From Minisyncoccota bacterium (GTDB lineage: Bacteria > Patescibacteriota > Minisyncoccia > Phycocordibacterales > CALRHW01), in assembly GCA_046350795.1 (NCBI GenBank), contig JAXLZT010000001.1, forward strand, positions 389,164-453,163: a stretch of 64,000 nt of DNA. Reading direction: 5' to 3'. The notes below the pieces were generated by a model. That model worked only from the letters and a program-made list of their open reading frames with translations. It did no database searches and had not been told where the DNA came from. The first letter of the stretch is position 1; the number at the start of each line of letters is the position of its first letter. This document shows, piece by piece, positions 1 to 64,000 of this stretch. A program made the position numbers and the translations under genes.

Positions 1-474
1 ATGACGATAGCTGACCTTGGCGCTGGTTCTGGTGCATATTGTGAGCCAGTAGCTATTGCTGTGGGCGACAAAGGCAAAGTATACGCTGTAGATGTACAAA
101 AAGATCTTTTGGCCAAGATAAAAAATGATGCCAACAAAAATCACATTTTAAATATAGAAGTGATTTGGGGTGATATAGAAAAAGTGGGTGGCACAAAGCT
201 ACGTGATGGCTGTGTCGACGGTGTCATAGCTAGCAACATACTTTTTCAGCTCACAAATAAAGAAGGTTTTCGTGCTGAAGTCAGGAGAATACTAAAGCCG
301 GGCGGTAGACTTTTTGTGATTGATTGGACCGACTCTTTTGGAGGACTTGGTCCACAGGGGGCATCTGTTTTTTCAGCTTCTTCATGTAAGAATTTTTTTC
401 AGACCGACTTTAATATTGAAAAAGAGTTTAATGCGGGTGCGCATCATTACGGGATAATTTTCAAAAAAAAATAA
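1..474 (+). CDS. SAM-dependent methyltransferase, class I (5' end truncated by window edge)
   Basis: Motif I-like DLGAGSGAY and the acidic loop VYAVDV near the N-terminus. The ORF begins at base 1. Confidence 0.55.
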   Translation: MTIADLGAGSGAYCEPVAIAVGDKGKVYAVDVQKDLLAKIKNDANKNHILNIEVIWGDIEKVGGTKLRDGCVDGVIASNILFQLTNKEGFRAEVRRILKPGGRLFVIDWTDSFGGLGPQGASVFSASSCKNFFQTDFNIEKEFNAGAHHYGIIFKKK

Positions 475-475
475 T

Positions 476-1777
476 ATGAAAGAAATGAGCAAATTTCAGT
501 TGATATTTATGGGAATTTTTGCAATTTTTATATTTGTTGGCGTGGCCATTTTTGCTCTAGGTAAATTTGGTAATAATCAGACTACTTCTACTGTGGTTGT
601 GTGGGGTTTTTTACCAATGAGTAAATGGAATGAGCTTGCCTCTGGACCAACACTAAGGGGAAATAAGCTTATTAAATTTGAGTATGTTCAAAAGACGGAA
701 GCGGGTTTTGATCAGGATTTGATAGAAGCACTCGCTTCTGGAAAAGGTCCGGATATTTTCTTTTTGACTCAGGATTCTATTTTAAAACATAAGGACAAGA
801 TACTACCGATACCATACAAGACGCTTTCAGAGCGGGATTTTAAAGATGTTTTCGTGCAAGAGGGTGAGCTTTATTTATCAAAAGATGGTGTGCTTGGTTT
901 GCCATTTACTATTGATCCAATGGTGATGTATTGGAATAGAACTATTTTTTCAAATGCAGGGCTTGCTGTGCCACCAAAATATTGGAGTGATTTTTACAAT
1001 CTATCTCAGGTGCTTACTATTAAAGACGGTTCTTTAAACATAAATCAAAGTACTGTAGCTTTGGGTGAATATGCAAATGTGTCACACGCTACAGAGCTTA
1101 TGGGTTTGCTTGTGATGCAAGCTGGTGGAGCAGTGTCTCAAAAAATAGATAATCAAGTAGAGAGCACTCTTTCAAATGATTTTAATGCGCCTATTGCACC
1201 AGCAGTTTCAGCCCTCTCTTTCTTTACTGAATTTGTAAATCCTCTTAAACCTTTTTATTCTTGGAATCGTTCTCTGCCAACATCTAAAAATCATTTTATC
1301 TTTGGAGATCTAGCCGTGTATTTTGGATATGCTTCTGAAGTAGAAGATATTCAAAATAAAAATCCAAATCTTAATTTTGATGTAGCAAAAATTCCTCAAT
1401 CCAAAGATGCTAGTGAGATTATCACTTTTGGAAAAATAAATGGCTTGGCTGTATCAAAAGCTTCCAAAAATCCTAGCGCAGCCATACAAGCCGCATTACT
1501 TTTGGTAAGTAAATCAGTGCTAAGTGAGCTTGGCGTTCTCACAAATCTGCCACCAGTACGCAAAGACATGCTCGCTGTGCGCCCGAGTGATACTTATATG
1601 TCTATATTTTACGATGGCGCAATACAATCTCGTGGTTGGCTTTCTCCTGACAAAAAAGAAGCCGATAAAATTTTTAAAGAAATGATAGAGTCTGTGACTG
1701 GCAACAGACGCACAGTGTCTGATTCTGTAAATCGTGCAGACTCGGAGCTTCAGATTTTATTTAAAAAAATGAAATAA
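476..1777 (+). CDS. N-terminally membrane-anchored extracellular protein, possibly solute-binding-protein-like
   Basis: Single N-terminal TM helix followed by a 400-aa hydrophilic domain. It starts 2 nt after the upstream stop codon. Product assignment is weak. Confidence 0.4.
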   Translation: MKEMSKFQLIFMGIFAIFIFVGVAIFALGKFGNNQTTSTVVVWGFLPMSKWNELASGPTLRGNKLIKFEYVQKTEAGFDQDLIEALASGKGPDIFFLTQDSILKHKDKILPIPYKTLSERDFKDVFVQEGELYLSKDGVLGLPFTIDPMVMYWNRTIFSNAGLAVPPKYWSDFYNLSQVLTIKDGSLNINQSTVALGEYANVSHATELMGLLVMQAGGAVSQKIDNQVESTLSNDFNAPIAPAVSALSFFTEFVNPLKPFYSWNRSLPTSKNHFIFGDLAVYFGYASEVEDIQNKNPNLNFDVAKIPQSKDASEIITFGKINGLAVSKASKNPSAAIQAALLLVSKSVLSELGVLTNLPPVRKDMLAVRPSDTYMSIFYDGAIQSRGWLSPDKKEADKIFKEMIESVTGNRRTVSDSVNRADSELQILFKKMK

Positions 1778-1778
1778 A

Positions 1779-2201
1779 ATGAAATCATCAATTAAAGTTT
1801 TATTAGCGAGTTTTTGTATGGTGCTGATTTTTTCTGCTAGCTTTGCACCGGTTTTTGTGCAGGCAAAAATACTTAGAGGTATCATTCCTTGTGGCAATTC
1901 ATCAAGTGGTGCCACCCCAGGTCAGATAAAAGCAGAAGAATGCAACTTTGGTGATCTACTTGCCCTGGGTCAAAATATTATAAAGACATTAGTTCTTTTA
2001 TCTATACCTATTACGGCTATAGTTTTTTGCTGGGCAGGATTTTTGTATCTATCTTCGGGTGGTGATACAAGTAAAATAAAACAAGCTAAAGAGATTTTTT
2101 GGAAAGTAATGTGGGGATTTATATTCATTCTGACAGCTTGGCTCATAGTATATGCTGCCACATCGCTTTTGGCGCCCGGTTTTAGTTTCTTATTGAAATA
2201 A
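1779..2201 (+). CDS. small membrane protein with C-terminal two-TM module (member 1 of paralogous array; VirB2/TrbC-pilin-like?)
   Basis: Signal peptide. The C-terminus (AIVFCWAGFLY...GG.TS..KQAKEIFWKVMWGFIFILTAW) aligns with the FFWG...WG..LFVMFS.WG family of the next genes. Confidence 0.5.
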   Translation: MKSSIKVLLASFCMVLIFSASFAPVFVQAKILRGIIPCGNSSSGATPGQIKAEECNFGDLLALGQNIIKTLVLLSIPITAIVFCWAGFLYLSSGGDTSKIKQAKEIFWKVMWGFIFILTAWLIVYAATSLLAPGFSFLLK

Positions 2202-2215
2202 TATATAATAAAAAC

Positions 2216-2713
2216 ATGAAATTTTTATTCACAGCACTTTTTACTCTAGCACTATCATCGTTTTTTGTTTTTACTGCGCACGCTCAAATGCTTCCAGAGC
2301 CGATGGATGCTGGTGGAGGTTATAGTGCTGGTGACACATCATTTCCTGGTCCAAATGGCCAGGGCACATCATTTCCTGGTCCAAATGGTCAAGGTTCCTC
2401 TTTTCCAAACCCATTTGGAAATACCAGTAACACAAACAGTCTTTCTGGTTTTGTACAGTTTGCTCTTGAAAAAATAGTTTTGCCTATCGGTGCAGTTGTT
2501 GTCGTGTTTTTTGTAATATACTCCGGATATCTTTTTGTGACGGCAAACGGTAGCGAAGACAAGCTTGAAAAAGCAAAGCACACATTTCTCGGTGTCGTGA
2601 TTGGCGCAGCAATACTTTTAGGATCTTGGACTATAGCTAGTGCAATAAAAGGTACTCTGTGTGAGATTGCGCCAAGTATTCCGGGTTTGTGTGGTGGTAG
2701 CAATAATCTTTAA
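2216..2713 (+). CDS. small membrane protein with SFPGPNGQG repeats plus C-terminal two-TM module (array member 2)
   Basis: Signal peptide. Three tandem 12-aa Gly/Pro repeats are encoded by a 36-bp direct repeat at about 2336-2410. The C-terminal two-TM module is homologous to the neighbouring genes. Confidence 0.5.
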   Translation: MKFLFTALFTLALSSFFVFTAHAQMLPEPMDAGGGYSAGDTSFPGPNGQGTSFPGPNGQGSSFPNPFGNTSNTNSLSGFVQFALEKIVLPIGAVVVVFFVIYSGYLFVTANGSEDKLEKAKHTFLGVVIGAAILLGSWTIASAIKGTLCEIAPSIPGLCGGSNNL

Positions 2714-2724
2714 TAAAAAAATTC

Positions 2725-3024
2725 ATGTGTCCATCCACCCCCAAAACATTTAAAGACGTCATCTGCATCTTTTTGGATTTGTTTAGTTTGATTATCCCGC
2801 TTTTGGCCGGACTGGCTCTTTTGGCTTTCTTTTGGGGTTTAGCAAAATTTATTTACAACGCTGGTAGTGAGTCTGCTCGAGAAGATGCAAAAAATGTAAT
2901 GTTCTGGGGAATTATTGGTCTATTTGTGATGTTTTCTATTTGGGGTATCGTCTCTTTCTTTACCCAAGACTTCTTTGGTGTAAGTTTTACTGGTCTACCA
3001 AGGTTGCCAGTTTTCCAAAATTAA
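2725..3024 (+). CDS. small two-TM protein, FFWG..WG family (array member 3)
   Basis: LLAFFWGLAKF...AREDAKNVMFWGIIGLFVMFSIWG. This is one of six near-collinear paralogs. Confidence 0.55.
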   Translation: MCPSTPKTFKDVICIFLDLFSLIIPLLAGLALLAFFWGLAKFIYNAGSESAREDAKNVMFWGIIGLFVMFSIWGIVSFFTQDFFGVSFTGLPRLPVFQN

Positions 3025-3028
3025 TGTC

Positions 3029-3361
3029 ATGAAGTATTTTTTAGTAATCTTTTCTTTGCTCTTACCGATTTTTGCACACGCTGCTGTTTCAAATGCGCGT
3101 GATCTCATACTAGCCGTCACTTCTTTGATTACTTTGGGTACTCCGATAGTCGCCGGTATTGCCCTCGCTGTTTTCTTCTGGGGTCTTGCTAGATTTATGT
3201 ATCATTCTGACAGCGAGGATTCAAAAGAAGAGGGGAAAAGAATAATGTTTTGGGGGATTATAGCTCTTTTTGTAATGTTTTCTGTGTGGGGTCTGGTCAC
3301 TTTTGTGGCTTCGGGCTTGGGAGTAGACGCCCATCCTGCAAACATGCTTTACGAGTTTTAG
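3029..3361 (+). CDS. small two-TM protein, FFWG..WG family (array member 4)
   Basis: Signal peptide followed by AVFFWGLARF...SKEEGKRIMFWGIIALFVMFSVWG. Confidence 0.55.
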   Translation: MKYFLVIFSLLLPIFAHAAVSNARDLILAVTSLITLGTPIVAGIALAVFFWGLARFMYHSDSEDSKEEGKRIMFWGIIALFVMFSVWGLVTFVASGLGVDAHPANMLYEF

Positions 3362-3454
3362 AGCTATTCACAACAAGCATTGTTTTTGTCTAGCCTTGTA
3401 GTATGATTATTGTATAGTTTTTGGATAATTATTAGTTAAGTAATTTTAAGAAAG

Positions 3455-3802
3455 ATGAAAAAAGTTATATTAGGAGGTGCAATGTTTTTTCTTCCCGCAT
3501 TTGTGTTTGCTGCAGAAGCCCTAAACAATGTTTACGGTATTATTCAGTCTATAGGTCAGATAGTGAGTGCTGTGATTCCAATAGTTTTTGCTCTTATCTT
3601 GGTTTATTTCTTTTGGGGTCTTGCAAGATTTGTCCTCAACTCAGGTGATGAAGACGCTAGAAAAGCGGGCCGTGGAATGATGATCTGGGGTATCGTAGCT
3701 CTTTTCGTAGCTGCTTCTGTGTGGGGTCTTACTGAGTTTATCGGAAAAGCACTTGGTATAAATGATGTTCAGGGTGTTCAGGTTCCTGGTATCTACAACT
3801 AG
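3455..3802 (+). CDS. small two-TM protein, FFWG..WG family (array member 5)
   Basis: Signal peptide followed by VYFFWGLARF...ARKAGRGMMIWGIVALFVAASVWG. There is a promoter-like AT-rich spacer upstream (3362-3454). Confidence 0.55.
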   Translation: MKKVILGGAMFFLPAFVFAAEALNNVYGIIQSIGQIVSAVIPIVFALILVYFFWGLARFVLNSGDEDARKAGRGMMIWGIVALFVAASVWGLTEFIGKALGINDVQGVQVPGIYN

Positions 3803-3814
3803 TAGTTACAATAA

Positions 3815-4078
3815 GTGATGACTATCAATACGCTTCTCAATAAGATTATTTCTGTAATACTCCAACCCATTGTTGTTTTGATGTTTGTGGTGGCTTTGAT
3901 GGTATTTTTCTGGGGAATTGTCCAGTTTATAAACACATCAAACACAGACGACGGTAGGGAAAAGGGGAAAAGAAATATCTTGTGGGGGGTTGTTGGAATG
4001 TTCATAATGTTTTCTGTGTACGGAATCATTCACATCATTTTACAGACGTTTGGCATTCCATCTCCATCGTATCTTTAA
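3815..4078 (+). CDS. small two-TM protein, FFWG..WG family (array member 6)
   Basis: MVFFWGIVQF...GREKGKRNILWGVVGMFIMFSVYG. Confidence 0.55.
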   Translation: MMTINTLLNKIISVILQPIVVLMFVVALMVFFWGIVQFINTSNTDDGREKGKRNILWGVVGMFIMFSVYGIIHIILQTFGIPSPSYL

Positions 4079-4088
4079 AAAATAGAAA

Positions 4089-4115
4089 ATCGCCCTTCTG
4101 GGCGGTTTTTGTTTG
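4089..4115 (+). terminator. intrinsic terminator closing the small-protein array
   Basis: CGCCC-TTCT-GGGCG stem-loop followed by TTTTTGTTTG. Confidence 0.5.
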
Positions 4116-4133
4116 TGTAAATAAGCGTGTCTT

Positions 4134-4174
4134 TTATAAAAGAAAGAAGCGGTAGACCACGTGGGTCCACCGCT
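4134..4174 (-). terminator. GC-clamp hairpin with TCTTTCTTTTAT tail (island-style terminator)
   Basis: AGCGGT...ACCGCT stem with inner GACC/GGTC pairing. On the minus strand it is followed by tctttcttttata. Confidence 0.4.
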
Positions 4175-4193
4175 CCGGATGAGATTGTTCAGC

Positions 4194-4904
4194 TCATCGC
4201 TGTTGTTCGGTCAGGTCACAGATTGCGGTGTACTGAAACACCTTGTTTCCGGACGTCGACGCTGGTCTTGACCGGAAAGCCATTACTGGCCCCGTCAGTT
4301 TCTCTCTTCCGAGATCAATCTGTCGCCCAGGCAGGTGTTTGGCTTTCACCACTCCACCATCGGCTTGCTGGAGCTCTAGGTCGAGCTCCTTGTCTGAAAG
4401 AATGGTTACTTTCTTGACGTTTGATGGCAGGTTTTGCCAATCCGACCACACCCCCGGCTCAGATGTGATCAGCAGGTTTGTCGAGCCAGCAACACTTGTT
4501 GCGATCACTTTCGGCGTTGAAGCCCTTACCACCAGACCGATCACACCAGAAATGGCCACAACAAAAGACGGTACCAAGATGATCAGGATCCACACGATCT
4601 TGAGGATCTTGCCCCAGGACCACTTGCGCGGGTCTGGACGAATCCAGAAGAGGGTGGCGATGAGCAGGATCACTCCACCAATCCATGCCAGGACCGGCCA
4701 CATGGAAGACCAGATGGCATAGAAGTCCGGTGGAGTGACGCTCTTTGAGACGATGCCGACGATGATAAACGTCGCCAGCAGACTGATCATTGTCAAAGCA
4801 TTCTTGGAGAATGCTTGAGTTTTGATCCACTTGGTAGCGACCTTCCTGTTTCGCCAACCAAGAACGACTCGATTGGTCACGTTTTTTCTCAGCCAATTCT
4901 TCAT
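4194..4904 (-). CDS. GC-rich membrane protein (three N-terminal TM helices plus a roughly 110-aa soluble C-terminal domain); possible NfeD-like partner of the adjacent SPFH protein
   Basis: Perfect SD (AAGGAGGTGAA) 2 nt ahead of the ATG at 4904. The composition is GC-rich. The product assignment is inferred only from its adjacency to the SPFH gene. Confidence 0.45.
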   Translation of the reverse strand: MKNWLRKNVTNRVVLGWRNRKVATKWIKTQAFSKNALTMISLLATFIIVGIVSKSVTPPDFYAIWSSMWPVLAWIGGVILLIATLFWIRPDPRKWSWGKILKIVWILIILVPSFVVAISGVIGLVVRASTPKVIATSVAGSTNLLITSEPGVWSDWQNLPSNVKKVTILSDKELDLELQQADGGVVKAKHLPGRQIDLGREKLTGPVMAFRSRPASTSGNKVFQYTAICDLTEQQR

Positions 4905-5039
4905 GGTTCACCTCCTTGGTGAATATGATTTTGTAGGTTTACCCGGAAGTTTACAAGGAACAATTCCTTATGTCCACTGCTTTAATACTAGCACAATTTT
5001 ACTTAAAAGTCAAGCATCTCAAATATGAAAATAATCGTC

Positions 5040-5084
5040 TTTTTAAATGAAAGGGCCGCGCAGCTCTGAAGAATTGCGCGGCCC
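5040..5084 (-). terminator. GC-clamp hairpin terminator downstream of SPFH gene
   Basis: GGGCCGCGCA...TGCGCGGCCC stem followed on the minus strand by TTTCATTTAAAAAG. Confidence 0.5.
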
Positions 5085-5115
5085 GTATTGATTCACACAC
5101 ATCACCTTGCGGTGA

Positions 5116-6300
5116 TTACTTGCCGTCGTTGGAAAGAGGCAATGTCACCCCAGGTACTTGACCAAGGACCAGTGTTCCCTTGACTTGGGAGTACTTGTCT
5201 GCCATGTACATGGCAGCTCCAGCACCATTGCCGGCGGTAGCAATCGCACCATAGCCCTCAGCTTGCGCTTTGAGCATGGCTTCTTCACCCTTTGCCTTGG
5301 CGACCAGATTGGCCTCCTCAACATTGGCCTTGGCTTTACCCTCGGCTTCAATGCCGGGAGCAGCAGCCAACTTCATCTCAGCTTCTTGACGTGCCCGCTG
5401 GATTTCCAGCTGGCCTGCGATGTACTCAGGTGGGGCTTCGATGGCCACAAGTTTGATCTCGACGATCTCTTGTCCCACCGTTTCCATGATACCGGGGTAT
5501 TCTTTGTCCCCGATCACCACCTTTTCGTTGACTGCCATGAGCGCTTGGATGAGTTCTGAGTTAGCCTCAATCCTTCCACCAGACGTTGTCAAACCCTTGA
5601 TGATTGTCTCAAAGGTTCGTCCTTCCTTGCCTGCGTACTGAAGCAGACCAGAAAAGATTGCCACCTTGACCCTGTTGATCCAGTCGCCCGGATTTGATGA
5701 GGTGCCAAAGAGTGTCTTGTGGACGTTTCTCGTTCTCAGCTGTACTGAGAGACGAAACTTCAGCTTGTTCTGTTTGCTGTCTTCCACTCCATCGATCTCC
5801 ATTCCGTACTGGTATGTACAAAAATGGAGTTGGATTTCCTCGGGTTCATGTGGGACGATCTTGTCGCCATCCACTTTTTCCCAAGCAAATTTCCACCTCA
5901 ATGGCTTGAAAATCGGATACCATCCGATCCACTCATAACCGTAGAGGCGGTGGATGAAGCTTCTTTCAAAGTCTCCTGGGAGTACTTCTCCACTGCCACT
6001 TGGACAGAGATGCTCACCCTTTTTCCAGTGAAACATCTTGTGCACGGTGCCACCATGCATGACCACCGCGTCGCAGTTTTCCTGCGCTTTGATGAAGAAT
6101 TTGGTGCCTCCATCAACCTTCGGATCGGCGAGCCGAGCGATGATGACACCGCACACCCACCAAGCCAGAAAGGTCAGACCACCCACCATGGCAATGATGC
6201 CGAGTGTGATGAACGCTGACACCGGTCCAAAGACCAGCCATGACAGGACGAATCCTGCCACGAGGGAGAACCAGAAAGACCAGCTCTTGAGAAAATTCAT
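5116..6300 (-). CDS. SPFH/band-7 (flotillin/YqiK-like) membrane protein, GC-rich
   Basis: Two N-terminal TM helices. The C-terminal region is rich in E/A/K/Q repeats (QLEIQRARQEAEMKLAA...AEGKAKANVEEANLVAKAKGEEAMLKAQAEGY), typical of flotillin-like proteins. SD AAAGGGGTG. Confidence 0.55.
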   Translation of the reverse strand: MNFLKSWSFWFSLVAGFVLSWLVFGPVSAFITLGIIAMVGGLTFLAWWVCGVIIARLADPKVDGGTKFFIKAQENCDAVVMHGGTVHKMFHWKKGEHLCPSGSGEVLPGDFERSFIHRLYGYEWIGWYPIFKPLRWKFAWEKVDGDKIVPHEPEEIQLHFCTYQYGMEIDGVEDSKQNKLKFRLSVQLRTRNVHKTLFGTSSNPGDWINRVKVAIFSGLLQYAGKEGRTFETIIKGLTTSGGRIEANSELIQALMAVNEKVVIGDKEYPGIMETVGQEIVEIKLVAIEAPPEYIAGQLEIQRARQEAEMKLAAAPGIEAEGKAKANVEEANLVAKAKGEEAMLKAQAEGYGAIATAGNGAGAAMYMADKYSQVKGTLVLGQVPGVTLPLSNDGK

Positions 6301-6358
6301 TGCGCACCCCTTTCAAAAGGTGTTAGTTGTTTATCTACCCAGAGGTCAATATCGTGAA

Positions 6359-6375
6359 AGTGGCAACGTGCCACT
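6359..6375. promoter_or_regulatory. perfect palindrome AGTGGCA-ACG-TGCCACT in the 5'UTR of the SPFH gene
   Basis: 7-bp inverted arms lying between a TTGACT/TATACT-like promoter (about 6405-6435, minus strand) and the SD. Confidence 0.3.
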
Positions 6376-6456
6376 TGTGTGTGATTACAAAAAACTCCAC
6401 CCTGATTAGTATAACAAAATACTACAAAAGTCAAGATTAGATAATCTCCACAAAAG

Positions 6457-6541
6457 TGGTGGGCGAGGGGAGAGTCGAACTCCCATGGATTACTCCACTA
6501 GTTCCTAAGACTAGCGCGGCTACCAATTACGCCACTCGCCC
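6457..6541 (-). tRNA. tRNA-Leu (anticodon TAG)
   Basis: Hand-folded cloverleaf. Acceptor GGGCGAG/CTCGCCC, anticodon loop CTTAGGA, long variable arm, T-arm GGGAG-TTCGACT-CTCCC. Confidence 0.8.
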
Positions 6542-6593
6542 AAATTTTTAAAAAATACCTATTGTCGGTCACTGCTTTCTTCGCACAACCGAG

Positions 6594-6666
6594 TCCGCCC
6601 ACCAGGATTCGAACCTGGGACCCACCGCTTAAGAGGCGGTTGCTCTACCAACTGAGCTATGGACGG
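6594..6666 (-). tRNA. tRNA-Lys (anticodon CTT)
   Basis: 73-nt cloverleaf. Acceptor CCGTCCA/TGGGCGG, D-arm GCTC-AGTTGGTA-GAGC, anticodon loop CTCTTAA, T-arm CCAGG-TTCGAAT-CCTGG. Confidence 0.8.
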
Positions 6667-6763
6667 TTATTAAACCTTGGTTTCAAACTACCAAAACAGC
6701 TATGGACGGTTATTAAACCTTGGTTTCAAACTACCAAAACAGCTATGGACGGTTATTAAAAGT
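6658..6763. repeat. 2.4 tandem copies of a 43-bp unit that begins inside the 5' end of tRNA-Lys
   Basis: The unit gctatggacggttattaaaccttggtttcaaactaccaaaaca repeats with exact 43-bp period (tatggacggt at 6658, 6701 and 6744). Confidence 0.85.
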
Positions 6764-6785
6764 ACATTTTATTTAATACCGTATC

Positions 6786-6834
6786 CTACATAAAAGAATA
6801 GAGCCGGGCAAGAACAAGTCGTGCCACAGGCTCT
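6786..6834 (-). terminator. GC-clamp hairpin with ATTCTTTTATG tail
   Basis: AGAGCCGGGCA...TGCCACAGGCTCT stem, downstream of the 83-aa membrane-protein gene. Confidence 0.4.
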
Positions 6835-6865
6835 GGGGTGGGGAGATGGCGACTGTGATGGTGGC

Positions 6866-7117
6866 TCATCCGTGAGCGGTCTGACGCATCAGAAACGCGT
6901 GGTGCTTCTTGGCCAGTATCTCTGACACAACCAGAATGTTCACCGCTGCAATCGTGACGGTCACCAACATGCAAAGCATCGCTGGGAAGATCGGCCAGTA
7001 GAGGAAGTCCTTGGTGGTCTGGTGCTGGTACATGAAGTACACAGCCATGACCGCAACCACCAGGCCGATCAAGTCCGTCAGTATGAGCCACCTGATCTGG
7101 CGGCGCAACTTTTTCAT
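6866..7117 (-). CDS. small GC-rich two-TM membrane protein (83 aa)
   Basis: Two hydrophobic helices. SD AAAGGAA precedes the ATG at 7117. Preferred over the overlapping 128-aa ORF 6786..7172. Confidence 0.45.
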   Translation of the reverse strand: MKKLRRQIRWLILTDLIGLVVAVMAVYFMYQHQTTKDFLYWPIFPAMLCMLVTVTIAAVNILVVSEILAKKHHAFLMRQTAHG

Positions 7118-7261
7118 GCCATTGTTCCTTTTCAGCTAGTGTTTGTCGCATCTCCACGACCGGAACTGTCATTTTTTACGATTATGACAGCACCCACATT
7201 ATCTAGTTTTTTTTGATAAAAGTCAATAAAAGTAATACACATATATCGGATTCTTGTATTG

Positions 7262-7309
7262 GTTGAAAAATAAAATCCGCCGGACACCACGAACGTGGGC
7301 CGGCGGATT
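7262..7309 (-). terminator. hairpin AATCCGCCGG...CCGGCGGATT with T-rich tail on minus strand
   Basis: 10-bp GC-rich stem followed on the minus strand by TTTATTTTTC. Confidence 0.4.
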
Positions 7310-7342
7310 GGCGGAGGTGCGAGTTGGTTTGCAGGGATCGGG

Positions 7343-7678
7343 TCAAACACAAATGACCAAAGTCCTGTTGACGTGAAGTCTGATGTCTGTGATGAGCTCG
7401 TGGTCATCACTGCCGACGAGCGCTTGGATGATCTGCGACAGCTTGTTGAGGATCAGCCCTCGAATCGAGCTTGGCACCTCGGAGATTGCCAAGGTGATCA
7501 TCAAAGCCACCCCCTCCGGAGAGAATTCGTCCCCAGCCTTCTTGAGGAGAAGGTGATTGAATCCTTTCAGGTTTAGGTTGTCGATCGAAAACAGCCGATC
7601 ACACAGCTGGTTGTGTGGTGGGAGGACGATCACCTTCGTCTCACGGCCACACCGATCATTGTTCTCACTTGTCCGCAT
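7343..7678 (-). CDS. GC-rich hypothetical protein (111 aa)
   Basis: ORF with SD-like GAGAGG and its own terminator. A palindromic operator-like site lies upstream. No recognisable domain. Confidence 0.4.
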   Translation of the reverse strand: MRTSENNDRCGRETKVIVLPPHNQLCDRLFSIDNLNLKGFNHLLLKKAGDEFSPEGVALMITLAISEVPSSIRGLILNKLSQIIQALVGSDDHELITDIRLHVNRTLVICV

Positions 7679-7712
7679 CTGCTAGCCTCTCAATGTGCAA
7701 ATTTACCACGAT

Positions 7713-7733
7713 CCTTGTGGTAAAGGGTCGACG
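7713..7733. promoter_or_regulatory. perfect palindrome TTACCAC-GATCCTT-GTGGTAA upstream of the 111-aa gene
   Basis: 7-bp inverted arms located 35-55 nt upstream of the start codon at 7678. Confidence 0.3.
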
Positions 7734-7932
7734 CTCACCTGAGCGCAGACAAGAAAGAAATATATCACGATAAATAGAGTGGGTCAAATAAGAGGGGTGT
7801 GAGTATCTTTTGTTCAAGTTATACTTTGTGTTTTTTTATCCACCACTTTTTTATAGCAGGTAGATATTGTATAGAAATAAAAAATCCTCTTGAGGTTTTT
7901 TAATTTTTTCTTCCATGTTTAAATCCTAAATG

Positions 7933-8016
7933 TGCCCAGGGCGGGAGTCGAACCCACAAGAGCTTTCGCCCACAACATTTTAAGTGTTGCGCGTATACCA
8001 ATTCCGCCACCTAGGC
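7933..8016 (-). tRNA. tRNA-Leu (anticodon TAA)
   Basis: Cloverleaf with acceptor GCCTAGG/CCTGGGC, anticodon loop CTTAAAA, long variable arm, T-arm GTGGG-TTCGACT-CCCGC. Confidence 0.8.
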
Positions 8017-8487
8017 ATTTTTTCTATTTCTTCCACGATGAGTTGTTTTTAGACTATGGCAATTTGGACAAAGAATTCTTAGGTTTTCTAATCTGTTGTC
8101 GTTATGTTTACCATTAATATGATCCAACTCTAGAGGTAATCTACCATCTTCTGACCATTTTGCCCACCCGCATTCTTCACACATAGCTTTCATTAAACCA
8201 TCTCTTAGTAACCTTTTTTTAAGTTTAAAACTCTGATAGGTGCTATTTTTAATAAGGATTTTTTCAATAGGGATTATTGGTTTGCCAATGCCAATCAGTC
8301 CTTTATTCCAGCTTTTTCCTTTAAAATGGTCAATGGGTATTTTGTATAACTCAATGAACTTCTTTATTTGAGAATAATTGCCACCCGCAGGAATAAGCTT
8401 AAGTTTTTTAATGACTTGTCGTGTACTCGTAGAAGAAAGACAGGCCTCTAATAGTTGGGCCTTTGTCCAAGATTTTTTTCTCTCCAT
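8011..8487 (-). CDS. HNH endonuclease
   Basis: C-terminal HNH motif LELDHINGKHNDNRLENLRILCPNCHSLKT. The start was moved to the internal Met (MERKK) because the longer ORF runs through tRNA-Cys. The stop codon overlaps the 5' end of tRNA-Leu(TAA). Confidence 0.6.
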   Translation of the reverse strand: MERKKSWTKAQLLEACLSSTSTRQVIKKLKLIPAGGNYSQIKKFIELYKIPIDHFKGKSWNKGLIGIGKPIIPIEKILIKNSTYQSFKLKKRLLRDGLMKAMCEECGWAKWSEDGRLPLELDHINGKHNDNRLENLRILCPNCHSLKTTHRGRNRKNA

Positions 8488-8547
8488 ATAAAAAAGTATA
8501 CCTACCTGAGATAATGGAAATCTAAAGAAGTTATAGAGAAACACTAG

Positions 8548-8621
8548 AGGCGTAGGTCGGGGTTGAACCGACGTATAGCAGTTTTGCAGACTGCCGCGTT
8601 TACCAACTTCGCCACTACGCC
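8548..8621 (-). tRNA. tRNA-Cys (anticodon GCA)
   Basis: 74-nt cloverleaf. Acceptor GGCGTAG/CTACGCC, anticodon loop CTGCAAA, T-arm GTCGG-TTCAACC-CCGAC. Confidence 0.8.
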
Positions 8622-8651
8622 TTCGTAGAGACACATCCATTTATACCATAT

Positions 8652-8975
8652 TTATAGGTCTATGCCGAGAGAGTCTATGAGTTGGCGATTTTTCTCGCCT
8701 TTGTCTATTTCAAAGTCAAAAAAGGGTATGTCGCGAATACGCATTTTTTCTTTTACAAACTCACGAAACTCTTTTCGCTTTCTTTTAGCAAATTCTAGTG
8801 CTGTGTGCTCAAATTTTTCTGGAAATACAGTGAAATAAATAACAGCCATATTGTTTTGCTCGTTGAATATGCCGTTTGTCACGGTAAGCATGGATGATGG
8901 ACTGGCCTCGTGTCGTAAAAACTCTGCAGCTAGATGCATTACTTGTTCTTTTACTTTTTCTTCACGTATGCTCAT
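8652..8975 (-). CDS. rbfA: ribosome-binding factor A
   Basis: About 107 aa, immediately downstream of infB in the conserved infB-rbfA order. N-terminus MSIREEKVKEQVMHLAAEFL resembles RbfA. Confidence 0.65.
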   Translation of the reverse strand: MSIREEKVKEQVMHLAAEFLRHEASPSSMLTVTNGIFNEQNNMAVIYFTVFPEKFEHTALEFAKRKRKEFREFVKEKMRIRDIPFFDFEIDKGEKNRQLIDSLGIDL

Positions 8976-8993
8976 GTCTTTTATTTTGTTTTA

Positions 8994-10544
8994 CTATATT
9001 TGTTTTTCTACGATACGCACAGACTCGATGCGATCTCCGGGAGCGAGCTCAATTTTTGATTCTATCATCGCACCAAATTCTGCACCTTCGGGTACTTCAC
9101 TCACTTTTTCTTTTTGTTTTTGTAAACCGCGGATTTTACCTGTACCTATTTCTGCTTCACGGCGTAATATTTTTACTTGTGCTCCAACGGACACACTTCC
9201 GGATTCTACTTTTCCACCTACAACTTGTTTATCTTTTTCTATACTAAATATTTTCAATATTTTTGCTTTACCGGTAGATTCTTCGACAGAGACGTGCGGT
9301 TTGCGCTCCTCTAGGAGGAGCTCTAGTGACTCAAGTAGTTTGTAAATGATATCGAAAAGTTGAATTTTGATACCTGAGCGTTCGGCTAGGCTAACTGCGC
9401 GCGGATCTGCTTTGCAGTGGAAGCCAACAACAACAGAAGACGGATTGCCCAAAGCTAGCTTGATATCACTTTCTGATATTGCACCGATTCCATTTTGAAT
9501 AACAGAAAATTCTACTTGATCATTTTTGAGCAACTCTATTTTATGCATTATTGCTTCTAGACTACCGCCCTTATCGGCTTTGAGTATGAGGGGAATAATG
9601 ACTGGGCCGTTTTCGGAGTTTTTTCTGTTTTTGTTTGAGCTTTTTTGTGCTTTTTGAATAGCGTTTTTTTCTTTTAAATTTTGCACGTAGCTTTCTGCTT
9701 CTTTTCGTGTTCCAAAAGTTTTAAAAGAAGCACCGACAGGTGGAAGTGTATCCCAGCCGATAATACATATTGGACTAGAAAAAGTAGCTTCTCTTATATT
9801 TTTACCTAAAAAGTTTTCCATGATACGAACAGGGGATATACTTTCACCCGCAACCACAAACATACCTTGTGATACTGTGCCTGTGCGTATGATGAGTGTG
9901 GCAGCAATGCCTTTTTTTGCATCTAGGTGGCTCTCTAGTACGATACCTTCGCCCGTTACATCACTTTCTCCTGTGAGATCTGCTAGATCTGCGACCAATA
10001 TCATCATATCGAGCAATTCATCGATACCTTCTCCTGTTTTTGCTGAAATGGGTACTGCTGGAATATCACCACCATATCCTTCTATGAAAATTTCATTTTC
10101 AGCGAGACTTTGTTTTGTGCGGTCTATGTTGGCGTCTGGTAAATCTATTTTATTTATAGCAACGATGTAAGGAATTTTTGCTTCAAGGATGCATTTTAGT
10201 GCATCGAGTGTTTGTGGCTTTACTCCATCGCCAGCTGATACCACAAGTATGGCAATGTCGGCTATCTGTACACCACGCATACGGAGTGCCTGAAAAGCTT
10301 CGTGACCAGGAGTATCTAGAAAAGTGATTTTGTGTTCTTTGCCGTCTGGGGCTTTGTGTACGACTTCGTATGCAGATACATGCTGTGTGATACCACCTGC
10401 TTCTCCAGCGATGACGTTTGTTTTTCGAATGTAGTCTAGTAGGCTAGATTTACCATGATCAATATGACCCATCACGGCAATGACGGGGGCTCTAGGTGTT
10501 TTAGAGTCGGTTTTTATGGGTTTTGTGGTGGTTTTGCTCAACAT
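8994..10544 (-). CDS. infB: translation initiation factor IF-2 (short form)
   Basis: G domain GHIDHGKSSLLD, DTPGHEAF, NKID, followed by beta-barrel domains. Confidence 0.9.
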   Translation of the reverse strand: MLSKTTTKPIKTDSKTPRAPVIAVMGHIDHGKSSLLDYIRKTNVIAGEAGGITQHVSAYEVVHKAPDGKEHKITFLDTPGHEAFQALRMRGVQIADIAILVVSAGDGVKPQTLDALKCILEAKIPYIVAINKIDLPDANIDRTKQSLAENEIFIEGYGGDIPAVPISAKTGEGIDELLDMMILVADLADLTGESDVTGEGIVLESHLDAKKGIAATLIIRTGTVSQGMFVVAGESISPVRIMENFLGKNIREATFSSPICIIGWDTLPPVGASFKTFGTRKEAESYVQNLKEKNAIQKAQKSSNKNRKNSENGPVIIPLILKADKGGSLEAIMHKIELLKNDQVEFSVIQNGIGAISESDIKLALGNPSSVVVGFHCKADPRAVSLAERSGIKIQLFDIIYKLLESLELLLEERKPHVSVEESTGKAKILKIFSIEKDKQVVGGKVESGSVSVGAQVKILRREAEIGTGKIRGLQKQKEKVSEVPEGAEFGAMIESKIELAPGDRIESVRIVEKQI

Positions 10545-10599
10545 AAAGGCTTAATTTGACACTATAACACAAAAAATACAAGTATTTTGTACCGTACTT

Positions 10600-11076
10600 C
10601 TATTTTGTGTTTACTTCAGATTTAGATTTTGCCACCACTTCTTTTTCTTCGTCGGACATTTCGTATTCGGAGCTAAAGTTTTTCAAGGGTTTTGAAAACA
10701 CGCTGATCCGCTCTCGGGAGTGTAAGCTAGACATTACCACACCATCGCCATTTTCATTTAAGAATGAAGTAGAAAAACTTTGATTGCCTCCAGCACCAGT
10801 ACCCTTAAAAGGATTAAATCTTATAGTTTCTACGCTTTGTATACTTTTACGTAATCTTTTCTCTATATTTAAAAAGTGTGCGCTAGCTTTTTCAGAAAAA
10901 TCCTGCATAGCTTTTATTTCTGTACGAATGATGTTCATGCCTTCTTCTATGTTTTTTGCATTTGTGCCACCTAGTATATTTTTTATTTTTATTTCTAGGC
11001 GAATGAGAAGTGCTATAAAGATCAATATAACAGCTAATACAATGTATAAAAAAATGTCTTCTGAAATGGGTATCAT
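10600..11076 (-). CDS. membrane-anchored hypothetical protein (DUF4446-like?)
   Basis: N-terminal TM helix, coiled region and an RFNPF motif. The family assignment is tentative. Confidence 0.4.
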   Translation of the reverse strand: MIPISEDIFLYIVLAVILIFIALLIRLEIKIKNILGGTNAKNIEEGMNIIRTEIKAMQDFSEKASAHFLNIEKRLRKSIQSVETIRFNPFKGTGAGGNQSFSTSFLNENGDGVVMSSLHSRERISVFSKPLKNFSSEYEMSDEEKEVVAKSKSEVNTK

Positions 11077-11130
11077 TTTTACTTAAATTAAGTGCTTGTA
11101 ATTATATATAAAAATACTTAAAATGGGTAT

Positions 11131-11949
11131 ATGGAAGATCTTACAAAAACTCAAATTATTTTGCTATGTCTTTTGGTGAGTTTTGTTACATCTATTGGTA
11201 CTGGTGTTATTACTTTTTCTTTGCTTTCCGAAGCACCACAAACAGTTACTCAAACTATAAATAGAGTTGTGGAAAGGACTATAGAAAAAGTTGTGCCTTC
11301 TGTGACAGACAATAAAACAACTACAAAAGAAATCACTACTGTAGTGGTCAAAGAAGAAGATCTATTTATTGATGCTATAAGTAAAAATACAAAAAGTTTG
11401 GTGCGTATAGTATCTGGTGAATCAAAAATTTTTTATGGTTTAGGTTTTATTTTGGATAAAGAGGGATATATTGTCACAGACTCGGGCGGTTTTAATCCTG
11501 AAGCTTCATACGAAGCAGTCCTAGCAGATGGAAAATCTTTCAAGGTCTCAAAAGTTGATGTAAAAGATTTGTCTGGAATATTGATTTTCAAAATAAAAAA
11601 GGATAAGGACGATAAAACAGAATTTATTCCCGCTACACTTGGCAATTCTGATGGACTTCAGCTGGGTCAGTCTGTGATAGCTATATCCGGGACTATGGAA
11701 GATTCAGCTGTAACCACAGGTAGAATTTCTCTATTAAAAAAATCTGGGGCAACAGCTACATCTACTGGATATGTTGATGTTATTGAGACTGATATGACTA
11801 TAGCAGATGGTACCACAGGCGGTCCTCTTTTAAATTTATCTGGACAGGTGGTGGGTCTCAGTACTATGGCTGTGGGTAGTGTTCAGAATGGAAATTTTGT
11901 TCCAATTTCTCTTGCACAAAAAGCTATTTCTGTAATAAACGAAAAGTAA
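11131..11949 (+). CDS. membrane-anchored trypsin-like (HtrA-like) protein with an atypical active site
   Basis: The S1 fold motif is GTTGGPLLNLSGQVVGL where GNSGGP is expected, and no His lies in the expected TNxHV position. Confidence 0.55.
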   Translation: MEDLTKTQIILLCLLVSFVTSIGTGVITFSLLSEAPQTVTQTINRVVERTIEKVVPSVTDNKTTTKEITTVVVKEEDLFIDAISKNTKSLVRIVSGESKIFYGLGFILDKEGYIVTDSGGFNPEASYEAVLADGKSFKVSKVDVKDLSGILIFKIKKDKDDKTEFIPATLGNSDGLQLGQSVIAISGTMEDSAVTTGRISLLKKSGATATSTGYVDVIETDMTIADGTTGGPLLNLSGQVVGLSTMAVGSVQNGNFVPISLAQKAISVINEK

Positions 11950-12008
11950 TTTAAAATCTGGACACTGTAGGGGGCGTTATTGTATTATTGCGCTGTAATT
12001 AAAAACAT

Positions 12009-14678
12009 ATGCCACCATTTAATCATTTCACAACAAAAGCAAAAGAGGCGATACGTAAGGCTCATGAGCTTGCTATTGAGCGTGGGCAAAATCATGTAAA
12101 CCCACTTCATCTACTTACCGCCCTCATTTTACAAGAAGAGAGTATGGTGTCTTCTATTTTGGACAAACTTGAAGTGGACACTATTTTGCTTACCGACTCT
12201 ATATTGGAAGCTATCGAGTCTCCAGAAACAGCTTCTACTTTGGCACCTTCATATCAGATTTATCTGACTCCAGAGCTAGCTCATACCATAGAGAGTGGTG
12301 CAAAGACTGCTGCTAGCATGAGTGATGAATTTGTTTCTACTGAACATCTCTTTATTGCAATTACAGAAGTGCCTGGTGTAGCAAAAGAAATTTTGACAAA
12401 GTTTAAAATTGATAAAAACCGAGTTCTTAAAGTTATAGAGGAGCTCAAGATGACGAAAGCGAGTGATGTGCAACAGCCGAAAAAATTTAAATCTATAGCA
12501 AAATATACTCGTAGTTTGACTAAATTAGCTCATGAAAACAAGCTAGATCCAGTTGTTGGTCGTGACAACGAAATATCTCGTATCATTCAGATACTTTCAC
12601 GTCGCAAGAAAAACAATCCTATTTTGATTGGTGAGGCCGGTGTGGGCAAGACAGCTATTGCCGAAGGACTCGCTATACGTATGGCTACAGGCAATGTGCC
12701 AGAATCATTGAAAGATAAAGAATTGGTTTCTTTGGACCTCGGACTTTTGATTGCTGGTACAAAATATCGTGGAGAATTTGAAGAAAGATTAAAAAATATT
12801 TTAAAAGAAATAGAGCGTGCTGATGGAAAAATAGTTTTGTTTATTGATGAGATACATACGATAGTTGGCGCTGGTGCTGCTGAGGGTTCTATTGATGCTT
12901 CAAATATGCTCAAACCACCTCTTGCACGTGGAGAGCTCCGTGCTATCGGTGCGACTACTTTAAAGGAATATCAAAAACATATTGAAAAAGATCCCGCCCT
13001 CACACGACGTTTTCAGCCTGTGTATATCAACGAGCCGAGTGTAGAAGACGCGATTACTATTTTGCGAGGACTAAAAGAAAAATATGAGCTTTATCACGGT
13101 GTGCGAATCACTGATGATGCAATAGTCGCAGCTGTAAATCTAAGTAGTAGATATATTACAGATAGATTTTTGCCGGATAAGGCTGTGGATCTCATAGATG
13201 AGTCTGCTTCTGTGTTAAAAATTTCTCTAGAAAATATGCCACCAGTGCTAGAGGAGGCGCATTCTCGCATAATGAAGCTTGAGATAGAAAAACAAGCTAT
13301 TTCAAAAGAAAAAACACCAAAATCAAAAGCGCGTTTGAAAGAGATCGAAAAAGATATTGCCGATCTAAAAGAAAAGACTTCTGAAATAGAATTAAAATGG
13401 AAGAATGAAAAAGAAACAGCTGCTGGTATAAAAGCTGTGAAAAAAGAGCTTGAAAGTCTGCGTCTAGAAGCTGAAGCTGCCGAAGCGCGCATTGATTTGG
13501 CTAAAGCTGCTGAGATTCGTTATGGAAAAATCCCTGCTTTTGAAAAAGATTTGGAAACAAAAACAAAACGTCTGAAAAAACTCCAGAGTTCAAGAAGTAT
13601 TATAAGAGAAGAAATAAAAGAGGCTGATATTGCTGAGGTTGTAGCGCGTTGGACAGGTATACCTATGGCAAGAATGCTTGAAGCAGAAGCAGAAAAACTT
13701 GGCAGAATGGAAGAGGTTTTGAAAAAGAGAATAGTCGGACAAGATGAAGCTGTAAAAAAGATCTCTGATACAGTAAAGAGGTCACGTGCTGGCATCGCAG
13801 ACCCAAATCGTCCTATAGGCTCATTTATTTTCCTTGGTCCTACTGGAGTTGGAAAAACTGAGCTCACAAAAGCTTTGGCTGAATTTATGTTTGATGATGA
13901 CAAAGCGCTTGTGCGTATAGATATGTCTGAGTTTATGGAAAAGCATTCTGTATCAAAGCTCATAGGCTCACCACCAGGATATGTTGGACATGAGGAAGGC
14001 GGTAGTTTTACTGAAACAATACGTCATAGACCTTACTCTGTAATACTTTTTGATGAAATTGAAAAAGCTCATCCTGAGGTGTTTAATATTTTGTTGCAGG
14101 TTTTGGACAACGGTCGTCTGACTGATGCAAAAGGCAGAACAGTCAATTTCAAAAATACTGTGATTATCCTTACTTCAAACGTCGGCGCTCAACACATCGA
14201 TAAAATGCAAAAGCTTGGTTTTGCAGAAGCAGGAGAAAAAGAGAGTTACGAAAATGTTAAAGAAAAACTTACAAACAGTCTAAAAGATTATTTCAGACCT
14301 GAGTTTTTGAATAGACTAGATGATATTATCGTCTTTGATGTTTTGTCACGAGAATCAATAGAGCAGATAGTTAAAATACAAGTTGAGATGGTGCGTGAAC
14401 GTCTTTTGGCTAAAGAAATAAAATTGGATGTATCTCCTGAGGTTTTGTCATATCTTGCAAGAGAAGGATACAATCCGCAATACGGCGCGAGACCTCTAAA
14501 GAGAATTATTCAAAATAAAATTTTGACTCCTGTAGCTTCTCTGATTATTTCAAAAGGTCTGATGAAGGGCGGTTCTGTATCTGTGGGAATGAAAGATGCA
14601 AACGAGTTTTCTTTTGAAGTTAAAAAGGGCAGAAGGGGAAGTTTGATTGGAGAAAATTTGATTCCTACCACACAATAA
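12009..14678 (+). CDS. clpB: ClpB disaggregase
   Basis: N-domain, two AAA+ modules ([24 protein letters not shown]) and a long coiled-coil middle domain. Confidence 0.9.
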
Positions 14679-14683
14679 TAAAA

Positions 14684-15847
14684 TTAGTGGTGATGGTGAA
14701 AATGTTTTATAGCGTTTTCTTCTGTCTCTAGAGTTTTTTCGTCCACTCCTTTATTTTTTCTCATCAAAATAAGAACAGCTATCCATGTTGTTATTGGCAC
14801 AGCTATCACTAGGCCTATACTTCCTATCATTGTACGTATTATTTCTGTCGCGAATATTTCTCTATTGATTGTTTGACCTATTGGACTGTTAGATGAATGA
14901 ACATATAAAAGTAATAACGGTAAAGAAACACCGACGTAAGCTATCGCTAGTGTGTTTACTAATGCGCCGATATGTTCTCGCCCAATACGCACGGCTCTAG
15001 TAAATATTGTCTTTCTTGGTAGATGTGGGGCGACGTGATTTAATTCCTCTACAGATATGGCTTGTCCAATAGCAACGTCATACAAGACTCCCAAAAGTCC
15101 TATTAGCATTCCACCCAAAAGCAGACCAACAAAATCTATAGAACCTCTAGTGTCAAAGTTTAGATAGACTGCTTCTTCATCACTAAAACCGCTCAATCTA
15201 GACCAGTGGACTGCAAAATAAGCCAATGCACCTGTAAGTATTACTGTAAAAATCATTCCAATCACGGCAGAGGTGGTGGTTTTGTTAAAACCATGCGTCA
15301 CATATGATCCTAAAATAATAATCAGAGATGACACAGCCAGACTGATGATAATAGGTGAGTATCCCTGGAGTATCCCTGGCAAGAGTACATAAAGTATTAA
15401 GACGAGACTACCTGAAAGACTTACTAATCCACGAATTCCTTGTATTCCGCCAAATATTAATACAAGTAAAACAAAAAGAATTATGAAAAATAAAATAGCG
15501 TTTATTCTGTATGGTTCACTTACAGAATACATTACCATTCCATCCTCTCCACGTTTGGTTATCTTTAGGTAAAATACCTCGTCTTTTTTTAAGCTTAAAT
15601 AATCATTTTCAACAATGACTTGCTTTCCCGTATCTGTACCGCTGATTATCTCTACTTTTAGTGTTTGGTATTCACTTGTTATATCTGTACCAGGTACATT
15701 TTTTATTTTTTTATCTACTATATCTATTACTTTTGCTTTTACTGTTGTTATATCGTCCTGTATCAATTCTTGTGCATTTAGAATGCTTGGCAAGAAAGCA
15801 GAGAATAAAAATATAAATAAAAAGGGTAAAAGTGACAGTTTTTTCAT
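14684..15847 (-). CDS. YibE/F-family membrane protein
   Basis: Signal peptide, beta-rich ectodomain, then multiple TM helices. His-rich C-terminus KHFHHHH. Confidence 0.5.
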   Translation of the reverse strand: MKKLSLLPFLFIFLFSAFLPSILNAQELIQDDITTVKAKVIDIVDKKIKNVPGTDITSEYQTLKVEIISGTDTGKQVIVENDYLSLKKDEVFYLKITKRGEDGMVMYSVSEPYRINAILFFIILFVLLVLIFGGIQGIRGLVSLSGSLVLILYVLLPGILQGYSPIIISLAVSSLIIILGSYVTHGFNKTTTSAVIGMIFTVILTGALAYFAVHWSRLSGFSDEEAVYLNFDTRGSIDFVGLLLGGMLIGLLGVLYDVAIGQAISVEELNHVAPHLPRKTIFTRAVRIGREHIGALVNTLAIAYVGVSLPLLLLYVHSSNSPIGQTINREIFATEIIRTMIGSIGLVIAVPITTWIAVLILMRKNKGVDEKTLETEENAIKHFHHHH

Positions 15848-15854
15848 AGATCAA

Positions 15855-16265
15855 TTATTGCATTTTGAAACAGTTTTTGCATGTGCCAAATAGCTCAAGT
15901 GAGTGTTCTGTTATTGACCCAAATTTTTTTGATTCTGCGGTCACTTTTTTTGTAATCTTATCAATTTCACAGATATTGAATTCTTCTACCAGACCGCAAT
16001 CTGTACATATTATGTGATGATGGTGGTGATTTGAAATCTCATAGTATTGAGAATTTTTTTGTAAGTTTACTTTTTTTAAAATGCCGGCGCGCTCAAAAGA
16101 GGAGAGTGTTCTGTAAATGGTAACCAAATCGAGCCTCGTTTTTTTAAAGATGTCTTCTGCACTTAGCGGTTTGCAGAAATCAGAAAACATTTCAATTATT
16201 AAAAGTCTAGCGGGTGTGACTTTTAATTTTGCTTCTTTAATTATTTTTTTTGCATCTTTTGCCAT
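15855..16265 (-). CDS. zur: Fur-family metalloregulator, probably Zur
   Basis: Winged-helix N-terminus, HHHHH plus CxxC...CxxC metal sites. It is divergent from a ZIP zinc transporter gene. Confidence 0.7.
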   Translation of the reverse strand: MAKDAKKIIKEAKLKVTPARLLIIEMFSDFCKPLSAEDIFKKTRLDLVTIYRTLSSFERAGILKKVNLQKNSQYYEISNHHHHHIICTDCGLVEEFNICEIDKITKKVTAESKKFGSITEHSLELFGTCKNCFKMQ

Positions 16266-16292
16266 TGGAGATAATTATATACTAAATGCAAA

Positions 16293-16320
16293 TAACTTGC
16301 AATTAAAATCTTTAAGTTAT
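16293..16320. promoter_or_regulatory. candidate Zur/Fur box (ATAACTT-N14-AAGTTAT palindrome) in divergent zur/zupT intergenic region
   Basis: 7-bp inverted arms within an AT-rich 28-bp palindrome between the two start codons. Confidence 0.4.
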
Positions 16321-16351
16321 ATACTGCTGTAATACTTAATTAAAAAACATT

Positions 16352-17092
16352 ATGCAATTAATTTTTATCAGTATTGCGGCTTTTATTTTTACTTTTCTTG
16401 GTGGAGCTTTTGCTTTGCGTTTCAAAGATAAACTCCATTTGATTTTAGGTTTTAGTGCTGGAGCTGTGATCGGAGTTGCTTTCTTTGATTTAATTCCAGA
16501 AGCTATTGAGCTCGGAGGTATTTCTCATGAAATTTCTACTATTACAGCTATTGTGGCATTAGGGTTTATTTTTTACATGATTTTAGACAGATTTATAATA
16601 ATGCACGGTCACAGTCATCATGATCATGTGGAATCTGAAAAAAATTGTGCACACAATAATCGCGGTCTACTTGGCGCTGGTAGCTTGTCTATCCATAGTT
16701 TTCTTGATGGAGTTGCTGTTGGATTAGCTTTTCAGGTTTCTTCAGCTGTTGGAATAATCGTCGCTGTGGCTGTTTTGGTGCATGATTTTTCTGATGGAAT
16801 AAATACTGTAAATATGATTTTGAAAAATGGTGGTAATAGAAAAAAGGCTTTGAAGTGGCTTTTTGTAGATTCTATTGCACCAGTTCTTGGAGTCGTTTCA
16901 ACTTTGTTTTTTGAATTACCAGAAAGCACCCTGGGCCTTGTCTTGGCTGTCTTTGCAGGATTTTTCTTGTATATAGGTGCTAGTGATTTATTGCCAGAAA
17001 GTCATCATAGTCATCCTACAAAATGGACAACAATAATGACGGTCTTGGGTCTTGTTGTTATGTTTTTGGCTATTAGAATTGCCGGACTTTAA
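16352..17092 (+). CDS. zupT: ZIP-family zinc transporter
   Basis: Multi-TM protein with His-rich loop HGHSHHDHVESE and ZIP-like TM motifs. Confidence 0.7.
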   Translation: MQLIFISIAAFIFTFLGGAFALRFKDKLHLILGFSAGAVIGVAFFDLIPEAIELGGISHEISTITAIVALGFIFYMILDRFIIMHGHSHHDHVESEKNCAHNNRGLLGAGSLSIHSFLDGVAVGLAFQVSSAVGIIVAVAVLVHDFSDGINTVNMILKNGGNRKKALKWLFVDSIAPVLGVVSTLFFELPESTLGLVLAVFAGFFLYIGASDLLPESHHSHPTKWTTIMTVLGLVVMFLAIRIAGL

Positions 17093-17093
17093 T

Positions 17094-18845
17094 TTATTTT
17101 TTCTCTGAGATTTCTGTAGTGATGCGTGTGAGCAAATCTTTTTCGTTTAGTGCGCCCAGATTTCCGAAATCACGACTTTCTAGTGTTACAGTATTTGATT
17201 CTACTTCTTTGTCACCAATGATTATCATGTAAGGAATTTTATCTACTTTTCCTGCGCGGATTTTTTTGCCGAGGTTTTCATCTTCATCTGCGAGCTCGGC
17301 GCGTATACCTGCGGTCTTTAGTGCTTCAAACACATTGCGAGCGTACTCATTGTGTGAGGGCATGATAGGAATCACTTTTGCTTGCACGGGTGAGAGCCAG
17401 AGAGGGAAAGCTCCAGCGTAGTGCTCAATGAGGAAACCAATCACACGCTCTATTGCTCCCACAGATGAACGATGTATGACCACAGCCTCTTTTTCTTTTC
17501 CATCACTATCTGTGTATGTGAGCTTAAACCTACCTGGCATTACAAAATCATATTGCACAGTAAAAGCGGTGTCTTCTTTGCCACGTACGTTTTTCATTTG
17601 CACGTCTATTTTTGGTCCATAAAAAGCAGCTTCACCTGGAGCTTCTACAAACTGTGAACCGCGCTTTTTTAATACTTCACGCAAGCGACCTTCTGCGTCA
17701 TCCCAAGCAGCATCATTTTTAAAATATTTTTTATCATCACTTCTATCACCGAGAGATAGTCTATAAGAATAATTTTTACCCATTTCTAGGCCAAAGATTT
17801 TTGCAATATATTCAATAAGATCGAGCGCGTTGTTTACTTCGCTTGTGGCCTGATCTGCATCTTTGCAAACTATATGCGCATCAGCCAGACAAAAACTTCT
17901 TACACGCATGAGACCTGATAGCTCACCACTTTGCTCATATCGATATAGCTTGGCTAGCTCGGCAATGCGCATTGGCAACTCTTTGTAGCTACGTGGCTTG
18001 CTCAGATATAGCTCAAAATGATGCGGACAAGTCATTGGACGAAGCATGTATTCTTCATCATCTATCTTTATCGGCGCGTACATCGAGTCTTTGTAATATG
18101 GATAGTGTCCGGACTTTTTGTATAAATCTAGATTTGCAATGTCTGGAGTGTAGACGTGTTTGTAGTTCCTCTTTATTTCTTCATCAGTAATAAATCTTTC
18201 TAGCTCACGGCGAATAGTCGCGCCCTTTTCTGTCCAAAGAGGCAGGCCCTTACCCACCACATCTGAAAACACAAAAAGACCAAGCTCTTTCCCAAGCTTT
18301 CTGTGATCGCGTTTTTCTGCTTCTTCGCGCTGAGCTACATATGCTTCTAGCTCTTCTTTTGTATCAAAAGCTAGTCCGTAAATGCGTGTAAGCATTTTGT
18401 TTTTTTCATCACCGCGCCAGTACGCACCTGCTACACGATCTAGAGCAAAAGATCCCTCGGCGATTTCTTTTGCTGGATTTTCTGTGTGTCCACCACGGCA
18501 AAGGTCGGTAAAGTCACCGGAAGTGTAGAGAGTTATTTTTTCTCCTTTTTCTACGATCTCGTCTATGAGCTCGAGTTTGTATGGATTATTTGCAAATTTT
18601 GCCCGCGCCTCGTCCGCGCTGACTTCTTGTGATTCAAAATTTTTCCAGCTCTTGAGAGCTTTTTTCATTTCTTTCTCAATACGAGGGAAATCTTTTTCTG
18701 AAACAGGGGAGGAAAATTCAAAATCATAATAAAAACCGTTGTCTACCGCTGGACCGATAGCGTTTTTTGCATCTGGATAAAGTTTCAATACCGCTGAGGC
18801 AAGCAGGTGGGCGAGTGAGTGCCGTTTATGTTCTAAGTTGTTCAT
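17094..18845 (-). CDS. thrS: threonyl-tRNA synthetase (lacking N-terminal TGS domains)
   Basis: Class II aaRS core plus C-terminal anticodon-binding domain. ThrRS-type editing/second-additional domain HSLAHLLA. Confidence 0.85.
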   Translation of the reverse strand: MNNLEHKRHSLAHLLASAVLKLYPDAKNAIGPAVDNGFYYDFEFSSPVSEKDFPRIEKEMKKALKSWKNFESQEVSADEARAKFANNPYKLELIDEIVEKGEKITLYTSGDFTDLCRGGHTENPAKEIAEGSFALDRVAGAYWRGDEKNKMLTRIYGLAFDTKEELEAYVAQREEAEKRDHRKLGKELGLFVFSDVVGKGLPLWTEKGATIRRELERFITDEEIKRNYKHVYTPDIANLDLYKKSGHYPYYKDSMYAPIKIDDEEYMLRPMTCPHHFELYLSKPRSYKELPMRIAELAKLYRYEQSGELSGLMRVRSFCLADAHIVCKDADQATSEVNNALDLIEYIAKIFGLEMGKNYSYRLSLGDRSDDKKYFKNDAAWDDAEGRLREVLKKRGSQFVEAPGEAAFYGPKIDVQMKNVRGKEDTAFTVQYDFVMPGRFKLTYTDSDGKEKEAVVIHRSSVGAIERVIGFLIEHYAGAFPLWLSPVQAKVIPIMPSHNEYARNVFEALKTAGIRAELADEDENLGKKIRAGKVDKIPYMIIIGDKEVESNTVTLESRDFGNLGALNEKDLLTRITTEISEKK

Positions 18846-18904
18846 AGATGAAATAATAGCAATTTTAAGGCTATTTTCAAAGGGATTTTTGGAAAGTTTG
18901 TGTA

Positions 18905-18933
18905 TTGACTTTTTGTATATAGTATGCTATTAT
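18905..18933 (+). promoter_or_regulatory. sigma70-like promoter TTGACT-17-TATTAT
   Basis: Near-consensus -35/-10 with a 17-bp spacer, upstream of the GC-rich membrane-protein gene. SD AAAGGGGGG at 18986-18993. Confidence 0.45.
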
Positions 18934-18997
18934 TATATGGTAAACACAGTCACGGAAAGCTCATTCCCAACTTCAACTCAACAGAAAGGGGGGTCAC

Positions 18998-19645
18998 ATG
19001 ACTCTTCAACAAATCTTTGCCATGTCCTCGGCGGTTCTCATGGTCATTGGTTCGGTGTGGCAGGTGTATGTGGCGATTCGTTATCCAAAGAAGGTCAGAC
19101 CAACTCTCGCGAGCTGGATCATCTTCTCCACCACTTTGACGTTGTCGTTTGTCACGTACTGGACCACCAAGGAACGAAACCTGGTGTCCAACGCAGCAAA
19201 CGCATCGGCAATGGTGGGTGCGCTCATTGTGTTTCTCGGAGCGCTGGCGATGCACATTCGAAGTGGTAACAAGTTGGCGTTCTCGCGCTTCCAGAAGGGA
19301 AGTCTGACATGCGCCAGCTTGATCGCTCTCGTGTGGGTCGTGATGGTTTGGGGTTTGGGATATAGCGGCCTTGTGCCAAACATCCTTACCCAAGTACTCA
19401 TGATCATTGGTTATTGCGTCACGGCCGACAAGGTGTGGCGTGCGACGAGCACTTCGGAGTCCTTCTTCTTGTGGTGGTGCATTTTCGCCTCTAGTATGCT
19501 GGGACTTGTCCCAGCGTGCGCGAGACTCGACGCTCTTGCGATCTTGTATGCCACCAGAGCCACTGTCTGTACCGGTCTTCTCCTGATCCTTCTGTATCGG
19601 ATCAAGAGTCGGTCGTCGCAGGCAAGTCTGGTCACCGTGGTTTGA
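18998..19645 (+). CDS. GC-rich 6-TM membrane protein (215 aa), paralog of 45634..46194
   Basis: Hydrophobic multi-TM profile. Shares the ASWI...GAL(I/L)V...SES(F/W)(F/W)LW motifs with the island protein at 45.6 kb. The antisense ORF 18950..19654 was rejected. Confidence 0.5.
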   Translation: MTLQQIFAMSSAVLMVIGSVWQVYVAIRYPKKVRPTLASWIIFSTTLTLSFVTYWTTKERNLVSNAANASAMVGALIVFLGALAMHIRSGNKLAFSRFQKGSLTCASLIALVWVVMVWGLGYSGLVPNILTQVLMIIGYCVTADKVWRATSTSESFFLWWCIFASSMLGLVPACARLDALAILYATRATVCTGLLLILLYRIKSRSSQASLVTVV

Positions 19646-19704
19646 GGGCTCCACTCATGAGTTGGATGTAAGGTAGCGAGGTGGGTACCATAACTCCACC
19701 CAAA

Positions 19705-19746
19705 AGCTGCGCAAAGACGAAAGTCAGTGCGCAGTTTTCTTTTTTA
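19705..19746 (+). terminator. hairpin CTGCGCA...TGCGCAG followed by TTTTCTTTTTT
   Basis: 7-bp GC stem with a 14-nt loop. The tail overlaps the dnaE stop codon. Confidence 0.5.
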
Positions 19747-22700
19747 TAGAGCCTTTGCTTTCTCTGCTATCACGCTCACTGTGCCATTACGCATAGATAT
19801 TTTTCCTTTTATCGCAATACATTTTTCTGGTACAAAGAAATCTTTAAACTCCTGAAGCACGCGCGGAAAGACCACGCATTCTATGCTACCAGTGAGATCG
19901 CTGATTTTTAGGAAAAGCATTGAGTCACCCTTTTTAGTGACGATGTTTTTTGCTTCTTCGACGATACCACCAAAGACTACAGGCATTCCTTCTTTCGCTT
20001 CCTCACATATTTTTTTTATACTTGAGTCTTTGCCGGAAAGTTTTTCTGCAAATTTATCGAGTGGGTGACCAGAAATATACAAACCGAGTAATTCTTTTTC
20101 CCAGGTGAGTTTTTCGGCTGATGTGGCTGGAGACGCTGGCTCAAGTCGTAATGTCGGCACAGTAGATGTATCTGTCATGAGACCAAAAAGTGAACTTTGA
20201 TTGTCACCATTTTTATTTTTTTCTTTGTTGTAAGTTAAAAGATTTTCAAGGTTTGATAGCATTAGGCCTCTTTCTCCAAATTCATCCATCGCTCCGGCTT
20301 TTATAAGAGCTTCAAGAGATTTTTTATTTAAATTTTTATCTTTTATTCTGTCGAGAAAATCTGCAAGGGATTTAAATTTTCCTCCACGTTTTCTCTCGTC
20401 GATAATGGAAGTAGCGATACCTTCACCAAAATTTTTTATTGTTGTAAGTCCAAAACGAATTTTGTCGCCACCTTCTGTAATGCCTTTTCCCACACCACCC
20501 CTGTTGCTCACCGTAGTAAATCCTTCAAAACTTTCGTTTATATTTGGTGCGAGCACAGGTATGTTCATACGTTTACACTCTGCAATGATTTCGGCTATTT
20601 TTTCTACATCTCCAGAATCTGCCGTAAGCACAGCTGTCATGTAGATAGCAGGGAAATTGGCTTTCATATATGCAGTTTGATATGCCACCTTGCCATAGCT
20701 GGCAGCGTGAGCTTTGTTGAATCCATACGCAGCAAAAGGCTCAATGAGTTTCCAGAGTTGATCTGCCTTTTCTTTTGAAAGACCGTTTTTTACTAGACCT
20801 TCGAGAAGCTTGCCTTTTTGTGCCTCCATTTCTGCTGGGATTTTTTTACCCATAGCTTTTCGGAGTTTGTCTGCTTCTAGCCAAGAGTATCCGCCCAGAT
20901 GTATCGCCGTGAGCATGACGTCGTCTTGGTATGTGATGACTCCATATGATTGACTCAAAATATCTTTTAGTCGCGGATCTAGAAAAGTGACGAGTTGTGG
21001 ATTGTGCTTGCGTTCTATGTATTGAGGAATGGATTCCATCGGACCTGGACGGTAGAGTGCCACCATCGCATTGATATCAAAAATAGAAGAAGGTTTGAGT
21101 TCTTTTAGAAAACGAGTCATGCCTGTGCCGTTGAGTTGAAAGAGACCAGTCGTCTCACCACGCGCAAGCATTTCAAAAGTTTTTTTGTCATCTATCGGTA
21201 TATTTTCAATATCAATTTCTATTCCGTCTATTTTTTTTACTATAGATACAGCGTCGGCAAGAATAGAAAGATTTTTTATCCCAAGAAAGTCAAATTTGAG
21301 TAGACCGGCATCTTCTACCGCATGCATGTCGTACTGGGTGATGATTTTGTTTTCTCCTTTTGTATCGTATTGCAGTGGCACAAAATCAATAAGTGGATCT
21401 GGAGAAATCACAACACCAGCAGCGTGCACAGAAATGTGTCGGGCTGCTCCCTCAATCTTTTTTGCCATGTCTATGATCTGTGTCACCTCTTTTTCTTCTT
21501 TGTACATTTTTTTTAGTTCGGGTACTTCTTTGAGTGCTCGGTCTATGGTCATAGGAAAACCCTGTGCGCCCATAGGAATGAGTTTGGCTATGCGATCACC
21601 GAGGCCGTATCCGAGGCCGAGAGCGCGGGTGACGTCACGCACAGATCCGCGAGCCGCCATCGTACCGAACGTACCGATTTGAGCTACTTTGTCGGCACCG
21701 TATTTTTGTTTTGCGTATTCTATTACTTCGTCGCGACGGTTGTCAGCATAGTCCATGTCGATATCGGGCGCGGATGGACGCTCAGGATTGAGGAAGCGTT
21801 CAAAGGGGAGTTTGTAGGCAAGTGGATCTACGTTTGTGATGCGGGCGAGGTACGTAGTAAGCGAGCCCGCCACAGATCCTCTGATTGTTGTGAGTATTTT
21901 GTTTTCATGAGCAAAGCGAAGTAAGTCTCCCACCACGAGAAAGTAAGGAGCATATCCTTTGTCACGTATTACTTTAAGCTCATATTCAAGTCGGTCGATG
22001 GCTTCGGGACTTTTTTCCATTTTTCGTATAGCAAAACCCTCATATGCAATGCGTCGTAGCTCATCATCATATGACAGACCACTTTCTACTATAAATTTTG
22101 GAAACACCCATTTACCTAGCTCAAGCCCCAGATTGCACATATCGGCTACTTTCTGTGTATTTTCTATTGCGTCCGGCAAATTTTTAAAATATTTCAGCGC
22201 TTTTTTTTCATCAATAAAAGAAAAATCTTCTTCTGAATCCTCGAGAGCGCGATCACTCCAATCACTGTTGGTCTGTATAGACATGAGAGTCTTGCGTGCG
22301 AGCCGATCTTTTTCACTGAGATAATAAACGTCGTGGGCAGCAACTATTTGTGTGTTGGTTTCGCGGGCCAGAGAGACGAGTGCGTCCATTTTTTCTTGAT
22401 GATTTGGAATTTCTGGATGATGACTGATTTCTATAAAAAAATTTTCTGCATCGTATATTTTTTTATACCAAGAAATAAGTTCGCGAGCCTGATCTAGGTT
22501 ACGATTTTTTACAGCCATAGCTATGTCTCCAGAAAAAGAAGGAGAAATACACACCAGTCCTTCACGATGTAGTTCAAGAAGCTCTTTGTCTACGCGTGGT
22601 TTGTAATAAAAGCCTTCTAGGTGAGCTGAGGTGACGAGCTTTATAAGATTTTTATAACCAGTTTCATTTTTTGCTAATAGAATGAGTCGAAAGCGAGAAT

Positions 22701-22950
22701 TGTCGATACCACTTTGTTTATCATGCCGAGTACGCACAGCTAAATATGCATCTATGCCGATGATGGGTTTGATGCCTGCTTTTTTACATTCTTTATAAAA
22801 CTCAATCGCACCGTAAAGATTGCAATTGTCGGTGAGGGCTAGCGCCGTCATGCCTGCTTCTTTTGCTACTTCTACAAGCTCGTCTATTTTAGGTAGAGCG
22901 TTGAGCAAACTATAGTGGCTATGTGTGTGAAGGTGTATAAATTTGCTCAT
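19744..22950 (-). CDS. dnaE: DNA polymerase III alpha subunit
   Basis: N-terminal PHP domain (HLHTHSHYSLL), polymerase core and C-terminal OB fold. Confidence 0.9.
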   Translation of the reverse strand: MSKFIHLHTHSHYSLLNALPKIDELVEVAKEAGMTALALTDNCNLYGAIEFYKECKKAGIKPIIGIDAYLAVRTRHDKQSGIDNSRFRLILLAKNETGYKNLIKLVTSAHLEGFYYKPRVDKELLELHREGLVCISPSFSGDIAMAVKNRNLDQARELISWYKKIYDAENFFIEISHHPEIPNHQEKMDALVSLARETNTQIVAAHDVYYLSEKDRLARKTLMSIQTNSDWSDRALEDSEEDFSFIDEKKALKYFKNLPDAIENTQKVADMCNLGLELGKWVFPKFIVESGLSYDDELRRIAYEGFAIRKMEKSPEAIDRLEYELKVIRDKGYAPYFLVVGDLLRFAHENKILTTIRGSVAGSLTTYLARITNVDPLAYKLPFERFLNPERPSAPDIDMDYADNRRDEVIEYAKQKYGADKVAQIGTFGTMAARGSVRDVTRALGLGYGLGDRIAKLIPMGAQGFPMTIDRALKEVPELKKMYKEEKEVTQIIDMAKKIEGAARHISVHAAGVVISPDPLIDFVPLQYDTKGENKIITQYDMHAVEDAGLLKFDFLGIKNLSILADAVSIVKKIDGIEIDIENIPIDDKKTFEMLARGETTGLFQLNGTGMTRFLKELKPSSIFDINAMVALYRPGPMESIPQYIERKHNPQLVTFLDPRLKDILSQSYGVITYQDDVMLTAIHLGGYSWLEADKLRKAMGKKIPAEMEAQKGKLLEGLVKNGLSKEKADQLWKLIEPFAAYGFNKAHAASYGKVAYQTAYMKANFPAIYMTAVLTADSGDVEKIAEIIAECKRMNIPVLAPNINESFEGFTTVSNRGGVGKGITEGGDKIRFGLTTIKNFGEGIATSIIDERKRGGKFKSLADFLDRIKDKNLNKKSLEALIKAGAMDEFGERGLMLSNLENLLTYNKEKNKNGDNQSSLFGLMTDTSTVPTLRLEPASPATSAEKLTWEKELLGLYISGHPLDKFAEKLSGKDSSIKKICEEAKEGMPVVFGGIVEEAKNIVTKKGDSMLFLKISDLTGSIECVVFPRVLQEFKDFFVPEKCIAIKGKISMRNGTVSVIAEKAKAL

Positions 22951-22977
22951 AATCTATTGTGATAGAATTATAACAAA

Positions 22978-23574
22978 ATGAAGAGTAAGTATCGATATAT
23001 TGTCGGAGTGGATGAGGTGGGGCGTGGACCTGTTGCTGGACCAGTGACGGTGGGTGCAGTGTGTGTTTCTGTGGATTTTGACATGAGTTTTTTGAAAGGT
23101 ATAAAAGATTCTAAAAAACTGTCTGCGCAAAAGAGGCGAGAGTGGAAAGAAAAAGTAAAAGAATTTCAAGAAAACGGTAATCTGGTGTGTGTAGTATCTT
23201 CTGTCGGTCCATTTACTATAGATCGTATTGGCATTAGTCGAGCGATAGCGCGTGCGATAAAACAATCCTTGTCACGCATCGGTGTGCGTCCCGATGAATG
23301 CATGGTACTTCTCGATGGAGGACTAAAGGCTCCTTGGGAATATTTTTTTCAAAAGACGATTATAAAAGGGGACGAAAAAGAGCCGGTAATAGCACTAGCT
23401 TCTATTTTTGCAAAAATTCACCGCGATACAAAAATGGAAAGACTTGCACAGCAGTATAAAAAATACGGTTTTGAAGAGCATAAAGGATATGGTACAGCAG
23501 ATCATATGAAGCAGATTAGAAAACATGGGTTGTCCAAGATTCACCGCAGAAGTTTTTTGAAGAATATAAAATAA
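22978..23574 (+). CDS. rnhB: ribonuclease HII
   Basis: GVDEVGRGPVAGPV active-site motif. Confidence 0.85.
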   Translation: MKSKYRYIVGVDEVGRGPVAGPVTVGAVCVSVDFDMSFLKGIKDSKKLSAQKRREWKEKVKEFQENGNLVCVVSSVGPFTIDRIGISRAIARAIKQSLSRIGVRPDECMVLLDGGLKAPWEYFFQKTIIKGDEKEPVIALASIFAKIHRDTKMERLAQQYKKYGFEEHKGYGTADHMKQIRKHGLSKIHRRSFLKNIK

Positions 23575-23586
23575 AAAAAAGAAAAA

Positions 23587-23612
23587 GGGGCCGCGTCGCA
23601 TGACGCGGCCCC
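23587..23612. terminator. perfect GC hairpin GGGGCCGCGTC-GCATG-ACGCGGCCCC, bidirectional
   Basis: Flanked by A-run on the plus side and, on the minus strand, by the CTTTTTCTTTTTTTT tail. Confidence 0.5.
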
Positions 23613-23649
23613 TTAGAGCTTACCCCACTCACACCCGACCGATCACTAC

Positions 23650-24375
23650 TCACTTGGCGATAGCCAGGGTCAGATCTGGGTGCGGCTCATAGCCCAAAGG
23701 CGTTGGAGCATCATCACGTAGTCCGCAGACCACGGATATGAGCTGTACGGCATTGTCCCGGCCCACCTTGACTGTGCTACTTGGTGCCGGCGTGTACCCC
23801 TCCCCGAGCTCAAAGCCGACCGCTTTGATGAGCTCGATGTACGGCACCCCAAGCGTGTCATCTTCAGCACCACAGTTGGGCGAGAAGTCTTCGATCAACT
23901 GTGGAAACACCAGAGTGTCTAGGATTTGCTCCATTTTGGCAAAGAACGCAAGGCTGAGCAGGCCAATCCTCGATCCACAGCAACTTGGCTTGTGCGAGAA
24001 CATGTCATCGACTCGTCGACTGTATCCATCGATGAGTGCTGCATAGTGGCGATCGAAGATGCCGTTGCCACCAGATATATTCCAATAGCCAAGGAGATGA
24101 TCAATGCTTTTTGTGTGTCCTGTTCGGTCAATGTACCGTTGCATGATCTCACGCGCTTCTGGATGGCGTAGGTGCTTTGCCGTCTTATCCATCCAGACCT
24201 GATGCTTGCCTCTCATGAACAGGGCTCGGTGGATACCGGCCACCCTTTTGAGACCCAGAACCTTCTCTTCTCCGTAGCAACGAAGTGCAGACTCGATCGC
24301 CCGGCTGAACTTGGGGCTCATTTCTCCCAGTAGTGCTCGTGCCTCCACTTGCCCAGCTTCTTCTTGCGTCATCAT
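23650..24375 (-). CDS. GC-rich soluble hypothetical protein (241 aa)
   Basis: Long ORF with SD GAAAGG. No recognisable motif. Confidence 0.5.
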   Translation of the reverse strand: MMTQEEAGQVEARALLGEMSPKFSRAIESALRCYGEEKVLGLKRVAGIHRALFMRGKHQVWMDKTAKHLRHPEAREIMQRYIDRTGHTKSIDHLLGYWNISGGNGIFDRHYAALIDGYSRRVDDMFSHKPSCCGSRIGLLSLAFFAKMEQILDTLVFPQLIEDFSPNCGAEDDTLGVPYIELIKAVGFELGEGYTPAPSSTVKVGRDNAVQLISVVCGLRDDAPTPLGYEPHPDLTLAIAK

Positions 24376-24390
24376 TGTCTTTGCCTTTCT

Positions 24391-24406
24391 ACCGTGCTTG
24401 CACGGT
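24391..24406. promoter_or_regulatory. palindrome ACCGTGC-TT-GCACGGT in the 5'UTR of the 241-aa gene
   Basis: Perfect 7-bp arms located 16-30 nt upstream of the start codon. Confidence 0.3.
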
Positions 24407-24577
24407 GTGAAGTGATTGTCTCAACGAACAGTCAGGATAGTAGCTAGTCACACGACTGGCCACTTCATATTTATTTCTGTCCAAAATAATGACATACAAA
24501 ACGCATTTAAGCAAGTCTAAATGGGCGCGTATCAATACCGTTGCCTTTTTTCTATAATTGTATATAATCTTTTTCAT

Positions 24578-24790
24578 ATGGTTGTAAGAATGCGAAGCAC
24601 ACGATCCCATACGGGCAATCGCCGATCTCATCATGCGCTAAAGATGAAGTCTCTTTCAAAATGCGCAAAGTGCGGTACTCCTACTATGGGACACCGAGCT
24701 TGTATCAACTGTGGTTCATACAAGGGACGGACAGTGATAGACAGACTTGCAAAAGTTACTAAAACAGCAAAAAAGAAAGAAAAAAAATAA
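24578..24790 (+). CDS. rpmF: ribosomal protein L32
   Basis: RRSHHALK...CAKCG...HRACINCGSYKGR zinc-ribbon pattern. Start moved to internal MVVRMRS. TATAAT at about 24564. Confidence 0.7.
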   Translation: MVVRMRSTRSHTGNRRSHHALKMKSLSKCAKCGTPTMGHRACINCGSYKGRTVIDRLAKVTKTAKKKEKK

Positions 24791-24839
24791 ATGGGCGAGT
24801 GCGGTGCGGGGCGAAGAAAGTTCTTAAAACAAAAAAATA

Positions 24840-25742
24840 ATGGCAAATAGGCATCTATCGAGATCAATAGTCACACAATCACTCTTTGAATGGGACTTCA
24901 ATAAAAAGAGCGATAAAGAAGCTATGGAAATCTTTTCTCGTAATGCCAAGGAATTCGCTCCTGGCATGGGCGATTTTTCTTTTATGGAAAATTTGATGAA
25001 AAATGTCGTTGATAAAAGAAAAGACCTAGATGTGATCATTGAAAAAGCAGCACCTGATTGGCCGATAGACAAGATCTCTATTATCGACCGAAATATTTTG
25101 CGCATCGGCCTATACGAGTTACTTTTTTCAGACAGAAAGGAAGTGCCTCCAAAGGTGGCAATAAACGAAGCGATAGAGCTAGCAAAAACATTTGGTGGCG
25201 AGACTAGTGGTAAATTTGTAAACGGAGTACTTGGTGCTGTCTACAAAGAAATGGGTGAGCCTGGTAAAGAAGAGACATCAAAGCGCAAGCGACATCCAGA
25301 TATTCCAGATGATCAGGCTCCGATAGAAAAACTCGGTGGCGCTGTGGTATATGCAAAAGATGGCGAAGATATTTATCTAGCATTGGTACACGATGTGTTC
25401 GGTCATTGGACTCTATCAAAGGGGCATCTTGAAGAGGGTGAAGAAGACGATGCTGGTATAAAGAGGGTAATAAAAGATGAGCTTGGTTTAAAAATAAAAG
25501 TAGGACAGGAGCTGGGACATAATGGCTATATTGCTTTTGATCCAGAAAAGGGAAAGATAAAAAAGCAGGTACATTATTATTTGGCTGAATCAAAATACGA
25601 AGATATCAAACTAAAAGAAAGTGGTGGACTAGATGACGTGCGTTGGTTTAAACTCGCTGATATCCTTGACCTTAATTTTTATAATGATATTCTGCCGATT
25701 GTAACCAAGGCAATAAACATCCTCCTAGAAAAGGCAAAATAA
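24840..25742 (+). CDS. nusB: NusB antitermination factor fused to a C-terminal NUDIX-fold domain
   Basis: N-terminal 140 aa NusB-like (NILRIGLYELLF...ELAKTFGGE...FVNGVLG). C-terminal 150 aa with a Nudix-box-like GHLEEGEEDDAGIKRVIKDELGL. Confidence 0.7.
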   Translation: MANRHLSRSIVTQSLFEWDFNKKSDKEAMEIFSRNAKEFAPGMGDFSFMENLMKNVVDKRKDLDVIIEKAAPDWPIDKISIIDRNILRIGLYELLFSDRKEVPPKVAINEAIELAKTFGGETSGKFVNGVLGAVYKEMGEPGKEETSKRKRHPDIPDDQAPIEKLGGAVVYAKDGEDIYLALVHDVFGHWTLSKGHLEEGEEDDAGIKRVIKDELGLKIKVGQELGHNGYIAFDPEKGKIKKQVHYYLAESKYEDIKLKESGGLDDVRWFKLADILDLNFYNDILPIVTKAINILLEKAK

Positions 25743-25759
25743 TGCTTTGATACGTAAAT

Positions 25760-26452
25760 ATGGCTATAGACTTCTCAAAATTTGAAGAAAAAGCTGGAGT
25801 AAAATTTAACGATAAAAACCTGCTAAAACAGGCTTTTGTTCATCGTTCATATATAAATGAAAACAAAGAATCAGGATTAGAGCACAATGAGCGACTCGAG
25901 TTTCTTGGAGACGCTGTGCTAGAGCTAGTGATCACTGATTATTTATACAAACAATATCCTGACAAAAATGAGGGTCAAATGACGAGCTACCGCTCTGCGC
26001 TAGTAAATGCTACGACTTGTGCGGAGGTAGCAACTGCTTTAGATATAAATGATTTTTTGCTTTTATCAAAAGGCGAAATGAAAGATACTGGCCGTGCTCG
26101 ACAATATATTTTGGCTAACACACTAGAGGCCATCATCGGTGCTATTTATTTAGATCAAGGATATGAAATTGCAAAAGAATTTATTTATAAAAACATTTCT
26201 CCACTTATTGATGGAATTATTTTAAAGGGAAGTTGGATAGATTCAAAAAGTTTATTTCAAGAAAAAGCACAAGAAATGGAAAGTGTTACTCCCGCGTATA
26301 AAACAATAAAAGAAACCGGACCAGATCATGATAAGAGATTTATGGTCGGTGTCTATTTAGGAAAAGAGCTTGTCGCTTCTGGAGAGGGGGAATCAAAACA
26401 AGATGCTGAGCAAGAAGCTGCTCGAAAAGGTCTTGAAAAGAGGGGATGGTAA
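25760..26452 (+). CDS. rnc: ribonuclease III
   Basis: ERLEFLGDAVLELVITDYLY signature plus C-terminal dsRBD. Confidence 0.9.
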   Translation: MAIDFSKFEEKAGVKFNDKNLLKQAFVHRSYINENKESGLEHNERLEFLGDAVLELVITDYLYKQYPDKNEGQMTSYRSALVNATTCAEVATALDINDFLLLSKGEMKDTGRARQYILANTLEAIIGAIYLDQGYEIAKEFIYKNISPLIDGIILKGSWIDSKSLFQEKAQEMESVTPAYKTIKETGPDHDKRFMVGVYLGKELVASGEGESKQDAEQEAARKGLEKRGW

Positions 26453-26460
26453 TATTTTAA

Positions 26461-26491
26461 AACCCTGCGCGCTTGGTAGCACGCAGGGTTC
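26461..26491 (+). terminator. hairpin CCCTGCG...CGCAGGG followed by a T-run
   Basis: Downstream of rnc; usable in both orientations. Confidence 0.45.
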
Positions 26492-26508
26492 AGGTTGTTT
26501 TTTGCTGT

Positions 26509-26916
26509 CTAGGTCATGCGATCTTCTTCGCCTTCTCTGGAGAAATGGAGATCGCTGGGAATCATGCCCCTTCTGATCACGTCCACCCAGTCAATGAACT
26601 CCTCTGTTCCGGCATACTTGCCGTTGACGTGCCTTTTCACGATGATGCCATTTCTTTCTGATCTGACGAAGCACCAGTTGGTGGGAAACGGAGCATCTCT
26701 TCGTGGTTCGACGATCACAGAGTCTCTTGTCGCGGTCTCAAAGAGACGCACGACCGCCTCTATGTCTCGATCATGCTTGTGGTCCGGAAGATTCGGGGGC
26801 TGGTCATCTGTGACCTTTGCCCGCTTTTCCCTTTTCTGCACAAAAAAGGTGATGAGTACCACGATTGCAGTCATCAGTGTGCCTGCACTCACGATGACGA
26901 TTTGTTCCTTGTGCAT
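26509..26916 (-). CDS. GC-rich small membrane-anchored protein (about 135 aa from the internal Met)
   Basis: SD AGGAGAA precedes the ATG at 26916. One TM helix (LMTAIVVLITFFV). Palindrome AGAGCA-CAA-TGCTCT at 26956-26970 and a TTGACT promoter at about 27004. Confidence 0.4.
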   Translation of the reverse strand: MHKEQIVIVSAGTLMTAIVVLITFFVQKREKRAKVTDDQPPNLPDHKHDRDIEAVVRLFETATRDSVIVEPRRDAPFPTNWCFVRSERNGIIVKRHVNGKYAGTEEFIDWVDVIRRGMIPSDLHFSREGEEDRMT

Positions 26917-27050
26917 ATGCTTCTCCTGATGAGTTGGTGTTGTGTACTTGTTTTTAGAGCACAATGCTCTTCCTAAACTATTTTTATAATAGATTTATAT
27001 ATAAGTCAAGTATTTTATACGCATTCAAATAATGCTAATCTTAGAAATAC

Positions 27051-29333
27051 ATGTATCTAAAAGGTCTGGAAATTTCAGGTTTTAAATCTTTTGCTAAAAA
27101 GAGCAATTTGGAATTTACTACACCTATTTCTGCTATTGTTGGACCCAACGGTTCTGGTAAATCAAATATTGCTGAAGCTTTTAGATTTGTTCTTGGTGAA
27201 CAATCTATAAAATCTTTGCGTGGAAAAAAAGGTGAAGATTTGATTTTTAATGGAAGTACAGAGGTTGGTCGATCAAATCGCGCTTCTGTAAAAGTTGTTT
27301 TTGATAATGCGCGTAGATTTTTGAATATTGATTTTGATGAGGTTTCTATAGAGCGCGTCGTTCATCGTGATGGTGTAAACGAATATTTTATAAACGGTAG
27401 TCAGGTGAGGCTCAAAGATATTATCGAGCTCCTTGCTGGTGCGCACATTGGCTCATCTGGGCACCATATTATTTCTCAGGGTGAGGCGGATAAAATTTTG
27501 AATGCAAATTTGCGAGAGAGGCGTTCAATGATAGAAGATGCTCTCGGATTAAAGATATATCAATACAAAAGACAAGAAAGCGAGAGAAAATTAGAGAAGA
27601 CAGAAGAAAATATTAAATCTGTAGAATCTTTGAGAAAAGAGGTCGCTCCGCATCTGAGATTTTTGAAAAAGCAGGTAGAGAAGGTTGAAAAAACTATGCA
27701 GATGAAAGAGGAGCTAAAGACTCTTTATTTGGAATATTTCAAAAGAGAAGACGATTATATAAAAAGAGCGAAAGAACAAAATGAGAAGGAGCGCGCGCCA
27801 CTACAGAGCGAGCTCGAAGCGCTCGAGGCGGACTTGGCGCGCGCGAAAAAAACCCTCGAAGACTCTACCGGAAAGGATAAAAAAAGTTTGGAGGTTATTG
27901 GTATTGAGGAAAACATCAGAAAAGTCAGAAATGCAAAAGACGCTTTGTTTAGAGACTTGGGCAGAATAGAAGGAGAGATATCTTCAGAGGAAAGAATAAT
28001 CAAAAAGCAAAAAGAGATCGCTCATTCTGAAGAGGGTAAAATGGTTAGCTTGAAAGACGTAGAAGGTTTTGCTAATGAAGTCGTAAAAAATGTTGAAAGC
28101 GCAGAAACCCTAAATGATTTAAATCAAATAAAGAAACTTTTCCAAAACATAAAAGAAATAGTTGTTAGTTTTATTTCAAAAAACAGGACACAAGTAAATG
28201 ATTCTCTCGTAAAAGAATCAGAGGAGCACATTGCTTCACTTCGTGCACAGAAAAAAGATTTAGAAAAACAAGCTTCTGATTTTGAAAAAGAAGAAAAGGA
28301 TCTGCAGGATAAATACAGTTTACTTCGTGCAGAAATAGAAAAAGAAAAAGACACAAACAGAGAGGCTGAAAGGCAAATGTTTGCTTTGATGAATAAGCAA
28401 AATGAGATCATTTCAAAAATGAACATCATTAAAGGTTCTCTGGAAAAATTGCGACTAGAAGAGGATGATTTTAGAAGAGAGCTCGGTGAGGCCGGTGTCT
28501 TGATAGGTAGAGCTGTCCTCGACTTTTCTTCTTTTACACTTCCACCCGTATCTATAGATATGTACGGAAAAGATGAGCCAAGGAGCGCCCAAGAGGATCG
28601 ACGTCGCGCTATTGAAAAAATAAAGATTCGCATAGAAGACGCTGGCGGTGGATCGAGCGATGAAATAATGAAGGAGTATAGAGAGGTAAGTGAGCGTGAT
28701 ACTTTTTTGGAAAGAGAGTTGGAGGATTTGCAAAAATCTGCGATTTCACTCAAGGCGCTTATTGTAGAACTCGATGAAAAACTTACAACAGAGTTTAAAA
28801 ATGGAGTAGAAAAAATAAACGTTCAATTTCAGGAATTCTTTTCTTTGATGTTTGGTGGTGGCAACGCAGAGCTTGTTGTGGTGAAAGAAAAAAAGAAAAA
28901 ACGCGCAGAAAACGACGCTGATATTTTTAGTGTATTGGAGATGGATGAAAATCAAATACCAGAAGAAGAGGATGGAGAGGAAGGTTTGGATATAAGCGTA
29001 AGTTTACCTCGCAAAAAAATAAAAGGCCTCGTGATGCTTTCTGGAGGCGAGAGAGCACTTACATCTATTGCTCTACTTTTTGCTGTTTCTCAGGTAAATC
29101 CTCCTCCATTTATTATTTTGGATGAAACAGATGCCGCTTTGGATGAAGCAAATTCAAAAAAGTATGGAGATATGATAGAAAATCTTTCAAAGTATTCTCA
29201 ACTTATTTTAATTACACACAATCGTGAGACTATGTCTCGAGCAGGAATATTGTATGGAGTGACAATGACATCTGGAGGTGTATCAAAGTTACTTTCTATT
29301 GAGTTTGAAGAGGCTGTGGCGGTGGCAAAATAA
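27051..29333 (+). CDS. smc: SMC-family chromosome segregation ATPase (short form)
   Basis: Walker A GPNGSGKSN, long coiled coil, signature LSGGERALTSIALLFA and Walker B ILDETDAALD. Confidence 0.8.
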   Translation: MYLKGLEISGFKSFAKKSNLEFTTPISAIVGPNGSGKSNIAEAFRFVLGEQSIKSLRGKKGEDLIFNGSTEVGRSNRASVKVVFDNARRFLNIDFDEVSIERVVHRDGVNEYFINGSQVRLKDIIELLAGAHIGSSGHHIISQGEADKILNANLRERRSMIEDALGLKIYQYKRQESERKLEKTEENIKSVESLRKEVAPHLRFLKKQVEKVEKTMQMKEELKTLYLEYFKREDDYIKRAKEQNEKERAPLQSELEALEADLARAKKTLEDSTGKDKKSLEVIGIEENIRKVRNAKDALFRDLGRIEGEISSEERIIKKQKEIAHSEEGKMVSLKDVEGFANEVVKNVESAETLNDLNQIKKLFQNIKEIVVSFISKNRTQVNDSLVKESEEHIASLRAQKKDLEKQASDFEKEEKDLQDKYSLLRAEIEKEKDTNREAERQMFALMNKQNEIISKMNIIKGSLEKLRLEEDDFRRELGEAGVLIGRAVLDFSSFTLPPVSIDMYGKDEPRSAQEDRRRAIEKIKIRIEDAGGGSSDEIMKEYREVSERDTFLERELEDLQKSAISLKALIVELDEKLTTEFKNGVEKINVQFQEFFSLMFGGGNAELVVVKEKKKKRAENDADIFSVLEMDENQIPEEEDGEEGLDISVSLPRKKIKGLVMLSGGERALTSIALLFAVSQVNPPPFIILDETDAALDEANSKKYGDMIENLSKYSQLILITHNRETMSRAGILYGVTMTSGGVSKLLSIEFEEAVAVAK

Positions 29334-29337
29334 TCTA

Positions 29338-29366
29338 TTGACAAATTTTTGTGAGTGTTGTTTACT
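29338..29366 (+). promoter_or_regulatory. sigma70-like promoter TTGACA-17-TTTACT
   Basis: Consensus -35 immediately after the smc stop codon. Palindrome ATTTGAG-N8-CTCAAAT at 29396-29417. SD AAAAAGGAG at 29455-29463. Confidence 0.4.
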
Positions 29367-29469
29367 ATTTAAGGGTTCTTTGTGAAAGAATCATCATTTG
29401 AGATCGTATGCTCAAATCCAGTCGCCTTCGAGATAATTTCAAAAAGGCTAACAGAAAAAGGAGCACATC

Positions 29470-30237
29470 ATGAAAGCATGGACTCAAGTCCCCGCTGGCG
29501 ACATCAATGCCGCCAATCAACGTCTGTGGGGAGCGATCGGCGACAACGCCGAAGAGGTCGCAGCCCGCATCAACACCGACCCTGCGTTCGTGGCGAACAT
29601 CGCACGACTCATGGTCAATGGCGGTTACGAGCCGTCAACGTCACAGAAGCTCGCCCGCGAGATCATGGGCAAGAACTTCTTCGGTATCGAGGAGGCGATC
29701 AAACACTTCGGGGTTAATCCCACGAAGCAACAGCTCGCTTGCTTGGCTGAAGTTCCGTGGAGCGAGGAAGTGCTGAAGTCATGCAAGGACACGCACGTTC
29801 TCGTCGCCGTCTTTCCGCTGTCGATCCTCGACATCCGTGGACACGCCCGAAAGCAGTCCGACCGGACCCTGTTTTACTCACAGGACTGGTATGACAAGCA
29901 GGCCTTCGCCAAGGACAAGGGCGAAGTCGGCTGGCAGTTGGTCCGCAAGGAACCGATCGCCAACTCGACCTCGAAGATGTGGAACGATCAACAGGCACTC
30001 CTCTCGAAAGACGAGGAAACTCCGACTGCTCGGATCGTGGTTTACACCATGGTCGGCCACCTCCTCGCTACTGGAGAGCGTCTGTTCGAGAAGATCTACG
30101 TTCGTTGCGTCGATCTCGACTCGGACGGTGACCGCGTCAGCGTCCGCGGCTTCGATGCCGGGGGTCTCGTCGTCTACGGCTGGTGCGGCGGCGACCGCGA
30201 TTTCAGCATCGGCTTGTCGGCTGCCAGGAAGCAGTGA
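29470..30237 (+). CDS. very GC-rich hypothetical protein (255 aa)
   Basis: Long ORF in a stretch of about 60% GC. The alternative-frame ORFs are GC-content artefacts. No recognisable motif. Confidence 0.5.
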   Translation: MKAWTQVPAGDINAANQRLWGAIGDNAEEVAARINTDPAFVANIARLMVNGGYEPSTSQKLAREIMGKNFFGIEEAIKHFGVNPTKQQLACLAEVPWSEEVLKSCKDTHVLVAVFPLSILDIRGHARKQSDRTLFYSQDWYDKQAFAKDKGEVGWQLVRKEPIANSTSKMWNDQQALLSKDEETPTARIVVYTMVGHLLATGERLFEKIYVRCVDLDSDGDRVSVRGFDAGGLVVYGWCGGDRDFSIGLSAARKQ

Positions 30238-30275
30238 TTCTTGATCCCTTGAGGGCTTGTCCTTCTTGAACACTT

Positions 30276-30318
30276 GAGCCTCCGCGAAGTTTTTTTGCGG
30301 AGGCTCTTTCTTTTTAAA
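30276..30318 (+). terminator. hairpin GAGCCTCCGC...GCGGAGGCTC followed by TTTCTTTTTAAA
   Basis: 10-bp GC stem. Convergent with the rnr stop codon. Confidence 0.55.
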
Positions 30319-32236
30319 TCAAAATAAAATCAAGAGTCTTTCTATCTAAATCTGCATTTGTTACCTTAAATTTCACCTTATCTCCGAGAGAGTATTTTTT
30401 ACCAGTTTTTGTTCCTATTAGTGAGTAATTTTTTTCATCGAGTTCGTATGTATCGTCTTTCATATCACGAATCTTTGCCATTCCTTCACATTTTGTTTCT
30501 GTCTCTTCAATATAAATACCCCATTCACTAATACCAGAAATAGTACCTTCAAACTCTTGTCCGATTCGACTACTCATGTACTCTACTTGTTTGTATTTTA
30601 TAGAAGCTCTCTCTGCTTCTGCAGCAGAAATTTCTTGCTCTGATGCTTCCATAGAAATTTTTTCATATTTCTCAAATTCGTTTTGCTCAACTTTTCCTTT
30701 TGTCAGTTGTCTCTGAAGCAATCTGTGCACTATTAGATCTGGATATCTACGAATAGGGGAAGTGAAATGTGTATAGTATTCAAAGCCTAGACCAAAGTGA
30801 CCAATGTTGCGAGTAGAGTAAATAGCTTTTGCCATTGATCGTAGAGTTGCTGTTTTTATTAGGGATTCAGATGATGAACCCTCTACTTTTTTTAGCATAG
30901 CGCTTATATCTTTTGCTGAAACATTTCCGTCTTTTTGTTTAAGTTCAAAACCAAGTGCCTTTAAAAAGATTGCTAGATTAGCGATTTTTTCTGAGTTTGG
31001 TTCTGGGTGAATTCGATAAACAAAAGCTTCACCTTTTTTACTTTTTTCATTTACCTCAAAAACAACCTGCGCCACTTCGCGGTTTGCAAGGAGCATATAC
31101 TCTTCTACGAGCTTGTGCGTATCGAGGCGTGCCTTTTTGTATACGCGTATAGGAACACCCTTTTCATCTAGCTCAAATCGCACTTCTTCTGTTTCAAAAT
31201 CGATTGCTCCATTTTGTTTTCTCTCTTCTTGCATTATTTTTGCAATCTTGTTGAGTGTGTCCAACTCTTTCCACCACTCCATACTTCCACCACTGTTTAT
31301 GGTTTCCTGAGCATTTTCATATGCAAATCTTTTATTGGAGTTTATTATTGTTTTTCCAAACCATCTTTCTTTTATTTTTGCGTCTTTTGTCATTACAAAG
31401 ACAGAAGAGAAAGCAAATTTGTCTTCGTGAGGATTTAGACTACACATATCGTTTGAGAGAATTTCTGGGAGCATCGGTATTGTCCTGTCTACCAAATATA
31501 CTGAAAAACCTCTTTTGCGAGCTTCTTTGTCTAAAACACTTCCTTCGGTGACAAAGTGAGATACGTCAGCTATATGCACTCCTATTTCATAATCACCGTT
31601 TGGTAATTCTTTAAAAGAGATTGCATCATCAAAATCTTTTGCATCTACAGGATCAATGGTGAAAGTCGCTGTATCACGAAAATCTTTTCTCTTTTTAACT
31701 TCTTCTGCAAAGTTTGCGCGGGCAATTTCTGATGCTCTTTTTGCTTCTTCTTCTACTTCTGGTGGAAAATCAGTATCAAAACCTTTTTCTAAAACGATAG
31801 ATTGCATCTCTACATCATGCACACCTTTCTTTCCTAGCACACGTAGTACTTCGCCGACAGGGCTACTTTTTACATCTTTCCATTCTGCGATTCGTACAAA
31901 TATTTTGTCTCCATGCTGTGCGCCGTTTGTTTTTGTTGGATCAATGAGAATGTCTTTGTACAATCTTTTATCGTCGGCTATTAGGTATAGCCCCTTTTCG
32001 TCTTTATCAGCTACTCCGACAAAGGACATTTTGTTGCGCTTTATTATTTTTACTACTTGACCTTGTTGACGTACGCCTTTTACAGGGGGAAGAAGCTCGA
32101 CTTCTACTTCGTCGTCGTTTAAGGCTGTTTTTAGGAGATGTGTTTGTATCTCGATGTCTTCTTCTACTCCTTCTACCGGCAGGTATCCTATGGCTTTTGA
32201 AGTGATCTTTATGTGTCCGGAAACTTTGTTATTCAT
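30314..32236 (-). CDS. rnr: ribonuclease R
   Basis: Cold-shock/OB N-terminus, RNB catalytic domain and C-terminal S1 domain. Confidence 0.85.
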   Translation of the reverse strand: MNNKVSGHIKITSKAIGYLPVEGVEEDIEIQTHLLKTALNDDEVEVELLPPVKGVRQQGQVVKIIKRNKMSFVGVADKDEKGLYLIADDKRLYKDILIDPTKTNGAQHGDKIFVRIAEWKDVKSSPVGEVLRVLGKKGVHDVEMQSIVLEKGFDTDFPPEVEEEAKRASEIARANFAEEVKKRKDFRDTATFTIDPVDAKDFDDAISFKELPNGDYEIGVHIADVSHFVTEGSVLDKEARKRGFSVYLVDRTIPMLPEILSNDMCSLNPHEDKFAFSSVFVMTKDAKIKERWFGKTIINSNKRFAYENAQETINSGGSMEWWKELDTLNKIAKIMQEERKQNGAIDFETEEVRFELDEKGVPIRVYKKARLDTHKLVEEYMLLANREVAQVVFEVNEKSKKGEAFVYRIHPEPNSEKIANLAIFLKALGFELKQKDGNVSAKDISAMLKKVEGSSSESLIKTATLRSMAKAIYSTRNIGHFGLGFEYYTHFTSPIRRYPDLIVHRLLQRQLTKGKVEQNEFEKYEKISMEASEQEISAAEAERASIKYKQVEYMSSRIGQEFEGTISGISEWGIYIEETETKCEGMAKIRDMKDDTYELDEKNYSLIGTKTGKKYSLGDKVKFKVTNADLDRKTLDFILI

Positions 32237-32316
32237 TTATAGAACTATAGCAGATTGGGCATAAAACGGAAATATTGGGTTTGACCAAATACAGCCTTTC
32301 TGTTAAGATAACCGCC

Positions 32317-32727
32317 ATGTTAAAAATCAGATTACAGAGAGTAGGAAGAAAGCACGAACCGACTTTTCGGCTCGTTTTGTCTGACTCAAAAAATAGTCCA
32401 AAGAGTGGAAAGACTCTAGAAACTTTGGGTGCATATGATTCTCGTCGAGGTGAAAAAGCAGAGTTTAAAAATGATCGCATTAAGCACTGGATTTCTAAGG
32501 GCGCACAGCTTTCTGGTACAGTTCACAATCTTTTGGTGTCAAAAAAGGTAATCGAAGGAAAGAAAATAAACGTTCTTCCAAAAAAGAAACCTATTGCAAA
32601 AGAAGGGGGTGAAACTCCTGCAGCTCCGGTAGCACCAGCGGCTCCAGCCGAAGCACCTGTAGCAGAAGTAGCACCTGCTCCTGAAGCGCCAACTGAAACT
32701 CCAGCACCAGAATCTACACAAGCTTAA
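32317..32727 (+). CDS. rpsP: ribosomal protein S16 with Ala/Pro/Glu-rich C-terminal extension
   Basis: MLKIRLQRVGRKHEPTFRLV N-terminus. Start moved to the internal Met. Confidence 0.75.
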   Translation: MLKIRLQRVGRKHEPTFRLVLSDSKNSPKSGKTLETLGAYDSRRGEKAEFKNDRIKHWISKGAQLSGTVHNLLVSKKVIEGKKINVLPKKKPIAKEGGETPAAPVAPAAPAEAPVAEVAPAPEAPTETPAPESTQA

Positions 32728-32740
32728 ACAAAAAATAAAA

Positions 32741-32785
32741 ACAGTCTCTAGTGAAGAGGCTGTTTTTATTTTGTTGTAACTTATC
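32741..32785 (+). terminator. intrinsic terminator after rpsP
   Basis: CAGUCUCU...AGAGGCUG stem followed by TTTTTATTTTG (host-style tail). Confidence 0.45.
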
Positions 32786-32885
32786 CGTTGACTCTATATT
32801 TGCGTATTATAAAATTATACTAGCAGTATAAAAGTCGCACACTGCACGCAAGAATTCTTATTAGTTAGTACCTTTAGAAAATTTT

Positions 32886-33200
32886 ATGCAAGAACAAGAC
32901 GCACAGTTTTTAGAATATGTAGTAAAGGCTTTGGTAGACAATCCAAACGATGTGAAAATCAAGAGAACAGTAGATGAAATGGGTGTTTTAATGAATCTAG
33001 ATGTAAATCCTGCAGATATGGGAAAGATAATCGGACGAGAGGGAAACACAGCAAAGGCTATCCGCACACTATTGCGAGTAGTGGGAATGAAAAATAACGC
33101 TAGAGTAAATCTAAAGATCAATGAGCCAGAAGGGGGAATGAGAACAGAAATGAAGGCTTCAAAGACTGTGGATGAGGCGATGGAGGATTTGAAGATTTAA
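32886..33200 (+). CDS. KH-domain RNA-binding protein (YlqC/UPF0109-like)
   Basis: GxxG-containing KH motif IIGREGNTAKAIRTLL. Conserved position between rpsP and trmD. Confidence 0.7.
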   Translation: MQEQDAQFLEYVVKALVDNPNDVKIKRTVDEMGVLMNLDVNPADMGKIIGREGNTAKAIRTLLRVVGMKNNARVNLKINEPEGGMRTEMKASKTVDEAMEDLKI

Positions 33201-33362
33201 GTAAAAGTGGATAAAAACAAAAAGGGTGTTGAGAAAAGACTCGCGCAGGCGCGACGGCGCCGAGCGGAGCAGCAATCCCAGCAGGGATTGACGCGTGCTT
33301 TTCGAGACACTCTTTTTGTTTTTATACTTGTTTTTTCTTGAATTTTGTGGTTTAATCACCGC

Positions 33363-34007
33363 ATGAATTTTCACATCATTACGTTGTTTCCAGACGCTTT
33401 CAGCTCGTATCTAGGCGAGTCTATTATTAAACGTGCAATAGAAGACAAAAAAATTCGCATTAAATTTTACAATCCTCGCGACTTTAGTGACGACAAATGG
33501 AAACGTGTGGATCAAAAGCCGTACGGCGGTGGCCCTGGTATGGTGATACAAGCTTTGCCCGTTGCAAAAGCTATAGCTAAAGCGAAAGGCAAAAAACCGG
33601 CAAAAATAATTTTCCTTTCTCCAAGCGGAAAGCAATTTACAAATGAATATGCAAAAACGACAGCAAAAAAATACAAAGACATCATAATAGTCTCTGGTCG
33701 TTATGAAGGTATCGATGCCCGAGTGAAAAAGATGTTTAAAATGGAAGATGTTTCTGTCGGACCGTTTGTGCTCACGGGCGGAGAGTTGCCGGCGATGCTC
33801 ATGATTGACTGTATTGCTCGACAGGTGAAAGGCGTGCTCGGCTCTATCGACTCATTAGAAGAATCACGTGTAGCTAGTCCAGATGTGTATACACGTCCAG
33901 AAGTTGTGTCTTTCAAAAAGAAAAATTATCGTGTGCCCAAAATTCTCCTTTCCGGTAATCATGCAAAAATCGACGAGTGGCGAGAGGGTAGAAAAAATAG
34001 GCTGTAA
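33363..34007 (+). CDS. trmD: tRNA (guanine37-N1)-methyltransferase
   Basis: MNFHIITLFPD...YGGGPGMV SPOUT/TrmD motifs. Confidence 0.85.
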   Translation: MNFHIITLFPDAFSSYLGESIIKRAIEDKKIRIKFYNPRDFSDDKWKRVDQKPYGGGPGMVIQALPVAKAIAKAKGKKPAKIIFLSPSGKQFTNEYAKTTAKKYKDIIIVSGRYEGIDARVKKMFKMEDVSVGPFVLTGGELPAMLMIDCIARQVKGVLGSIDSLEESRVASPDVYTRPEVVSFKKKNYRVPKILLSGNHAKIDEWREGRKNRL

Positions 34008-34064
34008 TATGAAGTTATTGAGCACGTCTCAATAAGCGTGATATCAATAAATAACAATATTTTA

Positions 34065-35222
34065 ATGAAAAAACTTTTAATACCGGTGTTTCTGGGAACT
34101 TTTCTTTTTATGGGTTTTATCTCAGTGGCAAAAGCTGAGATCATCATGAATCTAGCTCAGACTCAGGAGGCTATTAGGACGGTTCAAGCTGATTCATCAA
34201 TGAGTCCAGAAATTAAGCAGTCAATCATTGCTTCTTTGCAGGACAAAGTAAAGATGTTTATGTTATCAAACACTTTTAAAAATGATCTTACCCTGGGCAG
34301 TACCGGTCCAGAAGTTGTTGCTTTACAAACACGTCTTGAGGGCGATGGTTTTTTGAAAATGCCAGCTGGTGTTTCTAAGGGTTATTTCGGTATGGCCACT
34401 AAAGCCGCATTAGAGAATTATCAGAATAAATATGAAGTAAATAAACATTTACCTGAAAATGAAAAAGAAATTGGTATCGTTGGTCGAAATACACGAATGA
34501 ATCTCAATCAAACAATGCCAGTAACAATCGATAATCAAATAATTGTTTCGGGTAATGATTATGAAGTTTGGGTTAAAGATGTTGATCAGGCGATTCTCTG
34601 GAGAGGTGGTCGTACAGACAAAAAAGTAAATGTTTACCTTATAAGTGAGTCTGGAAATGAGACATACAAAATAGGAAAGGATTTAACGGTTAGAGCTTCA
34701 GGTGGTCTGACCCAAGGTTATTTTATTTTTAAATCGGAAGAAAATCCAGAAGTAAAAAAAGAGCAAAAGTATTTTGTTAAAGTTTGTCAGGGTTCAAACT
34801 GTGATATGGGCGATAGACCAATTTTCTACACCGAAACTTCACCAATAAAAATTATTTCACCAGTAGAAGGAGAGACCTGGAAAACGGGAAAAACAAAAAA
34901 CATGAACATAAAATGGGAGACGACGGGTTCTGCTGATGTTGATTATGTAAATGTTGCTATTGATGGATACGATAGTTGGGTTGGGGGTTTTAATTTTTGT
35001 GCACAATGGCCTTACTGCATTGGATTGGTGTCAGCTGTGGATCCTGGCCAATCAACTTTATTTAAAGAAAAGATGCCAGCCAATGGTACATATAAATTTA
35101 AGTTTCCCAAACAAAATCAGCCAGATACGCATACTATAAAAATAACTGCTTATAAAAACGGGGAAGACGGAAGGTCTTTTGTGGTTGGATATGACATTCG
35201 TACGGTTAATGTTGTGAAGTAG
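34065..35222 (+). CDS. secreted protein with peptidoglycan-binding (PG_binding_1-like) domain
   Basis: Signal peptide. LTLGSTGPEVVALQTRLEGDGF...GYFGMATKAALENYQ motif. Confidence 0.5.
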   Translation: MKKLLIPVFLGTFLFMGFISVAKAEIIMNLAQTQEAIRTVQADSSMSPEIKQSIIASLQDKVKMFMLSNTFKNDLTLGSTGPEVVALQTRLEGDGFLKMPAGVSKGYFGMATKAALENYQNKYEVNKHLPENEKEIGIVGRNTRMNLNQTMPVTIDNQIIVSGNDYEVWVKDVDQAILWRGGRTDKKVNVYLISESGNETYKIGKDLTVRASGGLTQGYFIFKSEENPEVKKEQKYFVKVCQGSNCDMGDRPIFYTETSPIKIISPVEGETWKTGKTKNMNIKWETTGSADVDYVNVAIDGYDSWVGGFNFCAQWPYCIGLVSAVDPGQSTLFKEKMPANGTYKFKFPKQNQPDTHTIKITAYKNGEDGRSFVVGYDIRTVNVVK

Positions 35223-35230
35223 GTCACTAT

Positions 35231-35259
35231 TTGACAAAAAACGGCCTATAGTCTATACT
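35231..35259 (+). promoter_or_regulatory. sigma70-like promoter TTGACA-17-TATACT for the rpoBC operon
   Basis: Near-consensus hexamers. Followed by three TTAGCAA direct repeats (35288-35320) and a leader hairpin at 35367-35397. Confidence 0.4.
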
Positions 35260-35421
35260 TTTCGCAATTGCAAAGATTGAGTTACGGTTAGCAATACATT
35301 AGCAAAATTGTATTTAGCAAATCTTGCCAGCATACAATAATTAAATTATCAGCCAAATTATTAGAACACCTCTAAAAAGGTGGTTTTTGTGTTTTTGTTA
35401 GTAATTTTTTAATAAAAAGAT

Positions 35422-38400
35422 ATGTCACCACACATGCATACTGATTCGAAAGCGACACGAGAGAAAAAGTATTTCAGCAGATTTAAGAAGCCACTTGCAC
35501 CAATGCCAAATTTGGTGGAGTCTCAGATGACTTCTTTTAATTGGCTGATTGAAAAGGGTCTAAAAGAAATTTTTGATGAGTTTTCTTCAATAAAAGATTA
35601 TTCTGAGAAAAAATTTCAGTTAGATTTTACTGGTTTTGAGCTAAGTGCTCCAAAATACGATGAGTTTTATGCAAAGGACAATAAAATGTCTTATGAAGCT
35701 CCTCTTAAAGTAAAAGTACGTCTAACAAATAACATTTTAAAGACTGCAAAAGAGCAGGAAATTTTCCTAGCGGATTTTCCACTCATGACAGCTCACGGAA
35801 CCTTCATCATAAGTGGTATTGAGCGTGTTATCGTGCCTCAGCTTGCTCGATCTTTTGGAGTTTTCTTTACTTCTCAAGAAATAAAAGGACGAACTCTCTT
35901 TGGTGCAAAAATCATTCCATCTCGTGGTGCATGGATTGAGATTGAAACTGATGCAGACGGAGTTATTTATGTTCGTGTAGATAAAAAACGAAAATTCCCA
36001 GTAACATCTCTACTTAGAGTGCTTGGTGCTCATACAGACAAAGATATTTTGGCTTTGTGCAAAGACAATGAGTTGGCAAAATCATACCTAGAAAAGTCTC
36101 TTGCAAAAGATCATGCAAAGACTCTAGATGAAGCTTATGTAGAAATTTATAAAAAGCTAAGAGACGGTGATCTAGCTGCTGTAGAAAATGCAAAAGAGTT
36201 TGTTCACTCTATATTTAGTGAAGAAAGATACGATCTATCAAGAGTTGGACGATTTAGATTTAACCAAAGATTTGAAAAAGGTCTTGATGAAAAAAGTCTA
36301 TCAAAAAAGACAATCAATCTAGATGATATGAACACTATCATCTCAAACATTGTGACTCTAAATAATACAGAGGGTGCACATGAGGATGATATTGATCACC
36401 TAGGATCACGACGCGTGAGATATGTTGGTGAGCTTTTCCAGCAAAAAATCAGAATGGGTATGGCGCAGATAAAGCGAAATATCCAAAACAGAATGTCTAC
36501 AGTAGATACTGATGTTACTTTGCCTGTACAATTTATCAGTCCAAAGCCACTACAAGCTCGTATTAAAGAATTCTTTACAACAAATCAGTTGTCACAGTTT
36601 ATGCAACAGACAAATGCACTAGAAGAGCTAGAGCATTTGCGAACACTTTCTGCTCTCGGTCCTGGAGGTCTCAATAGATCTCGCGCAGGATTTGAAGTGC
36701 GTGACGTGCACACATCTCATTACGGTAGACTTTGTCCTATCCATACTCCCGAAGGTCCAAACATCGGTCTTATCTTGAGACTTGGACTTTATGCGCGTAT
36801 CAATGAGTTTGGAATGATCGAGACTCCATACGCAAAAGTAAAAAATGGAAAGGTGACTGATGAAATTGTTTACATGAATGCTTTGGAAGAAGAGCTTTAT
36901 AAAATAGCTCACGCAGCTACAGCTACAGATGAAAACGGAAAGATTTTGGTTGATAACGTAGAAGTGCGTATCAAAGGAAAGCCAGGATTAATTTCAAAAG
37001 ACCAAGTGGACTTTATAGATATTTCTACAAGTCAGGCTTTCTCTGTGGCTACTTCTATGATTCCTTTCTTGAATCACGATGATGCAAACCGCGCACTCAT
37101 GGGATCAAACATGCAAAAACAAGCTACTCCTTGTCTAATACCAGAAGCTCCTTTGGTTGCTACAGGTATAGAAGACAGAGCCGTGCTTGATACAGGAAGA
37201 CTACTTTTAGCAGAAGAGGCTGGTACTGTGACACATTCTGATGCAAAGAAAATCGTCATCAAAAATGAAAAAGGAAAGGAAAAAGAATACAAGCTAGTTA
37301 ATTTTTCTCGAACAAACGGATTTACGGCTTTTCATCAGCGCCCAAGTGTGAATGTTGGAGATAAAGTAAAGAAGGGACAAATGATCGTGGACAGCTCATC
37401 TAGTGATAGAGGGCAAATGGCTTTGGGCCAAAATATTTTGGTTGCTTTCATGTCATGGTCTGGATCAAACTACGAAGACGCTATTATCGTTTCAGAAAGG
37501 CTTGTAAAAGAAAGTAAGTTTTCATCTATTCATATAGAAGAGTTTGTAGTAAACGTACGCGATACAAAACTAGGACCTGAAGTAACTACTTGTGATATTC
37601 CAAACGTTGGTGAATCAAAACTAAAAAATCTTGCAGAAGACGGTATCATTCGAGTCGGAGCAGAGGTGCGATCTGGAGATATTCTTGTCGGAAAGATTAC
37701 TCCAAAGGGCGAAACACAACTTACTCCAGAAGAAAGATTGCTTCGATCACTTTTCGGTGAAAAAGCTCGTGATGTAAAAGATACATCAAAGAGAATGGAA
37801 GGAGGAAAGCGCGGACGTGTTATAAACGTACAAGTATTTTCTCGAGAAAAAGGTGACAAACTAGAGTCAGGAATTATAAAAAGAATTCATATTGAAGTAG
37901 CACAGCTTAGAACAGTGTCTGTTGGAGACAAACTAGCTGGACGTCACGGAAACAAGGGAGTTATTTCTAGAATCCTTCCTGAAGAAGATATGCCATACAT
38001 GGCTGACGGTACTCCTATAGATATCATTTTGACACCACTAGGTGTGCCTTCACGTATGAATCTCGGACAGATACTCGAGCTTCATTTGGGACTTGCTGCT
38101 CATACATTAAACTATCAAGCAATAGTTCCTCCTTTTACTGGTGCGACTGATAAAGAAATAAAAGAAGAATTAAAGAAGGCTGGATTTGCAGAAAATGGAA
38201 AGATGCAACTCTTTGATGGACGCACAGGTGTGCCTTTTGATCAGGAAATTGCTGTCGGATACATGTACATCATGAAGCTTCATCACATGGTAGAGGACAA
38301 GATCCACATGCGTTCTATCGGACCATACTCTCTTATCACACAACAGCCACTTGGAGGAAAAGCTCAAGGTGGAGGACAGAGATTTGGAGAAATGGAAGTG

Positions 38401-38637
38401 TGGGCACTTCTCGGACACGGTTCTGCGCACACTTTGCGTGAAATGCTTACAGTAAAATCAGACGATATCTTGGGAAGATCTGCAGCCTTTGATTCTATCG
38501 TGAAGGGTGAAAAAGTTGGTGAACCAAATACCCCAGCATCTTTCAACGTTCTCTTGAACAATCTACGAGGTATAGGACTTGATATAGATTTGAGACAAAC
38601 AAAAAGGTCGGAGCAAGAAGAGGGAGAAAACGAATAA
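35422..38637 (+). CDS. rpoB: RNA polymerase beta subunit
   Basis: Full-length RpoB with conserved rifampicin-cluster and catalytic motifs. Confidence 0.95.
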   Translation: MSPHMHTDSKATREKKYFSRFKKPLAPMPNLVESQMTSFNWLIEKGLKEIFDEFSSIKDYSEKKFQLDFTGFELSAPKYDEFYAKDNKMSYEAPLKVKVRLTNNILKTAKEQEIFLADFPLMTAHGTFIISGIERVIVPQLARSFGVFFTSQEIKGRTLFGAKIIPSRGAWIEIETDADGVIYVRVDKKRKFPVTSLLRVLGAHTDKDILALCKDNELAKSYLEKSLAKDHAKTLDEAYVEIYKKLRDGDLAAVENAKEFVHSIFSEERYDLSRVGRFRFNQRFEKGLDEKSLSKKTINLDDMNTIISNIVTLNNTEGAHEDDIDHLGSRRVRYVGELFQQKIRMGMAQIKRNIQNRMSTVDTDVTLPVQFISPKPLQARIKEFFTTNQLSQFMQQTNALEELEHLRTLSALGPGGLNRSRAGFEVRDVHTSHYGRLCPIHTPEGPNIGLILRLGLYARINEFGMIETPYAKVKNGKVTDEIVYMNALEEELYKIAHAATATDENGKILVDNVEVRIKGKPGLISKDQVDFIDISTSQAFSVATSMIPFLNHDDANRALMGSNMQKQATPCLIPEAPLVATGIEDRAVLDTGRLLLAEEAGTVTHSDAKKIVIKNEKGKEKEYKLVNFSRTNGFTAFHQRPSVNVGDKVKKGQMIVDSSSSDRGQMALGQNILVAFMSWSGSNYEDAIIVSERLVKESKFSSIHIEEFVVNVRDTKLGPEVTTCDIPNVGESKLKNLAEDGIIRVGAEVRSGDILVGKITPKGETQLTPEERLLRSLFGEKARDVKDTSKRMEGGKRGRVINVQVFSREKGDKLESGIIKRIHIEVAQLRTVSVGDKLAGRHGNKGVISRILPEEDMPYMADGTPIDIILTPLGVPSRMNLGQILELHLGLAAHTLNYQAIVPPFTGATDKEIKEELKKAGFAENGKMQLFDGRTGVPFDQEIAVGYMYIMKLHHMVEDKIHMRSIGPYSLITQQPLGGKAQGGGQRFGEMEVWALLGHGSAHTLREMLTVKSDDILGRSAAFDSIVKGEKVGEPNTPASFNVLLNNLRGIGLDIDLRQTKRSEQEEGENE

Positions 38638-38663
38638 CTTAATCAATCAAAATCAAAAAAAAT

Positions 38664-41600
38664 ATGAATACAAAATATACAACAAAATCAAAAGGACAAG
38701 GAACACAAGGTGATTTTGACATGATTACACTAAAGCTTGCTTCGCCTGAAAAAATTAAAGAATGGTCTTTTGGTGAAGTTACAAAGCCAGAAACTATAAA
38801 TTATCGAACACAAAGAAGTGAGAGAAACGGTCTTTTCGATGAAAAGATTTTCGGTCCAGATAAAGATTATGAATGTTACTGTGGAAAGTATCGAGGTATC
38901 AGATATAAGGGTGTAGTCTGTGAAAAGTGTGGAGTCGAAATCACACGATCTATCGTGCGACGAGAAAGAATGGGTCACATAGAATTGGCTACTCCAGTCT
39001 CTCACATTTGGTTTTTGAGAAGTATGCCTTCTCGAATCAGTATGCTTTTGGGTATTCCTACTTCTGATTTGGAGAAAGTAATTTACTTTGCTGGATACAT
39101 TGTTACAAGTGTTTCAGAGCCAGAAAGATTGAGAATTCTAAAAGATCTGGATTCAGAATTTAAGGCAAAAATAAAGTCTGTAAATGATGAAAAGACAAAA
39201 GAGGCGATAAAAGAGATGCTCGTAAACGCAAAGAGAGACATCGAAGGTATTCAAGCTGGACGTGTTCTTGATGAAGTCGAGTATCACAATTTCTCAGTAA
39301 AATACGGAACTCTTTTTGAGGCTGGAATAGGCGCAGAAGCTATTTACAAAATTTTCAAAGATTTAAATCTTGAGAATCTAGAGAAAACTCTCGTAGCTGA
39401 TTTGGAAAAAGCTGGAGCAATAGAAGTAGACAAAATAAATAAGAGACTTTCTCTTATTCGTTCAATGATTAAGACTGGCGTACGACCAGAGTGGATGTTT
39501 TTGACACGTATTCCTGTGATTCCACCAGCTCTTCGACCAATGGTTCCGCTTGATGGGGGACGATACGCTACTTCAGATGTAAACGATTTGTACCGACGTG
39601 TTATAAACAGAAACAATCGTCTAAAAAAGCTAAAAGAAATTTTTGCGCCAGAAGTTATCTTAAGAAACGAAAAAAGAATTTTACAAGAAGCGGTAGACTC
39701 ACTCATCGACAATTCTATTCGTCATGGAAATTCTCCTTCTTCTGCTGTAAATCAATCTCAACGTCGCCCACTAAAATCTCTTTCTGACAACTTAAAAGGT
39801 AAAAGAGGTTTGTTCCGTGCAAATCTTCTTGGAAAACGTGTTGATTATTCAGGACGTTCTGTGATCGTTGTGGGTCCTGAACTTAAGCTCAATCAGTGTG
39901 GACTACCAAAACATATGGCTCTTGAGTTGTTTAAGCCGTTTGTGATTTCTCAACTTATTAAGCGCGAACTTGCATACAATATCCGTGGAGCAAGCCGACT
40001 TATCGAAGACGGTATACCTGAAGTATGGGCTATCCTAGAAGAAGTAATCAAAGATAAATACGTGCTTCTAAATCGTGCTCCTACTTTGCATCGTCTTGGT
40101 ATACAAGCTTTCAAGCCTATCCTTATCGAAGGAAATGCTATTCAGGTTCATCCTCTAGTATGTACAGCTTTCAACGCTGATTTCGACGGAGACCAAATGG
40201 CTGTTCACGTTCCTCTATCCAAAGAAGCTCAAGCGGAAGCAAGAGAAATAATGGCTTCTGACAAAAATATTTTGAAGCCAGGAAGTGGAGATCCTATTAT
40301 TTCAGGAAAGATGCTTGATATCGTACTTGGTTGTTATTGGATGACTAAGGTTGTAGATGGTAAAAAGGGTGAAGGAAAATATTTTGAAGATCCAGCAAGC
40401 GCTATCAGAGCTTTTGATTATGGAGAAGTAGATTTCCGAGCAAAAATAAAGGTTCTTCCTACCGAAGAAGTAAAATACAAAGTTTTTGAAGGAAAAGTTT
40501 TTGAAACTTCTGTTGGACGTTTGCTTTTCAACAGTGTTTTGCCAAGCGATTATCACTACATGAACGGTGAAATAAATCGAAAGAAAATGTCTGAGATAGT
40601 GGACGATTTGATTGAGAAATACGGAATCGAAAATGTTCCTTCTATCATGGACAACATTAAAGCTTTCGGATTTAAGTATGCTACTTATTCTGGAGTAACT
40701 TGGGGTATTGATGATGTCCTTGTTCCATCAGCAAAAGATAACGTAATAAAAGTTGCGAAAGAAAAGTCTGATCAAATAATGGATCAATATAACTCAGGAT
40801 TTATTTCAGAAGAAGAAAGACTTAGAAAAAATATTGAAATTTGGCACGGCGCAAAGAATGAAGTTGAAAAACTTATTCCAGAGGCTTTGCAAAAGCACGG
40901 CTCTGTATATGACATGGTAAATTCAGGAGCCCGAGGTTCTATCGGAAACATTACTCAGATGGTGGGTATGAAAGGTCTTATCCAAAATACTGCTGGAGAG
41001 ACTATCGAATTCCCAATTCTTTCATGTTCAAAAGAAGGTCTTTCACCTCTTGAATATTTCATTACGACTCACGGTTCTAGAAAAGGTCTTACTGATACAG
41101 CTCTTAACACAGCGAAAGCGGGATACCTTACACGCCGACTCTTTGATGTGGCTCAAGACGCTATTATTACAGAAGAAGATTGTGGAACAAAAGAAGGAAT
41201 CAAACTTAGAAAAGAAAATGCTTCTGGAATCGAAATTCCTCTTTCACGAAATTGTAAAGGACGTTTCCTTGCTGAAGATGTTGTAAACTCAAAAGGTGAA
41301 GTTTTGTTTAAGAAAGGTGATTTCTTAACAAAAGAAAATGCTTTGATTATAGACAAAGAAGGTATACAGGAAGTTGTTGTAAGATCTCCTTTGGTTTGTA
41401 AAACTCACACTGGTGTATGCGTGAAGTGTTATGGTGCTGATCTAGGAAAGCACAAGATTATTGATCTTGGTGAAGCTGTAGGTACTGTTGCTGCTCAAGC
41501 TATCGGTGAGCCTGGAACACAGCTTACAATGCGTACATTCCATGCCGGAGGTACAGCGTCTGTCGGTGGAGACATTACTCAGGGTCTACCTCGTGTTGAA

Positions 41601-42332
41601 GAAGTGTTTGAAAAACGAAAGCCAAAAAATCCAGCTGTCGTAAGTCATGTAGAAGGAGTCATTACTGCTGTAGAAAATTCTGGCGCGGACAAAAAGATTG
41701 TTGTTCTTCCAGAAATCTCAGATAAATCAAAGATAAAGACAAAGGGTGAAGTAGAATATCCAGTAAGTCCACAGCGTATGATATTGGTAAAAGTGGGAGA
41801 TAAGGTACAAAAGGGTGATCTTCTTACTGATGGTTCTGCTGATATTGATGAGTTGTTTAAGTATGCTGGAAAAGAAAAAGCAGAAAACTACATCATTCGA
41901 GAAATTAGCAAGCTATACGAGCTACAAGGAGAAGCTGTGTCTCGAAAGCATATTGAAGTCATCGTGCGACAAATGTTTGCTCGTCGAAAGATAAAAGATA
42001 AGGGAGATACAGGTCTATCAGTTGGAGATGTGGTAGAAATGTCAGAACTTTCAGCTGAAAATAGAAAAGCACGTGAAGCTGGAAAAGAAGAAGCAAAATC
42101 AGAACCAGTAGTAATGGGTATCACAGAAGTATCTCTTTCAAGAAAGAGTTTCCTTTCAGCTGCGTCATTCCAGCATACGACTCGAGTGCTTATCAATGGT
42201 TCAATCAGAGGAAACACAGACAAGCTTATAGGACTCAAGGAGAATGTCATTATTGGAAGATTGATTCCTGCAGGTACTGGCTTTGAAGGAAGTCCAAAGA
42301 ATCAGTTGATAAAAGAAATAAAGCAGGATTAA
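38664..42332 (+). CDS. rpoC: RNA polymerase beta' subunit
   Basis: Zn finger CX2CX12CX2C and NADFDGD catalytic loop. Confidence 0.95.
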   Translation: MNTKYTTKSKGQGTQGDFDMITLKLASPEKIKEWSFGEVTKPETINYRTQRSERNGLFDEKIFGPDKDYECYCGKYRGIRYKGVVCEKCGVEITRSIVRRERMGHIELATPVSHIWFLRSMPSRISMLLGIPTSDLEKVIYFAGYIVTSVSEPERLRILKDLDSEFKAKIKSVNDEKTKEAIKEMLVNAKRDIEGIQAGRVLDEVEYHNFSVKYGTLFEAGIGAEAIYKIFKDLNLENLEKTLVADLEKAGAIEVDKINKRLSLIRSMIKTGVRPEWMFLTRIPVIPPALRPMVPLDGGRYATSDVNDLYRRVINRNNRLKKLKEIFAPEVILRNEKRILQEAVDSLIDNSIRHGNSPSSAVNQSQRRPLKSLSDNLKGKRGLFRANLLGKRVDYSGRSVIVVGPELKLNQCGLPKHMALELFKPFVISQLIKRELAYNIRGASRLIEDGIPEVWAILEEVIKDKYVLLNRAPTLHRLGIQAFKPILIEGNAIQVHPLVCTAFNADFDGDQMAVHVPLSKEAQAEAREIMASDKNILKPGSGDPIISGKMLDIVLGCYWMTKVVDGKKGEGKYFEDPASAIRAFDYGEVDFRAKIKVLPTEEVKYKVFEGKVFETSVGRLLFNSVLPSDYHYMNGEINRKKMSEIVDDLIEKYGIENVPSIMDNIKAFGFKYATYSGVTWGIDDVLVPSAKDNVIKVAKEKSDQIMDQYNSGFISEEERLRKNIEIWHGAKNEVEKLIPEALQKHGSVYDMVNSGARGSIGNITQMVGMKGLIQNTAGETIEFPILSCSKEGLSPLEYFITTHGSRKGLTDTALNTAKAGYLTRRLFDVAQDAIITEEDCGTKEGIKLRKENASGIEIPLSRNCKGRFLAEDVVNSKGEVLFKKGDFLTKENALIIDKEGIQEVVVRSPLVCKTHTGVCVKCYGADLGKHKIIDLGEAVGTVAAQAIGEPGTQLTMRTFHAGGTASVGGDITQGLPRVEEVFEKRKPKNPAVVSHVEGVITAVENSGADKKIVVLPEISDKSKIKTKGEVEYPVSPQRMILVKVGDKVQKGDLLTDGSADIDELFKYAGKEKAENYIIREISKLYELQGEAVSRKHIEVIVRQMFARRKIKDKGDTGLSVGDVVEMSELSAENRKAREAGKEEAKSEPVVMGITEVSLSRKSFLSAASFQHTTRVLINGSIRGNTDKLIGLKENVIIGRLIPAGTGFEGSPKNQLIKEIKQD

Positions 42333-42373
42333 TTTTAAGGTTTGGATGGGTTTAGTGCGTTCACTAAAATAAA

Positions 42374-44110
42374 ATGTCATCCTCAGTAGACCTTATAAAA
42401 GAAAAGCTCGATATTGCCGACATTGTTGGATCGTATATTAAGCTTGAAAAAGCTGGCTCAAATTTTAAAGGGAAATGTCCTTTTCACAACGAAAAGACTC
42501 CTTCCTTTTTCATCTCGCCTGATAGGGGTACTTACTATTGTTTTGGTTGTGGAGCAAAAGGAGATATTTTTACTTTTGTGCAAGAGTTTGAAGGACTCGA
42601 TTTTCGGGGCGCTCTAAAAAATCTAGCACTACGCGCTGGCATAGAGCTAGAACAAGAAAATCCTACGGTGCGTAGCGAAAAAGATAGGCTGTACTCCGCT
42701 CTCGAGCAAGCCTCATTCTTTTTCCAAAAAAATCTGGCTGATAATACGGAAGCAAAAAAATATTTGCTCGGTCGCGGTCTATCAGAAGAGACAATAAAAG
42801 AATGGAGTATAGGATACGCACCACTTGCTTGGCAGGAGTTACATGATTTTTTGGTTGCTAAAGGTTTTACAAAAAGTGAACTTGAAAAAGTGGGTCTCAT
42901 TAAAAAAAGTGAAAAACGAGCGGGTGAGTATTATGATGTGTTTCGTGGTCGTATAGTTTTTCCTATTTTTGATGTGGGTGGTAGAGTCATTGCTTTTTCC
43001 GGCAGAATACTGGTTGATGACGGCAAATCTCCAAAATACCTAAACACACCAGAAACGATTCTCTTTAACAAATCAGAGACTCTGTATGGCCTGCACAAAG
43101 CAAAAGTAGACATTCGTCGCAAGGACTATTCTATACTTGTTGAGGGACAAATGGATCTCGTGATGTCGCATCAAGCTGGCTTTGGCAATACTATAGCCTC
43201 TTCTGGTACCGCTTTTACTTCTGAGCATTTGGGTAAGCTCAAGCGTCTGTCCAATCGTATCGTGATGGCTTTTGATGCCGATGGTGCTGGTTTTACCGCT
43301 GCCAACAAAAGTGCACAATTAGCGCTTTCTCTTGGTATGGAGGTAAAGGTGGCTCTTTTGCCAAAAGGTAGCGATCCAGCGGAGCTTATAAAAAAAGATA
43401 TTGATGCCTGGAAAGATGTTTTAAAAAACACCATGCATATTATTGATTTTTATATGCAATCTTTACTAAGTCAAAATCTCGATGCGCGAAAATTAACAAA
43501 AGAAATACAAACAAAAGTGTTGCCGTATATTAACATGCTTGAAAGTAGCATGGAGCGAGCACATTTTGTTTCAAAGATTGCTGAACGTGTCGGTATAAAA
43601 GAAGATGCATTGTGGGAGGATTTAAAAAAACTTCCTGTGAATGCAAACGTTGTCTCAAGTATGAATAGTGTTTCGACACCAACACAAGAGACACACCGAC
43701 AGTCCAGTCCGTCTTTTAGGAAAAATTCGATTGAAAAAAAGATTTTAGGAATAAAAATGTGGCAAGAGAGTCTGTCAGAGCCAAAAATAAAATTAGACGA
43801 GCTCATGACTAGACTTGAGGCCACAGTGGGCAAGGATACAGTCGCTTCATTGCTTTCAGAGCTTGAGCCAAATAAAAACGAGCTAATCTTTGAGGTAGAG
43901 GCGTATTATGATAATAGAGACGGCATTGAAGATGAGATTAGTGAACTTTTTAACAATCTCGAAGAAGAACGTCTTAAAGAAGAATTTGTGCGGACGATGT
44001 CGGAGCTAGGCAAAGCAGAGAGAGAAAAAGATTTGAGCAAAGTAGAAACACTTCTCGCAAAATGTACTGAAATATCAAAAAAGATCGCCCTGCTTCCAAA
44101 GAAAAAATAA
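42374..44110 (+). CDS. dnaG: DNA primase
   Basis: Zn-ribbon CPFHNEKTPSF...CFGCG and TOPRIM domain. Confidence 0.9.
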   Translation: MSSSVDLIKEKLDIADIVGSYIKLEKAGSNFKGKCPFHNEKTPSFFISPDRGTYYCFGCGAKGDIFTFVQEFEGLDFRGALKNLALRAGIELEQENPTVRSEKDRLYSALEQASFFFQKNLADNTEAKKYLLGRGLSEETIKEWSIGYAPLAWQELHDFLVAKGFTKSELEKVGLIKKSEKRAGEYYDVFRGRIVFPIFDVGGRVIAFSGRILVDDGKSPKYLNTPETILFNKSETLYGLHKAKVDIRRKDYSILVEGQMDLVMSHQAGFGNTIASSGTAFTSEHLGKLKRLSNRIVMAFDADGAGFTAANKSAQLALSLGMEVKVALLPKGSDPAELIKKDIDAWKDVLKNTMHIIDFYMQSLLSQNLDARKLTKEIQTKVLPYINMLESSMERAHFVSKIAERVGIKEDALWEDLKKLPVNANVVSSMNSVSTPTQETHRQSSPSFRKNSIEKKILGIKMWQESLSEPKIKLDELMTRLEATVGKDTVASLLSELEPNKNELIFEVEAYYDNRDGIEDEISELFNNLEEERLKEEFVRTMSELGKAEREKDLSKVETLLAKCTEISKKIALLPKKK

Positions 44111-44148
44111 TTTTAATACAAAAATAAAAAAAATAATCGCGAAAACAT

Positions 44149-45393
44149 ATGAAAAAAAATAAAAAAACAATTTCAAAAAAGAAGTCTAAAAAAATTACAA
44201 AAAAATCTGTAAAGAAAGCAAAGCCAGTTAAAGCAAAAAAGGCTAAAAAAGAAAAAGCTGTAAAGAAATCTACAAAAAAAGTCGAATCAAAAGTATCTAC
44301 ATCCAAGAAAAATCAGAAACTAGAAAATGGTGTGAAAACACTTATTTCAAAGGGAAAGGAGCGTGGATTTATTACCTACGACGAAATCCTAAAAGAATTC
44401 CCAACTATCGAGGACGATATACTTTTCCTCGAGGATCTATACCAGCAACTCATGGTGGCTGGCATCGACATACTAGAAGGAGGAGGATTGCTTGATTCGA
44501 AAGATCCAGCAGATGATCCAGCTATAAAAAAATATACATACAACAAGGGCGAGGGCTCACCATATGATTCTATTCAAATGTATTTGAAAGAAATCGGCCA
44601 GTATCCACTCATTTCTGGGGGTCAGGAAAAAGATTTGGCAAAGCGCATTGAAAAAGGGGATCAAGAAGCAAAAAATTTGCTCGCTCGTTCCAATCTCCGC
44701 CTCGTGGTGTCTATTGCAAAAAAATATGTAGGACGAAGTCCGGATCTCACACTTCTTGATTTGATTCAGGAGGGCAATCTCGGTCTCTTTAAAGCTGTAG
44801 ATAAATTTGATTGGACAAAGGGATATAAGTTTTCTACATATGCTACATGGTGGATCAGACAGGCCATCACTCGTGCTCTAGCAGACCAATCTCGTACTAT
44901 TCGTGTACCGGTGCACATGGTGGAAACTATTGCAAAATACAAGCAGGTGGTGCGCCGACTTTCTCAAGATCTTGGCCGTGATCCTTTACCAGAAGAAGTG
45001 GCAATGGAAATGAATCTAGATGTAGATAAAGTTTATAATATTGAAAAAATAGATCAGAGCACCGTGTCTCTTGAAAGTCCGGTGGGGGATGATGGTGACG
45101 ATGGCAAATCAACTCTGGGTGACTTTATCGCTGACGACAAAATCCTTTCTCCAGATCAGGATTCTTCACGACGTATTATTTCAGATCAAGTAAAAGAAAT
45201 TCTAAACGACCTTCCACCAAAAGAGCGAAAAATTCTAGAAATGCGTCACGGGCTCGTGGACGGCATTACTCATACACTTGAGGAAGTAGGTAAAGAGTTT
45301 GGTGTGACTCGTGAGCGTATTCGACAGATTGAAGCAAAGGCGCATGAAAAAATCCGTCAGCATGAAAATATCAATCGATTGAGGAATTATTAA
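44149..45393 (+). CDS. rpoD: primary sigma factor with Lys-rich N-terminal extension
   Basis: Regions 1.2-4 ([27 protein letters not shown], region 4 HTH). Follows dnaG as usual. Confidence 0.9.
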
Positions 45394-45398
45394 CTAGC

Positions 45399-45498
45399 AA
45401 CAAAAAAAGCTTTCTCAGGGTACGGACTTTTTGAAGCTTAAAAAGTCCTGAAACGCTCGGCTCGACAGCCTCGCGACCCCCTTCGAAAGCTTTTTTGT
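45399..45498 (+). terminator. nested inverted repeats downstream of rpoD
   Basis: Outer AACAAAAAAAGCTTTC / GAAAGCTTTTTTGTT and inner GGACTTTTT-GAAGCTT-AAAAAGTCC hairpin. Confidence 0.4.
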
Positions 45499-45540
45499 TG
45501 CTTACACGAGTCTTTTCTCAATATGGTTTTTGCTTTGATA

Positions 45541-45601
45541 TTTTCAAAAGAAAACGCCGCACCGAGAGTGTGCCCGACGGGCGTCCTCTCTAGTGCGGCG
45601 T
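45541..45601 (-). terminator. hairpin ACGCCGCAC...GTGCGGCGT followed (minus strand) by TTTTCTTTTG
   Basis: 9-bp GC stem with a 30-nt loop. Confidence 0.45.
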
Positions 45602-45633
45602 GTATGCCGACATGGTTTTTGTGCCAGCTTCCC

Positions 45634-46194
45634 TTATCTGAGAACCAGCACTGTCATCGTGGTGTTCAGGACGAAGCATCCGCATGGGATGAGACGCTCC
45701 TCGATTGTCCACTTCTTTGCTCCATAGCAGGAAAGGACGCAAGAGAAAGCGACACCAGCCCATAGCCACCAACTCTCTGAGTTCGGTTTCAGCCACGCAT
45801 CATACATGGCTGGAAACGCAGCGATCGTCATGGCGGTCATGCAAGCGACGATTGCCAACTTGGGGCCAGATCTCCACCAGCAGATCACCGCGACTGCCAT
45901 CCCGATGGCAGAGATCATTTCCACCAGACCCCAATGCCACGTTCCTTTCCCGAGAAGGATGATCGTGACGAGGAGAGCTCCGAGTGTGAACCCAGCAGGA
46001 AGCCAGGGTCGCTTGTTGCCGGCTGCAACGCAGCCAACAAGGATCAGGGCATCAAGCACTGTCCACATGATCCAGCTCGCTGTATTCTGGGGTAAGTCGT
46101 GTACCATCAGATAGACAGCGAAGGCGACGATCACGATCGTCGAGATCAATCCTCCAATCAGACCGATTCTCTTTTTCAAGAGTTCGTTTTGCAT
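45634..46194 (-). CDS. GC-rich 6-TM membrane protein (186 aa), paralog of 18998..19645
   Basis: Shares the ASWI, GAL(L/I)V and SESWWLW motifs with the 215-aa island protein. SD GAAAGG. Inverted repeat GGCCGCAT...ATGCGGCC upstream at 46244-46286. Confidence 0.5.
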   Translation of the reverse strand: MQNELLKKRIGLIGGLISTIVIVAFAVYLMVHDLPQNTASWIMWTVLDALILVGCVAAGNKRPWLPAGFTLGALLVTIILLGKGTWHWGLVEMISAIGMAVAVICWWRSGPKLAIVACMTAMTIAAFPAMYDAWLKPNSESWWLWAGVAFSCVLSCYGAKKWTIEERLIPCGCFVLNTTMTVLVLR

Positions 46195-46550
46195 CGTTAG
46201 CCTTTCGGTTTGTTGTGATTCTTAGACTGCTGCCCACGATATTGGCCGCATTTTTCAAGACCCGGAAGATCCTAAAAGATGCGGCCAACGAAAACCATAT
46301 CAAGGAACTATTACGCGAAATAATAGCATACAAAAATAAAAAAGTCAATAAAAAAGAAGGCCACCCCCAAAAGGGTGGCGCTGAGGGTTGTTATTGACTT
46401 GTCGAATGGTGTTTCGCCCGGCGAGTCAATGCTGAGAGACATGCTGTACGCGAACTCGCTCTGTCAGAGAGGTTGGTGAAGTTGACTTTTTTCTACAATG
46501 TCTTAGTCTGTTTGAGGACATCACCACATACAAAAGAAAGGAGGTGATAA

Positions 46551-47468
46551 ATGATCCGTAAAAATGGAAGAGGTGGTGGCACTCAGAGCGATACGTCCGA
46601 ACTGCTTCGATTTTTTTCGGGCAAGATTGAGCAATACCCCATTCTTACAAGAGAGGAGGAGGTGGAGCTTTTCAAGCGTATCGAAGCTGGTGACGTACAG
46701 GCAAGAGAAGACCTGGTGTATTCAAACGTACGCATCGTCATTAAGACGGCCTTCGTGTACTGGAATATATCTAGAAAACGTTATGGGCCAATCCATTTCG
46801 CTCTAGATGATCTGGTCCAGGTGGGGTTCACCGGTCTCTATAGGGCCGTTGAGAAGTTTGACTGGCGACGCGGGAACAAGTTTTCCACATACGTCAGTTG
46901 GTGGATTCGTCAGGCGATTTCGAGGCTGATATGCAATACGGGTAACACAATCAGGTTGCCTGTGAATTTGCAGGCACGTATCTCGAAATATCGGAAGACT
47001 GTCATCCGCCTTACCAAGGAACTAGGCCGTACTCCTCATCTAGTAGAGATAGCTGGGAGGATGAAGCTGAGGGTGGATTGTGTCGAAGAACTGATAGCGA
47101 TTACTCAGATTCAACCCATGTCACTCGACGAGCCGTCTTCACCAGAATCTCCAGACAGCACGCTTTTATCTGTTATACCGACCAAGGGTGTTCAGCCATG
47201 GAGAGATGTTCATAGGCAGAATATTCTGGCGTTTAAACAGGAGAAGATCGAGAGGGTGTTGAAATCTCTCACTTCTCAAGAACGTGATGTCATCACATTG
47301 CGCTTTGGTCTTGATGGGCAGGGTGAGCGCACTCTTGGGGAGGTTGGTAAGTTGTACGGTGTTACTCGAGAGCGGATTAGACAGATAGAGGGCAAGGCAC
47401 TTCTCAAACTTCGCGAACGCCACGAAGAAGATCTCGCCGAACTTCTTTTCGAAATGGGCGACAAATGA
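46551..47468 (+). CDS. second sigma70-family sigma factor (group 2-like, no region 1.1), moderately GC-rich
   Basis: Regions 1.2/2 (QYPILTREEEVELFKRIEAGD, FSTYVSWWIRQAISRLI), 3 and 4 ([19 protein letters not shown]). Perfect SD AAAGGAGGTGA. Upstream inverted repeat ATTGACT-N24-AGTCAAT at 46393-46430. Confidence 0.7.
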   Translation: MIRKNGRGGGTQSDTSELLRFFSGKIEQYPILTREEEVELFKRIEAGDVQAREDLVYSNVRIVIKTAFVYWNISRKRYGPIHFALDDLVQVGFTGLYRAVEKFDWRRGNKFSTYVSWWIRQAISRLICNTGNTIRLPVNLQARISKYRKTVIRLTKELGRTPHLVEIAGRMKLRVDCVEELIAITQIQPMSLDEPSSPESPDSTLLSVIPTKGVQPWRDVHRQNILAFKQEKIERVLKSLTSQERDVITLRFGLDGQGERTLGEVGKLYGVTRERIRQIEGKALLKLRERHEEDLAELLFEMGDK

Positions 47469-47469
47469 T

Positions 47470-47512
47470 GAACCATGCGTGAGATTTTTGCGCGTGGTTC
47501 TTTCTTTTCTAA
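47470..47512 (+). terminator. hairpin GAACCATGCG...CGCGTGGTTC followed by TTTCTTTTCT
   Basis: 10-bp stem with island-style tail. Confidence 0.5.
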
Positions 47513-47538
47513 AATAATCACATGATATAATTGCCTCA

Positions 47539-50481
47539 ATGACCTCAAAAAAATTTCAAGAATTATATAAAAGCCTCAACCCCCGCCAAAGAGAGGCTGT
47601 AGATACTATAGAAGGCCCTGTGATGGTCATTGCCGGCCCTGGAACGGGCAAAACGTCTATTCTAACGCTCCGTATTGCAAATATCTTAAAGGAGACTCAA
47701 ACACCCGCTTCGGGCATTTTGGCTATTACTTATACAGAAGCTGGAGTGAAGGCGATGAGAAAAAAACTGCGTGAGATTATTGGTAGCCGATCTGATGATA
47801 TTCGCATCCATACTTTTCATAGCTTTGCTGTGTCTGTCATTCGTGATTTTCCAGATCATTTTCCACATCTTTTTGAAACAGAGCCTGCGACTGATATAGA
47901 AGCAAGAAATTTTATAGAAAAAATTTTACAGAAAAAAGAATTTGCAGATTTACGACCTTTTGGAAAACCTGATATGTATATTGATCCCATCCTTCGTACT
48001 ATCAGTGAAGCCAAAAAAGAAGCGTATACGCCAGAGATGATAAAATCATTTGCCGTAGAAATGATTGCGCAGATACAAAACGATGAAACTCAGATTTCCA
48101 GTCGAGGAAAAACAAAAGGTGAATTGAAGGCTGACGCCAAGAAAAAAATCGAAAAATGTGAAAAAACAATTCTTTTGGCGGATGTGTATGATTTTTATGA
48201 ACAGGCAAAAAAAGAAGCTGAGAAAATTGATTTTGACGATATGATTTTTGAGCTTCAGACAGCGCTCAAGCGTGACGAGCTTCTTTTGCGACTACTTCAA
48301 GAGCAATATTTATATCTGCTCATTGACGAACATCAGGATACTAATGATTCTCAAAATGATCTGATATTGATGATTGCTGACTTTTTTGACACGCCAAACG
48401 TTTTTATCGTTGGTGATGAAAAACAAGCTATTTATCGTTTTCAAGGTGCGTCTGTAGAAAATTTTCTTAAATTTAAAAATATTTGGCGTGACGTCAAACT
48501 CATTCAGCTTGATACAAATTATCGCTCACAACAAAAAATTCTTGATGCCGGATTTCGTCTTATAGAAAATAATTACGAAGAAGGAGAGCACGCCGAGCTT
48601 CGTCTAGAGCTTGCCTCTGGTAAAAAAGATGCTCAGGAGCGCCCTGTAACTATTGTGAAAACTGATAGTATTACCGACTCAGAGGGATATATGGCAAAAA
48701 AGATACAGGAAATACTCACAGATGATTCTTCTGAGATTGCTCTCATTGTGCGTACAAATGCGGCGGTTGGTCGCCTAAAAAGGCTTTGTGAGGGTTATGG
48801 TATTAGAGCGGCAAGTGTGAGAAATGTTGGAATATTTGAACATCCTGCTGGTGGATTATTTTTTGATCTTTTATCTGCGATAAAAAATCCACTCGACAAT
48901 GAGGCGCTTTCTAGGACTGTTGTAGCCGGGTTGTGGGGTGTTTCTTTTGAAGAGCAATTATCTCTTTTAAAAGAAATCCGATCATCTGGAGGTGTAAAAA
49001 AAGGAGCGTTGGCAGAGAAATTAAAAACACTGCGAGATAGTATGCTATCCGGTGATCCTCTCGGTTTTCTATTTGAAGTTGCAGAAACATCTGGATATAT
49101 TGAAAAAATTTCTGTTGAGCCGGAGCGAATAGAGATTTGGCGTGGAATTATTGATTTTGCAGAAACTATTTTAAGAAGTAGGGATAATTTTTCTGACACA
49201 GTCATCCTTATTGATGAGCTTATTTCATACAGAAACCTGTCGGAGCAAAAGCAGGTAAAAGTCTCCTCGGGTGATTCGGATGCGCGCGTAAAAATCATGA
49301 CTGCGCACGGTAGCAAGGGTCTTGAATTTGATTATGTTTTTATTCCTTACGCCACAGAGTCATTTTGGATGAAAAAATCACATTCTTCTTTTTTTGCACT
49401 TCCGTTTGATAAGCCTTCAAAAGATGATGATGTAAAAGATTCTCGAAGACTTTTTTATGTAGCTTTGACGCGCGCCAAAAAACACGTAGAAATTTTAACT
49501 CACAATGAGTTGGAAAACGGTGAAATGGAATTAACACTTCGTTTTATAGATGAGCTTGGAGAAGAAAATATCGAGATAGAAAATATTGGAAAAATGGAGT
49601 TTGTGCCGTATCAGCCACGAAAAACCGGAGAAGAAAAGTTTAGAGCGAGCTATCTTGAGGCAACAAAAAGAGTACTTACAGAAAACGGACTATCTGTGAC
49701 AGCTCTAAATCATTTTTTGACATGTCCCAATAGCTTTTTGTATAAAAGTGTTCTAAAAATCCCAGAGCTTCCGACAGTGGGTTCTGAAAAAGGTAATGCT
49801 ATGCACAAGGCTCTAGCATATGTATTTAGATCTGGGCCGGAATTTAGAAAAGGTCCGCTAGAACAGATTGAAAAGACGATCAAAGAAAAAGCGTTTGAAT
49901 ATTTAGATGATTCTTTTTTGAGAAAGTTTGAAATAGAGGCTTTGAAGCAAACGCTCGAGAATGAGATTCCAAATATAGTTGCGGGACTAAAAGACCTTTT
50001 TACCACTGGTGGAAAGATTAATGTTGAAAAATCTGTAGCGGGGGAAATCGAGGTTGAGATTTCGGGTGGTGCAAAAATCAAGATATTGATACATGGAAAT
50101 CTTGATTTAGTAATATTTGGCGAAAATACATTAGAGGTGTTTGATTTCAAGACAAAAAAGGGTATGACCCAAGCTGAAATAAAGGGGGAGACTAAAAATT
50201 CAGATGGCGGATATTTTAGACAGCTCGTATTTTACACCTTACTTCTTTCTCAAAATCCTGACTCACAAGGAAAGGCAATCAATTCTTCTCTCATATTTTT
50301 GACACCAGACGATCAAGGAAGAATACGTCGAGAATCACTGCCGGTCTCAGCAGAGGATTTGGTCAGTATTAAAGAAAATATAGCCACACTCACAGAAAGT
50401 GTTTTTTCTGGTGCAATTTTGGATAAGGTTTGTGAAGAAGAAAAGTGCCAGTGGTGTGCTTTGAGAAAGATTTCTAGTTAG
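47539..50481 (+). CDS. UvrD/PcrA-family helicase fused to C-terminal RecB-family PD-(D/E)xK nuclease with Cys cluster (AddA/AdnB-like)
   Basis: Walker A AGPGTGKTS plus UvrD helicase motifs. C-terminal nuclease motif GNLDLVIF...EVFDFKTKKG and a Cys cluster near the C-terminus (...VCEEEKCQWCAL). Confidence 0.8.
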   Translation: MTSKKFQELYKSLNPRQREAVDTIEGPVMVIAGPGTGKTSILTLRIANILKETQTPASGILAITYTEAGVKAMRKKLREIIGSRSDDIRIHTFHSFAVSVIRDFPDHFPHLFETEPATDIEARNFIEKILQKKEFADLRPFGKPDMYIDPILRTISEAKKEAYTPEMIKSFAVEMIAQIQNDETQISSRGKTKGELKADAKKKIEKCEKTILLADVYDFYEQAKKEAEKIDFDDMIFELQTALKRDELLLRLLQEQYLYLLIDEHQDTNDSQNDLILMIADFFDTPNVFIVGDEKQAIYRFQGASVENFLKFKNIWRDVKLIQLDTNYRSQQKILDAGFRLIENNYEEGEHAELRLELASGKKDAQERPVTIVKTDSITDSEGYMAKKIQEILTDDSSEIALIVRTNAAVGRLKRLCEGYGIRAASVRNVGIFEHPAGGLFFDLLSAIKNPLDNEALSRTVVAGLWGVSFEEQLSLLKEIRSSGGVKKGALAEKLKTLRDSMLSGDPLGFLFEVAETSGYIEKISVEPERIEIWRGIIDFAETILRSRDNFSDTVILIDELISYRNLSEQKQVKVSSGDSDARVKIMTAHGSKGLEFDYVFIPYATESFWMKKSHSSFFALPFDKPSKDDDVKDSRRLFYVALTRAKKHVEILTHNELENGEMELTLRFIDELGEENIEIENIGKMEFVPYQPRKTGEEKFRASYLEATKRVLTENGLSVTALNHFLTCPNSFLYKSVLKIPELPTVGSEKGNAMHKALAYVFRSGPEFRKGPLEQIEKTIKEKAFEYLDDSFLRKFEIEALKQTLENEIPNIVAGLKDLFTTGGKINVEKSVAGEIEVEISGGAKIKILIHGNLDLVIFGENTLEVFDFKTKKGMTQAEIKGETKNSDGGYFRQLVFYTLLLSQNPDSQGKAINSSLIFLTPDDQGRIRRESLPVSAEDLVSIKENIATLTESVFSGAILDKVCEEEKCQWCALRKISS

Positions 50482-50494
50482 AGTTTTGTTCTCT

Positions 50495-51292
50495 TTACTT
50501 CAAAATCAAATCAATAATAGATTTCATCATTTCATAAGGCATAGCGCCACTTACAAATATTTTTCTCTCATCTTTTGATAGGCCCATAATGTCGGAGCTA
50601 CCAGGTTGTTGCATTTTTAGTATTTCAGCGTTGTTGAAAGCAATGAATTCTTTTAGCTCTTTACTAGGTGCTTTGTTTAAAATAAATATACTATAAGGAG
50701 TGCCTCTTCCACCAATTTTCACAGCTTCTTTATAGTCATTGTCTACTTCTCCTGCAAATTTACCGCTATTTAAACATGTTTCAAAAGCTGTTTTGTCTAG
50801 ACCTACTTGTACTGCAATTTTTGGTAATTCTGCTGGATCTAAACCGTCGTTTGATGTTGTTTTTGCATAGAGGGCATTTATATACTCCCAAAATTTTGCA
50901 TTGCCACCTAGATCAGCTGCACATTCTGTAGCTTCTGCTTCTTTTCTCGCTTTTTTATGTAGTCCATCCAAAGGAAAATGTCTATATACCCAGGTAAATT
51001 TACCGTCTTTTCCGTATTCATCCACAAAACGATTTAGAGTATCATGAAATCTTTTACAGAAAGGACATTCTGTATCTGAGTATTCTACTAGCATTACTTC
51101 AGCATTTGGGTTGCCTACGATATGGTCTGAAGAGTCTATTGGTTTTATGTTTATTTCTATAGCCTGTTTTTCTTTTACTAAAGGGTTTTCTACTACACTA
51201 GTGCTATTTTTGTTACTTAAAATAACTGCTCCACCAATGAGAACGCCAGCCAATATGATAGCTATCGGAATTGTAAGTGTATTTTTCTCCAT
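50495..51292 (-). CDS. DsbA-like thiol:disulfide oxidoreductase, membrane-anchored
   Basis: Thioredoxin-fold CPFC active site following an N-terminal TM anchor. Confidence 0.7.
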   Translation of the reverse strand: MEKNTLTIPIAIILAGVLIGGAVILSNKNSTSVVENPLVKEKQAIEINIKPIDSSDHIVGNPNAEVMLVEYSDTECPFCKRFHDTLNRFVDEYGKDGKFTWVYRHFPLDGLHKKARKEAEATECAADLGGNAKFWEYINALYAKTTSNDGLDPAELPKIAVQVGLDKTAFETCLNSGKFAGEVDNDYKEAVKIGGRGTPYSIFILNKAPSKELKEFIAFNNAEILKMQQPGSSDIMGLSKDERKIFVSGAMPYEMMKSIIDLILK

Positions 51293-51351
51293 GATTTAAC
51301 TCTTATTATTAATTTCACTTATTGTATCACAGATGTTATTCTGATGTGTAT

Positions 51352-52158
51352 ATGGACATTTTTTCTGCCATTTTGCTTGGTGTGGTACAGGGTGTGACCG
51401 AGTTTTTACCCATCTCTTCTTCTGGGCATTTGATTGTAATGCGTGATTTGCTTGGTTTGAAGATTGGAGGATCGCTTGCTTTTGATGCTGTGCTTCAGCT
51501 CGCTACGTCACTCGCTGTGTTGCTTTATTTTTGGAAAGATCTTGTGGCTCTTGTGCGAGTCAGAGATGTGAAAAACAAAACTCTAGTGTGGGCAATATTG
51601 GTCGGTACTATACCGGCCGTGCTGGTGGGTTTTCTATTTGAAGATAAAATAGATGTACTTTTTAGAAACTCACACACTGTAGCGTGGGCCCTTATTGTTG
51701 GTAGTATTTTATTTTTTATTGCGGAAAGATATTCAAAATCTTGTGAGCGAAAAAGTGCGGATATGAAAGACATTGATGCTACATGCGCACCGCATGGGAT
51801 TTCGGTGAAAAGGGGATTTATCGTGGGTTGTTTTCAGGTGTTAGCACTAATACCTGGTATGTCACGTTCAGGCTCTACTATTTCTGGGGGGTTACTTTTA
51901 AATATAAAAAGAGAAGATGCTGTGAGATTTAGTTTCCTACTTTCTTTACCAATTTTGCTTGGGTCGGGTTTAAAAAAGTTATTGGATTTGGGTGGCAATG
52001 GGGGAATAGATATACCACTCGTAGTTGGTTCTGTCGTCGCTTTTGTGGTTGGCCTTGCTTCAATTCATTTTTTAATTATTTATTTGCGTAGACACACCCT
52101 CAATGCTTTTATTATTTATCGTATTCTGCTCGCGTTGGCGATTTTTATATTTTTTTAA
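51352..52158 (+). CDS. uppP: undecaprenyl-diphosphate phosphatase
   Basis: MDIFSAILLGVVQGVTEFLPISSSGHL N-terminal signature. Start moved to the internal Met. Confidence 0.85.
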   Translation: MDIFSAILLGVVQGVTEFLPISSSGHLIVMRDLLGLKIGGSLAFDAVLQLATSLAVLLYFWKDLVALVRVRDVKNKTLVWAILVGTIPAVLVGFLFEDKIDVLFRNSHTVAWALIVGSILFFIAERYSKSCERKSADMKDIDATCAPHGISVKRGFIVGCFQVLALIPGMSRSGSTISGGLLLNIKREDAVRFSFLLSLPILLGSGLKKLLDLGGNGGIDIPLVVGSVVAFVVGLASIHFLIIYLRRHTLNAFIIYRILLALAIFIFF

Positions 52159-52164
52159 TTAATG

Positions 52165-52193
52165 TTGACATTGGGCTGTATAGTGTGTATAAA
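52165..52193 (+). promoter_or_regulatory. consensus sigma70 promoter TTGACA-17-TATAAA
   Basis: Perfect -35 and a 17-bp spacer. Palindrome TACCGA-TTGTG-TCGGTA at 52206-52222 in the 5'UTR. Confidence 0.5.
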
Positions 52194-52255
52194 TTGTTTT
52201 GGAAGTACCGATTGTGTCGGTATTTAGGGGTACAAACTTAACGGAGATTTAGTCC

Positions 52256-52759
52256 ATGACGAAGACGTCATTAAAGTTTCGTGTCCGAACTCACGGGATT
52301 GTGGTTGATGTTCGACAAGACAGCAAGTGGGTCAATGCAATTTCTGTGATGGCCGTCATGCGTCCCGGCTCTTTTGATGTGAGCCGGGTAGGCGGACTCT
52401 ATCCTCCCGTTGGTAATGGGATGATCAAGAAGAGCCTCACTCTGCTGAATTTCCCAGAAGGTGACGGTGGTTTGGACAGTGCTGTTGTTTGGGCCAAGGA
52501 TAATGGCCTGAAAACAGTCGAACCACGTTCACTTTTTGCCATCAAGACGGCACACCCCGGACTTCACAAGAAGATCGGTCAGGGTGGGGTAGTTCTCGTG
52601 GAGACTGTCGGATGTACGCTGAATCATACTGGCTTCCCTGACAAACGCCATCTGTGTTGCGTTGTCTTGGGGGACGGTGTGCCCGCTGTCGGACTGTTTC
52701 CGGTCAACCAATTCAACGGCTTTGGTAGCCACGACACCTGGTTTGTGTTTAGTGACTAG
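52256..52759 (+). CDS. GC-rich hypothetical protein (167 aa)
   Basis: ORF flanked by its own consensus promoter and terminator. No recognisable motif. Confidence 0.5.
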   Translation: MTKTSLKFRVRTHGIVVDVRQDSKWVNAISVMAVMRPGSFDVSRVGGLYPPVGNGMIKKSLTLLNFPEGDGGLDSAVVWAKDNGLKTVEPRSLFAIKTAHPGLHKKIGQGGVVLVETVGCTLNHTGFPDKRHLCCVVLGDGVPAVGLFPVNQFNGFGSHDTWFVFSD

Positions 52760-52795
52760 TGTGTTGGCACCAGAAACCAGACTTCAGTCTCACTT

Positions 52796-52840
52796 CCGCG
52801 CGAGCGCCTCATGGCCCTCGCGCGGTTTCTATTTTCTATA
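52796..52840 (+). terminator. hairpin CCGCGCGAG...CTCGCGCGG followed by TTTCTATTTTC
   Basis: 9-bp GC stem. Confidence 0.55.
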
Positions 52841-52854
52841 TTTTTTGTCAGAAA

Positions 52855-53439
52855 TTAAAAAGGCAGGGTAAAAGTCATTCCTGCACCAGAATCTTCAGAT
52901 TTTTTATCCCAATGTTTTGTATCAAGTTTTATTTCCATTACTACACCACCCTCCTTAAACTTTAAACCATTGTTTTTTATTGCGTATTCAAAGACATCTT
53001 TCGTAATTTTCACATCATCAAGGCAGTATTTTTTCACTTTTTCTTTTTCACCTTTTCGCCACCATTCTACAGCTTCAAGCCCGTGCCCAGATTTTTTTAT
53101 ACCCAAAGTTGCCTCGGCTATTTGGTCGAGTTTCATTCTGCGTCCGAAAGAGTTTTTTATTTCTTTGAGTATGTCTAGATGTTGTATTTTTGCTAAATCA
53201 CCAGCGTAGTATTTGTTTAAAAGGGGTAAGTCAAAGTGTTCAGAATTGAAACCAATGAGTAGATCAGCTTTTTCTAAAATAGGCCAAAGTTGCCCAAACT
53301 CCTCTTTCTCAAAAGTGGAGTAGGTGTCGGATTCATAATCGTATATTCCAACAATAGAAATATCTAAAAGAGAGGGATCGTTTTTACCAACATCAGAAAA
53401 AATATTGCTTGTTTCAATATCAAATACTACTTTTTTCAT
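52855..53439 (-). CDS. DEDD-family 3'-5' exonuclease (DnaQ-like)
   Basis: Exo I motif VVFDIETS. RNase H-like fold size. Confidence 0.6.
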   Translation of the reverse strand: MKKVVFDIETSNIFSDVGKNDPSLLDISIVGIYDYESDTYSTFEKEEFGQLWPILEKADLLIGFNSEHFDLPLLNKYYAGDLAKIQHLDILKEIKNSFGRRMKLDQIAEATLGIKKSGHGLEAVEWWRKGEKEKVKKYCLDDVKITKDVFEYAIKNNGLKFKEGGVVMEIKLDTKHWDKKSEDSGAGMTFTLPF

Positions 53440-53440
53440 A

Positions 53441-54730
53441 TTATCTGATTATAAAATCTGCTATTTTTTCTGATTCTTCTAATCCAAAATCTGTCTCTTC
53501 GCGAGTTGTGAGATTTTTAATTTTGATTTTTTTATCTTGAGATTCTTTGTTTCCTATGATTACCAAAAAAGGAATTTTGTCATTTAGAGCTTTTTTTATT
53601 TGGTCACCAACATTTTTGCCTGTGTAGTCTATAGCTGTATTTAAACCCTGTGCACGTAGAGAATCAGCAAAATTTTGTGCCACTCCAAAGGCATCGTCAA
53701 TGACGCCAATGTATAGGTCTGTTGCAGATTTGAATTCAGGCAAAAGGCCGTGAGTTTCTAGAAAATCTCTCACGGTCACATCACCAGCGCCAAATCCTAC
53801 AGCTGGCACTTTGTCATTACCAAAAAGTGAAAGTAAATCGTCGTATCTTCCGCCACCAAAGAGTGATCGTCGATTTTCAGGGTTGGTATCAAATATTTCA
53901 AATACAATGCCGGTATAATAGTCTAATCCGCGCACTACAGTAGCATCAAAGACCACGTTTTGAATTCCCAAAGATGCAAGTCCGTCTATTAAATTGACTA
54001 AATTTTTGACCAAAGGGTTGTCTTCTCCGAGAACCTCAATCAATTTTTTGTTTGATTCTATTACATTCAAAAATTCTTCTACATGAGAATCTTTTTTAAA
54101 TATACCTCCAAGCATTTCCTTGAAAACTTCTACCGTGCTTTTTGCCTTTTTATCTATAGCTTTTGAAACTTTGTATATTTCTTCTTCGCTTAGTTCAAAT
54201 TTTTCATAAAGGGCGTTCATGATGCGACGATCATTGATGCGGATTTCAAAATCGCTGTCTTTTGCGCCAAAATTTTTCATTAGTCTGTGAGCGACGACAA
54301 GTATTTCTTTTTCTGCTTCATTATTTTCTACGCCAAAAATATCTACGTTGAGTTGCCAGTGTTCACGTAGTCGTCCGCGCTGAGGTTGTTCGTATCTGAA
54401 AAGATTTGGAATAGAATACCAGCGCAAAGGATAGGAGAGTTCGCGCTTTTTTGCTGCTACCATGCGTGCGACTGTTGGCGTCATTTCTGGACGCAAAGTC
54501 ACATCTCTATCACCTCTGTCTTTAAAAGAATATGTTTGGTTGTTTACTATTTCTTCACCCGATTTTGCTTGATAGAGCTCTGATGGTTCTAATACAGAGG
54601 CGCTGTATTCGCTATAACCAAAGCTTTCTACTGTCTCTCGCATTTTCTCAAATATGTAGTTTTGCACGTACATGTCCTCTGGATAGAAGTCGCGGACACC
54701 TTTGTATGAATCGGTCGAAATTTTCTTCAT
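53441..54730 (-). CDS. hisS: histidyl-tRNA synthetase
   Basis: Class II motifs and HisRS N-terminus KGVRDFYPED. Confidence 0.9.
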   Translation of the reverse strand: MKKISTDSYKGVRDFYPEDMYVQNYIFEKMRETVESFGYSEYSASVLEPSELYQAKSGEEIVNNQTYSFKDRGDRDVTLRPEMTPTVARMVAAKKRELSYPLRWYSIPNLFRYEQPQRGRLREHWQLNVDIFGVENNEAEKEILVVAHRLMKNFGAKDSDFEIRINDRRIMNALYEKFELSEEEIYKVSKAIDKKAKSTVEVFKEMLGGIFKKDSHVEEFLNVIESNKKLIEVLGEDNPLVKNLVNLIDGLASLGIQNVVFDATVVRGLDYYTGIVFEIFDTNPENRRSLFGGGRYDDLLSLFGNDKVPAVGFGAGDVTVRDFLETHGLLPEFKSATDLYIGVIDDAFGVAQNFADSLRAQGLNTAIDYTGKNVGDQIKKALNDKIPFLVIIGNKESQDKKIKIKNLTTREETDFGLEESEKIADFIIR

Positions 54731-54768
54731 GGGTTAAATTGTAGCTAAAATCGTGATATTCTACAAGA

Positions 54769-55515
54769 ATGTCTATTTTCCCAATAAACAAAAATCTGGG
54801 CGAAACGCCCCTAGAAGCACTCAATCATCTGCGTATAGAGCGACCAGAATACAAAGATAGTCCGATGACATATGCTGGCAGGCTCGACCCAATGGCCGAA
54901 GGCGTGCTTTTAGTGCTGACGGATGAAGACAATACTCGTCGTGAGGAATTTTTAGGCTTGGAAAAAGAATATGAATTTGATGTCCTTTGGGGTGTCGAGA
55001 CTGACACATATGATGTACTTGGCAAAATTGTCGCAGAGAAAATCCCTGCGGTTTTTGATAAAAAAGAATTCACAAAGATGATTGAAAAATATACAGGAAT
55101 ATACAATCAGCCGTATCCGCCGTATTCATCTCAGCCGGTAAATGGCAAACCACTTTTTGCATGGGCTCGCGAAGGGCGACTCGGTGAAATAGAAATTCCA
55201 AGTAAAGAAATAGATATTAAAAAACTCGAACACGTGGGCGACAGACGCATCATCACTGCAGATTTAAAAGAAAAAATACTTGGCAATATTGCGCTAGTGA
55301 AGGGGGATTTTCGACAAAAAGAAATCGTGGATCTGTGGCAGAAATTTTTCTCCAAGCATCCAAGCGCTATTTTTACTTTTTCTACATTCCGCGCGACTGT
55401 GACTAGCGGGGCATATATGCGTGGGCTGGCGCATACTTTTGGGCGCGAGCTTGGATGTGGTGGTTTGGCTTTAAAAATCATCCGCACAAGAGTGGGGAAA
55501 TATCAGAAAGACTAA
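54769..55515 (+). CDS. truB: tRNA pseudouridine55 synthase (TruB family)
   Basis: Catalytic motif TYAGRLDPMAEGVLLVL. Confidence 0.8.
   Translation: MSIFPINKNLGETPLEALNHLRIERPEYKDSPMTYAGRLDPMAEGVLLVLTDEDNTRREEFLGLEKEYEFDVLWGVETDTYDVLGKIVAEKIPAVFDKKEFTKMIEKYTGIYNQPYPPYSSQPVNGKPLFAWAREGRLGEIEIPSKEIDIKKLEHVGDRRIITADLKEKILGNIALVKGDFRQKEIVDLWQKFFSKHPSAIFTFSTFRATVTSGAYMRGLAHTFGRELGCGGLALKIIRTRVGKYQKD
55376..55430. repeat. 55-bp segment of the truB 3' coding region, copy 1 of a direct repeat (copy 2 at 55836-55890)
   Basis: tttttctacattccgcgcgactgtgactagcggggcatatatgcgtgg(g)ctggc occurs twice, about 460 bp apart, with one indel. Confidence 0.8.
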
Positions 55516-55544
55516 TTTCGAAGCGGATGTTTTTCGGGGTGGGG

Positions 55545-55573
55545 TTGACATTATTTTTTTTGTATGTTAGTAT
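55545..55573 (+). promoter_or_regulatory. sigma70-like promoter TTGACA-17-TAGTAT
   Basis: Located in an AT-rich stretch just after the truB stop codon. Confidence 0.4.
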
Positions 55574-55579
55574 CTGTCT

Positions 55580-55843
55580 CAGAACATTCTGATGCTGTCT
55601 TTGGTACTATACGGCTGATCCCCGTATAGACCGGTGGTAGTCAACCCACCCGATAGATAATGGTAAGATAGCAAGCTAGTATTGGGCATCACGTTGCAAA
55701 AGAAAACTTCGTGAGCCGGTGGTAGTCAACCCACCTAGTGAGAAAAAGTATGGCAGTGCTTTATCTCATCGACTTGTCTCAAAAACAAGTCAACAACAAG
55801 TCTGCCAACACAAACACCACGCACATGTGGTGTTTTTCTTTTT
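55580..55843 (+). ncRNA. candidate about 260-nt noncoding RNA with two identical stem-loops, ending at an intrinsic terminator
   Basis: No ORF of 60 aa or more. The 20-nt element CCGGTGGTAGTCAACCCACC (hairpin GGTGG-tagtcaac-CCACC) occurs at 55631 and 55705. Terminator ACACCAC-GCACAT-GTGGTGT plus TTTTTCTTTTTC at 55813-55843. Confidence 0.35.
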
Positions 55844-55890
55844 CTACATTCCGCGCGACTGTGACTAGCGGGGCATATATGCGTGGCTGG
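55836..55890. repeat. copy 2 of the 55-bp truB-derived direct repeat
   Basis: See copy 1. Begins with the T-tail of the ncRNA terminator. Confidence 0.8.
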
Positions 55891-55938
55891 CTTTTAGAAT
55901 ATTAAGAAAAAGAGTAGGGAATTATATTTCGGAATAAT

Positions 55939-55967
55939 TTGACTTTTTTAAATATTACTGATTAAAT
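55939..55967 (+). promoter_or_regulatory. sigma70-like promoter TTGACT-17-TTAAAT
   Basis: Upstream of the 164-aa island ORF. Confidence 0.4.
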
Positions 55968-56018
55968 GTTGGAGACGTTCTTAATGTTCGACCAATGTCC
56001 ATCAACTCAGGAGGTGTC

Positions 56019-56513
56019 ATGTCCACGACGACAGAACCAACTATCGCCTGTCTGGAGGACAGGAAGAGTCTCATCGAGGCGGCCGTGAAGAGACTCATCG
56101 AAGACTGCGAAGGTCAGCTGCTGGTGAAGAAGGGAGAACGGGCGAATATCACCATCACGCTCGGGGTCGGACTATCCGATGAACGACCCCACCATTCGTT
56201 CAAGGTGGATCTCAAGGTGCAAAGCAAGTCTGACAGGATGCGCACCCTGGGTCCTGTCACGACTGTAGAGGAGTGGTCGCGACTGAGCAATCTCAGCTTC
56301 CGGTCTCCAGCCATCGCCGAGTTCATCCAAGCTCTCAAGCCAGTTGCTGGCAAGTCAAGATCTGCTCGCGCCGGAGATTTCTTCCGGTATGGCAACGAGA
56401 TTCACAGCATCAATCAGAAGCTTCGTGACAGCGACATTCGAATGAGGGTGAGAGGAACATATGGGGGCATGTTCCAAGATCGCCACTTCACTCTCGTGAG
56501 AGTGGGGCATTGA
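56019..56513 (+). CDS. GC-rich hypothetical protein (164 aa), candidate toxin-like partner of the upstream ncRNA
   Basis: SD AGGAGGTG sits 5 nt before the ATG at 56019 (the alternative upstream ATG at 55995 lacks an SD). No recognisable motif. Confidence 0.5.
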   Translation: MSTTTEPTIACLEDRKSLIEAAVKRLIEDCEGQLLVKKGERANITITLGVGLSDERPHHSFKVDLKVQSKSDRMRTLGPVTTVEEWSRLSNLSFRSPAIAEFIQALKPVAGKSRSARAGDFFRYGNEIHSINQKLRDSDIRMRVRGTYGGMFQDRHFTLVRVGH

Positions 56514-56540
56514 TGGATCGACGAATTTCGGGAAGCAATG

Positions 56541-56590
56541 GCCCGAGGTGTGTGCTTCAGTGCACATGCCTCGGGCTGTTTCATTTGTAG
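56541..56590 (+). terminator. hairpin GCCCGAGG...CCTCGGGC followed by TGTTTCATTTG
   Basis: 8-bp GC stem just after the stop codon. Confidence 0.45.
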
Positions 56591-57045
56591 AAAATATTTA
56601 TCCCATGTTATTGTTATATCGGATTGTGGGGTGATGCGTTTATTCATTACTGATTCCTTTCCTCCTAACCTGAGGAGATCTAATGCTCTAACGAATGAAC
56701 ACAAAGAGGAAAAAGCACCACGTGGACTTGATCACCTACGTGGGCGAGGTGGGTAGCAAATCCCCCCAGTTGTTTCTGGGCAAGAAGGGTGTTGTGATGC
56801 ATGCACATGGCACTTGGTGGTCCGCGGTCGCCGCTACGCCCTTCCCAAGCCGGTAGCTCTCGTCTGACTGCTTTCCAGTGGCAGATGATCTACTCAGTAT
56901 GGACATTCATTAGTTCGATCGTGTGTCCGTATGAACCCCTAGAGGAACAGGGGTTAGCAGAATGGAATCGAACACGCTACCGCGTTAATGCTTTCGCGGT
57001 GAGGCGAGATAAGAGCATCCGGTTGCCTCGTAGGCATCCGGCGTC

Positions 57046-57090
57046 ACCACCGAACTGCGCGCACGCGTACTCGGTGGTATTTTAATTATA
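57046..57090 (+). terminator. hairpin ACCACCGA...TCGGTGGT followed by ATTTTAATTAT
   Basis: Ends the GC-rich noncoding stretch 56590-57090. Convergent with the typA stop codon. Confidence 0.4.
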
Positions 57091-57096
57091 TTGTTT

Positions 57097-58851
57097 CTAT
57101 TTCTTAAGACTTTTCTTTCTCAGTCTCACACTCTCAGGGGTGATTTCTATAAAGTCATCTTCGGCCATGATTTCCATCGCGCGTTCGATTGAAAGCTTGA
57201 ATGCTGGTACCAAAAAGATTCCTTCGTCAGATCCAGACGCACGCATGTTGGTGAGCTGTTTTCCTTTTGTGGGATTCACATACATTGTGTCGCCTTTTGT
57301 AACATTTCCTACGATCATTCCTTCGTATACTTCTGTTGTAGGCTCGATGTATAGGACTCCTCGTTCTTGCAAGTTAGCCAAAGAGAAAGCTAAAGCTTTT
57401 CCTCCTGCCATAGAAACCATTGAGCCATATGACTGCTTTTTTATTTCTCCTACGTGTGGTTTGAATTCTGTAAATCGGCTTGAAATAATTCCTTCGCCTT
57501 TTGTGTCGATGACAAATTGTCCTCGATATCCGAGTAGGCCACGAGTTGGGATTTCAAAAATAATTCTTTGATGACCCTGCTCTTGCTTCATGTTTGTAAG
57601 GATTCCTTTTCTTTCGCCGAGTCGAGCAATGACGGCACCAGCACTTTCATCCGGCACATCTACTATAACTTCTTCAAAAGGTTCATAAGTGACTCCGTCT
57701 ATTTCTTTTAATATAACGTTTGGCTGTGATACTTGTAGTTCAAAACCTTCGCGTCGCATATTTTCTAGCAAGATAGCAATGTGTAACTCTCCACGACCAT
57801 AAACTGTAAAATGCTCTCCTTCATTAAAATTTACTTTCAAACCGACATTTATCTCAAGCTCTTTTTCTAGTCGATCACGAATCTGTCTTCCTGTGACATA
57901 TTTTCCTTCGCGTCCAGCAAAAGGCGAGTCGTTTACTAGAAAATTTAGGGAAATTGTTGGCTCATCTATTTTAATAGCAGGTAGCGCTTCTTGATCTACA
58001 TTTTGGCAAATAGTTTCTCCGATATATATCTGAGGAAGTCCGGCTATCATCACTATGTCTCCAGCTGTTGCTTCGTTTATTTCCTTTTTTTGTATTCCTT
58101 CAAATGTGAAAATTTTAATTAATTTTCCTGAGTAGTTTGTTCCATCAACTTTTTTTACTACCACAGGCTCACCAACCTTTATTTTTCCTTCATACACACG
58201 GCAGACAGCTAGACGTCCGAGGAAGTTGTCGTAGCCAAGGTTGAAAGTTTGCATGCGAAGTGGTGCTGATGTGTCGCTCGGCGCTGGTGGTACTTGTTTT
58301 AAGATAGTTTCTAAAAGGGGAGTCAAATCTTTTGCTTCGTCTTCTAAGTTCATTTTTGCAGTACCATCTCGTCCTACAGCGTAGACAGTTGTGAAATTCA
58401 TTTGTTCATCGCTAGCACCTAGGTCAAAAAATAGCTCGAGCACTTCGTCTACTACTTCTTTTGGTCGAGCAGCTGGTTTGTCTATTTTATTTACGATAAC
58501 GATAGGTTTGAGGCCGAGCTCTAGAGATTTTTTTAATACAAAGCGAGTCTGTGGCATAGGACCCTCCTGGGCGTCTACCACGAGAAGCACTGTATCTATA
58601 GAACGAAGCACGCGCTCCACCTCTGAGCCGAAGTCGCTGTGGCCTGGAGTGTCCACTATGTTTATTTTCGTGCCTTTATATGAAATAGAGGTATTTTTTG
58701 CGTATATAGTGATACCACGCTCTCTTTCAAGGGCGTTTGAGTCCATAGTAGCGCCTTCTTCTGCGGCACCTGTTTGCTTCATTATTGCGTCAGTAAGAGT
58801 AGTCTTACCATGATCCACGTGGGCTATGATTGCTATGTTTCTTATTTCCAT
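57097..58851 (-). CDS. typA: translational GTPase TypA/BipA
   Basis: [26 protein letters not shown], and C-terminal TypA-specific domains. 584 aa. Confidence 0.85.
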
Positions 58852-58925
58852 TTTTTTGTTTTGTAACGAATGTCTATTAAAGCAGTAAAAAATAAAAGTG
58901 TCAATCTGCTCGGTGTGGACGCTCG

Positions 58926-59201
58926 TTGTTTGCCTTTATTTTACTTGGTATAATATTTTCAATGAAAGATCCACTGGCTATTTTGTCTAATTTTCATATA
59001 CACATTACTCGTGATATCGTCTGGCTTGTTTTCGTGGTCGCTTGTGCGATAGCTGGTCTTTTTAGTGCGGTTTTATTTTTTCACTGGAGAATGTATGGAA
59101 TGAAAAATTATCGTATCGTGTTGGCAGAGATGGTTTTTTTGGTAGGTATTATTTTAATTTTTATGTTTGCTTTTTCTTCTGCTTTTCAATTTACACAATA
59201 A
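58926..59201 (+). CDS. small membrane protein
   Basis: Three hydrophobic helices. No recognisable motif. Confidence 0.4.
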   Translation: MFAFILLGIIFSMKDPLAILSNFHIHITRDIVWLVFVVACAIAGLFSAVLFFHWRMYGMKNYRIVLAEMVFLVGIILIFMFAFSSAFQFTQ

Positions 59202-59202
59202 T

Positions 59203-59748
59203 ATGCTTAACCTAGAGAACGATGAAAAAATAATCTTAGAAGTGCGCAAACATTGGTTTGTGTTTTTAGGTAATGTTATCGGTTTTTTTGTTGGTGGAGT
59301 TTTGCCGATCGTCTTTTATTTTTTGATAGTTACTTTTTCTTCTTTTGATATTTTAAAAATAATTTATGAGTATAAATCTCTTTATTTTTTTATTTACTCA
59401 TTGTGGCTTCTTTTGCTTTGGGTTTTATTTTTTATACAATGGACCAACTATTATCTAGATGTGTGGTATGTGACGGAAAAAAGAATCATAGATGTAAATC
59501 AAAAGGGTATTTTCCATCGCGAAATCTCTAATCTCAGATTTGATAAAATTCAGGATATTAGTATTGAGGTGCGCGGTTTTATTGCCACCATGTTAAATTA
59601 TGGTGATATTAGTGTACAGACTGCAGCGGAAGACAGTAGTGATTTTGTTATGAAAAATGCAAGAGATCCTCAACGTATTCGCAGAATAGTTTTTAGTCAG
59701 CACAATATAGAGGCAGAAAAACTGAGAAAGGTAAAAATAGAGAGCTAG
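59203..59748 (+). CDS. membrane protein with bacterial PH (bPH_2/YdbT-like) domain
   Basis: N-terminus LENDEKIILEVRKHWFVF followed by two TM helices. Start moved to the internal Met. Confidence 0.45.
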   Translation: MLNLENDEKIILEVRKHWFVFLGNVIGFFVGGVLPIVFYFLIVTFSSFDILKIIYEYKSLYFFIYSLWLLLLWVLFFIQWTNYYLDVWYVTEKRIIDVNQKGIFHREISNLRFDKIQDISIEVRGFIATMLNYGDISVQTAAEDSSDFVMKNARDPQRIRRIVFSQHNIEAEKLRKVKIES

Positions 59749-59776
59749 ACACAAAGATATATTTTAAATAAATTAA

Positions 59777-59808
59777 GACCGGCCCGAGGAATGTCCCCGG
59801 GCCGGATT
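59777..59808. terminator. hairpin CCGGCCCGGGG...CCCCGGGCCGG, bidirectional
   Basis: GC-rich palindrome lying between convergent genes. Confidence 0.4.
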
Positions 59809-59840
59809 TGTTGAATTGCGCGCGCACTTGTTGTGTTGCG

Positions 59841-60173
59841 CTAGCCGATCTGCAGGATTTTGTTCCTGCTGATAGAGCCGAGCTTGGTGCAGACGCCGTC
59901 CACCTTCTTTTTCAGTCTGGTGGATCGAATGTCGTACGGCACGGGCATCAGGAGCGCCGCCTTCAGAAAGGCAAAGACGTTCTCGTACCACGATTCCGCA
60001 TCACAGATGGCTGTGGCATCATTGAACAACGCGGTGTTGCTCGTCGATGGTGGGTTGTGTTGCACAGATGTGCAGATGGTCTTCGAGTCACCGGTCTCAG
60101 CGGAGCTGTGGGGTGTCGAAGTCAAGCACATGATTGCGCACAGAAGGGCGAGAATGCCCACGATATTCCGCAT
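59841..60173 (-). CDS. GC-rich small secreted/lipoprotein-like Cys-containing protein (about 110 aa)
   Basis: SD GGAGGT sits 7 nt before the ATG at 60173. Signal peptide LALLCAIMC with possible lipobox. Confidence 0.45.
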   Translation of the reverse strand: MRNIVGILALLCAIMCLTSTPHSSAETGDSKTICTSVQHNPPSTSNTALFNDATAICDAESWYENVFAFLKAALLMPVPYDIRSTRLKKKVDGVCTKLGSISRNKILQIG

Positions 60174-60253
60174 GGTCTGTACCTCCATCACTAGGGGTTG
60201 GAAAGAGCACGACTCGACGCTGGAACTTCTTCTACCCGGAACTACCTTGGGAT

Positions 60254-60281
60254 ATTATATGCTAGTATTTAAATAATTCAA
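60254..60281 (-). promoter_or_regulatory. sigma70-like promoter TTGAAT-16-TATAAT
   Basis: Consensus -10. Divergent from the start of the SPOUT methyltransferase gene. Confidence 0.4.
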
Positions 60282-60282
60282 T

Positions 60283-60894
60283 ATGAAAGAGGTTGATAAA
60301 AAAACAGGTAAAAAATCACATGAAAAATTGGGCGCTTTTGAGTTTAAATCAAAGACACTTTCATATGATCCCAACAAGCCCCGCAATAGAGCCGACTATC
60401 TCAAATGGCTCACTGACGATGAGGTAAAAAAATATCTTGCAGAGCGCAAGCTCAACTATGGTGTGCTCATTGTCAATCTTTTGTATGACAACAATGCTGG
60501 CAACATAGTACGCAGTGCCAACGCTTTTGGTGCTGGTGAAATCGTTTTGTATGGACATAAAACCTTTGATAGACGAGCCAGTGTCGGCTCTGAGTTTTAC
60601 GAATATTTTAGGCATATTAAATTTACAGAAGACATAGACACACTCTTTTCTGAGTATGAGTTGGTGGTGGCTGTAGAAAATGGCACCGAGGCTATAGATC
60701 TAGCAGATTTTAAATGGGATAAAAATAAAAAGACGCTTATTGTTTTTGGTCAGGAAAGTGGGGGAATACCAAAAGAAATTTTAGATAAGTGTCATCATGT
60801 GGTGGAAATAAAACAAATGGGTAGTGTGCGATCACTCAATGTGGCTGTAGCTGCTGGTATTGTGATGAATGATTATTGTACAAAGACTCGATAG
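60283..60894 (+). CDS. SpoU/TrmH-family RNA 2'-O-methyltransferase
   Basis: SPOUT motifs NAGNIVRSANAFGA, IVFGQESGGIP and SLNVAVAAGIV. Confidence 0.75.
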   Translation: MKEVDKKTGKKSHEKLGAFEFKSKTLSYDPNKPRNRADYLKWLTDDEVKKYLAERKLNYGVLIVNLLYDNNAGNIVRSANAFGAGEIVLYGHKTFDRRASVGSEFYEYFRHIKFTEDIDTLFSEYELVVAVENGTEAIDLADFKWDKNKKTLIVFGQESGGIPKEILDKCHHVVEIKQMGSVRSLNVAVAAGIVMNDYCTKTR

Positions 60895-61014
60895 TAGTAT
60901 GGTGGCGGTAAATAAATTTTTTATAAGTTTTTGATAAATTTTTTATATAAATTTTTTGTGACAGTTTGCTTTTGCGCGGTATAATTTTATTACTGTACTG
61001 CTTCATGACGCTTT

Positions 61015-62226
61015 TTGTACGTCATTATGCTCGCTCAAAAGACTATTGATGAGATCAATCGTAGTCCCCACCTTGCTGTTGTTGGCTTTGTTAGTTGTCT
61101 TGTAGAAGATGCTTTCGGATCACACGTATCTGATGTTCATTTGCAACCCACGGAAACACAAATACGCATTAGATTTAGAGTGGATGGAATTTTACAAGAC
61201 ATTGCTTTTTTGCCGAGGAAATTTTTTCCTGAAGTAGTCTCTCGTATAAAAATAATTTCAAATCTCAGAACAGACGAACACAAAAATCCTCAGGATGGTC
61301 GTTTTCGACATACAGTAGACGGATCTTCTTTTGATGTGCGTGTTTCTTGTGTGCCCACTCATCATGGAGAAAGTATTGTGTTGCGTTTACTTACAAGCAC
61401 ATTTTCCTTGAGTTCACTTTCACATCTCGGTTTTTTACCAGATGATGAGGAAAAAATATTAAATTGTCTTAGAAAACAATCTGGCATGATTTTGATCACG
61501 GGCCCCACTGGTTCAGGTAAAACCACTACACTTTACACTCTTATAAAGCTACTTAATAAATCAGAAAGTTCTATTGTGACAATAGAAGATCCTGTAGAGT
61601 ATTCTGTTGCTGGCATAAAGCAGATACAGACTAATGCGCGTGTAGGTCTGACTTTTGCAAATGGTTTACGTTCTATTCTCCGCCAAGACCCAGACATTAT
61701 TATGGTTGGAGAAATACGAGATATAGAGACTGCTCAGATAGCTGTAAACACAGCTCTGACTGGTCATTTACTTCTTTCTACTTTGCATACCATTGACTCT
61801 GCTTCGGCGATACCGCGATTGGTAGATATGAAAGTAGAGTCTTTTCTGATCGCATCTACTTTACGTCTCGTTATTGCTCAGCGTTTGGTAAGAAAAATTT
61901 GTCAAAATTGTAAAAAATTGCGCGATATTACTTTTATAGAGAAAAATATTTTTTTCCATACATATAAACACAACCTGCAAAATGCGTGGATTGGTCAAGG
62001 ATGTGAAAAATGTAAATTAACAGGATATTTTGGTCGCGTAGTGGTATGTGAGATTTTGTGTATTAACGAAAAAATTTGTGATGCAATCGTTGCGTGTGCT
62101 GGAACAGCAAAAATAAAAAATATTGCTACTGAGTCTGGTATGACTCTACTCATAAAAGACGGCATAAGAAAAATAGAGTCTGGTATCACCACGATAGAAG
62201 AGGTTTTTCGTTGTTTAAATGAATAA
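61015..62226 (+). CDS. pilB: type II/IV secretion ATPase (PilB/GspE-like, short form)
   Basis: Walker A GPTGSGKTTTL, Asp and His boxes, and tetracysteine CQNCKK...CEKCK. Confidence 0.8.
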   Translation: MYVIMLAQKTIDEINRSPHLAVVGFVSCLVEDAFGSHVSDVHLQPTETQIRIRFRVDGILQDIAFLPRKFFPEVVSRIKIISNLRTDEHKNPQDGRFRHTVDGSSFDVRVSCVPTHHGESIVLRLLTSTFSLSSLSHLGFLPDDEEKILNCLRKQSGMILITGPTGSGKTTTLYTLIKLLNKSESSIVTIEDPVEYSVAGIKQIQTNARVGLTFANGLRSILRQDPDIIMVGEIRDIETAQIAVNTALTGHLLLSTLHTIDSASAIPRLVDMKVESFLIASTLRLVIAQRLVRKICQNCKKLRDITFIEKNIFFHTYKHNLQNAWIGQGCEKCKLTGYFGRVVVCEILCINEKICDAIVACAGTAKIKNIATESGMTLLIKDGIRKIESGITTIEEVFRCLNE

Positions 62227-62231
62227 ATTTA

Positions 62232-63305
62232 ATGAATAGTGTCAAAAATATATTTACCAGAAAGATTTCACTTCGTGAGCAAGCATATTTTGCGTCGCGT
62301 TTGGCTTTTTTAGTGGGTGCTGAGATTTCTCTTTTAGATAGTTTACTTATGCTTCGCGATCAATCAAAAAAGAATAAAGAAAAAAAATTGATAAATAAAA
62401 TAATAGACGATGTTTCTCAGGGTAGTTTTCTTTCAAATAGTCTAGAAAAAATAAAGCCCAGATTTAGTCCTCTGGCCATACAGATTATTCGTACTGGAGA
62501 AATGACGGGTACACTAAGTACAAATCTGAAGTATGTTTCTGAGGAGCTTAAAAAGAGACAGATTTTATTTCAAAAAATTATTAGCGCACTTTTTTATCCA
62601 TTTTGTATCGGCCTTTCGACTATAGGAGTGACAAGTATGGTTACTTTGTATATTTTACCAAAAATAATACCAATTTTTTCTAGTCTAAAAGCTAAATTGC
62701 CCACAAGCACCAGAATTCTTATTTCTTTTCATTCTATTGTTACAAGTCATTGGATTTTTATTTTAAGCATCATTTTTATTTTTTCTTTCACTTTTATTAT
62801 TTTATGGAAAAAATATAAAAATTTTAGGATTCGTTGTGAGTACGTGTGTCTAAATGTGCCAATCTTTGGTCAGATGTTTAGATTTTATGAAATTACTCAA
62901 GCTTTTCGTACACTTGGTCTTTTATTAAAAAGTGGCGTGACACTAAAAGATGCTATAAAAAATATTAGTAATGGAAGCGCTTCTGATATTTATAAAAAAG
63001 AGTATTTACTGCTTTCGAAAAGTGTATCTAATGGCTTGCCTACATCACACTTTCTGGCTTATAAAGAAATACTTTTTCCGACAATGGTTAGTCAAATGCT
63101 TTCGGTGGGTGAATCATCTGGTAATTTGATAGAAGTATCTCTTTACATCTCTGAATATTACGAAAGGGAACTTGATGAAATTATAAAAAAGTTAAGCTCA
63201 ATGCTTGAGCCGGTGTTGATGATTATTATGGGGGTGGTTGTGGGTTTTGTGGCTATATCTGTGATTACTCCCATATATCAGATTACGCAAAATATTAAAA
63301 GATAG
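62232..63305 (+). CDS. pilC: type IV pilus/T2SS platform protein (PilC/GspF family)
   Basis: Two GspF-like repeats and three TM helices, immediately downstream of the ATPase. Confidence 0.75.
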   Translation: MNSVKNIFTRKISLREQAYFASRLAFLVGAEISLLDSLLMLRDQSKKNKEKKLINKIIDDVSQGSFLSNSLEKIKPRFSPLAIQIIRTGEMTGTLSTNLKYVSEELKKRQILFQKIISALFYPFCIGLSTIGVTSMVTLYILPKIIPIFSSLKAKLPTSTRILISFHSIVTSHWIFILSIIFIFSFTFIILWKKYKNFRIRCEYVCLNVPIFGQMFRFYEITQAFRTLGLLLKSGVTLKDAIKNISNGSASDIYKKEYLLLSKSVSNGLPTSHFLAYKEILFPTMVSQMLSVGESSGNLIEVSLYISEYYERELDEIIKKLSSMLEPVLMIIMGVVVGFVAISVITPIYQITQNIKR

Positions 63306-63327
63306 ATTCAAAAAATAAAAATATTTT

Positions 63328-63654
63328 ATGATTTTACAAAATCGTCACGGATTTACTTTGATAGAGATTTTATTGGTACTTGGGCTCATGTCTATAGTAT
63401 TGATAATGATTCCTATATTTGATTTGAGTTCATTTAAAAAAGATTCAAAACAAGATGAAATAAATATCTTTATACAAGATTTGCAAAAAGTTAGGAGTGC
63501 TGCGATGAACAATATAAGTGGACAAGATCACGGCGTTTTTGAAAGTCTTACCGGAAATGTGTCACAAGAGAGGGAGATTGTCTTTAAGGATGAGACGAAT
63601 ACTCTTTATAATGCAACCGTTACAATAAACCATGAAGGGGGAATTGATTGGTAA
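63328..63654 (+). CDS. type IV pilin/pseudopilin
   Basis: Class III signal peptide RHG-FTLIEIL with Glu at +5 of the mature hydrophobic segment. Confidence 0.7.
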   Translation: MILQNRHGFTLIEILLVLGLMSIVLIMIPIFDLSSFKKDSKQDEINIFIQDLQKVRSAAMNNISGQDHGVFESLTGNVSQEREIVFKDETNTLYNATVTINHEGGIDW

Positions 63655-64000
63655 ATTTTTCGGTGAGCGACTTTTTAGTCAACGAGGTTTTTCTACTATC
63701 GAAGTTCTCATTGCTTTTGTTGTAATTATCGTATCTTTATCTGCGGCCGCTAGTATTTCTTTTGGTGCCCAATCACTTTTAATAGATAGTGAGTTTAATT
63801 TATCAGCCATTTCTCGTATTGAAGAGGTTTTAGAAAAAAGCCGTTCCCTTTTTTCAGAAGACTTTGAAAGTTTTATTTTGGCAACATCCACTGTAGATGG
63901 TTTTTATCAAGAAAAAGTGGATATTTTAAATATTACCCCTTGTGTAAAAAAAATTTCTGTGATGGAAGCGTGGAAACAAGAGGGTGTAAGTAAGGAACTG
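63632..64000 (+). CDS. second type IV pilin/pseudopilin (3' end outside window)
   Basis: ATG at 63632 overlaps the previous gene by 23 nt. Prepilin motif QRG-FSTIEVLIAFVVII. Absent from the ORF track because no stop codon falls within the window. Confidence 0.55.
   Translation, partial: MKGELIGKFFGERLFSQRGFSTIEVLIAFVVIIVSLSAAASISFGAQSLLIDSEFNLSAISRIEEVLEKSRSLFSEDFESFILATSTVDGFYQEKVDILNITPCVKKISVMEAWKQEGVSKEL

Follow-up and report, generated by a model that had tools for sequence, protein, structure and literature searches.

A 43-bp tandem repeat at the 5′ end of tRNA-Lys(CTT) in a Paceibacteria species group, probably a neutral repeat-length polymorphism

The tRNA-Lys(CTT) gene of a Paceibacteria species group overlaps, at its 5′ end, a tandem array of 43-bp units whose number differs between strains. 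With good confidence, we read this array as a lineage-specific VNTR, or minisatellite, in the 5′ leader of the tRNA gene, formed by local duplication, changing by whole units, and most likely neutral. It is an ordinary VNTR-type repeat-length polymorphism in an unusual position, since the repeat overlaps the 5′ end of a tRNA. All coordinates below are those of the window, the whole 64-kb stretch of DNA that was analyzed.

Array structure and gene neighborhood

TRF reported a period of 43 bp at 6655 to 6760, with 2.5 copies (2.47), 100% matches, 0 indels, and a score of 212, which is the arrangement expected of a VNTR or minisatellite (head-to-tail units of at least 10 bp at high identity). The original prediction of a 43-bp tandem repeat at 6658 to 6763 was right about its existence and its length (106 nt), and TRF places it 3 nt further left. 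It was also right that the unit includes the start of the tRNA; the array covers the first 12 nt of tRNA-Lys (CCGTCCATAGCT) instead of the predicted 11, with 31 nt of upstream sequence per unit instead of 32.

On the plus strand, the layout is A-B-A-B-A, in which A (AGCTATGGACGGTTATTAAA, 20 nt) comprises tRNA nt 1 to 12 and 8 nt of leader and B is CCTTGGTTTCAAACTACCAAAAC (23 nt). On the tRNA strand, TTTAATAA CCGTCCATAGCT GTTTTGGTAGTTTGAAACCAAGG occurs twice and is followed by the genuine tRNA. The blocks were located by pattern searches. The proximal A copy (6655 to 6674), identified also from the sequence and the tRNA call, contains the genuine tRNA nt 1 to 12 and 8 nt of leader. It is followed by the first B copy (6675 to 6697, with a shuffle test), the second A copy (6698 to 6717), which is a decoy tRNA 5′ end with its 8 nt, the second B copy (6718 to 6740, with a strain comparison), and the distal A copy (6741 to 6760, with an alignment to relatives).

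An imperfect periodicity reaches 10 nt deeper into the tRNA, to nt 22 (nt 13 to 22, 6645 to 6654). A repeat search matched 6645 to 6687 with 6688 to 6730 at 93% identity over 43 nt, with 3 mismatches; on the tRNA strand, the upstream units read CCGTCCATAGCT-GTT-TTGGTAG and the gene reads CCGTCCATAGCT-CAG-TTGGTAG. The in-register 7-nt run in this extension has a P value of about 0.001 in a shuffle test. On the same strand, the first 10 nt of B resemble tRNA nt 13 to 22, and its last 13 nt are TTTGAAACCAAGG, for which no source was detectable. The suggested search for the 43-mer elsewhere in the genome gave no other occurrence of the unit, of A (20 nt), or of B (23 nt) within the 64-kb window at up to 3 mismatches, and 0 of 100 shuffles matched.

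tRNA-Lys(CTT) itself is intact (6593/6594 to 6666), as judged by ARAGORN, Rfam (71 bits), and alignment with relatives. Its downstream neighbor, tRNA-Leu(TAG) (6457 to 6541; tRNA call and relatives), belongs to the same conserved tRNA pair. On the other side of the array, alignment and sequence delimit a distal flank (6761 to 6834) with a terminator-like hairpin (arms AGAGCC at 6800 to 6805 and GGCTCT at 6829 to 6834), a T-run, and an AT-rich promoter-like stretch; the scan of 6300 to 7200 scored neither a sigma-70-like promoter nor an intrinsic terminator. Upstream of the array lies an 83-aa ORF (6866 to 7117), identified by ORF calling and comparison with relatives as a lineage-specific predicted membrane protein. 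The array and its parts, both tRNA genes, the distal flank, and this ORF are listed on the minus strand.

The gene order is solute-binding protein (SBP), several T4SS-pilin-like genes, a 236-aa ORF, a 394-aa ORF, tRNA-Leu(TAG), tRNA-Lys(CTT), and the array, and then the 83-aa ORF, a 111-aa ORF, tRNA-Leu(TAA), an HNH gene, tRNA-Cys, RbfA, IF-2, DUF4446, a trypsin-like protease, and ClpB. The T4SS_pilin (PF18895)-like run comprises six or seven small genes (1779 to 4078) beside the solute-binding protein gene, an order kept in all relatives retrieved; one of these genes (ORF 2216 to 2713) contains a tandem repeat of its own, 30 bp × 2.0 copies with 93% matches (2335 to 2394). NCBI lists the 394-aa neighbor as a hypothetical protein from a “Candidatus Paceibacterota bacterium” MAG. 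Among species-representative genomes, the nearest exact matches to the tRNA 5′ half came from Paceibacteria or Saccharibacteria MAGs, and the scan found three distant Patescibacteria whose tRNA 5′ half is similar and which lack the repeat. A pattern scan of metagenome contigs gave one match, at an unrelated tRNA-Lys(TTT) locus.

Alleles among strains

Independent assemblies of the same species were retrieved by exact-protein look-ups. A 1.47-copy allele (A-B-A) is read through in Logan contigs L003 (SRR14271371) and L004 (SRR13287460) and in an NCBI MAG contig, L014 (GCA_964417815.1, 137 kb), all with flanks about 99.4% identical to those of the window; the unit that they lack is 6698 to 6740. 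Another NCBI MAG, L018 (GCA_044220815.1), has A-B-A-B-A with every array base equal to that of the window, in flanks that are ~95% identical. Copy number differs between strains by whole units and the flanks are conserved, as in VNTR loci.

The window comes from a metagenome-assembled genome, short k-mers do not easily cross an array of 106 bp, and only 1.47 copies appear in other assemblies, all of which would suit an extra copy created by short-read mis-assembly. A de Bruijn simulation at k = 31 bears on this. The 1.47-copy allele gave no breaks, and the 2.47-copy allele gave exactly two branch nodes, with unitigs ending at 6684 on the left and beginning at 6731 on the right. Window position 6684 is where Logan contigs L001 (common to four samples) and L002 (from an additional sample) stop; the end of L015, whose sample also yielded L001, is at 6731. 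These contigs stop at the predicted branch nodes, which exist only if the B-A-B junction (CCAAAAC-AGCTATGGACGGTTATTAAA-CCTTGG) is in the reads; the junction is therefore present in reads of several samples, and L001, L002, and L015 would each carry at least 2.47 copies, as is predicted for samples SRR16370917 and SRR26348414. The independent MAG, with the same 2.47-copy array in a diverged background, and the predicted graph breaks together establish that the array is real and that two alleles, one unit apart, coexist in nature. An assembly artifact, which the original prediction had named as grounds for dismissing the repeat, is contradicted by both observations, and we give it next to no credence. 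The array changes by whole units. Because the window and the more divergent L018 both have 2.47 copies, contraction in the clade of L014 would be the most parsimonious history.

Strains of this species also differ at a free-standing HNH endonuclease gene (an ORF within 8011 to 8640, minus strand) located between tRNA-Cys and tRNA-Leu(TAA) (7932 to 8016), in the region 7802 to 8546. The gene is present in the window, L015, L016, and L020 to L022 and absent from L003, L014, L018, and L019. In strains lacking it, the site is occupied by a 33-nt spacer and a tRNA-Leu(TAA) allele only 81% identical to that of the window; this HNH-less allele is also the form found in the distant relative L009. The cassette seems to have brought along a tRNA-Leu allele of its own and about 110 nt, much as homing endonucleases do when their flanks are co-converted. 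A tie between array copy number and this cassette was considered and rejected, as L018 has 2.47 copies and no HNH gene.

Relatives without the repeat

Homologs of the 394-aa protein were found on a JGI contig, L009 (79% aa identity), and on the more distant L010 to L012 and L013 (46 to 49% aa identity). L009 to L013 have in common the order gyrA, methyltransferase, SBP, pilins, 236-aa gene, 394-aa gene, and the tRNAs through RbfA and IF-2. L009 and L010 to L012 reach the tRNAs, with tRNA-Lys(CTT) followed by tRNA-Leu(TAG); L009 and L011, which extend further, also include tRNA-Cys and tRNA-Leu(TAA), so that all four tRNAs stand in window order. In L009 and L010 to L012, tRNA-Lys is 100% identical to that of the window over the whole tRNA, and there is no second copy of its 5′ end. 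TRF found no tandem repeat in L009 or L011. A search for intermediate lineages through homologs of the 111-aa neighbor returned only that protein itself and L011, and no single-copy intermediate with a window-type leader was found.

In these relatives, the sequence immediately upstream of tRNA-Lys aligns with the distal flank of the window, right up to the distal A copy. The aligned architecture is a terminator-like hairpin, a CTTTTAT motif, an AT-rich promoter-like stretch (TATAAAGATAA in relatives, TATTAAATAAA in the window), and then CCGTCCATAGCT about 20 to 25 nt on. The tRNA of the relatives therefore starts, with respect to the terminator- and promoter-like region, at the position taken in the window by the distal A copy. 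By this alignment, the predicted promoter lies upstream of the extra 43 or 86 bp, whose insertion point is within the stretch of leader and tRNA 5′ end.

The slot between the conserved 111-aa gene and tRNA-Lys (window 6761 to 7342) differs in each lineage. It contains the 83-aa membrane ORF in the window, where L018 has an apparently decaying version, an unrelated 159-aa ORF in L011 (1589 to 2366), and nothing in L009 (5539 to 5658).

The repeat had been described as lying exactly at the boundary of a GC-rich island. GC-rich ORFs in fact flank it on both sides, at 5116 to 6300 (52%) and 6786 to 7678 (52 to 54%), and inside this block the array occupies an intergenic gap of low GC content. The genes for the 236-, 394-, and 111-aa proteins have about 52% GC against a background of 31 to 43%, and the homologous segments in L009, L010, and L013 are equally GC rich in equally AT-rich surroundings. 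On this comparison, the “GC-rich island” is an old, syntenic feature of the lineage and not a repeat-bounded insertion. Since the GC-rich flanks are syntenic in relatives that lack the repeat, there is no island whose arrival the repeat could mark. Conservation of the repeat in relatives without the islands, which had been proposed as a refutation, is the reverse of what is seen: the relatives keep the “island” and have no repeat.

Across the window, GC content is bimodal gene by gene, with about a dozen ORFs at 50 to 59% among genes at 31 to 43% and AT-rich intergenic DNA between them. These ORFs are at 4194 to 4904, 5116 to 6300, 6866 to 7117, 7343 to 7678, 18950 to 19654, 23650 to 24375, 26509 to 26964, 29470 to 30237, 45634 to 46194, 52256 to 52759, 55995 to 56513, and 59860 to 60276. 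None reaches a Pfam curated cut-off; the 236-aa ORF has a sub-threshold match to DUF4149 (18.9 versus 24.6 bits). They are dissimilar to one another, and those with homologs in relatives are syntenic and GC rich there.

Integration at the tRNA

A relic of site-specific integration or excision was the first origin that the original prediction put forward. A tyrosine-integrase element would have entered the 5′ part of tRNA-Lys with its own 5′ fragment and later been lost, leaving the A copies as scars, and an element whose attP contains TTTAATAACCGTCCATAGCT would be expected. Islander requires that a tDNA and an end fragment cognate to it be properly configured, that an integrase gene lie between the two, that the element span 2 to 200 kb, and that the crossover fall in the anticodon loop or at the T-loop/acceptor junction (PMC4383910). 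The A copies at 6698 to 6717 and 6741 to 6760 do match tRNA nt 1 to 12 as direct repeats on the same strand as the gene, and a 5′ tDNA fragment upstream of its cognate tDNA in the same orientation is a configuration that Islander accepts. Of 3,919 catalogued islands, 3,760 displace a 3′ fragment and 159 a 5′ fragment (PMC4383910). Just past the identity block, the decoy has GTT where the tRNA has CAG, a divergence common in displaced fragments, and the gene content of the slot upstream of tRNA-Lys varies among relatives.

The remaining observations fit poorly with integration. The copies are tandem, 43 bp apart from start to start and separated by only 23 bp, far from the 2 to 200 kb of an Islander element. 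No integrase lies between fragment and tDNA, and Pfam found no recombinase or integrase among the neighbors from window position 1 to about 14.7 kb. Known tDNA att crossovers fall in the anticodon loop or at the T-loop/acceptor junction (PMC4383910), whereas identity here ends in the D-arm, exactly at nt 12 and imperfectly, with mismatches, at nt 22. Apart from the array, blastn-short found no tRNA-Lys fragment in the 64 kb, which likewise hold no other A copy. Within the collections searched, no mobile element, whether phage, plasmid, or integrative, had a matching attP: viral contigs gave 0 matches in three exact-pattern scans, megablast gave none in plasmids, and distant blastn against phage records gave a single match, to 31 nt resembling a tRNA. 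What distinguishes the strains is exact 43-bp units rather than an element that some have and others lack, and the flanking GC-rich genes are ancestral and syntenic. The 23-bp spacing, the lack of a nearby integrase or distant att copy, the end in the D-arm, and the ancestral flanks all argue against integration, which we regard as very unlikely.

Possible function of the array

In a functional leader array, tRNA-Lys(CUU) would be transcribed or processed by RNase P under the influence of the decoy 5′ acceptor and D-arm strands, or of a palindrome in B to which a protein binds, and copy number would tune the effect. Between the window and L018, the array has 0 differences, and nearby non-coding DNA is ~8% divergent. 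Each unit also has CCGUCCA, which could pair with the 3′ acceptor strand of the tRNA, and the minimum-free-energy fold of the precursor takes extra outer pairs from the upstream decoy. However, allowing for homogenization between copies leaves about 31 to 43 independent array positions, for which we estimate a P value of about 0.04 to 0.09. Selection on the array, considered on the basis of its perfect conservation in L018, was accordingly judged not significant; the excess conservation is weak and could hint at constraint.

When folded, the precursor keeps the cloverleaf with a z-score of −2.19, which is largely owed to the tRNA itself, and the unit folds no better than shuffles (z of −0.24 and 0.12). 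No promoter was found inside the unit by scan, manual −35/−10 combinations reach at best 2 to 3 of 6 in the weaker hexamer, and Rfam gives nothing in the unit below an E value of 1 except tRNA and tRNA antisense. The array is dispensable for the tRNA, since close relatives lack it and have an identical tRNA. A functional array thus seems very unlikely, and neutral expansion of the leader is the most likely reading. In a more specific version, which we hold to be highly improbable, pairing with the 3′ acceptor strand would be contested between the genuine 5′ strand and the repeated 5′ acceptor and D-arm strands in the pre-tRNA, and this competition would tune the processing of tRNA-Lys(CUU) by RNase P. 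If this were true, a Patescibacterium with a reduced genome could heritably switch its supply of one lysine isoacceptor by gaining or losing a unit.

Origin and significance

The original prediction also offered slippage duplication of the tRNA promoter region. Slippage is supported as the means of copy-number change, as strains stand one 43-bp unit apart; the promoter, on the other hand, is not the duplicated part. What each unit repeats is the tRNA 5′ end with the 8 leader nucleotides that precede it, and the conserved promoter-like region lies upstream of the whole array.

The history that we favor, that of a locally formed VNTR, would begin with an ancestor containing ...GTACTTTTAATAA|CCGTCC...CAGTTGG in single copy. 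In the ancestor of the species group, one local event would have inserted 43 bp across the boundary of leader and tRNA 5′ end, giving A-B-A. The insert would be a second copy of leader positions −8 to −1 and tRNA nt 1 to 22, joined by 13 nt of filler and with a CAG-to-GTT change. The x.47 structure counts against a plain VNTR reading, because simple tandem duplication should yield whole copies; it is suggestive of template switching or error-prone repair instead of simple slippage. A founding event of this kind (30 nt duplicated, a 13-nt filler, and CAG to GTT) is one that we infer and do not observe directly, which also weighs against the VNTR reading. Once in place, direct repeats of 20 nt (30 nt if imperfect matches are included), 43 bp apart, would allow replication slippage or unequal recombination to add or remove units, so that strains now have either the 1.47- or the 2.47-copy allele.

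The functional tRNA would be the promoter-distal copy, untouched by these changes. If the array is transcribed as leader, the pre-tRNA leader would be lengthened by 43 or 86 nt and then removed by RNase P; because the promoter is predicted to lie upstream of the array, the longer leader is the only consequence that we would expect.

Bacterial VNTR or minisatellite loci, such as intergenic MLVA and MIRU-type loci, change by slipped-strand mispairing or unequal recombination. The array resembles them in its head-to-tail, near-perfect units of tens of base pairs, its intergenic location, its whole-unit differences between strains with conserved flanks, and its lack of mobility genes. It differs in that a functional tRNA gene contributes its first 12 (22) nt to the unit and in having just 1.5 to 2.5 copies, a fractional A-B-A form, and a putative non-standard founding event with a 13-nt filler. 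In tDNA-PCR typing, length polymorphism of tRNA intergenic spacers distinguishes closely related strains. There too, length varies in non-coding DNA beside conserved tRNA genes, although the cause here is a specific 43-bp unit that copies part of the tRNA. The Islander signature (PMC4383910) shares with the array a direct repeat of a tRNA end fragment in the gene's orientation, with the 5′ fragment upstream, but not the integrase or the spacing, and the array is polymorphic in 43-bp steps.

A tRNA fragment beside a tRNA is not by itself evidence of integration, and because the GC-rich block is ancestral, this region should not be annotated as an att-bounded island. The locus can serve as a strain marker, and it also breaks short-k assemblies. 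Its biological weight is small; it is a tidy case, in uncultured Paceibacteria, of part of a tRNA gene being copied in tandem without damage to the gene.

Follow-up and report, generated by a model that had tools for sequence, protein, structure and literature searches.

Two anciently diverged membrane protein families of predicted SWEET fold and opposite predicted orientation, encoded by GC3-rich genes of a Patescibacteria genome

Introduction

In a 64,000-nucleotide stretch of a Minisyncoccota bacterium genome (assembly GCA_046350795.1, contig JAXLZT010000001.1, positions 389,164 to 453,163; hereafter the window), two short membrane protein genes lie 26 kb apart in GC-rich islands. An earlier note on this DNA took them for paralogs and held that their kinship ties the islands to one gene family. 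The locus raises the question of whether the two genes are related at all, how each came to its present position, and what their proteins may do. With most biosynthetic pathways missing, Patescibacteria (CPR) depend on imported metabolites, and few of their transporters are recognisable.

Two conserved genes between housekeeping genes

The two genes, referred to here as A and B, are as follows.

18998 to 19645, plus strand: gene A (U0522_02280, annotated as "hypothetical protein"), 215 aa, seven-TM membrane protein of modelled SWEET/PQ-loop fold, predicted N-out/C-in
45634 to 46194, minus strand: gene B (U0522_02380, annotated as "hypothetical protein"), 186 aa, seven-TM membrane protein of modelled SWEET/PQ-loop fold, predicted N-in/C-out

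Both reading frames reported earlier exist, B lying on the minus strand, and further copies occur in related genomes. A word-indexed search retrieved 12 homologs of A (42-49% identity) and 31 of B (42-80% identity), while an exhaustive profile search extended family A to 370 cluster representatives at E <= 1e-3, with 276 at E <= 1e-10 (at least 370 clusters, defined at 50% identity). Every A or B homolog that carries an organism name comes from Patescibacteria. Judged by this conservation, A and B are genuine genes. An antisense ORF of 234 aa (18950-19654, minus strand) spans all of gene A and is most likely a by-product of local GC richness, since homolog conservation supports the plus-strand frame of A. 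No third copy of the superfamily appeared when a deep family A profile was run against the 322 six-frame ORFs of the window.

Gene A is flanked by thrS and dnaE, with dnaE convergent to it, and gene B has rpoD and a second sigma-70 gene as its neighbors and is located upstream of uvrD. This second sigma-70 gene (46551-47468, plus strand) is complete, with regions 1.2, 2, 3 and 4, and encodes an arginine-rich protein of 305 aa at a GC3 of 0.51.

Both proteins are modelled with a SWEET/PQ-loop fold

Pfam and NCBIfam scans gave no family match for A or B, and hence none to the unrelated families that would have spoken against the proposed kinship; a Pfam scan of 142 family A members gave scattered weak matches only. 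PDB sequence searches with three profiles returned spurious low-complexity matches (PPR, Myomaker) and no relative. None of these Pfam, NCBIfam or PDB sequence searches supplied a match supporting transporter function.

AlphaFold2 modelled A with a pLDDT of 94.7 and a pTM of 0.89, and B, for which its own alignment of 27 sequences was the sole input, with a pLDDT of 92.8 and a pTM of 0.86. Each model has seven TM helices, rather than the six counted earlier, with TM4 as a linker between two bundles of three helices each. The structural matches, with their scores, are listed below, and Foldseek concurs.

Arabidopsis cystinosin: 14.3 for A, 12.7 for B
KDEL receptor: 13.5 for A, 10.1 for B
SWEET2b: 12.0 for A, 11.8 for B
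SWEET13: 12.0 for A, 11.2 for B
Human cystinosin: 11.4 for A, 10.3 for B

The seven helices in a 3+1+3 arrangement and the parallel internal duplication that mark the SWEET/PQ-loop superfamily (CL0141, MtN3-like) were both found. The three-TM repeat, in which TM1-3 resemble TM5-7 in parallel, is detectable at the level of sequence in A (P 2.4e-4) and in B (P 7e-4), with reversed controls at P 0.05-0.2, and the loop motif P-x-L-A-S/T-W of repeat 1 aligns with N-T-E-S-x-x-x-W of repeat 2. A 1-3-2 packing of helices in each bundle sets this fold apart from PnuC, to which the earlier note had loosely compared the proteins along with PQ-loop transporters. In whole-model comparison, our models match SWEET, cystinosin and KDEL receptor structures strongly and the PnuC structure 4qtn at noise level (Foldseek rank 33, E 1.2, TM 0.27). 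The PQ-loop-like part of that comparison was upheld, whereas membership of the PnuC family was refuted by the structural comparison.

On the evidence of the models, we place A and B with high confidence in the SWEET/PQ-loop (MtN3-like, CL0141) superfamily structurally, though outside its defined sequence families. The PQ-loop profile PF04193 matched neither A nor B at E <= 10 and, at E <= 0.01, none of the 142 members of family A; MtN3_slv (PF03083) matched neither protein and none of these members; and at a threshold as loose as E <= 10, NMN_transporter matched neither A nor B. The PQ dipeptide seen earlier in the second copy is not a conserved feature: in the "PQN" of family B the P varies while Q and N37 are largely kept, and family A has P35 but no Q at the PQ position.

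A and B are ancient, very distant homologs

The pairwise alignment proposed earlier as a check of the kinship revealed no significant similarity. BLASTP of A against B gave short matches, the best of which (E 0.011) is non-collinear, matching the first motif of A to the final motif of B because the loop motifs of repeats 1 and 2 resemble each other; no collinear BLASTP match was found. Smith-Waterman and global scores stood at chance level (z = 0.4-0.7 against shuffles), and hhalign of shallow family profiles yielded a collinear alignment of 142 columns that was not significant (P = 0.07).

Significant homology emerged only with a deep family A alignment of 142 full-length sequences from the exhaustive profile search, and the pairwise tests and shallow profiles alone would have led to a wrong rejection. 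Aligned by hhalign to the B profile, the deep A profile gave a probability of 95.2% (P 2.5e-8) over 154 collinear columns at about 15% identity, spanning residues 3-173 of A and 6-159 of B, against probabilities of 1-2% (P 0.02-0.06) for reversed-sequence controls. Of the 322 ORFs of the window, several other polytopic membrane proteins among them, B was the sole other match to this profile (E 7.6e-5; next 0.022). Bridging sequences score against both families, P0117 with 103 bits to the A profile and 36.5 bits to B, and P0097 with 111 and 30.6 bits. The three shared collinear motifs described earlier are present and in register in the profile-profile alignment, where TLASWII (A 36-42) pairs with TASWIM (B 38-43), the GAL(I/L)V stretches of TM3 coincide, and DKVWRATSTSESFFLWW (A 144-160) pairs with DAWLKPNSESWWLWA (B 132-146).

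Hydrophobic, tryptophan-rich helices could in principle resemble each other through convergence or as an artefact of composition rather than by common descent. The chance-level pairwise alignments, the P of 0.07 between shallow profiles and the high bias terms reported by HMMER (11-20 bits) would fit such an origin. We nevertheless regard it as very improbable, for the reversed controls reach 1-2% against 95% in the real comparison, and the other membrane proteins of the window give no match; intermediate sequences, moreover, match both profiles, and models of A and B built from independent alignments share fold, helix order and top structural neighbors. On the profile evidence, the homology of A and B is real, ancient and very distant, and the two belong to one superfamily. 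The earlier claim of a single gene family holds in that broad sense and not in the sense of recent paralogs: since the identity between A and B is only about 15%, and since much nearer relatives of each exist in other genomes, they are, as far as the alignments tell, anciently diverged subfamilies rather than a duplicated or co-transferred pair.

Opposite predicted orientation in the membrane

The earlier note also assigned the two proteins the same topology, which is true of their helix order but not of their predicted orientation, the K+R bias being opposite. We counted K+R in loops delimited by the AlphaFold2 helix boundaries in 142 family A and 27 family B sequences. In family A, the N-terminal side has a mean of 3.0 and the opposite side one of 9.2, a bias that 116/142 sequences share in direction; in family B, the corresponding means are 7.8 and 2.4, and 27/27 sequences are biased that way. 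By the positive-inside rule, which is the only basis of the assignment, family A is predicted to be N-out/C-in, as are SWEETs and cystinosin, and family B N-in/C-out. Because the A-B profile alignment preserves the order of helices, the difference reflects a redistribution of charge and not a shift of register. The loops that carry the motifs (1-2 and 5-6) are predicted to be cytoplasmic in A, like PQ loops, and to face outward in B, so that the periplasm-facing placement suggested earlier suits B and fails for A, whose motif loops fall on the K/R-rich, predicted cytoplasmic side.

The deep A alignment itself contains 25 "flipped" sequences. These score higher against the B HMM than the rest (mean 13.4 versus 5.3 bits, Spearman p 0.002), and all of the best A-B bridging sequences fall among them. 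On TM-only columns, the nearest neighbor of a flipped sequence is itself flipped in 13/25 cases, versus 4.3 expected (permutation p 6e-4). The flipped members behave, in these comparisons, like a real subgroup of the A superfamily. The literature that we searched contains no earlier report of an inversion of orientation in the SWEET/PQ-loop superfamily, which is no proof of novelty.

A GC3 excess shared with other single genes

The separate GC-rich stretches noted earlier are borne out by GC3, which is 0.67 in A and 0.65 in B compared to 0.21-0.39 in housekeeping genes, the excess lying at synonymous sites. It is not a general property of membrane proteins, because other polytopic proteins of the window have a normal GC3 (0.24-0.33), and we rejected the explanation that membrane proteins are simply GC-rich. 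About eight further single genes in the window are GC3-rich (0.51-0.76). Seven of the GC3-rich islets are orphans, with GC3 of 0.55-0.76.

4194 to 4904, minus strand: orphan islet
5116 to 6300, minus strand: orphan islet
7343 to 7678, minus strand: orphan islet
23650 to 24375, minus strand: orphan islet
29470 to 30237, plus strand: orphan islet
52256 to 52759, plus strand: orphan islet
55995 to 56513, plus strand: orphan islet
6457 to 8621, minus strand: four tRNA genes (Leu-TAG, Lys-CTT, Leu-TAA, Cys-GCA) scattered among GC3-rich orphan ORFs

None of the seven islets has a Pfam, PHROG or PADLOC match, except for a weak DUF4149 match of 4194-4904, and none belongs to the A/B superfamily when tested with the deep A profile. 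The largest GC-rich region of the window, at about 4.0-8.0 kb, holds the four tRNA genes.

Across 12 species-representative Patescibacteria genomes (loci L013-L024), the GC3 of family A lies clearly above that of large neighboring genes in 10, with an offset of about 0.2-0.3. The excess seems to track the GC3 of the host, leaving the offset roughly constant. Recent transfer does not account fully for such constancy, a pattern that simple recent horizontal acquisition does not predict. Candidate explanations are that the genes are replaced repeatedly out of a GC-richer pool, that gaps prone to recombination undergo biased gene conversion, or that codon selection acts on these genes specifically. 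At L004/L013, the family A gene sits inside a run of small GC3-rich orphan ORFs.

We also looked for DNA that the islands might have in common. Beyond promoter hexamers and one 14-nt run, they share no terminal or inverted repeats, attC-like ends or other DNA. The run, GCGAGCTGGATCAT, is identical at 19109-19122 and 46067-46080 and encodes A-S-W-I in both proteins; it is probably coincidental, arising from the same residues and a GC-rich choice of codons. No recombinase adjoins A or B, and neither family has relatives in IMG/VR. A mobile gene cassette, whether integron, transposon or phage, was rejected on the lack of repeats, recombinase and viral-contig relatives. Phage carriage was rejected in the same way, as the island proteins have no PHROG match apart from generic sigma-factor profiles, and membership in a defence system was set aside because the island proteins have no PADLOC match.

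Self-contained transcription units

Putative signals for transcription surround both genes.

18905 to 18933, plus strand: promoter-like site of A, TTGACT, 17 nt, TG-extended TATTAT, 10/12 consensus matches
46320 to 46348, minus strand: promoter-like site of B, TTGACT, 17 nt, TG-extended TATTAT, same architecture as that of A
19707 to 19745, plus strand: terminator-like hairpin after A, CTGCGCA...TGCGCAG followed by a T-run, loop longer than 8 nt
45546 to 45600, minus strand: terminator-like hairpin after B, CGCCGCAC...GTGCGGCG followed by a T-run
46242 to 46288, minus strand: 5' leader hairpin of B, TTGGCCGCATCTTTT...AAAAATGCGGCCAA, stem of about 14 bp, no T-run after it
46360 to 46379, minus strand: strong terminator-like hairpin just upstream of the B promoter, GCCACCC-TTTT-GGGTGGC followed by a T-run

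With a sigma-70-like promoter site upstream and a hairpin with T-run downstream, A and B each appear to be a self-contained transcription unit. The hairpin after A adjoins the stop codon of the convergent dnaE and may for that reason act bidirectionally. Similar promoter sites also precede housekeeping genes (e.g. 58904-58876), which identifies the motif as the general consensus of the organism rather than a mark of cassettes, and a cassette-specific promoter was rejected accordingly.

The leader hairpin of B is kept in the closest relative (locus L001) with one compensatory change of G:C to A:T, while homologs farther removed lack it; a stabilising or regulatory role in the leader is possible. 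A riboswitch at either gene was rejected, since Rfam gave no match across the whole window at the gathering threshold or at the two loci at E <= 1. No annotated minus-strand gene ends at the hairpin at 46360-46379, which may terminate a small RNA encoded between 46380 and 46550 or else shield B from read-through.

Different histories in variable gaps

Comparison with other genomes suggests that A and B reached their places separately. The transcription unit of B can be delimited as a relocatable block.

45545 to 46349, minus strand: B transcription unit (promoter, leader, CDS, terminator), 76.7% identical in DNA to L001 5848-6649

The limits of this block are those of the DNA conserved in L001, which begins at the B promoter (46349) and ends at 45545. 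In L001, B lies between the genes for HisRS and TruB, and the housekeeping genes on either side share 65-72% DNA identity. As the higher DNA identity of the block is partly a compositional by-product of third positions, we rely on protein identities and on position. The syntenic relative GCA_964390845.1 shares with the window the order dnaG-rpoD-uvrD-dsbA-bacA-rnh-hisS-truB; it lacks B in the rpoD-uvrD gap and has it in the hisS-truB gap, which in the window is only 38 bp long. The B protein is 80% identical to the copy of the relative, more than any of six flanking orthologs (58-76%). In the window, B and the second sigma-70 gene together make up an insertion of about 2.1 kb in the rpoD-uvrD interval, and GCA_964390845.1 lacks this insertion.

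Gene A presents a different pattern. Locus L017 has the same thrS-A-dnaE order, with ThrRS 55%, DnaE 68% and A 42.5% identical. The A protein of the window is an outlier of its family, with 38-45% identity to all other members, which are 44-62% identical among themselves. In short, A occupies a conserved slot with a divergent sequence, B a different slot with a conserved sequence, and their histories differ in this respect.

Could A and B nonetheless be linked paralogs, duplicated from one another or acquired together from one source, and so bind the GC-rich islands into a single family? Membership in one superfamily, a GC3 of about 0.66 in both, a shared promoter architecture and the identical 14-nt stretch would all be accounted for. 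Such a linkage is nevertheless very improbable, and already largely refuted, when the identity of A and B is about 15% and closer relatives exist elsewhere (B at 80%, A at up to 49%), when slot and sequence conservation follow different patterns in the two, when the promoter motif also precedes housekeeping genes, and when the islands share neither terminal repeats nor other DNA and hold no other protein of the A/B family. The same divergence, closer relatives and differing histories speak against the view of the earlier note that the resemblance argues against independent random acquisitions.

Atypical composition and presence/absence polymorphism, the two signs of horizontal acquisition that we considered, were both found, although the GC3 excess of the family may have another cause. 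Individually transferred genes, mostly exchanged within Patescibacteria, have been documented to make up as much as 13% of genome length (PMC12455944). We infer horizontal transfer as a cause of the GC3 excess of A and B, and in our reading of the sequences the two would be members of a flexible gene pool that fills variable gaps between core genes, each with a history of its own. Adjoining genes of family A elsewhere encode a Zeta toxin, a Bro-N protein and a PBECR3 toxin-like nuclease (L017 4719-5453, L018 4767-5597 and L022 4791-5291), from which it appears that such gaps collect flexible or selfish genes.

Putative function as small-solute carriers

By analogy with the characterised transporters of this fold, A and B are most likely facilitators of small solutes. 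Their two parallel three-helix bundles, joined by TM4 as an inversion linker, would rock around a central cavity in an alternating-access cycle and move a small hydrophilic solute such as a sugar, amino acid, nucleoside or vitamin. In family A, the cavity may be lined by the conserved aromatic and polar residues Y22, W40, N65/N68, W113, Q132, Y139, E154, W159 and R187. The predicted orientation would be immaterial to a uniporter; in a carrier coupled to an ion, transport would run the opposite way. Such transport would serve an organism that must scavenge most of its metabolites, and the placement of each gene as an independent unit in a variable gap between housekeeping genes would fit the individually transferred genes of Patescibacteria. 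Across the A/B loci compared, we found no conserved neighbor hinting at a substrate, the neighbors being housekeeping or flexible-genome genes. The recurrence of aminoacyl-tRNA synthetase genes was dismissed as a clue to the substrate, as it reflects shared synteny at L017 and unrelated synthetases elsewhere.

The main rival to a carrier function keeps the fold and changes the task, with A and B acting as receptors or adaptors similar to the KDEL receptor, or as proteins resembling MPDU1 and the lipid-linked sugar translocases. MPDU1 and those translocases handle polyprenyl-phosphate sugars for envelope biogenesis. We consider this alternative unlikely but worth retaining: genes for glycosyltransferases or envelope biosynthesis do not recur beside the A/B genes, the function of the KDEL receptor belongs to eukaryotic vesicle trafficking, and the LAB_N match is a single, marginal one. 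Far less plausible is a PnuC-type import of nicotinamide riboside, vitamins or nucleosides, in which a cytoplasmic kinase traps the substrate. A PnuC-type transporter was among the guesses of the earlier note, and this reading could draw on NUDIX or P-loop kinase-like genes near some loci, namely the NUDIX, APH and AAA_17/18 neighbors at L005 and two neighbors elsewhere with AAA_33. The P-loop neighbor at L017, however, is the Zeta toxin and not a metabolite kinase, and neither the noise-level match to 4qtn nor the NMN_transporter search lends PnuC any support. PnuC is described as a topological isomer of SWEET that differs in helix packing (PMC7162841).

We therefore favor, with somewhat more confidence than doubt, the overall interpretation that A and B are diverged members of the SWEET-fold superfamily, candidate carriers of small solutes that would be inserted in opposite orientations and transferred individually. 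A more speculative extension, which we put forward tentatively and think somewhat less likely than not, is that they represent a SWEET-fold superfamily so far confined to Patescibacteria in which the orientation of the whole protein was inverted, that this genome keeps one member of each orientation, and that a pool of GC3-rich single genes is possibly circulating. If this were true, it would constitute a natural inversion of topology in a parallel-repeat seven-TM fold, a phenomenon known mainly for small antiparallel half-transporters, and, given ion coupling, it would provide an importer and an exporter on one scaffold. A GC3 of about 0.2-0.3 above that of the hosts could then mark a pool of single-gene units that swap in fixed gaps without a dedicated recombinase.

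More generally, assigning a SWEET/PQ-loop fold to two families of "hypothetical proteins" that escape current Pfam models makes them candidates for nutrient uptake or exchange with a host, and they would greatly enlarge the bacterial set of full-length seven-helix SWEET-fold proteins, which had been regarded as rare in bacteria. Opposite orientation would bear on the evolution of membrane topology and on whether SWEET-fold carriers work either way round, and the GC3 excess, combined with residence in variable gaps between core genes, offers a way into single-gene exchange in streamlined genomes.

Comparison with known systems

Among known proteins, the PQ-loop transporters (cystinosin/CTNS, PQLC2 and Ypq1; PF04193, clan CL0141) resemble A and B in modelled fold and differ in several respects. 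PF04193 finds neither protein at a cut-off of E <= 10, neither family conserves the PQ dipeptide, and the luminal N-terminal domain is lacking. Moreover, A and B are bacterial, from Patescibacteria, while the PQ-loop systems come from eukaryotic endomembranes, and for family B an inverted insertion is predicted. From SWEETs and bacterial SemiSWEETs (MtN3_slv, PF03083), they are set apart by the absence of an MtN3_slv match. About 20 bacterial seven-TM SWEET-like proteins have been catalogued, all of them recognised by the MtN3_slv motif (PMC5972207), a recognition that A and B escape. They likewise show no sequence match to the KDEL receptor (ER_lumen_recept), whose role in eukaryotic trafficking is implausible in a bacterium.

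PnuC (NMN_transporter) is, to our knowledge, the only well-known bacterial full-length 3+1+3 transporter. It is like A and B in this full-length layout and in size. Its helix packing within the bundle differs from that of SWEET, its structural match to our models is at noise level, and A and B have no Pfam match to it.

For the predicted inversion, parallels are found among oppositely oriented homolog pairs of small transporters. SMR/EmrE-type pairs, Fluc/CrcB and DUF606 were reportedly described by Rapp et al. in 2006 as oppositely oriented homologs with inverted K/R bias. Built of 4-5 TM helices, each of these proteins is a half-transporter that makes up one unit with an antiparallel partner, and the two are often encoded side by side. 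Like them, A and B are homologs whose inverted K/R bias predicts opposite insertion. Unlike SMR/EmrE-type pairs, A and B are complete two-repeat proteins, encoded 26 kb apart and with different phyletic patterns, and the inversion that we propose would concern whole transporters rather than partners within one.

Follow-up and report, generated by a model that had tools for sequence, protein, structure and literature searches.

A NusB orthologue fused to an Ap4A-hydrolase-like Nudix domain with a degenerate Nudix box in the Parcubacteria group

In a 64,000-nucleotide stretch of bacterial DNA, referred to as the window in the following, we find a nusB gene that continues in frame into a second domain of the Nudix fold. 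On balance, we favour the view that its product is a NusB orthologue joined to a catalytically crippled Nudix binding module, and that it acts in rRNA antitermination and processing. The Nudix domain probably binds a nucleotide or an RNA 5' end instead of cleaving it, as judged from its sequence. No description of a NusB-Nudix fusion was found in the literature searched.

The original prediction had read the gene as a single continuous frame of about 140 residues of NusB and 150 residues of Nudix. The single frame was borne out, both domains being detected by Pfam, and so was their order; the exact limits differ and include a separate linker (Table 1). A frameshift at the junction was looked for and none was found: the fused reading frame is continuous in 80 of 80 species loci and in about 240 listed protein clusters. 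It is shared by independent NCBI, JGI, ENA and Logan assemblies, so that a sequencing or assembly error, be it a frameshift or a chimera, is practically excluded. An identical protein (P0001) is encoded on six contigs, one of them 562 kb long, and the fused frame also occurs on contigs from about 0.85 Mb upwards. In the database, P0001 is named 'transcription antitermination factor NusB [Candidatus Paceibacterota bacterium]', and this naming as NusB alone hides the second domain entirely. Besides the fused gene, there is no second NusB or Nudix among all open reading frames of the window. The AF2 model of the fused protein (pTM 0.52) leaves the inter-domain geometry undefined.

Table 1. Coordinates of the fused gene, its parts and its neighbours in the window
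Feature	Position	Strand	Basis and remarks
rpmF (ribosomal protein L32)	24578..24790	+	Pfam Ribosomal_L32p, E 9e-16; upstream gene of the probable operon
Fused nusB-Nudix gene	24840..25742	+	One uninterrupted reading frame, 300 aa + stop; Pfam NusB + NUDIX
NusB domain, residues 1-138, all-helical	24840..25253	+	Pfam, AF2, Foldseek
Inter-domain linker, residues 139-161, GEPGKEETSKRKRHPDIPDDQAP	25254..25322	+	Low pLDDT, yet conserved
Nudix-fold domain, residues 162-300, Ap4A-hydrolase type	25323..25739	+	Pfam PF00293, AF2, Foldseek
Degenerate Nudix box, residues 195-217, GHLEEGEEDDAGIKRVIKDELGL	25422..25490	+	Sequence reading
Gly262-Gly263 where active relatives have the out-of-box loop Glu	25623..25628	+	Alignment
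rnc (RNase III)	25760..26452	+	Pfam Ribonuclease_3 + dsrm; 17 bp downstream of nusB

The domain is present in no fewer than 579 GTDB species of the Parcubacteria group, and the survey of orthologues found the fusion, beyond the 80 species loci, in hundreds of protein clusters. The prediction that this is not a standard arrangement holds for model bacteria; it fails for the Parcubacteria group, where the fusion is the norm. The orthologues fall into two clades, clade 1 (n=232), to which the window's protein belongs, and clade 2 (n=120), which is Komeilibacteria-like, about 287 residues long and equipped with a canonical catalytic site. The predicted rpmF-nusB-rnc neighbourhood was confirmed by Pfam on the flanking genes. 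A promoter-like site lies ahead of rpmF (positions 24541-24568) and no terminator-like site was found between rpmF and nusB; the two genes probably form one operon. Their order is repeated at loci L081 and L082, and rnc lies directly downstream of the fused gene in essentially all of the 80 related loci. Because the order rpmF-nusB/NUDIX-rnc-smc is common to both clades, the fused genes are orthologous and of single origin. In E. coli, by contrast, the arrangement is ribH-nusB. Neighbouring orphan reading frames gave no Pfam or PHROG matches, and neither a boxA nor an rRNA leader was found in the 64 kb, where an Rfam scan returned four tRNAs only.

The N-terminal domain is a conventional NusB, as had been predicted. 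Residues 7-136 match Pfam NusB (PF01029) with an E-value of 4e-34 and 118.2 bits against a cut-off of 23.1, and the NCBIfam equivalog for nusB, TIGR01951, scores 126.2 bits against a cut-off of 88.35. The AF2 model places helices at residues 4-138, with pLDDT values mostly between 80 and 96, and Foldseek superimposes this part on Aquifex NusB from the NusB-NusE-BoxA complex 3r2c with a TM-score of 0.87 and an rmsd of 1.8 Å (TM 0.86-0.88 across 3r2c and 3r2d). Phe126 and Asp83, both invariant in both clades, align to Phe122 and Glu81 of Aquifex NusB, which form the BoxA-U8 pocket, with Phe122 stacking on U8 itself (PMC3177189). The seven-helix fold, the residues of this pocket and a conserved N-terminus are thus shared with canonical NusB from E. 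coli, Aquifex aeolicus and Thermotoga maritima. We assign the gene as the NusB orthologue of the organism, in a variant architecture: canonical NusB is a single domain of 130-150 residues, whereas the window's protein has 300 and carries the linker and a 139-residue Nudix domain after α7, the boxA-binding helix. The linker, although modelled with pLDDT below 50 at residues 141-154, is conserved; in the close family, Gly139, Glu140, Pro141 and Gly142 are invariant and Lys143, Glu145, Ser147 and Lys148 near-invariant, and throughout the family it is basic, with a median pI of 8.3. RsmB profiles also match the NusB part in the NCBIfam search. Of proteins in which a NusB-type RNA-binding domain precedes an rRNA-modifying enzyme domain, only RsmB/Sun, the 16S rRNA m5C967 methyltransferase, is well known; there, however, the N-domain is a NusB paralogue and its partner an active SAM methyltransferase.

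The C-terminal domain passes the threshold of the Pfam NUDIX family (PF00293; residues 167-282, E 3e-11, 44.1-46.4 bits against a gathering threshold of 21.1), in agreement with the prediction, and is modelled by AF2 as an α/β/α fold. Its nearest relatives in sequence and fold are Ap4A/Ap6A hydrolases. Foldseek aligns it to the Aquifex Ap4A hydrolase aq_158 (3i7u) and Thermus Ndx1 with a TM-score of 0.84, and also to Chlamydia CT771, the C. elegans and human (NUDT2) Ap4A hydrolases and mycobacterial MutT1 (Rv2985); the non-catalytic NrtR and AraR are also among the matches. The signature W-T-x-x-K-G-H-x-E-x-G-E is shared with these enzymes. On the sequence level, the window's protein matches Ap4A-type enzymes at E-values of about 1e-5 to 1e-7, and the clade-2 orthologue P0294 matches 3i7u at 4e-19. 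The domain therefore seems to descend from an Ap4A-hydrolase-type enzyme. Assignments to IDI, MutT, MutT1 or RppH were rejected, as their NCBIfam scores of 12-32 bits are far under the cut-offs: the RppH profiles (NF001936 and related) reach 22-24 bits, and 37.6 bits for P0294, against a cut-off of 118, and the MutT1 8-oxo-(d)GTP phosphatase profile NF052459 reaches 29-32 bits against a cut-off of 475, matching the Nudix part only and lacking a counterpart to the histidine-phosphatase domain of the two-domain MutT1 architecture.

Of the complete Nudix box GX5EX7REUXEEXGU, the window's protein retains Gly195, Glu201, Arg209, Ile211, Glu214, Gly216 and Leu217, which agrees with the predicted match to G-x5-E-x7-R, and reads R-V-I-K-D-E where R-E-U-x-E-E is expected. 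The prediction that the glutamates of this motif are replaced was overstated: the first is lost to Val210 (GTA, nt 25467-25469), but the second is changed conservatively to Asp213 and the third is kept as Glu214. Its suggestion of a possibly inactive Nudix domain nevertheless gains support from the alignments. In pairwise HMMER comparisons at about 25% identity, on which all residue equivalences to Ap4A hydrolases given here rest, Val210 aligns to Glu58 of the human enzyme, whose structure 4ijx was solved with the E58A mutant protein, and Gly263 aligns to human Glu110 (HEHQAYRW). A glutamate six residues ahead of the conserved aromatic is likewise found in CT771 (DEICDVQW) and in the Aquifex enzyme (WEVKDAKF), and free-standing relatives carry it at the position of Gly263 or one before. 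We take this loop glutamate to be catalytic in Ap4A hydrolases, on the model of Glu103 of the C. elegans enzyme and by analogy to Glu120 of RppH. In RppH, the catalytic Mg2+ ions are bound by Glu53, Glu57, Gln37 and the out-of-box Glu120 (PMC7144940).

A canonical box is found in only 59 of the 232 proteins of the window's clade. The loop site is Gly-Gly in 227 of 232 clade-1 proteins, whereas it is Glu in 97 of 120 clade-2 orthologues, and a canonical box together with the loop Glu occurs in none of the 232. On a tree of the NusB domains of these 232 sequences, the box positions 201, 209, 210 and 213 change 38-85 times, against 80-90 changes at ordinary surface positions; position 210 alone accounts for about 85 and is V, G, K, A, I, N or C in other clade-1 members. 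Glu201 and Arg209 vary within the clade as well. In clade 2, 116-120 of the 120 proteins keep Glu201, Arg209, Glu210, Glu213 and Glu214; given this conservation and the strong resemblance to the Aquifex Ap4A hydrolase, the clade-2 domain is probably active.

The residues at putative ligand-binding positions have fared differently from those at catalytic ones. Lys194, Lys242 and Tyr281 align to Lys42, Lys89 and Phe128 of human Ap4A hydrolase, of which the two lysines contact phosphates and the phenylalanine stacks on the adenine (PMC4734340); the equivalent of human Tyr82 (stacker/P1) is ambiguous, as it aligns to Pro235. Lys194, Lys242, Tyr281, Tyr246, Trp269 and Glu214 are invariant in both clades, with only 1-9 changes in 232 sequences. 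In addition, the window's clade has acquired invariant surface motifs of its own, namely HDVFG, GGLDD and LNFYNDILPxVTKA. Sequence identity of the Nudix domain is 0.29 between the clades, 0.65 within clade 1 and 0.49 within the canonical clade, while the corresponding values for NusB are 0.59 between the clades and 0.72 within clade 1. The Nudix domain thus changed rapidly at first and has since been tightly constrained in clade 1. For the closest pair (the window's gene and L001), to which the estimate is limited because synonymous sites are saturated in wider pairs, its dN/dS is about 0.10, which indicates purifying selection. Taken together, the valine in place of the 'RE' glutamate, the Gly-Gly in place of the loop glutamate, the retained pocket residues and the new invariant motifs lead us to read the domain as non-catalytic: it appears to be catalytically dead or crippled, with its binding pocket seemingly retained. 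The canonical box that 59 of the 232 clade-1 members still have counts against this reading.

An alternative that we judge unlikely is that the domain is still an active pyrophosphohydrolase of the Ap4A-hydrolase or RppH-like kind, working through a metal site rearranged around Glu214, Asp213, Glu201 and Asp265/Asp266, and that NusB brings it to a substrate such as the nascent rRNA leader, which would present a 5'-triphosphate or an Np4N cap. Such a site is conceivable, since Glu214 (the equivalent of MutT Glu57) never varies, an acidic residue occupies position 213 in 210 of 232 proteins and Asp265 and Asp266, close to the lost loop glutamate, are near-invariant (210-212 of 232). The retention of binding-type residues, the fully canonical and hence probably active sister clade and the weak similarity to the RppH and MutT1 profiles all point the same way. 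Against this stand the valine at the 'RE' glutamate, at a position that changes in a neutral-like manner, and the Gly-Gly at a loop site where all solved and free relatives conserve a glutamate. The human enzyme was, moreover, crystallised as a mutant at the very residue equivalent to Val210, and Glu201 and Arg209 vary in the clade, too.

It is very improbable that the Nudix domain is instead a decaying, functionless relic whose fusion to NusB came about neutrally as the genome was compacted. Reduced genomes often contain fused genes and the catalytic residues are indeed degenerate, but the low dN/dS, the dozens of positions that are invariant over hundreds of species, the absence of truncated or interrupted copies from all 80 species loci and the better conservation of the domain within the window's clade than within the canonical clade all speak against decay.

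Lastly, the domain might be purely a protein-protein scaffold that replaces factors of the SuhB type and docks NusB on RNAP, NusA, NusG, S4 or RNase III, with its nucleotide pocket irrelevant. We consider this quite unlikely, since the invariance of Lys194, Lys242 and Tyr281 in the active-looking and the degenerate clade alike suggests that the pocket is in use. The clade-specific surface motifs and the acidity of the domain (pI 5.4, family median 5.3; the NusB domain is acidic, too) would nevertheless suit a scaffold, and there is precedent: non-catalytic Nudix domains are typically found in multidomain proteins, where they bind small molecules or mediate interactions with other domains (PMC5389931), and in E. 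coli SuhB an enzyme fold plays a structural role in the rrn antitermination complex, where it binds to the RNA of the rrn leader and is required for integrating NusB/E (PMC6614801). This is a role that an accessory domain tethered to NusB could fill, although SuhB has an unrelated fold, is a separate polypeptide and binds NusA-AR2.

For the binding module that we favour, the closest parallel in logic is CFIm25 (NUDT21), the 25-kDa subunit of mammalian cleavage factor Im, which lacks two of the box glutamates and binds, but does not hydrolyse, Ap4A and ATP; as one of its subunits, it contributes RNA binding to a co-transcriptional RNA-processing machinery (PMC2425470). Unlike the window's domain, it is eukaryotic, belongs to the NUDIX_4 family, forms a stand-alone dimer, acts in 3'-end processing and is not closely related in sequence. 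NrtR and AraR show the Nudix fold as a non-catalytic ligand sensor in transcription control, yet its fusion partner there is a winged-helix DNA-binding domain, and the ligands sensed are ADP-ribose or sugars. RppH (NudH), whose profile is far below cut-off here, demonstrates RNA 5'-end binding in this branch of Nudix proteins, a single cleft accommodating RNA 5' ends as well as NTPs and (p)ppGpp (PMC7144940).

We picture the following course of events. In an ancestor of the Parcubacteria group, a single fusion event would have attached an Ap4A-hydrolase-type Nudix domain to NusB. Of the three carboxylates by which related enzymes coordinate the catalytic Mg2+ ions, two have been lost in the window's clade; the lysines and aromatic residues aligned to phosphate- and base-binding positions were kept and new invariant motifs were added. 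The NusB part would bind boxA RNA with ribosomal protein S10 and nucleate the rRNA antitermination complex; the Nudix module, tethered by the conserved 23-residue linker that leaves helix α7, would clamp a 5'-polyphosphate nucleotide without cleaving it. Since the module is tethered to a sequence-specific RNA binder, its likeliest ligand, speculatively, may be the 5' end of the nascent boxA-containing rRNA leader; its acidity disfavours non-specific RNA binding. The alternative ligand, likewise speculative, is a free (di)nucleoside polyphosphate. With either one, the NusB-S10-boxA complex might be stabilised or regulated and coupled to processing by RNase III, which is encoded by the next gene of the operon.

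NusB, one of the best-conserved transcription factors of bacteria, is usually regarded as a plain boxA binder with a single domain; in a whole radiation of ultra-small bacteria it is permanently joined to a Nudix domain. With active-looking and dead-looking versions in sister clades, at the same locus and adjoining RNase III, the family offers a ready comparative system for asking what a module that binds nucleotides or RNA 5' ends does in rRNA antitermination and processing, and it bears on how accessory factors such as SuhB are replaced in reduced genomes. It may also exemplify the passage from enzyme to pseudo-enzyme under continued, even tightened constraint. More broadly, though with low probability, NusB-Nudix could link rRNA antitermination to the chemistry of RNA 5' ends or dinucleoside polyphosphates, with the window's clade as a non-hydrolysing 'reader'; if so, this reader would anchor the 5'-polyphosphate end of the leader, or sense Ap4A, NTP or (p)ppGpp to tune ribosome synthesis.

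The fused nusB-Nudix gene encodes two recognizable domains, in agreement with the original prediction of a NusB followed by a C-terminal NUDIX fold: Pfam matches NusB at residues 7–136 (118 bits) and NUDIX at residues 167–282 (44 bits against a gathering cut-off of 21.1), and TIGR01951, the NCBI nusB equivalog model, scores 126 bits (cut-off 88). The AlphaFold2 model (mean pLDDT 83.9) likewise displays two well-folded domains, with helices spanning residues 4–138 in the NusB half and an α/β/α sandwich (162–299) in the Nudix half. The residues joining them (141–154) are modeled with low confidence and, since the pTM is 0.52, the mutual orientation of the domains is not fixed in the model. The Nudix domain of the window protein is acidic. 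The linker is basic family-wide (median pI 8.3), and close relatives show little or no variation in its residues GEPGK-E-SK; it may constitute a short binding motif instead of a passive tether. No second NusB or Nudix ORF was found among the ORFs of the 64-kb window.

This architecture is widespread. Six contigs, one of them 562 kb long, encode an identical protein, whose NCBI name is just ‘transcription antitermination factor NusB [Candidatus Paceibacterota bacterium]’. The best 120 protein clusters are nearly all ~300 aa long (identity 69–100%); both Pfam domains are recorded for most of them, and the invariant Nudix-domain motifs align in all 120. An exhaustive search with the C-terminal 150 aa against 1.84 billion 50%-identity representatives yielded 164 matches at E ≤ 1e-10, including 37 full-length NusB-Nudix fusions with identities as low as 29%. 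In a survey of GTDB with one genome per species, the Nudix domain is encoded in at least 579 species. The best 80 of these all belong to Parcubacteria-group lineages (including Yonath-, Taylor-, Kaiser-, Nomura- and Zambryskibacteria), and each carries the fused gene (about 290–325 aa), which is followed directly by RNase III in the same orientation and preceded by rnhB at a distance of a few hundred bases. An assembly or frameshift artefact is ruled out by the same continuous fusion in the identical proteins, the clusters and all 80 species loci; the gene is a genuine, orthologous and lineage-wide NusB-Nudix fusion. The arrangement had been called non-standard; in this lineage it is the standard one. 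We found no description of the fusion in the literature searched. Dozens of third-party metagenome assemblies titled ‘uncultured Candidatus Saccharibacteria bacterium’ (e.g. loci L001, L005, L007 and many others) also carry a Parcubacteria-type NusB-Nudix gene, with Nudix domains 59–85% identical to that of the window; the name is probably an incorrect or catch-all label.

The predicted rpmF-nusB-rnc neighborhood is read directly in the window, where rnhB is followed by an orphan minus-strand ORF, rpmF, nusB-Nudix, rnc, a second orphan ORF and a short SMC. Gaps of 49 bp (rpmF/nusB-Nudix) and 17 bp (nusB-Nudix/rnc) separate the central genes, and no terminator-like sites lie between rpmF, nusB and rnc in the window. 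Neither orphan ORF has a match in Pfam or PHROG. The upstream one looks like a lineage-specific insertion, because the rnhB-to-nusB spacing is only ~300 bp in many related loci; at L081, a locus of the canonical clade discussed below, the rnc-smc gap contains no called gene. Typical bacterial SMC proteins have ~1150–1200 residues and the orthologue in L081 has 850, so the 760 residues of the SMC-like protein point to a coiled coil or hinge that is greatly shortened. With so little space between their start codons, the divergent dnaE and rnhB seem to share a very compact control region. Apart from the four tRNAs, the 64-kb window contains no rRNA, rRNA leader or any other Rfam family.

Features of the window discussed in the text
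Feature	Position	Strand	Remarks
Four-tRNA cluster	6460–8621	−	In GC-richer stretch (4–8 kb at GC 0.48–0.50)
dnaE (1068 aa)	19744–22950	−	Divergent from rnhB
rnhB	22978–23574	+	Start codon ~27 bp from dnaE start codon
Orphan ORF (241 aa)	23650–24375	−	Between rnhB and rpmF; GC 0.54 vs 0.40 in window
Fused nusB-Nudix gene	24840–25742	+	One uninterrupted ORF, 300 codons
Inter-domain linker (residues 139–161)	25254–25322	+	Predicted disordered, pLDDT below 50
Orphan ORF (151 aa)	26509–26964	−	Between rnc and smc; GC 0.50
SMC-like protein (760 aa)	27051–29333	+	SMC_N head halves span residues 2–745

Judged by sequence and model, there is nothing unusual about the NusB half, which superposes on Aquifex NusB of the NusB-NusE-BoxA complex (Foldseek TM 0.87, rmsd 1.8 Å), and its family-invariant Phe126 and Asp83 align with AaNusB Phe122 and Glu81, which make up the BoxA-U8 pocket (PMC3177189). 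BoxA follows the C-terminal helix α7 on its way from the N-terminus of NusB to the interface with NusE (PMC3177189); as the linker begins where this helix ends, the Nudix domain would be tethered beside the RNA-binding face.

The Nudix half matches CT771, human NUDT2, the Aquifex and C. elegans Ap4A hydrolases, Thermus Ndx1 and mycobacterial MutT1 among PDB sequences. Foldseek retrieves the same enzyme set (TM 0.84 to 3i7u and 1vc8), together with the non-catalytic regulators NrtR and AraR. Both comparisons indicate descent from an Ap4A-hydrolase-type enzyme. In pairwise alignments at about 25% identity, Lys194, Lys242, Tyr281 and Asp283 correspond to Lys42, Lys89, Phe128 and Glu130 of human Ap4A hydrolase, in which the two lysines contact the P1-phosphate, Phe128 stacks the adenine and Glu130 contacts its amino group (PMC4734340); Val210 and Gly263 correspond to Glu58 and Glu110, and Tyr82 aligns ambiguously, with Pro235. 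The Foldseek match 4ijx is the crystallized E58A protein. RppH binds its catalytic Mg2+ ions through E53 and E57 of the box, Q37 and the out-of-box E120 (PMC7144940), and by analogy the loop Glu of Ap4A hydrolases would hold a catalytic metal as E120 does. Within the window protein, the box (GX5EX7REUXEEXGU) corresponds to GHLEEGEEDDAGIKRVIKDELGL (residues 195–217), which fits G-x5-E-x7-R-[E>V]-I-K-[E>D]-E-L-G-L. The reported replacement of the REUXEE glutamates by RVIKDE thus applies to Val210 (codon GTA, one transversion away from GAA) and, conservatively, to the Asp at the second position, but the third, Glu214, is retained. For the C. elegans enzyme, we take Glu103 to be the loop Glu with a catalytic role.

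This degeneracy is clade-specific and reaches past the box to the loop Glu. Our comparison covered 232 fusions from the window's clade, drawn from close clusters, the 80 species loci and divergent representatives, with changes counted on a phylogeny of the NusB domain only. Box positions 201, 209, 210 and 213 change 51, 38, 85 and 60 times, ordinary surface positions 80–90 times, and Lys194, Tyr230, Lys242, Tyr246, Trp269, Tyr281 and Glu214 only 1–9 times. Gly-Gly replaces the loop Glu in 227 of the 232 proteins, and together with the drifting box this supports the suspicion of an inactive fold. We consider it unlikely that the domain is still active through a rearranged metal site, for which the conserved Glu214, acidic residue 213 and Asp265/Asp266 are candidates. 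A canonical box persists in a quarter of the clade (59/232); not one of the 232 proteins combines it with the loop Glu. A canonical box and the loop Glu are both present in all of the about 12 nearest free-standing relatives (~140 aa). The Nudix domain is nonetheless under strong purifying selection (dN/dS ~0.10, NusB ~0.03, window vs closest species locus); for pairs further apart, non-synonymous change in the box segment is ~2× that in the remaining domain.

A search with P0253, a divergent fusion protein, uncovered another large clade, of ~287 aa proteins, with names including Candidatus Komeilibacteria, a separate candidate phylum inside NCBI's Parcubacteria group, and ‘Patescibacteria group’, on contigs of about 0.85 Mb and more. 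In 120 clusters of this clade, R209, E210, E213 and E214 are invariant, E201 is found in 116 and the loop Glu in 97; Lys194, Lys242, Tyr246, Trp269 and Tyr281 are invariant, as in the window's clade. Its member P0294 matches the Aquifex Ap4A hydrolase over the whole domain at 4e-19 (window's domain, 1.5e-5). Because the order rpmF-NusB/NUDIX-rnc-SMC at its locus is shared with the window, both clades are orthologous and derive from a single fusion event. Identity between the window protein and this clade is 0.59 for NusB and 0.29 for Nudix, compared with 0.72 and 0.65 within the window's clade and 0.66 and 0.49 within the canonical one; these values point to a burst of Nudix-domain change followed by tighter constraint. 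With this burst arose invariants specific to the window's clade (HDVFG, Tyr230, GGLDD and LNFYNDILPxVTKA).

Of the three positions whose carboxylates serve catalytic metals in relatives, then, two are drifting or have been lost in the sequences of the window's clade, while the putative ligand contacts and the new motifs are fixed. We infer that the Nudix domain of the window protein does not hydrolyze efficiently but works by binding, which fits the general pattern of non-catalytic Nudix domains in multidomain proteins, where they bind small molecules or other domains (PMC5389931). Precedents are CFIm25, an RNA-binding subunit that binds Ap4A/ATP without hydrolysis (PMC2425470), and SuhB, an enzyme fold required for integrating NusB/E on rrn leader RNA (PMC6614801). 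As the ligand, we favor the 5′-polyphosphate end of the boxA-containing leader, which would be a substrate in the canonical clade, because tethering to a sequence-specific RNA binder would bring a kinetic gain mainly for a macromolecular target, and because RsmB, in which an rRNA methyltransferase is joined to a NusB-like domain, offers a parallel. The RNA cleft of RppH also accommodates NTPs and (p)ppGpp (PMC7144940), so the alternative is a regulatory ligand, either a free (di)nucleoside polyphosphate or an alarmone. Named database entries of the fused protein are labeled just NusB. The family thus combines known kinds, a NusB and what appears to be a Nudix pseudo-enzyme, in a new and widespread architecture, and its informative feature is the split into an apparently active and an apparently inactive clade.

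Follow-up and report, generated by a model that had tools for sequence, protein, structure and literature searches.

The window, i.e., the whole 64,000-nucleotide stretch of Minisyncoccota DNA analyzed here, carries two σ70-family genes side by side. The first, rpoD (44149–45393, plus strand), encodes a housekeeping sigma factor of 414 aa, identified as such by Pfam and NCBIfam and equipped with region 1.1. The second, here called sig2 (46551–47468, plus strand), is an ORF of 305 codons. It is found between a GC-rich membrane-protein ORF of 186 aa (45634–46194, minus strand) and its right neighbour, a UvrD/PD-(D/E)XK helicase-nuclease gene (47539–50481), as a first, sequence-only reading of the window had placed it. 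That reading took the gene to be a second σ70-family sigma factor with regions 1.2, 2, 3 and 4 and no region 1.1. Pfam confirms this: Sigma70_r1_2 (28.2 bits), Sigma70_r2 (53.1 bits), Sigma70_r3 (29.1 bits) and Sigma70_r4 (60.5 bits) all score above their gathering cut-offs, and Sigma70_r1_1 has no Pfam match in the protein. Sig2 carries the motif FSTYVSWWIRQAISRLI, matches solved SigA/RpoD chains with E values down to 6e-54, and shows 41% identity with the RpoD of its host. Its AlphaFold2 model (mean pLDDT 80) has three helical domains, σ2 (residues 17–131), σ3 (138–185) and σ4 (217–301), each predicted with confidence, and a disordered 3.2 linker. The gene is also compositionally distinct, as had been claimed. 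Its GC content is 0.485 and its GC3 is 0.51, against a background GC3 of 0.304 (sd 0.045, 45 ORFs; z ~4.6).

Sig2 residues are given in E. coli numbering. The melting and recognition motifs are retained (FSTY..WWIRQ and TRERIRQIE), and region 4.2, which contains the latter, is the same as in RpoD. In region 2.4, the equivalents of Q437 and R441 are kept, and T440 is replaced by S. In region 3.0, N stands in place of H455 (variants P0242 and P0244 have H), and the equivalent of E458, which we take to be the residue by which primary sigmas use the extended −10 TG motif, is A. Region 2.2, which binds core, is changed (E407V and N409F), so that normal core binding is not guaranteed. Sig2 deviates at many other near-invariant positions. 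Identical copies of the gene are found on independent assemblies, and sig2 is an intact alternative σ70-family factor with a group-2-like architecture.

This placement follows from comparison with the known sigma classes. Regions 2, 3 and 4 are present in order and above gathering scores, as in σ70-family members generally. Sig2 is not a group 1 factor: region 1.1 is missing, the scores are far below the cut-offs for NF006666 (225 vs. 572) and RpoD_Cterm (198 vs. 354), and the true RpoD is encoded next door. Nor is it a group 3 factor, as it scores 112 vs. 241–323 for RpoH, 93 vs. 190 for FliA and 93 vs. 234 for SigBFG. The layout, regions 1.2 to 4 without 1.1, is that of group 2, which includes RpoS, cyanobacterial SigB–E and actinobacterial SigB and HrdA–D. 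Like these, sig2 is ~300 aa long and is found alongside a primary RpoD; its region 4.2 and most of regions 2.3/2.4 are primary-like, and its best-scoring models are of the RpoD, RpoS and SigB types. It remains far below all the curated subfamily cut-offs (RpoS, 198 vs. 379; SigB, 187 vs. 464; cyanobacterial RpoD/SigA, 208 vs. 385 bits), and its scores for the cyanobacterial SigC and SigD models are far under the cut-offs. Sig2 and its positional homologues (see below) differ from group 2 sigmas in the loss of E458, a variable H455, F or M at N409, and a longer loop between regions 2.1 and 2.2.

The σ70 C-terminal core and a variable setting also recall MzaA of the MZA anti-phage system (NF041931/PDLC02203; 210 bits with NCBIfam, 130 bits with PADLOC). 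MzaA is ~700 aa long, however, and sig2 lacks its N-terminal part of ~430 residues; the match covers only the generic core, profile positions ~430–705 overall and 475–705 with NCBIfam, where it scores 210 against a cut-off of 800. Membership in a defence system is rejected, as this core is the only overlap and PADLOC finds no Mza partner. Among the neighbouring genes scanned, no other defence component was found, save for a generic similarity of the helicase to the GajB/UvrD type.

The sig2 gene is part of a sigma unit. A promoter and 5′ UTR module extends from bp 46482 to 46550 (plus strand) and consists of a predicted −35 element with a T tract, TTGACTTTTTT, a 16-nt spacer, a −10-like hexamer, TAGTCT, and a UTR ending in AAAGGAGGTGATAA followed by the ATG; the perfect Shine–Dalgarno (SD) sequence noted earlier is thus present. 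Downstream, a terminator scan identifies an intrinsic terminator (47470–47510, plus strand), as had also been noted, with a hairpin of 14-bp stem at 47470–47500 and the T run TTTCTTTTCT. A short UCACC/GGUGA stem recurs in the 5′ UTR; an SD-sequestering role for it is no more than a lead, as folding is no better than that of shuffled sequences (z −2.1 to +0.26).

The borders are defined by related loci, designated L004, L087–L093. Collinearity of the window with L004, L087, L090 and L093 stops exactly at bp 45392–45393, i.e., at the rpoD stop codon, which is the left border of a variable slot. The right border (47513–47538, plus strand) is the conserved helicase promoter region, including GATATAAT; collinearity resumes at 47513 for L004 and at 47523 for L090. 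Within the slot, rpoD and sig2 are kept apart by a separate indel of 1,088 bp (45394–46481). L087 and L088 lack this indel but carry the same sigma allele between flanks ~99% identical to those of the window. There, only the three letters ACA separate the stop codon of rpoD from the TTGACTTTTTT promoter of the sigma gene, and homology with L087 on the sigma side starts exactly at 46482. Since these loci lack 45394–46481 but have the sigma allele, the sigma unit starts at 46482 and not at 46393, where the sequence-only reading had begun its cassette. The sig2 terminator is identical in L087 and L089.

The indel has contents of its own. Following a structured 107-nt element (45396–45502, by folding), it holds the membrane-protein ORF with a terminator near 45551–45600, a promoter, TTGACT-17-TATTAT (46348–46320), and a minus-strand hairpin terminator (46360–46379). 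In L090, this membrane cassette occupies a different site. Sigma gene and membrane gene belong to two distinct cassettes and not to a single one. An Rfam scan of the region gave no match except for tRNAs elsewhere in the window, and a proposed paralogy between the membrane ORF and a 215-aa ORF at 18998–19645 is not significant (E = 0.011). The inverted repeat ATTGACT-N24-AGTCAAT, to which attention had been drawn as lying upstream of sig2, does exist at 46393–46430. Nothing about the repeat itself is unusual: the window has 12 copies of ATTGACT, where 12.9 are expected, and we estimate that every 2.4 kb should contain several 7-nt inverted repeats within 40 nt. A role as the sig2 operator is rejected because the repeat lies inside the indel missing from L087, outside the sigma unit.

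The surrounding gene order, rpoC-dnaG-rpoD-gap-helicase-dsbA-bacA-rnh-hisS, is kept in most of 80 species genomes, with anything between 11 bp and 4.3 kb separating rpoD from the helicase gene; the gap is a variable slot in ~160 related genomes. Among 173 loci, a second sigma gene in the slot was found only in the window lineage (with L087/L088), L004, L090–L092 and L093. In each of these, it has the same strand as its neighbours and is bounded by the stop codon of rpoD and the promoter of the helicase-nuclease gene, and the RpoD of every carrier is at least 93% identical to that of the window. Slot sigmas are known only from one narrow Paceibacteria subclade, always in the rpoD–helicase gap. 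No second sigma gene is found near rpoD in ~160 relatives of this uncultured organism, which is consistent with dispensability for growth, a trait of group 2 factors, which serve under particular conditions. A metagenome scan with RpoD yielded 80 loci; their RpoD identity does not exceed 84% and a second sigma gene is absent from all of them, so that the scan added no members of the subclade. Three short RpoD-like matches were rejected as extra sigmas adjacent to rpoD: P0024 follows dnaG, like a primary sigma, and P0029 and P0066 are in unrelated contexts.

The slot sigmas, drawn from a handful of metagenome assemblies, fall into five lineages that are only 27–42% identical to each other. All five share three characters, namely, an N409 position occupied by F or M, a lost E458 equivalent, and a loop of 15–21 residues between regions 2.1 and 2.2, where other sigmas have 12–14. 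This combination occurs in none of ~390 other top-scoring sigmas. Sig2 itself has F, A and a 20-residue loop, respectively. The five top viral matches retain primary-type motifs. When 1.84 billion representative proteins were scanned exhaustively with HMMER, the two best full-length single-stretch matches, P0251 and P0252, both came from this slot, and no sig2 homologue above 49% identity was present. Word-indexed searches with sig2, the L004 sigma and a five-sequence profile yielded, beyond the queries' own clusters, only generic primary sigmas among the matches listed, and no new alleles; P0251 and P0252 were not among the matches listed for the profile, the 8,000 candidates of which were filled with RpoDs.

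Conservation of the control regions contrasts with divergence of the coding sequences. Four of the five lineages share a module made up of TTGACTTT, then TA(G/A)TCT, then CACC...AAAGAAAGGAGGTGATA, and a TAnTCT −10-like hexamer is found in all slot-sigma alleles. In its promoter/UTR module, sig2 shares 75% identity with L090 sigA and 78% with L093, for which protein identity is no more than 40–42%; identity to the L090 sigB module is 52%.

An earlier tree placed sig2 with the Paceibacteria RpoD clade in 0 of 100 bootstraps, with long terminal branches. In a neighbour-joining tree, the five slot sigmas form one group (51% bootstrap). Long-branch attraction may account for the 51% grouping, and the case for a family depends mainly on common position and common characters; its origin as a whole may be an ancient duplication.

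Sigma similarity does not track genome relatedness. Housekeeping proteins of the carriers are 77–99% identical, and their sigmas are 27–42% identical. Between the window and L090, for example, the flanks are 92% identical in DNA sequence and HisS is 99.3% identical in protein sequence, but the sigma proteins are only 40% identical. The comparison with L087 gives the opposite picture. The sigma genes differ by no synonymous and one non-synonymous change, whereas pS is 0.124 for rpoD and 0.097 for the helicase; one difference in 1,305 nt (46482–47786) lies between stretches that are 7–8% divergent. Even at the lowest background pS, the probability of zero synonymous change is at most 0.005. The proposal that the sigma gene moves horizontally is thus supported. 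A third locus, L089, has sig2 and the membrane gene at 98.7% and 99.5% DNA identity to the window, joined, ~40 nt into the helicase ORF, to another helicase type (73% identical); as L089 is a 2.7-kb Logan contig with its junction in a conserved stretch, an assembly chimera is possible. Taken together, the mismatch with genome relatedness and the same allele on differing backgrounds with zero synonymous change indicate allele exchange: alleles at the rpoD-adjacent sigma locus appear to be exchanged by recombination.

From these sequence comparisons, we suggest, as the probable though far from certain explanation, that sig2 is one allele of a fast-diverging slot-sigma family at a pre-existing locus of the subclade, swapped by homologous recombination. 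The current sig2 would not be a foreign-island insertion but one allele at a locus that the subclade already had, and alleles would swap between lineages by homologous recombination. Crossover on the left is predicted to occur in the rpoD 3′ end or the common promoter/UTR module, and on the right in the helicase promoter and 5′ end. Sig2 would bind the host core RNA polymerase. Its RpoD-like region 4.2 would read TTGACA-like −35 elements and its conserved region 2.3/2.4 would read −10 elements, presumably without the help of an extended −10 TG residue, the E458 equivalent being lost in all five lineages. Two observations count against this explanation. In the L004 allele, the module is only 41% identical and GC is not raised, and GC3 is raised in the other four of the five lineages, which residence in a low-GC genome does not simply explain.

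The first reading had implied a different history, in which sig2 and the membrane gene came together on one GC-rich island, acquired once and recently from a phage or a distant donor. We regard this as quite unlikely. The GC3 of 0.51 against a background of 0.30, the lack of any homologue above 49% in the 1.84 billion representative proteins, the position of sig2 outside the Paceibacteria RpoD clade, the zero synonymous divergence between strains and a match to the phage sigma family phrog_351 (212 bits) all fit such an event. The last of these covers only the generic sigma core, however. Phage RpoD-like sigmas (phrog_351, cyanophage rpoD and a Klebsiella phage sigma-factor gene) resemble sig2 in having a σ70 core on horizontally moving, compositionally distinct DNA, but the best phage and viral-contig matches are only 42–44% identical, no better than cellular RpoDs, and have primary-type residues. 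Phage origin is rejected, as no phage match is closer than cellular RpoDs and viral sigmas lack the family characters. The slot has no integrase, repeat or phage genes, and the membrane cassette is an independent indel. The closest relatives hold positional homologues with the derived characters, four of the five lineages having the common module. The outcome that the first reading had itself named as counting against it is thus partly observed: homologues occupy the slot in L004, L090–L092 and L093, and the L004 copy has a host-like GC3 (0.32); these homologues indicate a subclade-specific locus with allele turnover rather than a single foreign acquisition. The simple foreign-island reading is corrected accordingly, with the GC-rich cassettes as independent mobile units.

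A second proposal concerns function. Sig2 might be the dedicated sigma of the scattered GC-rich ORFan cassettes, redirecting RNA polymerase toward them. All seven TTGACTTTT sites in the window adjoin GC-rich cassettes (2.5 expected by chance), one of them being the promoter of sig2; several cassette promoters are near-consensus, and the cassettes and sig2 are alike variable accessory DNA. In 2.2 Mb of related loci, however, GC-rich DNA follows only 4 of 51 TTGACTTTT sites. Promoters of the same type, TTGAC(A/T)-N16–18-TAnnnT, serve host operons, rpoB among them, and because region 4.2 is the same as in RpoD, the −35 element cannot discriminate the two sigmas. The membrane cassette has the same promoter in L090, the sigma alleles of which differ, and many relatives without a second sigma within 10 kb of rpoD have GC-rich slot genes; similar GC-rich genes with promoters are also seen in relatives lacking a second sigma near rpoD. 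Elsewhere in the window, the TAnTCT −10-like hexamer shows no enrichment; the corresponding promoter class, TTGAC-N17–19-TANTCT, occurs twice in the window vs. 0.5 expected, one being sig2's own, and no regulon emerged. Redirection of transcription to other cassettes, as first proposed, is thus unsupported, and such a role for sig2 is improbable.

It is very unlikely that sig2 is merely a tandem rpoD duplicate that lost region 1.1 and is decaying under relaxed constraint with no distinct role: the location directly downstream of rpoD on the same strand, the RpoD-like domain order at 41% identity, the changes at many near-invariant positions and the long terminal branches would suit a decaying paralogue, but the ORFs are intact in five lineages from at least seven assemblies, the melting and recognition motifs are kept, pN/pS vs. 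L089 is 0.30 and not ~1 (from only 6 synonymous and 6 non-synonymous changes), conservation extends to the SD sequence, promoter and terminator, sigma similarity is not proportional to genome divergence, and sig2 joined the Paceibacteria RpoD clade in none of 100 bootstraps.

The allele-exchange explanation has precedents in other kinds of loci. Capsule and O-antigen loci and type I restriction specificity genes are hypervariable loci exchanged via conserved flanks. Like these, the sigma slot is a fixed site with conserved borders, divergent alleles, a mismatch with the genomic background and breakpoints in the flanks. It differs in its cargo, a transcription initiation factor instead of a surface or restriction determinant. 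To our knowledge, hypervariable allele replacement among close relatives has not been described for group 2 sigmas, and a sigma gene acting as a hypervariable recombining locus would be unusual for the core transcription machinery. Regulatory repertoires are minimal in Candidate Phyla Radiation bacteria. An adaptive diversification would suggest that RNA polymerase is at the centre of an unrecognised conflict in these symbionts, or else that regulation is strain-specific. A tentative proposal, possible but not one we would lean on, is that the slot houses a system of sigma cassettes on which diversifying or frequency-dependent selection acts, with several ancient allelic lineages maintained across species and exchanged by way of conserved promoter and terminator flanks. 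The driver might be a conflict that targets sigma, e.g., a phage anti-sigma or hijacker against which the extra sigma serves as a resistant back-up or decoy, or else a strain-specific programme for host interaction. Were this so, the slot would be a small conflict hotspot inside a core transcription operon. It would also serve as a concrete target, short and with clear borders, for tracking in population metagenomes.

A final observation concerns the neighbour. The adjacent helicase-nuclease gene, too, occurs in two deeply divergent, swapped types. Helicase-nucleases are another classic target class of phage inhibitors.

The sequence-only reading had taken the 305-aa gene sig2 (46551–47468, plus strand) for a second σ70-family factor, and its account of the gene itself is borne out. 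σ70 regions 1.2, 2, 3 and 4 each score above the Pfam cut-off, and region 1.1 was not found by Pfam. The SD is AAAGGAGGTGATAA-ATG, the terminator is at 47470–47500 plus a T run, and the composition is distinct, with GC of 0.485 and GC3 of 0.51 (z about 4.6 against 45 background ORFs of mean 0.304 and sd 0.045). The window, at 40% GC, comes from a low-GC contig in the metagenome-assembled genome of a CPR bacterium (Candidatus Paceibacterota); an identical protein is deposited at NCBI as MFO0718848.1 and is encoded on a contig of 562 kb. The gene order rpoB (35422–38637), rpoC (38664–42332), dnaG (42374–44110), rpoD (44149–45393) is followed by a minus-strand ORF for a 186-aa membrane protein (45634–46194), sig2 and a 980-aa UvrD-helicase/PD-(D/E)XK nuclease gene (47539–50481), so that sig2 lies between membrane and helicase-nuclease genes as described. 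RpoD (414 aa, with region 1.1) is 41% identical to sig2, and no other sigma is found within the 64-kb window. Solved SigA/RpoD chains align to sig2 residues 19–290 with E values down to 6e-54, and the AlphaFold2 model (mean pLDDT 80) has confident σ2 (17–131), σ3 (138–185) and σ4 (217–301) domains and a disordered 3.2 linker.

The architecture resembles that of group 2 sigma factors. The protein falls below every curated subfamily cut-off (RpoD, RpoS, SigB, cyanobacterial sigma models, RpoH and FliA), and its matches to MzaA (NCBIfam, PADLOC) are limited to the generic sigma core, far below cut-off. CPR genomes are described as lacking sigma-54 (PMC6744442), and a full-text literature search turned up no paper on additional or variable sigmas in these bacteria.

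The gap between the rpoD stop codon and the helicase-nuclease promoter, here called the slot, had been read as the site of an acquired island; we now consider it, with somewhat better than even confidence, a rapidly diverging sigma locus, confined to one clade, whose alleles are exchanged by recombination. Among 80 species-representative genomes with related RpoD (70–94% identity), the order rpoC-dnaG-rpoD-[gap]-helicase-dsbA-bacA-rnh-hisS is kept in most, the helicase or downstream flank being undetected in a minority. The rpoD–helicase gap measures between 11 bp and 4.3 kb, varies in content by genome, and is often higher in GC than its genome. When a sigma HMM was run against all ORFs of 173 fetched loci, a second sigma appeared in only four settings, besides fragments of the window's own lineage: the window's lineage with loci L087 and L088; L004 (287 aa); L090–092, where two stand in tandem (292 and 304 aa); and L093 (300 aa). 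These carriers, whose RpoD is 94–100% identical, are the closest relatives of the window. As to whether relatives encode a single σ70, none of about 160 more distant ones (RpoD 69–85%) has a second within the 6–10 kb of flank around rpoD, and L004, L090–092 and L093 do have one.

On sequence alone, sig2 resembles an orphan. Beyond its own cluster, a word-indexed search covering 5.8 billion clusters returned only primary sigmas, from many phyla and at no more than 47% identity, and no homologue above 49% came out of an exhaustive HMMER scan covering 1.84 billion representatives. The two best full-length single-stretch matches in that scan, P0251 (219 bits) and P0252 (215 bits), both map to the same slot in related genomes. 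Five sigma lineages can be distinguished (window/L087/L088, L004, L090 sigA, L090 sigB and L093), 27–42% identical in pairs, four of them with raised GC3. In E. coli σ70 numbering, all five have F or M at N409, where primary sigmas have N, all have lost E458, and all have a region 2.1–2.2 loop of 15–21 residues, versus 12–14 otherwise. This three-character combination was not found in about 390 other top-scoring sigmas. Phage sigmas lack the family characters and are no nearer to sig2 than cellular sigmas; the five top viral matches retain primary-type motifs. Judged mainly by common position and shared characters, the five slot sigmas are one family, their grouping in a neighbour-joining tree having 51% bootstrap support, with long-branch attraction possible. 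As for phylogeny against the host RpoD, sig2 does stand outside the Paceibacteria RpoD clade, as acquisition would have it (0/100 bootstraps with that clade in an earlier tree), but it groups with the slot sigmas of relatives.

Four of the five lineages share a promoter/5′UTR module, TTGACTTT, TA(G/A)TCT, then CACC...AAAGAAAGGAGGTGATA-ATG, in which sig2 is 75% identical to L090 sigA and 78% to L093, the proteins being 40–42% identical. The L004 module is different, yet also has a TAnTCT −10-like hexamer. In the leaders of the window (46512–46550) and L090 sigA, a short UCACC...GGUGA stem is predicted in which the SD would be paired over its 3′ half, and the same sequence is found in the L093 leader; folding energies do not reach significance (z between −2.1 and +0.26).

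Region 4.2 of sig2 is of the primary-sigma type, and in region 2.3/2.4 (FSTYVSWWIRQAISR) the aromatic residues for melting are retained, as are the equivalents of Q437 and R441. The extended −10 contacts are changed (H455 to N, E458 to A), as is core-binding region 2.2 (E407 to V, N409 to F). Such a protein would bind the host core enzyme and initiate at a TTGACA-like −35 plus a −10 element, making no use of the TG motif. In L087, L090, L093 and L004 the sequence separating rpoD from the slot sigma shows no evident terminator hairpin, so that the slot sigma is probably transcribed by read-through from rpoB-rpoC-dnaG-rpoD as well as from a weak promoter of its own; in the window strain the rpoD unit would be parted from sig2 by the membrane cassette inserted there. 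Because the promoter module is conserved across alleles while region 2.4 varies, we infer that RpoD, itself conserved, rather than the variable sigma, reads this promoter.

It had also been proposed that sig2 could steer transcription to the GC-rich cassettes. All seven TTGACTTTT sites of the window do adjoin such cassettes, but of 51 such sites in 2.2 Mb of related loci, only 4 lie ahead of GC-rich DNA. The same promoter type serves host operons (e.g., rpoB, TTGACA-17-TATACT), the membrane cassette promoter (TTGACT-17-TATTAT, 46348–46320) is kept in L090, whose sigma alleles differ, relatives lacking a second sigma near rpoD commonly have GC-rich genes in the slot, and the TAnTCT −10-like hexamer of sig2 is not enriched in the window. 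We regard the proposal as improbable.

Returning to the sigma unit in the slot, its limits are set by L087 (an NCBI MAG) and L088 (a Logan contig), two independent assemblies of one strain with flanks about 99% identical to the window. Their sigma allele is the window's, with one amino-acid difference, and window positions 45394–46481 are wholly missing: ACA comes right after the stop codon of rpoD, with TTGACTTTTTTCTACAATGTCTTAGTCT next to it. This 1,088-bp indel holds a structured 107-nt element (45396–45502; MFE −46.5 kcal/mol, z −5.6), the membrane cassette, which has its own terminator, a minus-strand hairpin terminator (46360–46379) and the inverted repeat ATTGACT-N24-AGTCAAT (46393–46430). 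Since the indel is missing with the sigma allele kept, the sigma unit extends from 46482 to about 47510, with the repeat outside it; the repeat reported upstream of sig2 is present, but belongs to the separate indel, which rules it out as a sig2 operator. The ATTGACT heptamer occurs at chance level in the window (12 observed, 12.9 expected). The Y-shaped 107-nt element, directly 3′ of the rpoD stop codon, matches nothing in Rfam, and the window has just one instance of its 18-nt arm. The membrane cassette is mobile, being absent from L087/L088 and placed after hisS in L090 (9674–10382 there; 72.7% DNA identity), with homology beginning exactly at the −35 element; an inverted repeat in its 5′UTR (46242–46288) lies inside the stretch aligning with L090.

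Sigma similarity is out of step with genome relatedness. Relative to the window, L090 has flanking DNA of 92%, HisS of 99.3% and helicase of 96% identity, with a sigma protein of 40%; the figures for L093 are about 82% (flanking DNA), 97% (RpoD) and 42% (sigma), and for L004 78%, 94% and 32%. In all three, the rpoD stop codon is the exact point at which collinearity is lost, and it is regained 16–26 nt ahead of the helicase start. Conversely, one allele is also found on differing backgrounds. Window and L087 differ at 1 of 1,305 nt over 46482–47786, whereas the adjoining rpoD end and the helicase from 47787 on are 7–8% divergent; whole-gene pS is 0 for sig2, 0.124 for rpoD, 0.097 for the helicase and about 0.03 for other genes, and the probability of zero synonymous change in sig2 is at most 0.005. 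In L089, the membrane gene (99.5% DNA identity) and sig2 (98.7%) are joined to another helicase type (73% DNA identity, closest to L004's), the switch lying about 40 nt inside the helicase ORF; this contig is just 2.7 kb and possibly an assembly chimera, and so serves as supporting evidence only. Given the mismatch with relatedness and the sharing of one allele between backgrounds, homologous recombination appears, on these comparisons, to have exchanged alleles at a locus that was already there; the same two patterns speak against vertical divergence and a single foreign insertion of sig2. Within the allele, pN/pS is 0.30 (only 6 synonymous and 6 non-synonymous changes), and the known variants are C128R and N139H, the latter at the H455 equivalent.

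The helicase-nuclease itself occurs as two deeply divergent types (34–36% protein identity), one in the window and L090 and the other in L004, L093 and L089. Their distribution, independent of genome relatedness, suggests allele replacement at this gene also. A second variable slot seems to lie between bacA and the RNase-H-like gene: a 167-aa GC-rich ORF (52256–52759) is found there in the window, L087 and L088, the flanking genes are adjacent in L004 and L093, and L090 has an ORF alike in position and size (186 aa, no Pfam match).

GC-rich single-gene cassettes (GC 0.50–0.59, GC3 up to 0.76) are scattered over this low-GC genome, on the minus strand at 4194–4904, 5116–6300, 7343–7678, 23650–24375, 26509–26964 and 45634–46194, and on the plus strand at 18998–19645, 29470–30237, 52256–52759 and 55995–56513. 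Most end in a GC-hairpin terminator, several carry a promoter of the TTGAC(T/C) type, and in close relatives they are at other sites or missing. None has a Pfam match above cut-off (one sub-threshold match is to DUF4149), and no match was found for the eight scanned against PHROGs or the five scanned against PADLOC. At 18905–19654 the longest ORF, 234 aa on the minus strand, is of unusual composition and likely to be spurious; a strong plus-strand promoter, TTGACTTTTTGTATATAGTATGCTATTAT, much like that of the membrane cassette, precedes a 215-aa membrane ORF (18998–19645), which has no significant similarity to the 186-aa one. At 4194–8640, tRNA genes Leu-tag, Lys-ctt, Leu-taa and Cys-gca are interleaved with a 3.5-kb block of GC-rich cassettes, which may mark an insertion hotspot beside tRNA genes.
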